Shown here piece after piece: positions 1-47,881 of a DNA stretch of 47,881 nucleotides. Origin of the DNA: Nemertoderma westbladi (taxonomy: Eukaryota > Animalia > Xenacoelomorpha); contig JAUCBJ010005457.1 of the NCBI GenBank assembly GCA_032718475.1, positions 1 to 47,881 on the forward strand, read 5' to 3'. Below the pieces are notes generated by a model. It was not told where the DNA came from. It ran no database searches and was given only the letters and a program-made list of their open reading frames with translations. The translations under genes and the position numbers were made by a program. Within the stretch, counting starts at the first letter, position 1. Each line of letters starts with the position of its first letter.

Positions 1-1118
1 TCTTCACACTGACATTGCTTCGTGCGATATTGCTCTCATACCGTATATTAAATAATACATATAGTAGCGTGATGTCCCTTTAACAGTAGCGTATAACGCA
101 AAATAAATCTGTTAAACCCTTTGACCATCTGTAATTCTAGTCGATTAAGATATCGCGGCACCCACCGATATACTTGAAAGACAAATTCTAGAATCAGTGG
201 TTAACGTCCCCAGACAAGTTCTGGAATAAATTGGTGCCCATCTCAAATATTAATTATTTAATATTTGCAAATCTAATAAATCAAAATATGTCCATTTAAT
301 TATCAAATAATAAAATTTCAGGGAATAAATTTAAATTCATATATTTTAATGAATTTAATAAATTGCCATTTTACGCAATTTATAACATTCCCAAAATTCC
401 ATTAATTAATAGATCAAGGGAGCGGAGATTTATATTATTATGCGTATGCGTGTACGAAAGTCTCCCAAACATAGTTAATAGCCGATAAAATTCGTAAAGT
501 CATGTATAAACAGGACATTGACTATTAAAGAATTACTATTAAATAACATCCCAGATCTGTATGCATTGGAATCACCCTAATTCTACCGCTAGCTTTGCAT
601 AATGTCACCATAGCAACAACCACGCTAGAATTAGAATTGAGTTAAAGGAACAATAGAAAGCTTGTCCCATTGAATAGCATAGGGAATAAATAGTGCACTG
701 ATAGTATCCAAGGATACATAATAATACAGTGACATTCTGGAAGGCATTGACTAACGGACAAGTGACCCGAGTGTGTGTAATTTGTGACAAGTTGTGTGTG
801 TGGTACTTGTGAGTTTATAGGCGAATGTTACTACTAAGGTGTGTTTACAGTAGCCAGTCGCAATCGTAAAGTAACCTAACTCTCCAAGGAAAACCTGAAG
901 TACATCTAAGCCTTTGGGACGGACAGTTGAGTGACTTGTGCCGGTTGTCATTGTCGTTGTGCGGCTACGTCGTTGGCGAAAGTACAGCAGCGACGACACA
1001 TCGGCGCTGAGGATCTCGTACTGTCCGGGGGTTGATTGGGGTAGGCAGCGACGCCCGCTCGCCTAAATGTGGACTCATTATAATATGGATAAACTCATAT
1101 ATAGCAGATTAGACGGAG

Positions 1119-2395
1119 TTGATAGAAGATGGTCTTGGTATCGGGGAGCGATATACTCTACTTTTGCAAGCGTTTGTTGATAGCTTAATACGCGGCGACG
1201 TTAGTCCAACTGCTGCGGAGGACGATGGTCGTTATATCGAACCGCCAATGTCCCAAGAGCAGCTCACGCGTGAGTTGGACTATAGAAAATTCGCTGCTCG
1301 ATATACGCAGCGTAATGGTACGTATATGGGCTTCTTAACTACTGGTCATCCTATCGATTTACACAATACGGACTATGTCGACTATATATCCTGCCCAGCG
1401 GAGTCGGAACCATAAACTGAAATTCGAATGCGAAAATTCTATTCGAAATCGACTCGAAAGAAAAGACACTAAAGAAACAAATGGACGTGGTAACTCCAAC
1501 GTATATTTGGAATTCTTGATAGAAGCATTGTAACAACAAACAAATATCACCCGCGTTTACCCTACCAGACGTGCGTCTTTGGTATTATTACGATAAACGC
1601 TCTAGACCCAACTAATAAACGGAAAGACATAAACATCCACGTAAACCGAAACTTGTTGACGTATCACCTATGCTCACTCGGCTCGAACGATCCTGGAGTA
1701 AACCTACGATCAGAGTCCCGGAATACTCGGTCAAACCTCCTCATTCCTTAGTTGGACCTCAGACCTGCGATCCTGGTGGTGTCGCGGATCCTCGCGGACT
1801 GTATTCACTGTTCAAAGATCTAGTGCTACCCTAACAATTAATCGGTAACACTCCGACAGTGATTTTTAGCTAGCCGCCCATCTTACCTAGCCGGATTGTG
1901 ACGCGGACACCTAATATCACTATCCAACCGTATGGTCATCCCCGTTTAATGCGATACAACCCCTCATCAAGGTGAAGGAGAGCGTTGTGCGAAACGAGTT
2001 AAACGCTATTCTATAAAGATCAAAAAGGAAACCTGCGTTTGTTCAGATAAACGTAAGTTATAACAGTAAGTCCAATCGATAAACGAATTGGCCTTATCTC
2101 AATTCGATTGGGAAATCCAGAATCTCTAAGAAGTTATCGAACTTGGACGATCCTATTCTCTGTGAGAGTTTTTGGATGAACGTATCCAGCTACGAGCGGA
2201 GGAAAATCAGCTCGAGGAGAAGCATATTGAAACGGCAGATACCTCGACCATAAATCTACACCTTCTGATGCAATCATATTGCACCCTTCACCCAGGAGTT
2301 ATGGCCCTCCTAGTAAAGTGGCTCCCCCCAAAGAGAAAAAGACTCTTGCTAGCCTCAAAAAACTGCGTAAACGCCGTCTGCGTAAGAAAGACTAA
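1119..2395 (+). pseudogene. Decayed, internally deleted copy of the retrotransposon accessory ORF
   Basis: ORFs 1119..1415 and 2172..2654 share peptides with 28894..29877 and 28033..28806, and the DNA also matches the 3' end of 25762..27300. Many stops and frameshifts. Confidence 0.88.
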
Positions 2396-2473
2396 CTGTT
2401 TAGAGTATCTTTATGTTTTAGAAACTGTGATTTTTATATTTTATAGACTGAAAATCCCATTTTCTGGGAGCGG

Positions 2474-3678
2474 TGTAAAAGCTTTTGCTGAATTGTCCGG
2501 TTATTTTTCCTTATTTTCCCGTAAAATACTCTGTAGTTGGTTTACCAGGCATAAAAAGGCCGTGTCCTTGCTGTACTGGTGTTTTAGCGGACATAAAAGC
2601 TATTTCTTCTGTATTTGTACTTTAGAGGACATAATCCGTAATTCTGTGACGTAAAAGCTCGATACTCTTGAAAACAGTGTCGCTACCATGACGACGGCTA
2701 GCAGCTGATATTGCCACGTCGACGTTTCTTTGTTTCTTTGTTCTCTCGTTGTTCAGGTTGACCAATCAGAGCGTTTGTTGTCTCTGTGTTGGAGGTATAT
2801 ACAGAAACTCAGTAGTTCAGTGTTATGTTTTTGCCCAGAGCCTAAGAACCGGCTTTTGGCACCTCCGTGTTTCAGTTTTTAGTCTTACACTAGTAGGTTT
2901 AATTATAAGGACATATATCCTTTAACTGTAAATATCTCACTGCTAACTGATCATACATACTGACTGCTGAAACATTGCAAACTCATAACAATCAGTGTTC
3001 AGTTGTTGTTTTATACTGCTATTTACTGTCAGTTCTTCATAATATGGTTGATGAATTATTATATTTGGAATAACGATAAATAACCCCGAAACCCAATATT
3101 CTTGATATACCGAAGGTAAGAGAGAAAGGTTACCAATAACGATTGTGACTTATGTTAAAGTGGTTTGAAGTGAATCCAATGTTATTTGATAGACCCTACA
3201 TGAGTCAGCCTGTGTTCCTTTTATATGTGACTAAAATCAGTGAAGATTGGCAGATTAGTGTGCAGTATTGTGCAGCATTGTGTATGAGTGAGTCTGTTAA
3301 AGAAGCAATTCCTAAAGAATGCGCCATATATGTGAATTATAATTAAGCCATATCGTTGTGAGTAGTTTAAGTCATAACTCTGTTTATATAGATAAAGCGC
3401 CACGTCCTAAAGGAACTGTTAATATTCCCGAAGGTGAATAATATTGTCAGAGATTATATAATACTGTCAGTCGAATAATACATTAGGCTTACATAGCAAT
3501 AAAATTAAACCGTCGAACCCAATCTCCCGGGAATCTCCAGCGGGTGAATGGTCGCGCACGGATTGGTTTCGACTAGTGTAGTGAATCAAATACTTGTCAT
3601 AGACTAAAAACTGATTTAATATCTAGAAGACATCTTAATTTGGCGGGTTAAACTGCCAAAGGTCTGAAAGCGCGAACA
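2474..3678 (+). repeat. 3' LTR (1,205 bp) of the sister element
   Basis: Starts TGTAAAAGC after the PPT-like GGGAGCGG and ends GCGCGAACA. Colinear with the reverse complement of 24488..25683, with shared blocks GACCAATCAGAGCG, GAATGCGC and CGCCACGTCCTAAAGGAACTGTTAATATT. Confidence 0.9.
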
Positions 3679-5567
3679 GTTTGCATTGCTATGGCAATTA
3701 TGAGAACCAGTTTGACATTCATCAACATCTATAAAACATATATACAAATTCAATAGTAAACTTTTCAATATTAAAACTAATTTACAAAAATACTTTTTAG
3801 GCTTAGTATTTGATGGATATTATTATGAGATTAACTTACCAGTGCATGATAAGCCATCCCCAGAATATCCTGAATTGCAAGCACACTCGAATCCTCCATC
3901 AACATTTGCACAGTTTGCATTACTATGACAATTATGAGAACCAGTTTGACATTCATCAACATCTATAAAACATATATACAAATTCAATAGTAAACTTTTC
4001 AATATTAAAACTAATTTACAAAAATACTTTTTAGGCTTAGTATTTGATGGATATTATTATGAGATTAACTTACCAGTGCATGATAAGCCATCCCCAGAAT
4101 ATCCTGAATTGCAAGCACACTCGAATCCTCCATCAACATTTGCACAGTTTGCATTACTATGACAATTATGAGAACCAGTTTGACATTCATCAACATCTAT
4201 AAAACATATATACAAATTCAATAGTAAACTTTTCAATATTAAAACTAATTTACAAAAATACTTTTTAGGCTTAGTATTTGATGGATATTATTATGAGATT
4301 AACTTACCAGTGCATGATAAGCCATCCCCAGAATATCCTAAATTGCAAGCACACTCGAATCCTCCATCAACATTTGTGCAGTTTGCATTACTATTGCAAT
4401 TATGACTTCCATTATGGCATTCATTAAAATCTAAAGCATATAATAAATACGAATATATTTCTTAAATTTTCCCATCATGAAACTAAATTATAAAATACAT
4501 TAAATGCTTAGTACTAATTGATATAGTTTATTATGAGATTAGTTTATTAAACAATATATACTTACTATTTGAATTGGTTTATTATGAATTAGCTTACCAG
4601 TGCATAAGATGCCATCACCAGAATATCCTGAATTGCAAGTACACATGAATGCTCCGTCAACATTTGTACAGTTTGCACTACTATGGCAATTATGAGTACC
4701 ATTCTGACATTCATCAATATCTAAAGCAAATAAATACAATTATATTCTTAACAGTTCTATTGTTATATCTCAATTGCAAATTACATTCTAGACTTAGTAA
4801 TTGATTCAGGTTATGAGATTAGCTTACCAGTGCATGATAAACCATTGCCAGAATATCCTGAATTACAAGCACACTCAAATCCTCCATCAACATTTGCACA
4901 GTTTGCATTACTATGACAATTATGAGAACCAGTTTGACATTCATCAACATCTAAAGCATATAATATATACAAATTTAATAGCGAACTTTTTAATATTAAA
5001 ACTAATTTACAAAAATACTTTCTAGGGTTAGTATTTGATGGATATTATTCTGAGATTAGCTTACCATTGCATTGTAAGCCATCGCCAGAATATCCTGAAT
5101 TGCACCCACACACGAACCCTCCATCAATATTTGAACAATTTGCATTACTATGGCAATTATGAGTACCATTCTGACATTCATCAATATCTAAAGCATATTA
5201 TATATACAAATTTAATAGTGAACTTTTCAATAGTGAAACTTATTTACAACAATACTTTCTACTCATTGTATTTGATTGATATTACTATGAGATTAGCTTA
5301 CCAGTGCACGATAAGCCATCCCCAGAATATCCTGAATTGCAAGTACACATGAATGCCCCTTCAACATTTGTACAGTTTGCATTACTATGGCAATTATGTG
5401 TACCATTCTGGCATTCATCAAAATCTAAAGCAAATAAATACAATTATATTCTTAACAGTTCTATTGTTGTATCTCAATTGTAAAATACATTCTAGACTTA
5501 GTATTTGATTCAGGTTATGAGATTAGCTTACCAGTTGATGATAAGCCATTGCCAAAATATCCTGAAT
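3679..5567 (-). CDS. Tandem array of calcium-binding EGF-like exons: 7 intact 123-bp exons (5302-5424, 5065-5187, 4828-4950, 4598-4720, 4308-4430, 4074-4196, 3840-3962) and two broken ones (5532-~5567, 3679-3728)
   Basis: Each intact exon is bounded by AG and GTAAG, is phase 1-1, and encodes a 41-aa cbEGF unit such as DVDECQTGSHNCHSNANCANVDGGFECACNSGYSGDGLSCT (D-x-D/N-E-C start, six Cys). Confidence 0.92.
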
Positions 5568-6399
5568 ATTAAGTAACAAAGTAACAGCTAACCATTTGTG
5601 TCCAATCGGTCCCACCCCTGTTGAGACTCGAACGGTAACCTGGTGTTCTGCACTATCGCCAAGTTCCAATAGCGTGAAGCTGCACCAAGTTTGTTACGAC
5701 TATCCACCACGACTTTTTTCATAACCTTTTGATTATTTACCACAATTTTTGAGATTTGTATTATATTTTTTCAGAGTATTTTTGGCATAACAAAACGACT
5801 AAAAATACTGTATCATTTTTCAGCGTATTTTTGGACACAAATTATTTAGATTGTATTATTTTGATATTGTAAAGCACCCCTCACCGTCTTTTTCCTCATC
5901 CCAGAGGTTTTTCTATGGTGTTACAGTACACTAATTTTATATGCCAGAAGGGAGCAATATACCATCTTGGAAAGAACAAAAATCACTGAGTTTTAGCACT
6001 ATCTTTGACGGCTTGTGGATGTCCGTAAATAACAAGTCATTGCGGGACCGTGTACTAGTGGGAAATATTGTCATGACAGTATTGACAGCCAGAAACCAAA
6101 ACAATAAACGAAAGGTAACACATTTTGGAGACCTTAGAGATTCAAAGCCGTTTTAGGAGCTTATCGAGCCAGAGGCACGAGAAATACATTACAGGTGGTT
6201 TTACACACACGGGAGTGGAACCCGTGGGCGGTAGCCCTGGTTACTATAAGTCGGTTGCGTTGGTCCGGACGTTTCCAGATTCCTGAGTTAAAAGCGTTCG
6301 AAAGCTTTATGTTCGAAACCTTTATCGCAAAAGTTGCGGGTTCGCGTTCGCGTTCGCGTCGCTATATCCGATAAATCGGCACAACATCGGAGTCGAATA

Positions 6400-6850
6400 A
6401 GTAGCTGCTTGTAGATTGGGCTAGAAATTTTCCATCTCCTCTACAGGGGCAACACTAGTTGGAGAGTAGCACACAATCAGAACCACCTTAGGAAACTTCT
6501 TAGCCTGTCTTCCAGAACATGATAAGTGGCAACGGATGATGCGGTTAGAGATTTGGTCTATTTTGTCCAATGCTGCATGTGCAGTTGGATTCATCAATAG
6601 ACCAATTCCACCATTGCCAATATCATCTGCTGACGCGAGGGCGAGTCGCCAACCGCCCCCCATGTCCTTAATCAGAACCTCATCAGAACCTCATCAGTCT
6701 GTCCAGTCTGCATTCGGTGCTCTTGAACACCCACTGCGCTAAGAGAAAGCTTATCTGCCAAGGCAGTCAGCTCACTTTGTCGCATTGGGGACCCGAGTGT
6801 TAGGGTGTTTACTGAGGCTAGTGACTTGCCTCAGATTCACCAATGGCTTT
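6400..6850 (-). mobile_element. LINE (RTE-like) apurinic-endonuclease fragment
   Basis: Minus-strand peptides SVNTLTLG..ELTALADKLSLSAVGVQEHR and GGIGLLM..ISNRIIRCHL..VLIVCYSPTS..EEMENF match APE motifs. Frameshifted and truncated. Confidence 0.8.
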
Positions 6851-7473
6851 GTTGGTCGGGGTGGAACATGAGAGTAGCCTCCAACTCCAGAATCCCTCTC
6901 TCCCTCACAATCTGACCTCCCTGCTCAATACTACCGTACTTGGCCGTCATATATCTTGTAATCAATCCTGTATCTCTTCTCTATGGGCGTCAGTGGCCCG
7001 GATTAAAATTAAAGTTAATTAAATATATATATAACAGTTGTCATATATATAAATTATCTTTCTGTTATAAGTTACACCAATAATAATTTATAATATTACT
7101 AGATTCTCAAGAGCTAAGCACTCGAGTTTACACAGATGAGCCGGATGCAACAATAGTAGCGGATTTGGAGATATCGCAGAATATTTCAGAGCTATGCTCG
7201 GATGCATTTAGGCTCATACAGTTATTGTTTCAATGATTGCAAACTAAAACGCATGGGTTTCGATAGGGAACTATTAAAATATCAAAAATGGCTTCTTATT
7301 TTATGTTGTACAATTTCTATTTTTGGCCATTATTATTAAATTGTGTGATAGGCGAACATTAGATGCCTTACCGGTATGCAAATAACAAATAAAAAAATGT
7401 AAAAATAAAAGAATTCCCGTTTAGGAATCGGGCGTTTTCATTAATTTTTTAAGTAGGCCTAGTCCGCCTAGTT

Positions 7474-8379
7474 ATGATGAGTAGGCCTGTTAGGAGGAAG
7501 AACCCTGTCAAGTATTATGGTTTTCACCGGGAAAGTGAGGATGAGGTGCTATCGGACGAAAGTGAAACTGGTGGCGATGGAAGCGAATCCGGAGGAGATA
7601 AAGGTGAAACCGACGATGATGAGAGTAGCAGTGGAAGCGAGAGTGACAGTACCGATTCTAGTAATACCAGCACCAGTACTTCGACGTGGAACTTTATGGA
7701 CTGATGGAGGCAGGAACCGACGCCTATGCTACGAACCACTTTATTCCTTTTACTGGAACGGTTGGGTGGGTAGGAGGAATCGATACAGATGAAAGTGACG
7801 CAATCGACTACATAAAGCTGTTTCTAACCGATGAAATATTCGAAGCTATCAAAGACTGGACAAATAAACGGGCCAGACAGTTTTTTTAGATGCTGCAGCA
7901 GCAGGTGTTGCTGGGAGTACCGGTACAAGTAGTTCTAGAACTTGGAAGGATATAAGCCTTTTAGAGTTGACGAAGTTTATTGGATTAACCATGCAAATGG
8001 GTCTAATAAGAAAACCGGATATACGATCTTATTGGGCGACTGACGAATTAATGTCAACTCCATTCATTTTGAATCCCGGGTCGATGAGCAGAAACCGATA
8101 CCTAGACATACAAGTGTGCGAGCCCATTGAAGCGTACTGCAACATCTTACCTGACAGACCAACAATCTACTTCACAAGATTCCGACAATTCGACGCTGCA
8201 TTCATTCAATAAAAGTTCTACCCCCAACTAGTAAGGTTCATAAGCTTAGATATCGTTGTCGTATTTGCTATGCAAAAGGTAAAAATGTACTTACACGGTG
8301 TTATTGCCCAGATTGTCCAAATAAACCTGGTTTATGTATTGGTTGTGCTGGTGAATGGCACAAAAATGTCGGTTTGTAA
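7474..8379 (+). pseudogene. piggyBac transposase remnant: N-terminus and C-terminal Cys-rich domain, catalytic core missing
   Basis: Acidic Ser-rich N-terminus; PFTG..DYIKLFLTDEIFEAIKDWTNKRA; KFIGLTMQMGLIRKPDIRSYWATD..TPF..MSRNRY; then RCRICYAKG..TRCYCPDCPNKPGLCIGCAGEWH with TAA at 8377-8379. Confidence 0.88.
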
Positions 8380-8804
8380 TATAATAATGTTATCAAACGT
8401 ATTATTAATAAATCTTCAATAATTGTTTACATTGTTTTACGAAAATATATATTATATTATATATTATATTATATATATATAAAATATATATATTATATTA
8501 TTAAATATATTATATGTCTATTGTATATAATTGTTTTACAATATTGCCTATTCTATGTCAAAATATACGCTGTGAAAACTATTTGTTGCCGGTGGTATTT
8601 TGGTCGGCGCACCATATGTTCAGAAATTTGTGGTATCGGTACTTAAAGGGTTAAAATATCAAAAATGGCTTCTTATTTTATGTTGTACAATTTCTATTTT
8701 TGGCCATTATTATTAAATTGTGTGATAGGCGAACATTAGATGCCTTACCGGTATGCAAATAACAAATAAAAAAATGTAAAAATAAAAGAAAAGAAAGAAT
8801 TCCC

Positions 8805-8914
8805 ATAACGAGTTGGGCACAGCTTTTACAAAGTCGGCAATCTCGTCCAGGTGGGATCGAACTGGTGTCCTCCGGATTGGAAGTCTGACGCTCTCACCAT
8901 TCAGCTAGCGGCTC
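8805..8914 (-). mobile_element. tRNA-derived SINE head
   Basis: Minus strand reads GAGCCGCTAGCTGAATGGTGAGAGCG..CAGTTCGATCCC, with A and B boxes. The T and acceptor stems do not pair, so it is not a tRNA gene. Confidence 0.65.
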
Positions 8915-9242
8915 AGGTAAAATATAGACCTGGAAATATTATGTGATACCTTGTATGTCCGCAATTTACCTCTGCATGGCCTCCCATACCATCAAAAGCT
9001 GCCACTGTGCTCAACCCTACGGTACTAGGCCGTCTTTAACCTTTTTCGGTGTTATTGGTTTCATATTATTAATGTATAACTTTTTGTTGGGCCACTCTTG
9101 TTGGGAACAACAATAATAAAAAAGGGTGATGAGATGAAGAGTGACGTACGTGTTGGTAAGCACGTCCTTTTAAAATATATTCCAATTCCAATCCGCAATA
9201 AATGGCAACAAAACAGCAAAAACGGAACATAACTAAACTTAC

Positions 9243-9372
9243 CATTATTAGTTCGTTTCGCCAATAATTCAGCTTCATCTTCATGCAATGCCATTTCATT
9301 TTCATGACTAAAGTCGAACAGGATGGAAACTAAAAGACATGCAAGTACAAACCCCATTATTCGAACCGCCAT
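9243..9372 (-). CDS. Probable first coding exon (signal peptide and acidic propeptide ending in KR) of the EGF-repeat gene
   Basis: ATG at 9372, MAVRIMGFVLACLLVSILFDFSHENEMALHEDEAELLAKRTNN+G, then a GTAAGT donor. 130 bp gives phase 1, compatible with the EGF exons downstream on the same strand. Confidence 0.72.
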
Positions 9373-10669
9373 GGATTATGTATCTTTACAATTTTACAAT
9401 GACAGAAAGAACTTAAATTTTCTAATTTTGTAATTTAATTAATTTGTAATTGAACTTAAATTTTGCACCTCTCTGCCGGCATGGCGTTATAAATTAAAGT
9501 TTTTAAGGATTTAAGAGTTCTTAACAACACAGATTAATAAATAATCAGTTTTTGCCAACAGCTTTTTCAAATTCTTTCTTAAAACAAAGTTAATGTAAAG
9601 TTTTATTCGGCCGTTAGGCACGCACAAGTCTGACGAAATATTTACAGTACGGTCCACCCAGAACTATACCACACAAAGGAATGCATTATAGAAACACATA
9701 GGAGCCGCTTGTTTACATAAACTAAGTAAGGGTACTTCAAATAGGTTAATTTTATTTTTATTCATTTTTATTCACGGCTAATTGTCGCGTTACGGCTAAT
9801 CTTTTGTCTTCGTTTTACATAGGGAATCATTATCAATATTATTCTATGGTGTTTACGTACAGATGAGAAACGTTCGAAAATTATGAATTATTGTATTATT
9901 ATTGTTGTATTGAGTACCTACCACAGTACGCAGTACCATAGGTATATTGGTCGAAAGTATATCAGTATATTGCCGAAATATTGCACTTTGAATTTATCAT
10001 TATAATAATCAAATCAAAAGTATCTAAAACTAAAGATCTTGAATTATTTTATGTTTTTAATTTGGTCGTAAGTTGCAAAATTTTATTTCATTTTATTTAA
10101 AACATTTAGCCCTAAAGAACCCAGTAAGTGTTATAGGATAAAACTGTTTATTTTTTAATCCGTGGTGTTAGCACCCCATAAACCACACATCCAATTTTAA
10201 AAAGTTGCATGGAAAACAAACGGGCGTCAGCTTAAATAATATTAGAAAACTAACTCTAGCAGTGCAATTATAGTCTTGATTAAAGTAGTGTAAAGAGAGA
10301 AGATGTATTTCTGTAAGTGTAACACATGTTCAAATCGATAACCATGGAGGTTTACGAGTTGTTATTCTAATTGCAATCCTCATTTGTTGAGGAGGAGATT
10401 ATCTATGTATAATTACTAGTTGCTTCCTCTAGTGTATCCTACCCAGTAATATTCAGTACATCCTTTGTTTAATCAATAAATTCTCTACACAAATAATGTT
10501 GAACGGAATGATGGATTCAAATACATATTATATGAAGCCTTCATAGCTAAATAGTGAGAAGAGACTCGTGGTATTCAATTTCTAGAAACAATCTAATTAT
10601 ATTTCACCGCAATGATGTAATCATTATTGTATATAATTTTCATGAATCTCAATTGTTGAAGCCCCATCT

Positions 10670-10950
10670 TGGCATATAGAGCTTAGATCCCTCGGATTGA
10701 ATTCATATCTCTCAGAGCGATGTGGGTTCGATCCCGCATGGGTGGGGTGGGGGCAGTTCAGTTTTCATTTCGGCACGAATGCTATAAAGGGACTAACCAG
10801 GGCGCATCTCCGCGTTAAATGCTTAAATGGTAGCTAAATGAGTACTGGAGTTTCCTCTGGGGAGTATAGTTCTGGGGGGACCGCACTGGAAATATGTCGT
10901 CAGACTTTGGCGTTTATTACTTTACTAAACTTTACTTACTTTAATTACTT
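10670..10950 (+). mobile_element. SINE-like element
   Basis: B-box GGTTCGATCCC at ~10725, AAATGAGTACTGG core-like motif and a (TTTAC)-like simple-repeat tail. Confidence 0.55.
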
Positions 10951-11003
10951 TAGTTGTTGTTGTTGTTAATTTCCACTTTAGTTTTGGTTTTAAGGCTTCA
11001 TAC

Positions 11004-11199
11004 GGCGCGGAGTGGATCACTTGCGAGAGCGTGGGACTCTAGGTAGGTACACGTACCGAGTTCAATCCTCACATTCCGGTGAATTTTTTTTTATAATAAG
11101 ATTGGAAGTAAGCCATTCAGGGAGACAGTTCGTGCGTTAGTACTTTAGACGCGTTAGACGCGGACCTTTACGCGATTTCGCGCTTGTTTTTACTTTACT
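11004..11199 (+). mobile_element. SINE-like element
   Basis: tRNA-like head (GGCGCGGAGTGG..GAGTTCAATCC) and TTTACTTTAC tail. Confidence 0.45.
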
Positions 11200-11204
11200 C
11201 TATT

Positions 11205-11866
11205 TGTAAGCGGATTCAATTCCACTTCATTACCCACCAGAAAATGGGACTAGTGGCATTTTACTAATATAGTTGGGGATACGAGATTACCAATATTAAT
11301 CTCGTATCATAACCAACATTGGGGGGGGGGGGGCGACACAAGCCCCAAAGCCACAGAGAGAGGTGAGAGGTCAAATCACCTCGGAGGGAATACAGCTAGT
11401 AGAGGCTAGCAGCGGGGGGGGGGGGGGGGGAACACTCCCAGATAGTGCCAAGGTGACAAGTAGTATATTAGCCAATAGTGGGGAGGGAAGCACGTGATAG
11501 GGAACAGGAAAGCATCCATTGGGTAGAGGGCCAAAGTAGAGTAAGAGGTGAACCGATATTCAATGTATTAATCATATATTATCTTACATTAGTGGTTTAC
11601 CGGTCAGTTGTGTTATTCAGTTTTCTTAGTGCAGACCGGTCATAGTTAATGACCGCCACTGCTATACCGGTAACAATTTATCTGTATTTTCTGCTTTATA
11701 TTCAATACGTGCTATGATCGCCCATATTAATTAATATCGAAAGACAACAGGAACTTTTACTGTTTTCCCAGACAGACACGGCCTCGGCCAAAGACAGTAG
11801 CACGATCCCCAGCAGAACGGTGACGCGTACTTTAACAACCCGGTCGGGATCTCTGATCCCGTCACA
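11205..11866. mobile_element. Solo LTR (662 bp) with 5-bp TSD CTATT
   Basis: TGTAAGCGGATTC...GATCCCGTCACA with CTATT at 11200-11204 and 11867-11871. Homologous end to end with 19924..20507. Confidence 0.85.
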
Positions 11867-12330
11867 CTATTTTATAAAGTTTACTTTTAAATATCATAAT
11901 CAAATCACTTCCGAAAAATTTATGAATCACTTCTCGAATGGGTAATACAGTAGATTTGAATGACAAAAACTATTTCCAGAACATACTTTTGTGTGTACCC
12001 ATCCCTGATTCCGGATCAGCTACCAACGTATCCCCAGACAGTAGGACAGACAGACTTTAAGGCATGAAGCAACGTTGATTAAAATAGCGACCCCACGCGA
12101 GACGTGGGCATGCAGTCCAGCGCATTTTGTGGTACCGATAGGAACAGAACCCAAGAAGTAGAAGGCAAACACAGGTCGAAGCGTTTTCGTGAAACGGTAC
12201 GGTTCTGGCATATTAGGTGGTGAACAGATGGCTAGAACACATATTTTTCTACAAAATTTTTTAGAAAAAATGCCATCCTACTATTAGAAGGCCAAATATT
12301 TGTTCTAAAAAAAACCTACATTATCTGCAT

Positions 12331-12427
12331 CCGGACAATTCGTACCCGGACAATTCGTACCCATCATAAAAAAAGAATTGTCCAGGTACGAATTGTCCGG
12401 TATGAATTGTTCGGGTACGAATTGTCC
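12331..12427. repeat. Small palindromic cluster of 15-bp units (GGACAATTCGTACCC), MITE-like
   Basis: Two forward units, then three to four inverted (GGGTACGAATTGTCC-like) units. Confidence 0.75.
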
Positions 12428-15400
12428 TAACTTCGTCTATTTCGTAATTATAAAATTGATGACAAAATTTTTAATTTATTTATTTTATTTGTCACTAAAA
12501 CAATTGATTTTACCACTAAATTAAAAGGTTTTTTCACTACATTTTTGTCACTAAATCAGATATTAGTTGAGTTATATTAGATATTTATTCAAATTAGGCC
12601 CAAAAATAGCCAAACTCGCAATAAAATACAATATGGCAAAATTTGGTATCATTCACGCAGAATTTATCGTAGAATAATATTACGAGGTGCCTCCAGTGCC
12701 TCGCCTTGAGGAATTTTTCCAAAATCACTTTGAATACACTTAGAATCTTGACTTTCAGAAGAAGAATTATTGTGGGTTGGAATGGTTCGGCCGCGAAGGG
12801 GTAGTTCGGGGTTGGGATGGTTGGAAAGGTCCGGCCGCGAAGGGGTGTTTCACTACACCAACAGAAGAAGAATTATTATATATCGACACATAATATTCTA
12901 AAAACTCTGTTTCTTGTGTTTTGCTGTATTTATTATTGGTTCAATATATGCGCTATTTATAATAGATAAATGTTTTGTGGTAAGTTTTCTGCATATTATG
13001 CAATATATTGGTTGTATGGAGGAATTCATTATTGAATCCTCTAAGGTTATTAGGAGCCCGCTTGACAGCGGGATACTTACTGTAAGAATCTCAGGGTAAA
13101 ATCTCAGGATACATTACACTGACTGACTGACTGACATACTGACTGATAATTATCTAGGTTAAGGCACTTCCTGCCTGGCGATTTTTATGAAATTTTGCAA
13201 GTACATTGCTTTGGTGGTTCATAATCGCGTTCCAAATTTCAGATCGATTCTATGTGTGGTATTCGATATATTTAGTTTTTTGACATTGTTTTGTCGCGAA
13301 ATTAAAAGCAATGGTAAAATAACAGCTGGTGTTCATGATGAAATATGGCTTAATATGTTATACACAGTCATAGAAAAACGTGTTGGTTGCCAAGTTTTAC
13401 TAGTAGGCTATAAGGAAAGGCAATGTTTACTCACACATAAGCTGTTGGTTTCTAATGTATTACCCCATAAGCTGATTGCTCTCCCAGTGCTTCCTAAGGG
13501 TATATCTACAATAAGGTTACTCACTCTGCTATGTTAGGGGGTGGATCAGGAGAATGAATTTTAGTTACACAAAGCAGTGTGTTGTGTCCTATTGCAGTCG
13601 ATACTCACTGTGGATTGCAAAATGTTTTATAGTTGACCTACACTATAATACAGTAGTTGCATGTATTTAAGGAGCCCGCTCTGGCCTACCGCCTAAGGAG
13701 TACCTATATTACATATTCACATAGAATTCACTGGGAAGAGATATTCCGCTTGACGACGGGGTAATACCTATAGAAGGAAACTAAATTTGTTATTTGGCTC
13801 TATTCGTTGTTATTTATCTGGTTGTGCATCATGGGCATTTTTTATAAATATTCGGTAATCGCATCTTATATCTTGTAAACGTTCTTGATAATGTAATTAT
13901 TTGCTTCATATTATATTTTTGTTAGTGGTAGCTAAGTTGCATTTTTTATTATGTGGGGCGAGCCACAAAGTCAGCTAGCCTCACGCCTTGCAGTTTAGAC
14001 AATTTTAGTTTACTTACTGCTGACTGACATAGTTCTTTGTAATAGTCTTGGCTAGGATTTTTCCCCCGGGCAAGCCAGCTTGCTTTCTAGTTATTATCCT
14101 GTGCACAAAGTCCTCTCGTGCTTGACATTTCTTTTACAAAGTAAAGTATGGTAGCAAAATGTTCTGGTTTTTTATTAAAAATTATAGTATTTTTAAGAAA
14201 AGTGATTTTTGTGACATTTTTTGAAAAGGTAACAGATCACTATATCTAGGATTGTTAACAAAAAAAGTTCTGAAACAATTTATTCAACATAAATTTTTAA
14301 CTTTTTCTTAGCTTTGGTTTTGCTGTTTCACTGTCAAAATTGTCCGAAACGTGATAGCTAACCCTTACCCAACAATAACGCAATTTCCATAAAAATAGAA
14401 CTAAAACGAAATACGAAACATTAGCTCATTTTTTTTTAATTATAAAATATACATAATAAAAGATTTAAAGAAGCAACATTTACTGGTTTAGCATTTTCTT
14501 TAAACAATAATACACGTTCGTGGGGCCATCGCGCAGGACGAGGCTCAGTTATTAGATACAGATTAAAATTGAGCAATTCTATCCCAAAATCGGTACTTAA
14601 GAAATTTAAATAAATAATTAAGAAAATTTAACCAAAACGGCAATAAGAATAAATCAAAGAGGAGCCCCCCCCCCCCCCCCCCCCCCCCCCTTGCTTCAAC
14701 CGCCCTCTTAATCTGCACCACCCCAACCCACAAAAGAGCACAGAGCATTAATGAAAGGCAGATAAAGCAAGCTGGCTTATTAGTCTGGTACCTTACACTA
14801 CAGTAGTGCCTATGTCCTATTGATGTAATTACCCGTTGCCAAGTAGTGCTGAGGTAGTTGGACTGGTTCCCAGCGCCAGCAGATAGGCTAGGCAATAGCA
14901 AGCATGCCAATGAATGAGGAAGCTGGAAGTATAGAGATACGGTGGCAGTTTGATAACTTAATTACGTTTAGATCAAGATTTAGATTTACGTTTAGATTTA
15001 TAAAAGCAAATCTCTTGAACTAATCAAAAATTATAATGGAATGGGGTATGGGGAATACAGTTATAAAATTTTGAAGTATAATTATTTAAATCTTATACTA
15101 GAATATAATTAATATCATTTAAGAGGCAGGTTGAAATTGATGTTTATACCCTAATCAACTCAATTAACTAATTAACTGCTATTATCTTAGCTTCTCGAAG
15201 GCGACACGGAAATTCAACTTGGAAAATTTCTAAACTTTGGCCAGACTACATCTGTACCAAGTTTGGTTAAATTTCATAACATTTTTGGCTGAGTTATTAA
15301 CGTTTAAAATTGGACACAACAGAACAACAGACACACTGATTGAGTTAGTGGTACCTGTATGCTTGTATGCTTAACCTGTAAGCTCGCTTACTTTCGTCGC

Positions 15401-15686
15401 TCGCCCCACATTAGAAAACCGCAACCAGATTGGAGAATACAAAACACTAGCTACGCCTTGCGGCCAAACAATCACGATCATTGTCATAAAGTAACCATGT
15501 TATATATTGTTTATCTATTGTACATAGAGTTGTAGAAGGCCTAATCGATATACGCGAACCCCTAAATATAGTGCTAATATATTATTAACGCTGGAACGCT
15601 GGTATTAGATTAATCAAACACTGATTAGTCACACAAGGCCCCACGATAATGCAGCAAAAGATAAAAAGGAGGCGGTTTACGATCAA

Positions 15687-16060
15687 TTGTGTTCTAACCA
15701 AGTTAATCTGGTCATACTAACTACAGAGAGTGGTGCGTTTACTCGGTTAAATAGCAAATCACTCAATCAACATGATACTCACCTATCCAAGGAGGGGGTG
15801 AATTTCGGGATGCAGCTGGTCGCCAAGGAATCTACATCTCATCGTGACTGTGTGTCGAGATTTTCGCAAACCTACGTAATGTCGTGTCCCTCTGGAGGCT
15901 TCCCTTCCAACAGACACAACGAGATTCGCTGTTTCGTCGCGGAAACCCTGACTAAGGTGGCCCACAACGTTGAGCTGATGCTACAACCGCTAACGGCAGA
16001 GTCATTCTCACTTCGCACCATCTTAACGAACCAGCAGGCGCGTAAATGATGGATGTGACA
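15687..16060 (+). mobile_element. CRE-like non-LTR retrotransposon fragment (zinc finger leading into restriction-like endonuclease)
   Basis: C..RFS..YVMSCPSGGFPSNRHNEIR..VAETLTKVAHNVE..LQPLTAE..AR matches the C..GGF...RHNEIRD...EP.LQPL.GE signature of CRE-clade elements. Degenerate. Confidence 0.75.
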
Positions 16061-16486
16061 TCTCACATCACCATCATTGATACCTAGTAAATATGCGAGA
16101 TTATTATTTTATTGAGGGAGGGATAGGTGCAAACAGGAAACAACATCGGAGAAATAATAATAAATTGAATTGACAGTGAGAGGATTCTGGGGGCAACCGA
16201 TTCTAGAAAATGTTCAGCCAACCGAGGCCAATCGTCACCGCGTCGCCCATATCCACCACGACAGCGCGAGGCAAGGAAGTGCCGAAAATATGATGAGAGA
16301 ATCCACACATTCACTTCCCTAATCTCCTCTGCTTTCGGAGTTATAGCGCCAGCTGCGCACCAATTCATTAACAACTGGCAGTGAAGCTTACTGATAAACA
16401 ACAGGTCCGGTCCCTTTGCCTATCGTATCATGGGTGAGGTATGGGCCGCCGTTTGGACCAAAAATAAAAAAAATTATATTATATTA

Positions 16487-17403
16487 CACCATACACGTAA
16501 TATAGTGTCATTTTCTCATGACACGGACCCCCCCCCCCCCCCCCCCCCCCAAATTTTTCTACAAATCTTTATCATATTGCTTGAAATTTGAAACACAACT
16601 ATTTCCACTCACCGTGGCTGTTCATTAAGCCGGAATTGTCGATTTCGCCTTTAAATTTTATTCATAAGCGTTTTAAAAAAGTGCCTTTTTCGAAATCGCA
16701 CCCTCCGTATCGTGGCCATTCTTCACTTTAGTCGTAATCACTTTAGTCGTAATAACATCAATAGAAAGCTTGCGTTGAAAGGATTCCAAATATGTAACAA
16801 TGTCTGAATTTCGTTGAGAAACAGCTGAGAAATAGGCGTTCAAAGATTGCAAGAATTATTGTTCACTGCAGGCCATTTATTCTATTTAATAAATACACAA
16901 TATTCTGGAACAATTTGTTTATGTATGAATAGCTATGCAAAATAGATATCGTATAGGCATTCCGCTGTTGCCTACCAACTCATAAAATAAATAACACGTT
17001 CTAGAATTTCGTGTATTTAATAAATATAATAAATGGCTTGTAGTGAACAATAATTCTTGCAATCTCCAAACGCCTATTTCTCAGCTGTTTCTCAATGAAA
17101 TTCAGATATTGTTAGATATTTGGAATCCTTACAACGTTAGCTTTCTATTGATGTGAAAAAATTACGACCAAAGTGAAGATTGGCAATGATACAGAGGGCA
17201 CGATTTCGCAAAAGACACTTTTTTAAAACACTTATAAATAAAATTTAAAGGCAAAATCGAAAATTCCGGCTTCGTGGTAACAACCACGGTGAGTTGAACT
17301 AGTTGTGCTTCCAATTTCAAGCAATTTGATAAAAGATTTTTAGAAAAACAGTGTCAACAGTGTCGTGTCAACAGAAAATGACACTATATTACGGGTCATG
17401 GTG
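16487..17403. mobile_element. Palindromic (foldback) MITE, 917 bp, flanked by TA
   Basis: ~430-bp imperfect inverted arms (TA|CACCATACACGTAATATAGTGTCATTTTCT ... AGAAAATGACACTATATTACGGGTCATGGTG|TA) around a short spacer near 16925-16980. Confidence 0.85.
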
Positions 17404-17455
17404 TATAACCTTATAATATAATAACTTATTATAATTTTAAAGATTACACGTCTTT

Positions 17456-17730
17456 CAAAGCAAGCAAACAGTCAGCAGAAGCCGGAGGCGACCCGAAGGC
17501 TCCTCTTTCGATTGCTGTTACCCGAGGGTAGGGGTGGGCGCTACTCTATCTGCTACAAGAAGGTAGGGGTGGGCGCTACTCCTATCCCAAGATTTGCTCC
17601 CAGTTATTTAACTGGTGCTCATTTTTTCGACCCCAGTGGATGAAAGGCTGAGGGGACCCTGGCGGGGCTGAACCTACAACCAATAGATTGCAGGCCAGCG
17701 CTCAACCAACTGAGCTACCCCGCCTTCTAT
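17456..17730 (-). mobile_element. tRNA-derived SINE with Nin/Deu-like central domain
   Basis: Head GGCGGGGTAGCTCAGTTGGTTGAGCG..GGTTCAGCCCC; core CTCAGCCTTTCATCC..GGGGTCGAAAAAATGAGCACCAG; LINE-like tail with GAGCCTTCGGGTCGCCTC. ACGTCTTT direct repeat at 17448-17455 and 17731-17738. Confidence 0.8.
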
Positions 17731-18408
17731 ACGTCTTTATAATACGATTATAATATACAATCTTATAAACTGATTATAATCTTCACACTAGTCAGCTAGT
17801 GGCGTGCAAGCTACAACCACGCGGGATGTAAATCTTCAGAACACTTCTGTTAATTAATTAATATTAATATATTTAACTTTTTAAATCACTTTGTTCCTTT
17901 AGGCCTAGTCCAATTTTCTAAAACCTTTTAGAGTTGATCTCAGCCCAGAGAAATCCCAGCTCATTATTATTAACCTACTGACCTATAAAACATTTGAACG
18001 GCACAGTTCAATCGGCTGGCCTCCCACTTATCAGTGAGTAACCTTATAGATATTCCCATAGGACTCACTGGGAAGAGCTATTCGGCTGGCAGGGTAATAC
18101 AGTAATTACATTACAGATACGGACAAATTATAAGTGATATTAATCAGTTTTTATCTTCAAAAAGTTATAATACGAGCATTTTTTCGGGATCACCCTGTTT
18201 GGGGCCTCCAAAACCAGGCAGGTTAGTAAAGGAACATGTTACAGAGGCGTGTTGAAAGGAACCAAAACAATAAACGTTAGTTAGGAATGTTGTAGAATGG
18301 AACAATGGAAAACCAAATTTAAAACCAAATTTAATTGAGAATCAACAGTCACATGTATAGACCTACCGGAACTCTGAAAAGGCTGGAGGCCCCCAAACAG
18401 ATAGAGCC

Positions 18409-18997
18409 AAGTTTTTTTTATCTTGCCGTTTGGGCCAAAAATAGCAGAAAGGGATATTTGAACTGGCAGACTAGGGTAGTAGGCCTCTAGCAGTCTAGGC
18501 TCCCTCACTGACTGATTGATCGTCCTTTCGATTGCGTTCATAATATTGGAAATATACCAAGTTGTAAACCTTTGTACAGTTACAGTTCTTAAATAGCGAA
18601 GCTGATCGACACTAACTGTAGTTCGGAGGCGTAAGATAACAGTACCGCTGTACCTAGTATAGGCCTACCTACCGCTCAGCCGGTACAGCAACAGCAGGAG
18701 GTAAGCCTAAAGCCCAATGATTCCAGATATTTTGATACCTTATTAAAACAAACAATCGCTTACAGGGTGCCGTTGGTAGCCAAAGTCAATGAGAACTCGG
18801 GCAACTCGGCCCGACATCTTGGACCGAGTATTCAATTCACTTGTGGCACAAACGGCGCTCCATAATCACTGTATCAGCAGACAGGTATGATATGAGGATA
18901 TGCTAACTGCTAACTGGTAACAACTATATGGAAAATGATAATTCAAATTTCCCTCTCAGCTATTTATGGCCCTAATGGCAAGATAAAAAAAAACTTA
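18409..18997. repeat. ~60-bp imperfect inverted repeats, probably a DNA-transposon remnant
   Basis: AAGTTTTTTTTATCTTGCCGTTTGGGCCAAAAATAGC.. at ~18409 versus ..GCTATTTATGGCCCTAATGGCAAGATAAAAAAAAACTT at ~18960-18997. Confidence 0.55.
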
Positions 18998-19130
18998 CCA
19001 TTTCAACTTTTAGCCAAAACGGCGAACATTAACAGCTACCAATAATTGTCATGCTAGCTAGCGATTTTGCAAGTTAACTATTAATTTTTGAAAAAGCACT
19101 TTTTTCAAATATGTTCTATCCTTTGTACTA

Positions 19131-20672
19131 TCATGGCCTACTATATTTATACGGCCTAACAGGTCACTTGAAGTGGCCTCTTAAAAAGAGGCCAGTTTTT
19201 TTTACAATAATTTGATATTTTGATATGGGGAGAGTTCTATAAATTTTCATTTACTTCAATATGGTCAACGGTCGTAATCGAAGACTCGTCGTTCAGCAAG
19301 ATACTCAATTTTATAGTAGCTAGTATTTTAGATAGGTTTAGCTAGTAATTTCGACACTGGTACCGACATCCTACTTTCTTCTATAAATATTTTGTAGTAG
19401 CTAGTTCTTATTACTATTTGTATAGAAAATTTTCCAGAAGATATTAGCTATTAATTTTTTAAAAAAATTATGTTCTAGAACAAATATTTTTTGTTCTGGA
19501 ACTTTTTTTAGAAAAAAATATGGATTCTATTTAAAACGCATGGAATCGTTCTAAAACGTGTTTAAAATCCATAAAAAAAAATTTCAAAAATTTTTTTTTT
19601 CAAAAACTTTTTTCACAATATTTTTTTTCACAATTTTTTTTTATTCATTTTAAACACGTTTTAGAACGATTCCATGCGTTTTAAATAGAATCCAAATTTT
19701 TTTCTAAAAAATGTTCTAGAACGAAAAATATTTGTTCTAGAACATATTTTTTTTAAAAATGAATAGCTAACATCTTCTGGAACATTTTCTATACAAATAG
19801 TAATAAGAACTAGCTACTACAAAATATTTATAGAAGGAAGTAGGATGTCGGAACCAGGGTCGAAATTACTAGCTAAACCTACCTAAAACACTAGCTACCA
19901 TAAAATTTAGTATTTTGCTTAACTGTGAGCGGATTCAATTCCGCCTCACCAACCCCCATAAAGTGGGAAAGGGCGCCTTCAAGCAATATTGGGGAGTACG
20001 AGGTTGATTGCCAATCAACCTCGTATCACCCCCAATAAACGGGGAAGACAAACCCCAAAGGGCCGCACACAATGAAGGTCAGAGGTTAAGCCTTCGGGAG
20101 GGGGAAGTGACAGTAGCGGGGGGGGGGGGGGGGAAACACTCCCAGAGGGATGGGAGGCGAGAATTAGGTTACTAGCCAATGGGGGGCAGGCATCAACTAA
20201 GTAATACCGCCAAAGGTAGTGTAGTATATTACCGGTCGGTGTTGCATTTATCATTTAGTTTACTCAGTCACTCAGTCATGGCAGTACGGTGACATTTTAA
20301 GACCGTCACCGCCGTCACCCATATTACCGGTATCACTACTGACTTGTGCTATCATATACTCTTATCGTCTTATGCATATACTCTATATCGTTTACTCAGT
20401 AATCAATTATACCGCTATAGAACAACAGCAACAAACAACTGCTTTCACTCACACGGCGGGAACGCGTATATAAACCTAACTGGTCGGGATCCCCTGATCC
20501 CGTCACATTAACGAGGAGTCTTCAATTACGACCGTTGACCAAATTGCAGCAAATTAAAATTTATAGAACTCTCCCCATATGAAAATATCAAAATAGTGTT
20601 AAAAAAACTGGCCTCTTTTTAAGAGGCCACTTCAAGTGGCCTGTTAGGGCGTATAAATATAGTAGGCCATGG
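19131..20672. mobile_element. Large palindromic foldback element (~460-bp arms, centre ~19600) with a solo LTR in its right arm
   Basis: 19131..~19590 is the reverse complement of ~19625..19923 plus 20513..20672. TACTA flanks both ends. Confidence 0.88.
19924..20507. mobile_element. Solo LTR (584 bp) with 5-bp TSD TTAAC
   Basis: TGTGAGCGGATTC...GATCCCGTCACA with TTAAC at 19919-19923 and 20508-20512. The left arm of the host palindrome shows the empty site. Confidence 0.88.
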
Positions 20673-21059
20673 TACTATACTTTCTTTTATAAATTTTTCC
20701 AAAAATTATGTTATTGTTGCTATGGTTACAGTTCAAATAAATATTATCATTGTGATTATAACCAACTGTAATTTGTTGTCATTTTATTGCTTCAATTAAG
20801 TCAACAAATAATGTTTTCAACGAAATTTGTCTAGGTGGTTCTGAAGAAGCTTCTCCGTTGTCCCTTTCCGTCTTCGCATGATCGATTGTTTGGCACGAGT
20901 CAAGATTTTAGATAATTAAATAATATATTACACATAATAAATAAGTAGTTATAAAATTTATCAAATTTTTTAAAAACGTTCTAGAACGAAAAACATTTGT
21001 TCTAGAGTATATAGTATAATATAGGCTATTCGAAATATTCAGGCTATTCTTGCGAAGGT

Positions 21060-21530
21060 ATTTAGTCAGGTCGTTTAACCTCAAAAATAAGGTGATGTGG
21101 TCGTTCTGGATAAAATTCCCATATTTGGCACAGGTGTAGGTAATTACCATGCCTATCATTTTTAAAGGGGAACCAACTTTGCAACATTATTTATCGGTTC
21201 CATATTACTATGATAACAGGAGGTGATTTATAAAAGTCCATACTTTCGAGTAAACCTACAGTCTTCTAACCTTGACCTACCCCCCGGTCAGCATCAGAGA
21301 TTCCATTGACGTCCTTTGTATATCCCGGTTACTACGGCAACTGTTTCAAACGCAGATTTTCAGTAAATATCCGAAAAATATAAAACCATTGATTAATAAT
21401 TGTTCCCCCATGACCTACTATAGATACGACCCGCCAAGCTGCTGCAAAGCACCTAAATTTAGTGGGCCAGTTAATTCTCTTAAATAGAACCCCTGAAATA
21501 ATATGTTTAGCGCATCGAAAGTACTCGAAA
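21060..21530. repeat. Dispersed repeat, with an inverted copy at ~43105..43930
   Basis: 21160-21395 matches the reverse complement of ~43610-43855, and 21408-21528 matches the reverse complement of ~43105-43225. Confidence 0.8.
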
Positions 21531-21959
21531 TCTAAGAAGCGAACACTGTTAAGGTGGTCACGCATTGCCTTTACTTGAGAAAGGGCTGATATGTCCTCGG
21601 GGGATTCAGATAGGAGTCCCGATGGTTTAGGCAGGATAATTACACTAGCGTACTGGTTCTTAAAAGAATAACCGGACCCCCAACCCCAAGTCGAGCAGTA
21701 CCTTCATCTCTACTGTACATCAGCTAAAAAAAACAAAAGATGGCCGCTGTTAGTTACTGAATATATCGCCCGTCAAAATGTACAAATGTTAGTGGAAGGC
21801 CCTGGTGTCATCTGTTTTGTAGAAGAACCCTGACGAGTCGAACTAAGTGCCACTGTAGACCGAGAGCGCGAGCGGCATCTATAGACACGGCACTTTCCAG
21901 CTATAACTGTTACGGATACCGTCTGCATACAGATTCAGGTACTAAGTCCAGACCAAGAT

Positions 21960-23080
21960 GGGTAAATCTTTTCGACCTACGCGTAGGCCTAAGCGTAGTA
22001 GTTAACTTGCATTCCTGTCATTTACCGGTAGGCCAGACTTACTGACTTTTTAACAACTACGCGTAGGTGTTTTAAAACTACGCGTAGTTATTTTGGAACT
22101 AGGCGAAGGTATTTTGAAACTACGCGTAGGCGCTACGCGTAGCAGTCCTGATAACAATGATTTTTCATTTCAGGTACGGTATGTCAGGTTCAGGTACGTT
22201 TCATTTCAGGTTGTTAGGCAAGTATCGGTACTGTATATGTCAGGTATCTGATTATCAGACAAATGGAATAACATAATCAATATCTCTATACATACAGCAC
22301 TTGGTAAAAAATAATATTCGGCTCTTTCACATACAAATACAGGATGAATAAAAAATAGACTTAAAATTCACGTCTCATGATTCAAGTATCTTTGTTTCCA
22401 TTGGATTATTTAAATATTCTACAGTAGTAAGCTACCAATCTACCGGTGAAGTGGTTAAGAGAAAGCTGATAAATACTGTATATAATTCAATTGTTTGGTC
22501 AAATAACAAGTGCAACCAATCATGGTAGACAATTTAGTCCCCCCTTCCCTTGTCAAGGGGTTAACATATTAAATATATCCTTGCCCTATCGTGAACAAAG
22601 GCAATAAAGAGCATAGAGAATCGATAAGAACCATCGGCCTATTTCCTTTGTAAACTATTTTTGAACTCTAAACATTAACACATTTTAGCGCCCGCAACGC
22701 ATGAAGTGAAGAATATGTAGTCTTAGCGTATTCCTCTATATAGAGTATACAGGTATAGGATAAATTACTGTTGAAAGCATTTGCTGGTTGTGGGTTGTTT
22801 ATTGAAAATACAGTATTGTCTTATTTTAGTACTGAACCGCTTGGAATACGTAGGCCTAATAATTATAAACGTCGTATAGGCATAGTTATGGGTAGCCCGT
22901 AGCACCTACGCGTAGTTATACGTAGCAGCTACGCGTAGGTCGCGTAGGACCTACGCGTAGCTACGCGTAGCACCTACGCGTAGTTAATATTAAAACTCTG
23001 AAACTGGTGATATATGACCCAATGTTGCGAACTACGCGTAGCTACGCACAGGCCTACGCGTAGGTCGAAAAGATTTACCC
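21960..23080. mobile_element. Non-autonomous TIR element (1,121 bp), 31-bp perfect TIRs, 6-bp TSD CAAGAT
   Basis: GGGTAAATCTTTTCGACCTACGCGTAGGCCT ... AGGCCTACGCGTAGGTCGAAAAGATTTACCC; CAAGAT at 21954-21959 and 23081-23086; subterminal CTACGCGTAG palindromes. Confidence 0.9.
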
Positions 23081-23294
23081 CAAGATTAGGCCCCCGTGGA
23101 TGCCAGTGTAGAGGTGATAATACCCGGCATTCTAATAAACACAGCTACGGAACGGGCATAATCAGGTAATGCTGTAATGTAATAATGATAAGTCATTGAT
23201 GCCTAACAGCACAAATGCAGTCAGCAGTAATAGAATGCCTAACGTGCAAGTGACGCAGTACAGTGTGAGTGCAGCAGTGCAATGCACATACCAC

Positions 23295-24230
23295 CAGGCC
23301 CGTACCGTGCGGGGGGGCTTTGGGGGCACTGCCCCCCAGACAAGACCCACCCCCCCCCCCCCCCCCCCCCCAGTCATGTCTTGTTCTCTTGTCTTATTAA
23401 TAACACGTCGTCTTATTAGTAATGATATTGTTGGTAATCAATATTATTGGATTCACATACTAACAGACTATACTACTTCTATCCACTGACCTGACTCCCC
23501 ACCATTACTTTTGGTCCAATTATAATGGCACTGGCACTGCCAGAGCCTGTGCCGAATTACATTGTACGGTGTAAGTTATGTATTTGTTCTATGTTTGCTA
23601 CTCACTACTCAGGTGTATTGTAACAGGGCTCTCACTACTGTAACAGGGCTGGAAAGCTTGTTGGCAGACCGCATCTATTTATAGATTTTGAGAGTGATTT
23701 AATTACACCACTGCACTCTAGGCCTAACAGATTGCAGCTCAATATAATTAATAAAATACACAAAAGCTCCAGGTTCTCTCATTGGATACCATGGCGTTCG
23801 TTGTTAACCCATTGTCTATAGCCAGCTTGCTGCTAATACGCTAGAGGAGCTGATGATTGCTTGCGCTTGTATCCATATCTAAATGTTATTTTTTGTAACT
23901 TCAACCTAAACTTTTGGGCATATTTATGCCTACATATTGTCAACTAGACAGCTTTAATTAAATCCGACAAATTTATTGGCATGTCAAAATCGTAACGACA
24001 ACAACTTTGCTATTATTGATCCACTCACTTAACAGAGTGTTAGTTTGCCAAGGTTCCGCCAACTTCGTTGGTCACCCCACACACTCTTAAACAATATTGA
24101 TTTTACTTTAAGTATTAAATTAACTTTCACTTTGTTATATGTCCCCCAAACCCAGTTATGAGTTTACCCCCCCCCCCCCCCAGATTTGGCCTCTGCCCCC
24201 CCCAGATATTAAGGTCACCATACGGGCCTG
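23295..24230. mobile_element. Non-autonomous hAT-type element (936 bp)
   Basis: TIRs CAGGCCCGTA / TACGGGCCTG, 8-bp TSD CATACCAC / CATACAAC (7 of 8), G/C-rich subtermini. Confidence 0.82.
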
Positions 24231-24487
24231 CATACAACATACAGAATAATACACTACATTACCGAACCAGTACCAGAGTACTGCAGTACTGAAATAGAAG
24301 TGCACTGCACTGACAAATTGGCCATTTTTGAAAATGAAAATATCACAATTTTATAAACCTTGCCAATGAAATCAGCACATTTTAAAACCTCAGTAACAAA
24401 ACTATACAGCCAAATTACCACTTTTGGCTATTTGAAAATTTCGAGCTACTTGTAATGTTGGTGCTCTTTTAGTGTCTATAATAAAAT

Positions 24488-25683
24488 TGTTCGCGCTTTT
24501 AGACCTTTAGCAGTTTAACCCGCTAATTTTAGGTGTCTTCTAGTTTATAAATCGACTTTAGCCTATAACAAGTATTTGTTGCATATAAGATATAAAGTTA
24601 CATTAGCCGAAGCCAGCCTATGCGCGACCATTCACCCACAGTTAAGGGAGACTGGATTCGGAGGCTCTGACCTTATTGCGGTGTAGACTTACTGTACTAT
24701 TCGATTGATCGTTAATATATAATCTCTGACAAATATTATTTACTTTTGGGAAATATTAACAGTTCCTTTAGGACGTGGCGCTCTAAGTATGTAAACAGAG
24801 TTATGACTTACACTAAACACAACGGGATGGCTAATGATTTTCGTATAAAGCGCATTCTTTAGGAAATGCTTTGTTATCTGTCACACTCATGCACACTACC
24901 GCACACTGCTGCACACTGATCTGCCGACCTTCACTAAATTTGATCATATATAAGGAGAATAGTAACTGACACATGTAGGGATTATGAAATAGCATTCAAT
25001 TCACTCCAAAACCACTATAATGTAAGTCGCAATTGCTACAGGTAACCGGTCTCTCTAACCTTCAGTATATCAAGAAGATTGGGGTTTTATGATTAATTAT
25101 CGATATTCTCCAAATATAACAACATATCCATCAACTTCTAACAATTAATAACCGACAGTAAATAGCAGTAAAATAATGCGGTGAAAGGTATGTATAGTAT
25201 GATTTGTTTGTATGATATGAGTTGAGTTGATAACAGTTATACGTTCCTATAATCAAAGCCGTCGAATGTTTGGCTAAAGTCTGAAACTAAGAATAATTCC
25301 AAAGCCGATGTTCTGGGGCTCAGGAAAAGGTAAACAAAGACCGTCATGCATTGCGCGATTTCCCGGAGGCTTCTGTGCAAATAAAATGAAAATCGCTCTG
25401 ATTGGTCGAATGAGCTGAACAAAGAGAGTTAAGAAAGCTCCACATCGACATCAAAATCAGCTGATAGATTTCGTCATCTAAGCCACACTGTATTAAGAGT
25501 ATTTTGGCGTATTGCGGCATAAAATGGCTTGTTATGTCCGCTAAAGTACACATACAGAAAAATGGCTTTTTATGTCCACTAAAACACCTACACAGTAAGA
25601 AAAACGGTTTTTTATGTCCGCTAAAACACCTACAGAGTACTTTGCGGAGAAAATGACTAGTTATATCCGCAAAAGCCTTTACA
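24488..25683 (-). repeat. 3' LTR
   Basis: Direct repeat of 41579..42774; about nine substitutions and no indels seen by eye. Confidence 0.97.
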
Positions 25684-25691
25684 CCGCTCCC
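25684..25691 (-). promoter_or_regulatory. Short polypurine-tract-like site (GGGAGCGG) next to the 3' LTR
   Basis: Minus strand TTTCTGGGAGCGG|TGT, identical in the sister copy at 2461-2473. Confidence 0.6.
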
Positions 25692-25761
25692 AGAAAATGG
25701 GATTTAATTCTATAAAATATAAAAAATCACAGTTTCTAAAATATAAAAATACTCTAAACAG

Positions 25762-28700
25762 TTAGTCTTTCTTGCGCGGACGGCGTTTACGCAGTTTTTT
25801 GAGGCTAGCAAGAGTCCTTTTCTCTTTGGGGCGAGCCACTTTACTAGGAGGGCTATAAATCCTGGGTGAAGGGTGCAATACAATTGCATTGGAAGGTTTA
25901 GGATTACGGTCGGTGTATCCGCCGCTCGAGGTACCTGGTTGATCGATGTAAACCTCAGTGGAGCGAGGTCGGACGGCCTTTAGAGCGCGTTTCAGGACAG
26001 CAGCTCTTACTGGTCCCTGACGAGTCGTCTGAACGAGAGCGGTGGGTGGACCATGGGTAGTGAGAAACTTCCTCGGTTTAATGGTTCTTTCCAACTCGCG
26101 TTCTCGGGCTCGATATTCGTAGGGCCGTCGATGCACTTCCTGTAACTCTGGATGCGAGTTGATGAACAAATCGCCATACTCCGGATCTTGATGGATGAAG
26201 TTGATCAAGTTATAGGAATTAATATCGTTAGGATTAATGTTCCTGAGATATTTACGAACAAATTTGGTTGAAATACACTCACCAACACGCTTCATTAGTT
26301 CGTAACTCGGTGTGCGTGATTTTTGTTCAACAGACGCGAATAGATAAGGATGGAACGCATAAACTCCTTTGTAGGCGCGTCCAGGGTAATAGCGATGGCG
26401 TGACTCACAATGTAAATCCGCATTCGCTTCCCAAGCTCGGATGTAGCGTAGGGTAATCATTTCATCTACGCTTTCCAGATCGCGGTTAAAAGGGCAATCA
26501 AAACTGGCATGTCCTTTAAGTTGACAATGATGGCATTGAGTCATAAATTGGGGGCAGACTGCGAAAATGTGCAAGTTATTGAGTCTGCAATACGCACAAT
26601 AGATCTCCATCGCCGGTTGTTCATGGAAATAGGAGCAGGGTACGTCTGAGTCCATGGGGGTGAAATGATCTCTCGATGCGCATAATCGGCAACGTTTTCG
26701 AGAAACATAGTTGGCATGCCGATAGTCGTATGCGGTGAGACACTGTGGACCTTGATACCATTCCAAGACGTAGTCGTTGTCGCTGCTCCGGGGCGCTGTA
26801 GGCTGAATCTCCTCGGATTCTAAGCATATTGGTTCGTCTTCCAATTGCATAGCTGAGGTAGGTGTGGCTGTCTCCTCAAGCGAACCCGCTGTCTGAACTT
26901 CCACGATAGAATAACCCGTGGGGATTCGAGGTCTTTGTATAACAGAGGAATGTAAGTTCTGTATACAAACATCCTGGAAAATGGCGAATCCAGCGCTGTC
27001 TAACTTCTCAGCAGCTGAGTCTCTTAGGCTGAGCTTGGTCAGAGCGCGTTCCTTGAACTGACTATCAACGTTACGGAACGGAGTCAGAAAGCGCCAAAAG
27101 CATTCGAAGCGGATGAATTTATTGTGTTCATCTAGCTTGGCGAGTTTAGTTCCAAGTATTAAGGGATGGGCGCGTATAGTCCGACTGCACACATCAGCTA
27201 GCCAACCGGCAAGTGCGGCGTTTTCAAAGATCGTGTATATAGCTAAGGAGGGACGAAGTGGAACACTCATGAAGCTATACACGATGCCAGGTGCGGTCAA
27301 TGGTCCGTCAAAGTATAATCAAGAATAATGATCTCCATATACTTGTTGATAGTTGATAGGGTTTCCGACTTTGAAATTCCATCCGTATTCTTGAAAGGCA
27401 AGATGTCCGATGGAGGTTCGTTGTACTTTAGTAATGCCGCTGGGTGTATTGGCATACATAGTTCGGAAGAAACCTCGGCCTTCTGTCCAGGGAGCAATCA
27501 GCTGAGTATCTACGAAAGGATATGGGATATTCTCCATGTTCCGAAAGTCGTTTTGGAGATCTCCATAAACAGCTGAGCCAATTTTAAGGATTCTTTCGTT
27601 AAACAACATCTCGAGCACGGGCTGGGGTAACATCGATCCATCGATACCCATGGCCGGTTTGCGCTCGGTGTCAGTGAGGTAACGCTGCGCGAGTTCGAAT
27701 TGTCCATGTCGGAGTTTCTTTTGTATCTCGGTGAGGGTATCAAAAGAATAATCAATCACGTCGGAACACGCTCGAGTAAACACGTGGGTAGAACCAGCTA
27801 GTCCTCGTATATGTATCATGTGCGTAGTTCCCAGTTCTCCAACCGGAACGCTACCTTCGTTATCGTAAGTGACAACTCCATACATCTCGATAACGTTAAG
27901 AGTTTCGTTCCACTCTTTAGTGGCGTTTTCTAGGGTCATTCCCACTGGATGCCACAAGGTGGCGCATTCGCTAGCGTTAGGTAGATCTCTATACTTCAAA
28001 TACTGTGTAGTATATGTTTCTACATCTCCATATCATTGTATTCTCTCCTCCTCGAATAACACATCGAGATTCCAGTGGACTAATCGACTTTTGATAAATC
28101 CATCGAGATTATACGGAGGTATTACATCCTTCTCTATTCTGGAAACATAATAGGGTTTTCGGAATGAGTTCACTTTCACTAACTGATCCAGATGTTTCTG
28201 CAGTTGTTCGAGTTCGACAAGATCGAGAGGATTTTTTAGTGGTAGAAACCTTAGACTATGTGTAGGATCATCCGGTTTTACCATGTAATATTGAGTTAGA
28301 TTGACATAATAAGGGTGATCTTTGATCCCAGAAAACGAGTTCGGTAGAGGTCTAGCGCGTATGTTGACCTCGTCTACCATACGACGGACAAGATCCGCTC
28401 TATTGTCCGGAGGTTCAACGAGTATACGTTCGACACGAGCGGCCTCGATTGGTGGACGTTGCAACATAGGAACGTCAGCAATAAGATCTCGAGATCTTAG
28501 GTTGATATCAACCGGTTGAGGTTGTGCTGTGGCGAAGAGTTTGTCTCCGAAATGGGGAACCATCGAAGGATGAATGATGGTTTTAGAATAGAGATCAGTC
28601 ATAAGGATTTGAGCTTCTGGCTGGGCTAAAGCTGCTTTTTCTCTCTCATCCATTTTGATGTGTTTCTCCTCGAGCTGATTTTCCTCCGCTTGTCGTTGTA

Positions 28701-30015
28701 AATGCTCGTCTAGGAAATCTTGTAGAGAATAGGTTCTTCCAAGTTCGATGTCTTCCTCGAGGTTCTGGATTTCTCTATCGAACTGGGGTAAAGCTAATTC
28801 CTTCACCGCTTGGACTTGTTGCTGCTATTTGCGTTTCTCTAAACAATCGTAATTTCCTTTTCCGATCTTCTGCCGAATAGCGTCTAACGCGTTTCATACA
28901 ATGCTCTCCTCGACTTCGGTGACGGGTTGTATCGGGGTTAAACCGGGACGATTGTACGGGTTGAACGGCGATATTAGATGCCCGCGTCCCAATCCGGCTA
29001 GATAGGATGGGCGAATATCTAGCGAGCCCACTACCGGAGTGCCACCGATTAATTGTTCGGGTAACACAAGATCTTTAAATAGTGAGTACAGTTCAGGGGG
29101 ATCCGTTATACTATTAGGATCAAGCGTTTGAGGTCTCACTAAGGAATGAGGAGGTCCGACCGAGTATTCCGGAACTCTGATCATGGCTTTACTTAAGGAT
29201 CGTTTGAGTCGAGCGAGCGTAGGTGATACGTCGAACAAGTTTCGCTCGAAACTCCCATAGGTATAATGAGTAAAACTGTGTTTAGCGCAACGTCTCCGCG
29301 GATGTTTATGTCTTTCCGTTTGCTGGTTGGGTCTAGGGCATTCATCACAGTAATACCAAAGACACACGTCCTGCAAGGGAAATGCGGGTGATCGTTCTCC
29401 AGTTTTACAATATTCCTCCATCTGTTCGAAGCTATCTGGGACGACAGGTAGCGGTCGATCGGAGGTAAGATACATCATAGTGAAATAGAGCCATTTGAGT
29501 TCTATCATGGGGTCATGATGTATACCTTGAGGATATCGAGTTTCTAGATTCTGTTGACTGGCAATATTGAGATATGTTTCTCTCAAGAATTCCAGATAAT
29601 CGTTGAAGTCACTGCGTTTATCCGGCTCTTCAACTTCTTCTCTTTCGAGTCGGTTTCGAATAGAATTCTCGTGTTCTATTCTCGGTTTATCGTTCCGACT
29701 CCGCTGGGTATGATATTTAAATAAAACCATTTCCCTTTCGGTGTCTACATCGTCCGTGTCGTGTAAATCAATAGGATGGCCAGTAGTTAAGAAGTCCATA
29801 TACGTACCATTACGATGCGTGTAGCGAGCGGTGAATTTTCTATAGTCCAATTCACGCGTGAGTTGCTCCTGGGACATTGGCGGTTCGATATAACGACCAT
29901 CGTCCTACGTAGTAGTTGGACTAGCGTCGCCGCGTATTAAGCTATCAACAAACGCTTGTAACGGTAGAGTATATCGCTCCCTGATACCAAGATCATCTTC
30001 TATCAACTCAGTCAT
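25762..30015 (-). pseudogene. Accessory ORF2 (~1,417 codons, five in-frame stops, no frameshift): Cys/His motif, coiled coil, DEDDy 3'-5' exonuclease, CCHC knuckles, basic tail
   Basis: ORFs 28894..29877, 28033..28806, 27319..27999 and 25762..27300 share one frame, with an upstream ATG at 30015. ExoI VVTYDNEG; ExoII LEMLFNERILKIGSAVYGDL..PFVDTQ; ExoIII-like PLRPSLAIYTIFE; CAYCRLNNLHIFAVC and CHHCQLKGHASFDC; tail LKKLRKRRPRKKD. Confidence 0.85.
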
Positions 30016-31680
30016 AGCTGCTATATTAGTTTATCAATATTATAATTAGTTATAATTAGGCTAGCGGGCGTCGCTGCCTACCCCTCACGGCCTCCGGACA
30101 GTGCAAGATCCTCAGCGCCGATGTACCGTCGTGGCTGTGTTTTTCGCCAACGTAGTAGCTACACAACGACAACGATAACCAGCGCGAGTCACTCCACTGT
30201 CCATCCCAAAGGCTTAGATTTACTTCAGGTTCTTACTGCAGAGTTAGGGCTACTTTCACAACTGCGACTCGCTACTGTAAACACACTTTAGTAGTAACAT
30301 TCACCTATAATCGCACAAATTCCACACAACTGTCACAAATTGTACACATTCGGGCCATTTGTCCGTTAGTCAAGTGCCTTCCAGAATGCCACGTTATTAT
30401 TATGTATCCTTGGATACTAGCAGTGTGCTATTTATTCCTTATGCTATTCAATGGGGCAAGCTTTCTATTGTTCTTTTAACTCGCTTCTAATTCTAGCGTG
30501 GTTGTTGCTATGGTGACATTATGGAAAGCTATCAGTAGAATTAGGGTAATTCCCATGCATACAGATCTGGGATGCTATTTAATAGTAATTCTTTAATTGT
30601 CAATATCCCCTTTATACATGATTTTATGAATTTTATCGGCTATTGGCTATACATTGGAGATTCTCGCACACTAATACACTTAATAGGGTGAATCTCCACT
30701 CCCATGATCTATTAATTAATGGAATTTTGGGAATGTTATAAATTGTATAAAAATGACAATTTATCAAATTCATTAAAAGAGATGAATTTAAATTTATTCC
30801 CGTAAATTTTATTATTTAATGTTGGAATAAGCACAATTTTATTCCAGAACATGTCTGGGAACTGTGATCCTTGATTCTAGGAAATTTGTCCTTTTAAGAG
30901 TATCGGTAAGTGCTACGATATCTTAATCGACTAGAATTTTAAAGGATCTAAATTTTGACAGATTTTAATTTATAGATTTTCTAGAGTTAACTTGTAAGTA
31001 TTTACTCTATTGTATTTGTTTGACAGATTTTATAAATATTAATAGTTAATATTTGAGATGGGCACCGGTTTATTCCAGAACATGTCTGGGGACGTTAACC
31101 ATTGATTCTAGAATTTTGTCTTTCAAGTATATCGGTGGGTGCCGCGATATCTTAATCGACTAGAATTGCAGATGGTCAAAGGGTTTAACAGATTTATTTT
31201 GCGTTTTACGCTACTGTTAAAGGGACATCACGCTACTATATGTATTATTCAATATACGGTAGGAGAGCAATATTGCAAGAAGCAATGTCAGTGAGAAGAG
31301 GCAAGTCGTTTCCAAGGTCTACCCAGAGCTTGGTTTAGCCGAGACACGAGGATCTGAACTTTGCATTCCTAATACTCTACTTACCAATAATACTTGAGTA
31401 TAGTAGGAGCTTTATTGTACTTTAATAAGGAAAGGAAAGGAAAGTAAGGAAAGAGAAAAAGAATTATTTCTCGCCGTCGCACTAAATATATAATATATAA
31501 GTAATTAAGTAATAAGACTAATATATATTGCACTAATCTACTAGATAATCGCTAAAATAACATTCTACTAAATAAAATTAAAGAAAACGATTATAATAAA
31601 AGTACATAATAATACATACATAAATATAAAATAATAAAAACATATAAAATAATATAGTCACACACCCACTCCAGACGCTG

Positions 31681-34600
31681 TTACGTTGGGGAGTCCCTAG
31701 ATGTCCCTAGATTGAGTTGTTTTGTTTCGAACACAATTCCAGGTTTCTTAAAGTTACGTCGCATGACGACGAGTTCTACCGATCGCACCAAACCATCATC
31801 TGAGATATGAGTCTCGATGATACGACCTGTCTGCCACCGCTTATGTGGAAGATCTGACTCCACAATAAGGACCATGTCTCCTGCGCTGACGTTTTCTTGC
31901 TGCTCAAACCACTTAGTTCGAAGTTGTAGCGTAGGCAGATAATGTTTTTCGAAATGGTCAGCGAAACGACGGGATAACAACTGCATAAGTTGCCAAGTTT
32001 GCCGGCAGTATTCGTCTCCGTCCGTGATTTCCGATCGTGGGAGCATGGCTACAGGTTTCTTCAGTAGGAAGTGCACGGGAGTTGGCGCTTCCAGGGAATC
32101 GGGACTCGATGAGACTGGCATAAGCGGTCTCTCATTGAGATAGGCGGCGATTTCCTCCATTAACGTCCGCAAAAGTTCGTCGGTGAGATACGCGCGGCAT
32201 GGCACTATAAAGTGAAATGCTGTCTTCACGCTCCTGATTAATCTCTCCCAACTTGCTCCCCACCAAGGGGCGTCGGCGGCGTTGAAGGTCCAGCTAGACG
32301 CTGTTACCCTTAGCTGATCGTCCACCTGTCTTTGGTTCCAATCTTTGACGTAAGCCTTGATTTCATTGTTGGCACCAATGAAGTTCGTTCCCTTATCAGA
32401 TCTCATCGTGTTACTAGTTCCAAAGCGAGTGATCTGTCGGCGTAAGCTCAGTATGAAGCTATTGGTAGATAGATCATTCACCATATCGAGATGGATAGCT
32501 CTACAAGTCATACAGACAAAGATGACACACCATCTCTTGACTATAGTCCTAGCACGATATACTTCAATAGGGCCAAATAAATCCACACCGGTATTTGTGA
32601 AGGGTGGTTCATAGAAGCTTACTCGTTCCCTAGGTAATTCTGCCTCTCTCTGTGTTAAAGGCCTACTGAATGCTTTCCTACAGGGTATGCAGTTCCTAAG
32701 AACTTGGTTCAGAGCTCTACGGGGTTTATGAAAATAATAGCGAGTTCGAATTTCGCTAAGAACTCGTTCTCTACCAGCATGGTAAAGCTTACTGTGAACA
32801 TCTACAATCATCTTGATTTGTATTTCAAGATTTCTAATGAGTATGGGAAACTTAGTGTCAAAGGATAATGGAGCATTAGTTAGTCTTCCTCCAACGCGTA
32901 TTAACCCATCTATCATTGTGCTAGAGAAACGATCCCTTAAGCGCATCTGTGGATTTCTCAACAACAGGAAATACTTATCGGAATCCTCATAGCATTGCAG
33001 GAGTCTCAGTATCTGCTTATTGGTTTCTTCATGCTCCTGGTAACTGATCCTCTCCTTCAGAAATCTGTCTGATATCTTGTATTTGGGAAGATCTTTAACA
33101 ACATGGACCTGCGCAGATGTCAGTGGAGCGGTATCACTAGCGATCTTCGTCCTGGAGTAGTGATGATGAAAACATCGCTTTAAATAAGCAACGGCCTTAC
33201 AAAGCCGATTCCAGGAGCTATAGTGATGTATCGCTCTCTGCAGGAGAGGTTAGAGTCCCTGCGAGACGTCTGGTGTTCCAGATTTCCAATCTCTCTCTCT
33301 GATTTCCACAACAGACTTATTTGTGGTGGGGGATTGTGGATCCAAAGCGTCGTCTCCGGAAGTGTGTAGTACAGACAGATCTATCACGGGTTTAAATAAC
33401 TTCGATTTATTCGCCCGGGTTTTAGGTTTGACTTTCTCCGCTCCCTTGGCTTGTCTAATCTCCGCCGTGGTAAGATGAGGAGGCCATTCATCCTCTTCCT
33501 TACTTAGGAAGTCGGGTCCACCAAACCAGTCTGGAGTATCTATCAGTTCTTGTGGAGTTGCTCCCCTGGAGGCGATGTCGGCTGGATTAATCGTCCCAGG
33601 GCAATGTCTCCATTGATCTATCTTCGTGCGACTAAGTATAATGGCTACTAAGTATAATGGCTATAATAGTCGATCTGTTCTGTTACATTCCGGCCGATGG
33701 CTGTAGCGTATAGAGCCGCTTTTAACTCCGCTCGAGGAACTTTCAACTTGTTGTTTATCAAGGCCTTAGAGGTAACCAAGGCGACCTTAATTCCATCCGG
33801 AGTTTCAACTCTCAGGTAGGCTACTATACCTATTCCCATGTCGCTGGCGTCTCCAAACACATGGAGTTGATAGGAATACGTGGGGAGAACGTGACCAAAA
33901 TAAGAATGGGAAATCGTAAAATTCTCGATGGATGGTAGAGAATCTTCCCATTTCATCCACTTCTTTAATAGTTCTCCCTTACGTGGATCGTCCCACGAGT
34001 GGTTTTCAAGCCACATTTGATGTACTAAACTCCGAGCAATCAATATAACTGGGCTAATAAATCCCAATGGATCGAAATAAGTGCTCAGGATACTTAGACA
34101 AATCCGTTTAATCCGAACTGGATTATCTCGCTGTTTTAGCTGGAAAAACAGGATATCTCTCTCTGTGTCCCATTTCAAACCAAGCATCTTGGTTTCTGGA
34201 AGATCGTCCTTGATAAGGTCTAGATCTTTAACTCCTCGGTCTTCTACCGGGATCGATTCCAGAAATTCACGGGAGTTACTGGTGAATTTAGTTAATCGAA
34301 ATCCACCTCTTTTCAAGCACTCTACCGTTCCTTTGGCGACATCAATGGCTTCTTCCACCGATGGGAGGGACTTTAAATTGTTGTCCATGTATATATCCTG
34401 TTTGATGTTGTCGATAACCTCTTTGGAGAAGGCGTCCCGGTTGTCATCAGCAGTGGTGCGCACTACTGAGCAGGCGTTTGAAGGGCTCGAGATGATCCCA
34501 AAAGCCTGGATGGTCATCCAGTACTCCACCGGTTTCTGGTTGAGGTCTCCTTCAGGCCACCACAGAAATCATAGGCTGTCCCAATCCTTATCCAGCGCCT

Positions 34601-37600
34601 TAACTTGTAAGAACATGCCTTCTATATCGGAGGCGAAAGCGATCGAATATTGTCGTAATCTTAAGAGTATTCCCAATAAGGATTGGAGTAAGTTTGGTCC
34701 CGGCAACAACTCGGAGTTAAGGGATTGGCCCATGTAGAGGGTGGAGCCGTCAAATACTACCCGGACTTCGTTGGGTTTACCGGGTTTGGGAACGTAATGA
34801 TGTGTTAAATAGTACGTTCTCTCAGTTATAGGTGTTTCTTCCGGTACTCGCTCCGCATATCCCTTGTCAATGAATTTCTTCAGCTGGGTCTTGTACATCT
34901 CCTTAGCTGAAGCATTTGCCGTAAGGCGTCGATGTAGTTGCGCAATTCTCTTCTCCGCCAAGGGTCTGTTGTTTATAAAATTGGGTTCTTGCCGTCGGAA
35001 AGGCAGACCAATCTCATACCTACCTTGATCTTTAAGAAAACGGGTAGTCGTTTCCTGTATCTACTTGGCTCTTTCCTCTTCTACCGATAGGGCCTTATCG
35101 TAGGAATTGGGCTCTACAGCCTCTTGAGTAAAGAATCGTACGGCGTGTTCATCGCGAGTCTTCGTGTTGTAACGATCTATCACTTCATTCAGTTCGTCGT
35201 TGTAATCGACTTGTCCCACTGGATGGATGAGGTGACACAGGTTCACTTGGTTTTGCCAAGTTTCATTTTCTGTAAGGAGGTCGATGGTATTCTCCTCGTC
35301 GAATAGTTGATGTATATCGTCATTATCTGAGGAGTATGGTGTTCCCTCAGGTGTGTCGTCTCCCTCACTGATTTCCTCTTCCCATTCACTCACCTGGTAG
35401 ACCTGTTCTTTAGGTAGCCTTTCCATGAGAGTTCTACGGGAAGGTCCAGTAAAGTACCAACCTACTCTAGTTCTTCCCGCATAGGTTTGCAGTGGTTGCG
35501 GTTGAGCAGGCCGTTTCTCTAATGTCTCAAGCGCCTCATGCGCATTTTGGCCGATGAGTATTTGTACCCCTGGGTAGTCGGTGTTGAATCTAGGTATCTC
35601 ATGCTGCTGGGTGAAATCGTCTTCATCCCAGTTATAAGGTTCCACTTGGCTGGTAGCGAAGTTCTTTATCGCCACCATTTTTACTGACCTTATACTGTGT
35701 TCTCCTAGTTCATCCTGGGGGGTGGACAACGCGCCTACATAGTAGTCTGTAGCTACTGTAGATTTCCAAACCTGCATAATTCCTGAAAGGTTCAACTTAG
35801 TTCGGAACTTGGGTTGTCCAGCAAAGATGTCTTCGGCTAGTTCTTTGTCGATGAATGTTCCTGTGCTGCTGGAATCAAGGAGGGCGTTCACTATATAGCT
35901 CCTTTTTAACCCATGGACTCTCAACTGCACACCGGGAAATTCTCGGATTCCTACGTTGGAAGTTGGCGCTTTCCAAGATGGTTGTCGGTCAGGAATAGTT
36001 AGGGGAAGCTCACTATCGGTTTCAGTCTCATACGTAAGTGCTCGATACACTGCAGTGTTTATTAGATAACAGGATTCGTTTTCGTCGGAGAATTCATCCG
36101 TGTAGAATCCTTCCATCTCAGAACTGAGGTCAGTGTCGTTCACATCACTGAATTGGACATGTAGTTCGGACTCACTTACCTGACTCGGGCTGTTTCTTTC
36201 GAATTCGGTGTGCAATAAGATATGATGTTTCGCGCCGCACTTAGCACATCTTGCGTCGGAGTAAAAGGTTCGCCGTTGGTGTCCTTGTCTGAGACAATTA
36301 TAACACAACCGCTTATCCCACATGACTTCGCGTCTATCTTTTAGGGATTTCTTTAAGAATTCCTCACACACACTTAAACGGTGGGGCCCGTTGCACAACG
36401 CACATTTTGGTTTGATGTTACTTACTTTACCTTGGGTAGTGTTGTGCACACTCGTTCTTTCCTCGGGCTTTCTTCCATGAACACTCTTAGGAGACGTAGG
36501 AGGAGTTTTTGTTACCTGTTCTCTCCTGTCACTGTTTCGAGACTTAAATTTACTTACGTCTTTGGGTGCCTTGTTGACATAATAAGATATTTCGGTGTCT
36601 TTCCCGTTGTTCTCCTCTTGAGAGGCCTGGCTTTCGCCATCGTCTGTATAACACACTGGTGTTACCTTTCTCCTAGAAACGGGTTTCTCACTTATCTTAT
36701 TTTCTGGTGTCTTCTCTCTGGACTGCTTTAGGAGCTGTAATTTTACCTCTCCATCCAAGAATGACATGAGATCAGCCATGGTAGGGTCTCTTCGTTGTTG
36801 TTCCATCATATATAGAACTCTTTTGTCCCAACGAGTTCCCACTCCACCCTTTGGCAAGGTAGATGCTACTGCTCCAATAACCATAGAACTCTGATATTCA
36901 TGAGACTTACCTAGCCAATCTAATTGTCTACAAATCTCCTGGATCTCATCGGAAAATTCTATAATTCCGCTGCTAAGAAACTTTCGGGGCGCTACCAATT
37001 TCGCATACAAATACCTAGCTATGTTATTCCTATTACCATACCTGATGTTTAGTGTATCCCAAACTTGTCTTAATCCATCTGGATGTCCAATAAACTTTAA
37101 CGCCATTAACTTGGGAGATCCTTCCAAGCACTCGATGAGGAATCTAAGTTTCTCTCCGTTAGATAGCACAGAGTTCTGTATGTTATCTTTATAATATTCA
37201 TTAAAAGGTAACCATTTCATCTCATCTCCGTTGAACTTGACGATCTCTCCCACCTTTACCGCTTGACGGGCTTCGGTTCTAGCCATTTGACGCGTAAAAC
37301 TTTCTTGGGCCATCGTATTATTTAATATCGAGTTATCGGTATATAAATTTCTCGGATTATTATGAGGTCTATATGGAATATCATTGTCAACAGGTTTATA
37401 ATTACCCTTAATAGGGTTTACTATAGGAGTTTCTACTTCACTAGCAGTATAGATGCGTGTAGGCTCCACACCTTGCGCATGAAATACTTCAGACCTAACA
37501 GGTTGACACATTGTTACAGAGGGTGGTGGTATACCCTTTTGTAGATATACTAACTTATCGCGTTCTAACGCGATACTCTGCTGCACTTCCTGCAATTCTA

Positions 37601-39614
37601 ACCTACTCTCTCTTACTGTTCCCCTTAACTGTTGAACAGTCCCCTCCAACTCTCGGACCTGCTGGGAGGAGCGTGCCTGATTCTCCCCCATCTGCCCGAG
37701 GAGAATATCCATCCCCCGCCGTCGCTCATCCACCCACTCTACCGCCGAAGCGGGAGCCGCCAACATAGTAGCGGGTAGACGAGGGACGACGGGCGATAAA
37801 TCGTTAATGTCTTGCTCGGCGTCCAGGACTGGAATTGACTCTGGAACAGTCCTACTGGTTACAGGTAGTTTAGTACTGTGCAAAGGGAATTTAGAGTTAG
37901 GTTCTGGAAGTACAGGGGTCTCTATCACAGAAGGGGTGGCTTCGAGAACAGGGCTAATTATTTCAGGCTCATCTACTATAGTAGGGAGTCTTTCTACTCT
38001 AATAATTTGGTCTGTGGGTTCTGTACTACCTAAGTCTGTGCTAGCTAGTTGCCTTCTCACGGCTGGGGGCAAATTAGGCAATTTCTGACGGTGGGGCGTT
38101 CTTCTATGCCTGCTGAGACGAGATCTATTTCCTCCGCCTTCAGGATCTGTTGTCTCGCCTTCATCAGATGATGTAAATCCCTGTCGCTTGGGAGTAGATC
38201 GACTTATCATCTGCATGTGAGTAGCTGTTCTCTGTTTATTTAAGTAGTCTTGCTTCTCTTGAATATTTTCCAACTCTAGTTGGGCTGTCTCTTCAGATGC
38301 CCTTCGTTTGGTTTCTGCCACTGCCAATGCTGCCTTTCTATTAACCTCTACCGCTGCCGCTGCTGCTTTTCTTTCAGCCTCTACCGCTGCCGCTTCTGCT
38401 TTTCTTTCAGCCTCTACCGCTGCCGCTGCCGCTTCATGTCTTTCTTCTATCTGTTTCTTCTTTAACTGTCCTTCTTGGACCCTGGCGACGCGGATGCTTT
38501 CATCAAATTTAGCTTGGTTCGCAGCTACCATTTCTGCATCTAATGCGTCCAACACAAACTTGGCTCCTTCACTAGTAGGGTGAAGTCCAGCCAGCCGTCT
38601 CCTCAACTCTTTGTCACCTATAAATCGTTGATAGTCCGACAGATAAATGTCAATGGCGTCCTTCTTCTGAGGTTTCTCTGATGTCGCTTCGCTTTCCACT
38701 TGAGTAAAGGTAGCGTCTGTTGATTCTCCGTGGGTTGAGCGCTCAGCCAGCTGAATTTTCCACTGGGCCATTCCTTGAACTTTGAGACCCACCCGCTGGA
38801 ACCAAGTCTTTACGGCAACTTGCAACGACGTTTCTTGGCTTCTCTTCGAAGCTTCCTCAAAGGCAGAAAGGATCAGTCTGATTCTTAGGATTCGTTCTCG
38901 AACTTGATAAAGCAGCTCTCCCTGCTCTTGAGGTCCTTGGGGTTGTTGAAACAGTTGTTCCTCTAATCGCTCCAAAGAGCTGAAGAATCCCTGTACATAT
39001 CCTGCTGCCGACCTCTTCCACACAGCTGGATCTCTAGTGTCTCTTACCACTCCCATCCTGTATAAGTCCTCCCAGTCAGCTTCCGATAAGTTAAACGGGA
39101 GTCCGGGTCCGGGGAAATTCCATTGCGTCTCGACAATAGACTTCAGTTCCTCCTTCGTGTATCCCGCATAACTGTCCTTGGTCGATCGCTTACTTCTCGC
39201 CCAATCCATTTGATGTTCCTCCACCGCAATCAATACTCTAGTGAGTACGGCTTCAGGAAGAATGAGAAGTGGATCCGATTAAACTGCTTCTGCCATCTTT
39301 GCTCCACGCTCGGGTGTCAACTCTACAGTATCTGAACTACTGGAGCTATCGGGCCACTGAGAAATAAGTTCTCGGGCTCGAGTGTTGCTGTTGTTTAACA
39401 GCTGCCTCTTGGTCCCGCTTGACTTGAGCCCGAGTGCCTATGATAGACCTATGGTGTTTGACTAGCCTAGGGTCTGATACTACTACTGGAGGGATGACCT
39501 TTCTTACAGTAGGAGGGGAGTTGAACTTGGTCTCAAACGTTCCGCACTCCTATCTGGATCACAGATTGTTGTATCTAGGAGACTGTCTGACAGGTTTTGC
39601 TTTGTGTCAGCCAT
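31681..39614 (-). pseudogene. gag-pol polyprotein disrupted by nonsense codons and one RNase H lesion; start probably 39614 or 39296
   Basis: Gag KFNGDEMKWLPF..LSNGEKLRFL; CALCNGPHRLSVC, CYNCLRQGH, CAKCGAKHHILLH; protease ALLDSSSTGTFI; RT YYLTHH..VRVVFDGS..GPNL..DIEGMFLQV..YMDN; RNase H LHVFGDAS..PRAELKAA..NPADIASRG; integrase HAG..CIPC..GVDLFGP..RSDKGTNF..WERLIRSVK. Confidence 0.95.
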
Positions 39615-41578
39615 GTTTGTTTGTACAGTTGAATGCCTACTGCTAGAACTACAGTTAAAGCAAGTCTAGTAATTCAGTATCAACTATAAGCCTAGTAATT
39701 AATTACCGATATCGTTACTCAGTGTAACGTGATATATACAATATATTAGAATACCGGTATACACTTACAGTATATATAAGTATTATTACGGACTAGGGTT
39801 CGTCACAGAATGCTGGTATATAATTTAAGCATAAATATTAAAATATATAATAAGCCTATCGTGAATACCGGTATACAGCATAAACCTATAGTATATATAA
39901 GTATAATTATAGACTAGAATTAATTACAGAATACCGGTATATATTTTCAGCTTAAATTTATAGAAATAAATATAATAAACCTATCGTAAATACCGGTATG
40001 TCAATTATTTTATAATAACTGAATTTCTGAATTTTAGGGTTACTTTACGTTACTTTATTACCGTTATTTAAGCAGTAGTCCAACTGATATTAAGACCTAA
40101 TTGATGGATGACAGGCCTACTATTTTATAAATCAGTTTGAGTTGATTTATAATATATATATACCCGTTTAATGGGTTTTGTTACAGTATTTGAAATAAAT
40201 ATTATTATTTCTAGGTAAGGAGTCACTTCACAGAAGCTGAACGCTCTCAGTGGAGTGCTACTTATTGGACACTAAAACAAATAATTCTAATTTACTAAAT
40301 TACTTATTACTACAAATTACGTACAATTACTGGGTGAGATTACAATCTCTAAATAAACACAAAAAAAATTACACGTACAAATTTTAGGGTAATTTTACAG
40401 GAAATCTACGAACCAGCCTAACAAGGGGTTAGAAATTTCTGGTTATTACAAACGGACAGGATACTATGGTATTTGAAAATAATAAAGCAGTAGTAAATAT
40501 ATTGCGTTGTCTAGATAAGAAATTCCCATATAGTCTCTAGCTTTACAGCTCTATAAGTACTACGTTATGTACCCGGAATGTCCCTACCTAGAAGTTAATT
40601 ACCGCAGCCAACCATAGCTAACGTGCCTATTAACCACTTTACAACACAAATATACTGCCTACACACTAATTACCTTCGGAAAGCACTGTACACTAAACCC
40701 TAAATTAGGTACAAGTGCTTATACAACAAATAATCAGCAGTTTAAAATACTTGTACAGCTAAAAGAACCACGGTATCTGCTGGAGTGACTAGAGCATAAA
40801 ATCACCAGTCTTTACCTACGCCAAACAGCCCTGATGTAGTACCGGGGTTAATTTAACTATAACGGTATGTATAACAAGCACAATTACTGTAGGAATAAAC
40901 TTGGGGTTGTGTATGTTGCGAATAATCGCATATACTCTGAATAATAAATATTACGCTACCCGTACAGACTACACAAACAAAATACAAACCAAATGCTGAC
41001 AGACTACTATCAAGCCTAAATAAACTACAGTATATGCAGAATCCGAAATGGTTAGTTAGTATGCGTTCTAACCGAGTAGTACGACTTATTCTTTCAGAGG
41101 GGATTTACCTTACAACACTGGATGCCCCTACCTTCCTAACTAGTATTTTATCGGACATACACTCTACACACACTGCAATCTCTTCGGACCTGACAACAGC
41201 CAGACAACAATCCAGCAAACAAATTATTTGTACAATTTGAGCGGGCTTACACGCCTTCTGCTCAATATAAACTTACAGATAAATAAAACTGACAGAAATA
41301 AGTAAAATCCCAATAAAAAACCAGGGCGGCCGTCCCTGATTAAATATCAAGACCTACCAGTATATAATTATCAATATCGAATAATACTGCTGTACCTGTA
41401 AGTACCAGTTCGGGTAGTCGGGCAGTCAGGCCTACAGCTTACCGTTCGACCGGTACCTTCGACTTTATTGCCTACGGTGCAATAAAGAAACTAGAATAAC
41501 TGTTATTGTTCTTACCAGAACAATAGTAAACTGTATTTATTGTCTACTGTGCAATAAAGGAAAATCTATAACTGTTAT

Positions 41579-42774
41579 TGTTCGCGCTTTTAGACCTTTA
41601 GCAGTTTAACCCGCAGATTTTAGGTGTCTTCTAGTTTATAAATCGACTTTAGCCTATAACAAGTATTTGTTGCATATAAGATATAAAGTTACATTAGCCG
41701 AAGCCAGCCTATGCGCGACCATTCACCCACAGTTAAGGGAGACTGGATTCGGAGGCTCTGACCTTATTGCGGTGTAGACTTACTGTACTATTCGATTGAT
41801 CGTTAATATATAATCTCTGACAAATATTATTTACTTTCGGGAAATATTAACAGTTCCTTTAGGACATGGCGCTCTAAGTATGTAAACAGAGTTATGACTT
41901 ACACTAAACACAACGGGATGGCTAATGATTTTCGTATAAAGCGCATTCTTTAGGAAATGCTTTGTTATCTGTCACACTCATGCACACTACCGCACGCTGC
42001 TGCACACTGATCTGCCGACCTTCACTAAATTTGATCATATATAAGGAGAATAGTAACTGACACATGTAGGGATTATGAAATAGCATTCAATTCACTCCAA
42101 AACCACTATAATGTAAGTCGCAATTGCTACAGGTAACCGGTCTCTCTAACCTTCAGTATATCAAGAAGATTGGGGTTTTATGATTATTTATCGATATTCT
42201 CCAAATATAACAACATATCCATCAACTTCTAACAATTAATAACCGACAGTAAATAGCAGTAAAATAATGCGGTGAAAGGTATGTATAGTATGATTTGTTT
42301 GTATGATATGAGTTGAGTTGATAACAGTTATACGTTCCTATAATCAAAGCCGTCGAATGTTTGGCTAAAGTCTGAAACTAAGAATAATTCCAAAGCCGAT
42401 GTTCTGGGGCTCAGGAAAAGGTAAACAAAGACCGTCATGCATTGCGCGATTTCCCGGAGGCTTCTGTGCAAATAAAATGAAAATCGCTCTGATTGGTCGA
42501 GTGAGCTGAACAAAGAGAGTTAAGAAAGCTCCACATCGACATCAAAATCAGCTGATAGATTTCGTCATCTAAGCCACACTGTATTAAGAGTATTTTGGCG
42601 TATTGCGGCATAAAATGGCTTGTTATGTCCGCTAAAGTACACATACAGAAAAATGGCTTTTTATGTCCACTAAAACACCTACACAGTAAGAAAAACGGCT
42701 TTTTATGTCCGCTAAAACACCTACAGAGTACTTTGCGGGGAAAATGACTAGTTATATCCGCAAAAGCCTTTACA
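41579..42774 (-). repeat. 5' LTR
   Basis: Minus strand TGTAAAGGC...GCGCGAACA. Contains ~41-bp tandem units near its 5' end and a CCAAT box (GACCAATCAGAGCG, ~42490) conserved in the sister LTR. Confidence 0.97.
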
Positions 42775-43321
42775 AAAATAAGAAAGAAGATTTTATACTA
42801 ATTTCGCTTTCGATTACTAATAATGAATTCGACTTACCAAAAAAAGAATAGTATGGTTTAATGGTTACACCCAAGTCTTAAATGGCCTGCAGTGGAAGCA
42901 AATATTACATCCAACTTTCGAAAGGCCATAACTCCTCTATTTCCTTAAGTAAAGTAAAGTACTCGTGTACTTTGAGTAATTTTATCAATTTCGAAAGGTG
43001 TTGATATGGTATGGGTGCCAGGAACTCCTCATATCTCGAAAACTACTGGAGCTATTAAATTTTTATTTGTCTGATCTGAAAGAGGACATAATTTTAGTTA
43101 GGGACGAGTACTTTCGACGCGCTAGACATATTGTTTCAGGGATTTTAACTATGAGAAATAACTGGCCCACTAAATTTGGGGACTTTGCAGCAGCTTGGCG
43201 GGTCGTATCTATAGTAGGTCATGGTTCCCCATTTGGAAAAAGCATCTAACATTATAAATATATTATCCCTGAGACCCTCTTGATTTCTAGTAGTGGACCA
43301 ATTTAAATGGACCTGCGGTAG

Positions 43322-43500
43322 CAGGCCCGTAGCCAGGGGGGGGGGGGGGGGGGGTCGGTGGTTCGAACGAACCGCCCTTTTGAGAAAAGTGCCCTTTTAT
43401 ATGAACAGATGTTTGGGAAATGTGTCCTTTTTATACTCACCTTTTTGAGAAATATTCTCCTTTCATATTCACCTATTCGGAAAAGTGACCCTTTCCCGCA
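43322..43500 (+). mobile_element. One end of a hAT-type MITE inside the dispersed repeat
   Basis: CAGGCCCGTAGCCAGGGGG, the same terminus as 23295, plus AAAAGTGCCCTTT-type subterminal motifs. No matching other end seen. Confidence 0.55.
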
Positions 43501-44260
43501 AAGCAAATATTCAAGTTACATATTAGCAGTAAGAACAGCAGTTAGGATTCACATTACCCCAGTGCCAATGTGCTTTAAAAAGTACCCCACAGATTTCGTA
43601 TTGTGTAATCAATGGTTTTATATTTTTCGGATATTTACTGAAAATCGGCGTTTGAAACTCGTTTTTAATACAGTTGCCGTGGTGACCGGTTTTTACAAAT
43701 GACGTCAATGGAATCTCTGATGCTGATATGTGGGGGGGTAGGTCAAGGTTAGAAGACCGTAGGTTTACTCGAAAGTGGACTTTTATAAATGATCTCCTGT
43801 TGTCATGATAATATGGGACCGATAAATAATGTTGTAAAGTTTGTTCCCCTTTAAAAATAAAAGGTATGCCAATTATGGTAATTTTGTCCAGAACGTCCGT
43901 CCACATGAACTTGCTAAACGACCTGACTAATTGGCATACTTGATATTTCGTAATTCTTCATATAAACGGCCAATTTATAAATGGTTGCTTGGGTTATTTG
44001 TGCTATTTAGCTTCAACTTCTGGTTGTTTTAGTTACATATAATTAAATCGTCAATAATTAGCCAAATTAATTTATTTTTGAAGATGTCGACGAAGTAATA
44101 CGTATACGATTGATACTAACATACAAAATCCCAGGCAGCAGCTGATTGACCACAGATAATAATAATGTTAATCTCGCCACCTTTACGTCTACGAGAATAA
44201 GTTGGAGCTGCTAAGGAGGGTTTAGATCAGGGACCCAAAGCAGAACTGAGTAGTGGTTTA

Positions 44261-44560
44261 GTGGTAACGTTTGCTGACAAACATCTCGCTGTTCAGTTGT
44301 ATCAGATGGAACATGGGGAATTAACTTCAGCCATGCCGGAATCCTCAACTAATGCTATTACAGACAGAGTTACAGAATCCTCAGTCGATACGATTACTGC
44401 TATGCCTACAATGTCAGATACCAAGGGAACTACTACATCGAAAATAACCACAACTACAACCACAGACGCTATGGAAACCACACAAAGGGCTGAATCATAT
44501 CATACTTATCCAAAAAATATTGTAATAATTTTTGGATATCTTGTTGTGCGCCTATTTTAA
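44261..44560 (+). other. Possible Thr/Ser-rich (mucin-like) coding exon or exon remnant
   Basis: ORF contains SSTNAITDRVTESSVDTITAMPTMSDTKGTTTSKITTTTTTDAMETT. No secure splice boundaries. Confidence 0.3.
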
Positions 44561-44859
44561 ATAAACATTCTCAGAAAGTTACTTCAAAGAAATTGTATGT
44601 TGTAAAACGTGTATTAAATTTGGTTCTATAAATTTGGTGTACTTGGTGATATTATAGACGGAGGCAATAATGACTAATGAGACTTTCATAGCGTTGTGTA
44701 TTCCTTAAGTCAATTATTAAACATAGTTCCATGAAACTATTAAATAATTTTATCCTACTTACGTACCCTTTGGTGAACCAAATGTATACCACAAGCAGCC
44801 TGCTCTAATGAGCTGAGGAGCCGCGCTGGGCTCCCTCTAGTGAATCTGAAAGTACTCAT

Positions 44860-45460
44860 AAGTCATCAGCAAAGTCTAGATCAGTTAGGTACTTGGCAGG
44901 ATTTCCTCATCACCCCATCGTCATTATGATGATCTAAGGACATGCGTAGAACATAGTCAACCACAATTATGAACAAGAATGGTGCAAGTGCGTCTCCCTG
45001 GAGGACTCCCCATAACACTTCGAATGGTGCTGTGCCACTGTCAACAATAGACACAAATGTTGTCGAACCATCGTATACTGATCTGATTTCTGTAATAATT
45101 TCATCAGGATCCAATATAATGAAAGTATTCTGAACATACGTGAGCGAGAGCCTGACTCGAAGGGCTTGAAGAAGTCAACAAAGATAACAGCCAGATGCCT
45201 GTCTTTCTTATTTGATAACTCTTCAATTATTCTTCTAAGTGCCAAAATGGGCCCCATGGTCCAACGACCTTTACGGAACCCATTCTGTTTTCCAAGTAGC
45301 AGAGCAGTCTCTCAATAGGATCCCTGATTCAATATAATTATATTGTAAAGCTTAGCAGCAATCTAGATCAACGACATTCCCCGAAAAGATCCATGAGTAT
45401 CCCTTCTTGGGAACTGGCACCAACATATTTGTTTTCATTTCTTGAGGTACACTCATCGTT
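44860..45460 (-). mobile_element. LINE (RTE-like) reverse-transcriptase fragment
   Basis: VPVPKKG, QNGFRKGRWT..ILALRRIIEE..IFVDF, GVLQGDALAPFLFIIVVDYVLR and DLDFADD, frameshifted. Confidence 0.9.
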
Positions 45461-47881
45461 CTGTGCAGGTCTATTATGATGGGATAAATGAGTTCCTAAC
45501 ACTTGGTAATTTAGACCCCCGGGGGGACACCATCTACACCACTGGCACGATTGGTTTTAATGCTCATTGCAGCAGTCTTCACTTCAACAAAGGAGATATC
45601 GCCAATGGTATTATCTGGGAGTGCAGTCTCCTGAGAATGGACACTTTTACTTATATAAAGTTATCAGGCAATACCCGTCATTATTGATGGCTTTTCAAAG
45701 TGGGCCTTCCAACCATTGAGGCGATCGGCTAGTGATTCAGCCTTAACCTTGGTGGTTGGTTGGCTTTTCCGCCCAGTAAGCAAGTTGATCGATTTCCGTG
45801 GCTGGAATGGTTGCCTGCTGTCGTCAGCATCATTGATGGCATCAACCTGTTGTTTCTACGATTTCTGTAATTCCTCATATAGATGGTGCATTTCCATCAC
45901 AAAAATCATGAAAAGGTCGAAGAATAGCTGCTGTGCAATTTGCATAATTTATTTATTGGGAGGGGGGTGGGGGTTGGGGGGGGGGGGGGGGACAGCAATA
46001 ATGATATCAGTACTAGAAATAATAGTAATATTCCAATTCGAAATGGAATTCGCGAAATTAACCTCTCAAAATTCGGCTGAATTCGCACCACGTGTTATTA
46101 ATATATGAAATATACTTCATGCCCTATATTTTTTCTTATTAAGCCCTATATTACCATAGTGTCTGGCGAGCCTTACAGCGAACAGAACAAATACAGTTAT
46201 GATATGTCCTACTCGCTAGAATCCACGTATCGATATTTTTCGGCGTGATGACAGGAAATTATAGACAATAGATTCGCAATAATCCCATATTGCCGACTAT
46301 GCAAGCATATCAACTCATACGCCGTTATTGTCTTCCTTGAGTCAGAGGCATTTAAACGAACAACCAATATATTATACGTCATAATGTATATCTATAACTA
46401 TTTGATATCCTGGCAGAGGGGAAGAAATTTATTAACAGAGTCGGTAGTAAATCAAGGATTATTAACTAACCTCATTACGGTAGGCTGCCCTCATTGTGAA
46501 AGTCTATTAGCGAAAGGAGAAACAGTATGAAGTCAATTATGGTAGGAATCAATGGTTGGAGGGGCCGCTATCAGTAGCATAGCACACGGATTAATAGCCC
46601 CCATTATTTGGCGGCTGTTTGTGGGACTTCCCATAGACACAAAGTAAATGCGGGACCCCATGGAATGTGGGATAGAGAAGGGGGGGTTAAGTGCTGGTAT
46701 ACAAACACATTCAATTACCATTGTCTCTATATGGACTGCGGCACTCAATAACACCTCACTGTCCTCCATAATGGCTAATTACCCCGCCTTACTTATATAA
46801 CGGCACCCACACATGCATCACAGTATAGAATGAGGCGTTATTGTTATATTGGGGGTCATACCAAGAAGGATTGGCTGATGATGGCTTGTTGCGATATATA
46901 ATCATTCAGTTAATGAGAGCGAATAGCTGAGATTTGGTAATATTCTATACTGCAAGGAGGGCAACAGCTGTTAAGTAAAAGAGTACATGGCGCAAAATGG
47001 TCGTTAATATCATAACCATGTGGTTGGAGAGTTATTGTCCCTTAATAAGTAAATTAATGGAATGGAGCATGTTACAGTGGCGGTATTGTGTAACCAAAAC
47101 AAAATTGGATAGTTCTGAAAGAGGACAATTACCGAAATCTACCGAAAGTTATGCGAAAGTTATCGAAAAGGTAAAAGTAGTGGGTGAAAGCTTTTGGGAG
47201 GGGAGGGGAGGGGAGGGGTTGGGGCTAATGGGTTGCAATTCAACAAAAACAAATGTTGACAAAAATAAAAATGTAATTGTGTGGCCGCTTTCAGGAAGGC
47301 ATTTTAAAATAATCTTTATTTTCCAAAGTTCATGAATATTAATTTTTTCGACAATATATTTTTTAAATTTGCCCTTCCCTGTGCCTCCGCGGTGGTCGGC
47401 GATCGTGGCACGGTTTACGTTTCGGCGACGGAGCCGAGCTTCGTGGCAACGATATCGCCACGCAATATTGCTGAATTTGAAGTAAAATTATGATTTTATT
47501 GTTATTGTGACTTTTTGTTTTGTCAATTTAATTATTTACTATGTTTTTTAAATTTTATTTAAACATTTTCGTTATTTATATTTCTCTGATATAATAATAA
47601 TTTCTAATATATATTTTTTTCTCACTACCATATATTATTTCTCGCCTTTTTACATTGACGGCGACCCATATTTACTACCTCTAGATATGTTATAAACTCC
47701 AGGTTATTATATTCACAAATAACATACCTATTCAAGAAATGATTTTAGGGAAAGGAGCAGACGTTATTCTAACCAAAACAATAAACGAAAGTCAATAGAA
47801 CAGTTACAGTTTTATTTTTAGGTGTAATATTAAATACCAAAGTAATATTAAAGAGTGTTAAATACCACTTCTTGGGTTGGG

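Follow-up and report, generated by a model that had tools for sequence, protein, structure and literature searches.

A multicopy BEL/Pao retrotransposon family with a third gene for a predicted DEDDy-like exonuclease with zinc knuckles

ORF3, the third gene of a multicopy BEL/Pao family, encodes a protein predicted to combine a DEDDy-like exonuclease with zinc knuckles. Our preferred, still tentative reading is that it is an RNA-binding ribonuclease directed against the silencing small RNAs of the host or their precursors, to the advantage of the element. The copy described here lies on the minus strand of the window, by which we mean the whole 47,881-nucleotide stretch that was analysed. Its features are collected in Table 1.

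Table 1. Positions of the element, of its genes and of related features in the window
Feature	Position	Strand	Description
5' LTR	41579..42774	-	1,196 bp, TGT...ACA termini, 99.2% identity to 3' LTR (9 mismatches)
3' LTR	24488..25683	-	pairs with 5' LTR; 9 mismatches
TSD AAAAT, 5 bp	left 24483..24487, right 42775-42779	+ (left)	sequence flanking the LTRs
Primer-binding-site position	41567..41578	-	directly after 5' LTR; 12 nt complementary to LTR 42332-42321
Candidate self-primer in LTR	42321..42332	-	LTR positions 443-454; chance test
gag-pol	31681..39278	-	BEL/Pao-type; Gag with DUF1759 and Cys/His knuckles, PR, RT, RH, IN
Non-coding spacer between pol and ORF3	30016..31680	-	1,665 bp; contains ~230-bp direct repeat; candidate promoter/splice region
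ORF3	25762..30015	-	1,417 codons, 5 internal stops in window copy
N-terminal Cys/His cluster CDEC/HKH/CAKH	29278..29349	-	aa 223-246; motif in translation
DEDDy-like (DnaQ-like) domain	27181..27918	-	~aa 700-945; D718, E720, D819, Y927, E931; ~45-aa insertion after Exo I
Three zinc-knuckle-like motifs	26494..26691	-	aa 1109-1174; one with canonical spacing
Basic C-terminal tail, NLS-like	25765..25851	-	sequence; putative nuclear import
Short polypurine-tract-like GGGAGCGG	25684..25691	-	abuts 3' LTR; putative role, from position
Degenerate second relative	1..3678	+	spacer, ORF3 without codons ~456-1364 (nuclease and knuckles), 3' LTR ~70% identical; extends past window start

The element measures 18,287 bp overall and has the paired LTRs, TG...CA termini and TSD of BEL/Pao elements. 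The DUF1759 and Cys/His knuckles of Gag and the PR-RT-RH-IN order are also of BEL/Pao type. In pol, Pfam recognised Peptidase_A17 (E 7.7e-31) and DUF5641 (E 3.7e-20), and PF05380 was present on all 120 listed of the 147 homologues of an integrase piece. These results support the assignment of the element to BEL/Pao (Belpaoviridae), with a pol nearest to BEL/Pao polyproteins. It had been called giant, and 18.3 kb is indeed far above the BEL/Pao median of 7.4 kb, but below the reported maximum of 22.8 kb. The window copy is dead, since ORF3 has five stops and the gag-pol reading is interrupted by at least four stops and, near 33640, by a change of frame.

The preliminary description had joined four apparent ORFs into a single frame with five single stops, and our translation reproduced every stop position. 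The stops are at codons 37, 374, 397, 661 and 899 (first bases 29907, 28896, 28827, 28035 and 27321). Each of the remaining five frames of this span holds 66-95 stops, and the Poisson chance of five or fewer is about 3e-27. Four separate genes are ruled out by the one continuous frame and the one selection pattern, and an assembly artefact is ruled out because ORF3 was seen in three studies. ORF3 lies inside the LTRs and the TSD as described, and its distance from the 3' LTR, estimated before at about 80 bp, is 78 bp. We also agree that it is not env: it contains no hydrophobic segment that could serve as an anchor (best 19-residue Kyte-Doolittle mean 1.19), and neither Pfam nor PDB sequence searches gave a fusogen match.

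Related contigs were collected from four runs (X1-X4) covering three samples and three studies, one of them possibly the source of the window assembly. The runs gave 25,545, 18,855, 8,951 and 374 contigs, and 30 of 30 ORF3 bins were covered in every run. The ORF3 copies are divergent, down to 80% identity. At codons 397 and 899 essentially all contig depth shows another letter than the window copy, so those stops are private to it. The span 27150-27950 has 184 variant rows; for the selection test we took the 40 with the best support, with one break row dropped. Within these best 40 of 184 rows, 25 of the 31 segregating sites in the nuclease domain were synonymous, compared with 29% expected (p 5e-9, pN/pS 0.10), codon position 3 held 26 of the 31, and the five catalytic codons had no variant. 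Sites private to the window copy were near neutral, with 3/8 synonymous in the nuclease region and 11/33 over the whole ORF. This supports a family that is alive in selection terms, with the nuclease domain of ORF3 under purifying selection between copies. Since this selection acts among many copies, ORF3 does something for the element, and the non-env cargo gene proposed at the outset is one that the family keeps.

The motifs of the domain were found where they had been predicted. The Exo I DxE is present near 27864, the Exo II block resembles the RNase D/WRN/EXD2 type, and the Exo III-like segment at 27237 has Glu for the last Asp. D718 and E720 align to DTE in 10 of 11 reference DEDDy domains, to DAE in one and to DVE in P0121, a distant homologue of ORF3. 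D819 aligns with the Exo II Asp (hhalign 94% over the block). At Exo III, YxxxE replaces YxxxD in both ORF3 and P0121, and therefore we name the domain DEDDy-like and not a canonical member. In the MAFFT joint alignment, Exo III was matched with another 'PLT...Y' stretch of ORF3 that lies upstream, so the register of Exo III depends on the pairwise comparison of ORF3 and P0121.

The proposed likeness to RNase D/WRN/EXD2-type domains was borne out by profile matches that are weak but concordant. Only two NCBIfam families matched ORF3, both of them RNase D (E 0.0092 and 0.047). When the ORF3 and P0121 domains were compared with 11 bacterial DEDDy domains, hhalign gave 94% with E 1e-7; the strong match extends over no more than the roughly 50 residues of the Exo II block. 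An HMM of the 11 bacterial domains gave 5.7 bits for ORF3 and 14.0 bits for P0121; none of the 300 shuffles of either and none of the 120 BEL/Pao controls reached these values. With the P0121 domain, the sole source of support from the Atlas, as the query, 25 of 30 matches were in the PF01612 set (best 0.94); PF01612 is found on 34% of the members of that cluster. P0121 itself matches PF01612 at E 0.2. Pfam alone gave no exonuclease match for ORF3 at E<=1, and PDB sequence searches gave none either. AlphaFold on one- or two-sequence input reached pLDDT 30 and 28, and Foldseek with the first model (pLDDT ~30) found no match. We consider a DnaQ fold of the domain very probable, and catalysis by a site whose fourth metal ligand is Glu rather probable, with less confidence.

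P0121 was the sole match to ORF3 among 1.84 billion proteins (E 9.3e-5). At 29% identity it has the same layout, with DxE, the Exo II Asp, DTQ, YxxxE-N and three knuckles; the four acids as well as the knuckles are conserved in this distant homologue. Its knuckles match NC and Air2 chains in the PDB sequence search. A word-based search with ORF3 aa 650-1200 gave no match among proteins of length 779-2480, and a two-sequence profile search returned P0121 itself only (proteins of length 316-1134). None of these protein searches returned the DEDDy ORFs published for rotifer retrotransposons. Locus scans found no relatives in metagenome, viral and prokaryote genome contigs, and a tblastn search of plasmids and phages with P0121 yielded nothing beyond chance matches. 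Judged by their sequences, ORF3 and P0121 define a small protein family with an apparently altered fourth catalytic residue. As a natural intact homologue, P0121 makes the enzymology testable.

Outside the nuclease domain, the CDEC..HKH..CAKH motif was located as reported. A coiled coil had also been proposed, but the stretch at ~aa 400-470 is charged and helix-like, and a crude heptad score did not pick it out. The knuckles had been counted as two clear CCHC and one looser. Three knuckle-like motifs are indeed present, but only the one at aa 1161 has the exact CX2CX4HX4C spacing; in the second, five residues separate Cys and His, and the first carries a long tail. Profile searches recognised no family for the N-terminal region, PHROGs returned nothing, and the Atlas gave no usable match for the N-terminal 336 aa.

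Nuclease cargo in retroelements is already known. Among the elements with such cargo, the rotifer Juno and Vesta clades are presumably gypsy-like. In C. elegans, Cer elements that belong to BEL/Pao are said (by Malik et al. in 2000) to encode both env and, next to it, an RNase D-like exonuclease; the window element has no env. DEDDy ORF3s were published for the rotifer LTR retrotransposons Juno, Vesta and Athena/Terminon (Rodriguez et al. 2017, PMC5408684), so the rotifer precedent named in the preliminary description does exist. The available text of that paper calls DEDDy domains previously unreported in retrotransposons. The rotifer genes it describes share with ours the RNase D-like DEDDy domain, the env position and the absence of a transmembrane segment; they have a DEED motif, and that text reports no within-genome departure from neutrality. 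In contrast, the window ORF3 belongs to BEL/Pao, has D-E-D-E instead of DEED, is 1,417 aa long, is under measured purifying selection and adds an N-terminal half without a recognised family, three knuckles and a basic tail. With ORF3, the range of DEDDy cargo comes to include a BEL/Pao gene for a multidomain protein of 1,400 aa. Its usefulness to an element had never been shown, and selection on it has now been measured.

The window element shares LTRs, TSD, PPT, gag-PR-RT-RH-IN, DUF1759, Peptidase_A17 and DUF5641 with BEL/Pao (Belpaoviridae, Semotivirus; PMC8742986 and PMC3118150, available text). According to the ICTV profile (PMC8742986), these elements are 4.2-10 kb long, have an 18-nt primer site for a tRNA and carry no third gene other than env. 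Our element has 18.3 kb and shows no tRNA-type site, and its third gene is nuclease-like. Host DEDDy exonucleases (RNase D, WRN, EXD2, Mut-7/Nibbler, EXD1; PF01612) have the Exo I DxE, the Exo II Asp and DTQ, and the PL...Y Exo III in the same order as ORF3, which differs in YxxxE, the long insertion after Exo I and the fused knuckles. ORF3 cannot be assigned to one named host member because there is no significant pairwise match to any. Dada DNA transposons also encode a DEDDy exonuclease, but within the transposase and with DEDD kept (PMC3706591, available text). Our literature search, which covered neither the Repbase, Dfam and GyDB collections nor Malik et al. 2000, found no BEL/Pao exonuclease ORF in print, and the word 'exonuclease' is absent from PMC13524379 and the available text of PMC3118150.

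No TGG-type tRNA primer site was found directly after the 5' LTR, and no tRNA gene within the window. The first 12 nt past the 5' LTR form a perfect complement to LTR 443-454, the 3' end being flush with the LTR end; this hints at self-priming. Such a complementary primer-site position is also known from Tf1/Tj1 of the Ty3/gypsy group, with experimental support in Tf1 (PMC4600332, available text); in the window element it is a 12-nt complement. ORF3 could then be a replication accessory whose exonuclease trims the 3' end of the LTR RNA back to the 12-bp duplex. DEDDy enzymes do process structured-RNA 3' ends, and the duplex is in the minimum-energy fold for transcripts starting at LTR 430 or 443 (pair probability 0.25-0.46). 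However, it is lost with a start at 400, the LTR motif could be a TATA box, and the complement was tested post hoc (5/5,000 shuffles and 73/13,302 real positions reached 12 nt). In the second copy the LTR keeps only a 7-nt core, and the primer site of that copy falls outside the window. In Tf1 the primer is reportedly made by the RNase H domain. We regard self-primer trimming as unlikely; if true, it would be an extra step in reverse transcription.

A proofreading or cDNA-end-processing role for the long element (~17-kb RNA), comparable to nidovirus ExoN, is similarly improbable. The size of the element fits it, DEDDy domains act as proofreaders of DNA polymerases, genome growth has been linked to ExoN, and the Dada domains were proposed to process DNA 3' ends (PMC3706591, available text). 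Yet ORF3 is separate, 1.7 kb beyond pol and not fused to RT, and makes up about a quarter of the extra length itself, and published lists include BEL/Pao elements of up to 22.8 kb without mentioning an exonuclease. Alternatively, the domain could, in the manner of EXD1 or Maelstrom, be a dead or weak nuclease fold which together with the knuckles binds RNA as a scaffold or decoy. The YxxxE and the insertion after Exo I would suit this, piRNA biogenesis offers known cases of inactive DEDD derivatives, and purifying selection is no proof of catalysis. To our knowledge, however, dead DEDD derivatives usually lose catalytic acids, and here four acids and the Tyr are retained in two proteins only 29% alike, which makes a dead fold rather unlikely. 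LTR elements do capture host ORFs and P0121 may itself be a host gene, so ORF3 could be a recently transduced passenger. This is highly improbable and largely refuted by the strong purifying selection between copies; ORF3 is also intron-free, occurs in many divergent copies and in a second subfamily, and has no close host homologue among 5.8 billion and 1.84 billion proteins.

In the preferred reading of ORF3 as an attack on silencing small RNAs, the protein would be expressed on its own, from the 1.7-kb spacer, and imported into the nucleus through its basic tail. The knuckles would capture RNA, and the DEDDy-like domain, as a 3'-5' exonuclease, would trim or destroy the small RNAs or their precursors; the substrate is the weakest step. 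Mut-7, EXD1 and Maelstrom are host DEDDy proteins of small-RNA pathways, and arenavirus ExoN is reported to suppress host immunity. For the rotifer ORF3s, the available text of PMC5408684 gives no clear link to copy number. Should its target be small RNAs, ORF3 would represent a rare case of an animal transposon that counters silencing by an enzyme. A wider version, in which a large BEL/Pao lineage encodes a multidomain ribonuclease with a new D-E-D-E site and knuckles that in trans degrades piRNAs/siRNAs or cuts its own tRNA-independent primer, seems doubtful.

Action in trans would allow nuclease-less derivatives to spread. Deletion derivatives without the nuclease domain do exist in the family: besides the second relative in the window, a contig of run X3 has a similar deletion joint (25924-28661).

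ORF3, the third gene of the BEL/Pao element, is an accessory gene under selection, distinct from env, whose product combines nuclease-like motifs and knuckles with a basic tail. Its frame of 1,417 codons holds five stops, against 66-95 in each of the remaining five frames of the same stretch (Poisson p about 3e-27), so ORF3 is a single decayed gene, as the preliminary description had proposed. The motifs lie where that description had placed them, and the predicted lack of a transmembrane segment agrees with a maximum mean hydropathy of 1.19 over 19-residue windows. Of its three knuckles only the third has canonical spacing; three are also present in P0121, a distant protein homologue. The coiled coil did not stand out in a crude heptad score. 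Searches with the N-terminal 650 aa gave no explanation of that region.

Features of the element and of the surrounding window
Feature	Position	Strand	Remarks
ORF3	30015-25762	minus	ATG to TAA; stops at codons 37, 374, 397, 661, 899
Nuclease region (selection test)	27150-27950		
Exo III-like segments	27225-27303	minus	two 'PL......Y', 14 codons apart
LTRs	41579-42774 and 24488-25683		1,196 bp each; 9 differing sites; ends TGT...ACA
Primer site and LTR complement	41567-41578 and 42321-42332	minus	12-nt complementarity; possible self-priming signature
Leader	39279-41578		2.3 kb, AT-rich, between 5' LTR and gag frame
Repeat in leader	39759-39968		direct, ~121 bp
gag-pol	39278-31681		DUF1759, Peptidase_A17, Integrase_H2C2, DUF5641
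Tandem repeat in gag	38298-38429		33 bp; encodes Ala/Glu/Lys-rich helical stretch
Second copy	1-3678	plus	degenerate; without codons about 456-1364; LTR about 70% identical
Satellite-like array	3676-5575		~234-bp units
PiggyBac-like transposase fragment	7868-8209		PF13843, E 3.8e-8
Identical direct repeats	7274-7413 and 8651-8790		140 bp
Short frame	9064-9375	minus	
Long inverted-repeat elements	16473-17422 and 19126-20677		foldback or MITE-like
Non-LTR reverse transcriptase fragment	44884-45311	minus	degenerate; RVT_1 E 0.074

The ORF3 stretch was found in four sequencing runs (X1-X4) from one organism, three samples and three studies (one may be the window's own source), with 30/30 bins covered in each. 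Contigs matching at 80% likeness numbered 25,545 (X1), 18,855 (X2), 8,951 (X3) and 374 (X4), totals that reflect many divergent copies and are not copy numbers. Among the best 40 of 184 variant rows in the nuclease region (one break-codon row dropped), 25 of the 31 segregating sites were synonymous, where 29% would be expected (binomial p 5e-9), 26 fell on codon position 3 and pN/pS was 0.10, where shares are contig depths of top-supported rows only and sites are non-independent. Private sites, defined by at least 96% of depth differing from the window in each of X1-X3, were synonymous in 3/8 cases in the same rows (Fisher p 0.03 versus the segregating class). Over the whole of ORF3, 38 of the 40 listed rows (two break rows dropped) gave 11/33 synonymous private and 4/5 synonymous segregating sites. 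The protein has been retained in the family, and this copy is decaying. The codons of D718, E720, D819, Y927 and E931 have no row in the best 40 of 184, which does not prove them invariant.

Nearly all contig depth shows another letter where the frame breaks at codons 397 and 899; the other three breaks have no row in the best 40 of 1,201, and the degenerate second copy at the window start is free of the stop at codon 37. Run contigs are also joined at places similar to this copy's deletion, so derivatives without nuclease and knuckles form a subfamily. A satellite-like array begins at the end of the second copy's LTR.

No exonuclease match to ORF3 was found in Pfam, where the preliminary description had proposed to look, or in PDB. 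A phmmer search of 1.84 billion proteins returned a single relative, P0121 (648 aa, E 9.3e-5), a singleton on a 9.4-kb ENA contig. It aligns over ORF3 aa 775-942 at 29% identity and in the knuckles, with the same motif order (DxE, Exo II block, DTQ, YxxxE-N, three knuckles). Since YxxxE is shared, the Glu that serves as fourth acid is a family trait rather than decay. Of the two Exo III-like segments of ORF3, the second alone carries the acid and matches P0121. Beyond the knuckles, ORF3 aa 1175-1230 and P0121 aa 555-600 are aromatic-rich and align weakly, possibly a further shared module.

Both NCBIfam matches of the window domain were RNase D. P0121 reached E 0.2 against PF01612; 25 of its domain's 30 Atlas matches fell within the PF01612 set and the other 5 were unnamed eukaryotic clusters, the best match scoring 0.94 with 173 features in common (PF01612 on 34% of that cluster). 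In hhalign, E. coli RNase D reached 57%, and a set of 11 bacterial DEDDy domains, picked from 40 listed of 75 records, reached 94%. An HMM of these 11 gave 5.7 bits for ORF3 and 14.0 for P0121, compared with maxima of 1.8 and 0.8 in 300 shuffles each and 2.5 for the best of 120 BEL/Pao proteins. The local profile match of ORF3 is limited to the Exo II block, and because joint alignment places the upstream 'PLT...Y' stretch under Exo III, the Exo III register rests on the pairwise match. Several weak lines thus concur on a probably DEDDy-like domain; the likeness claimed in the preliminary description stands, but not canonical membership, with Glu as fourth acid and AlphaFold models at pLDDT 30 and 28.

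Our preferred reading, plausible but tentative as a whole, is that the ORF3 product is an RNA-binding 3'-end trimmer acting in trans against host small-RNA silencing. It would be expressed separately from pol and enter the nucleus; its knuckles may bind RNA and the nuclease may trim 3' ends. Action in trans would follow from the existence of derivatives without nuclease and knuckles. We favour counter-silencing on grounds of analogy: Mut-7, EXD1 and Maelstrom have roles in small-RNA pathways (PMC5408684 for EXD1 and Maelstrom), and arenavirus ExoN suppresses host immunity. Alternatively, ORF3 could bind RNA as a catalytically dead scaffold, which we consider unlikely. Rather less probable, and equally so, are a primer-trimming factor of the element and an exonuclease for proofreading or cDNA-end processing. 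That ORF3 is a passenger gene is very improbable.

ORF3 with its exonuclease-like domain and knuckles is a real feature, and DEDDy ORFs in retroelements are already described. Malik et al. in 2000 reportedly noted that Cer elements of nematodes contain an RNase D-like domain, a statement that did not recur in the literature searched. The claim of novelty holds in so far as no BEL/Pao exonuclease ORF was found in the literature searched (Repbase and Dfam lay outside the search), but Rodriguez et al. 2017 (PMC5408684) described putative DEDDy exonuclease ORF3s in rotifer Juno, Vesta and Athena elements, as two reviews repeat. Those carry a DEED motif, whereas the acids of ORF3 here read D-E-D-E. 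A DEDDy domain is also present in Dada DNA transposons (PMC3706591).

The BEL/Pao identity was confirmed by the gag-pol domains and by PF05380 in all 120 listed of 147 integrase-piece homologues (29-40% identity). The LTR pair is flanked by AAAAT, with a short purine tract directly upstream of the 3' LTR; 1,665 bp separate the pol end from the ORF3 start and 78 bp its end from the 3' LTR. At 18,287 bp the element, described as giant, is large against the 4.2-10 kb of the ICTV profile (PMC8742986) and a survey median of 7,382 bp, but no record, since the survey maximum is 22,762 bp (PMC3118150). The gag-PR frame spans 1,405 codons, and gag-pol carries at least four stops and one frame change. 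The internal region (25762-39278) is more damaged than LTR age implies: ORF3 has 5 stops against 0.56 expected (p 0.0003), a count compatible with the ~2% divergence estimated from shared words (p 0.18). This excess suggests gene conversion of the LTRs, or a template that was decayed before it was copied in trans.

No TGG-type tRNA site was found directly after the 5' LTR. The first 12 nt there are the complement of LTR positions 443-454, with no gap to the LTR end, a match equalled in 5/5,000 shuffles and 73/13,302 real positions. The modelled duplex forms with an RNA start at LTR position 430 or 443 and is absent with a start at 400; the second copy's LTR keeps a 7-nt core only. The element thereby resembles the self-priming Tf1/Tj1 (PMC4600332), as a lead only, and the motif could instead be a TATA box. 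A second instance of LTR end and primer site, with an 11-nt complement, lies about 70 nt further downstream, from 41511 on, and a hairpin follows each copy.

Elsewhere in the window, the PiggyBac-like fragment lies between the identical direct repeats. The short frame had no Pfam match and resembles exon 1 of a secreted peptide precursor, with a hydrophobic leader followed by a KR site.
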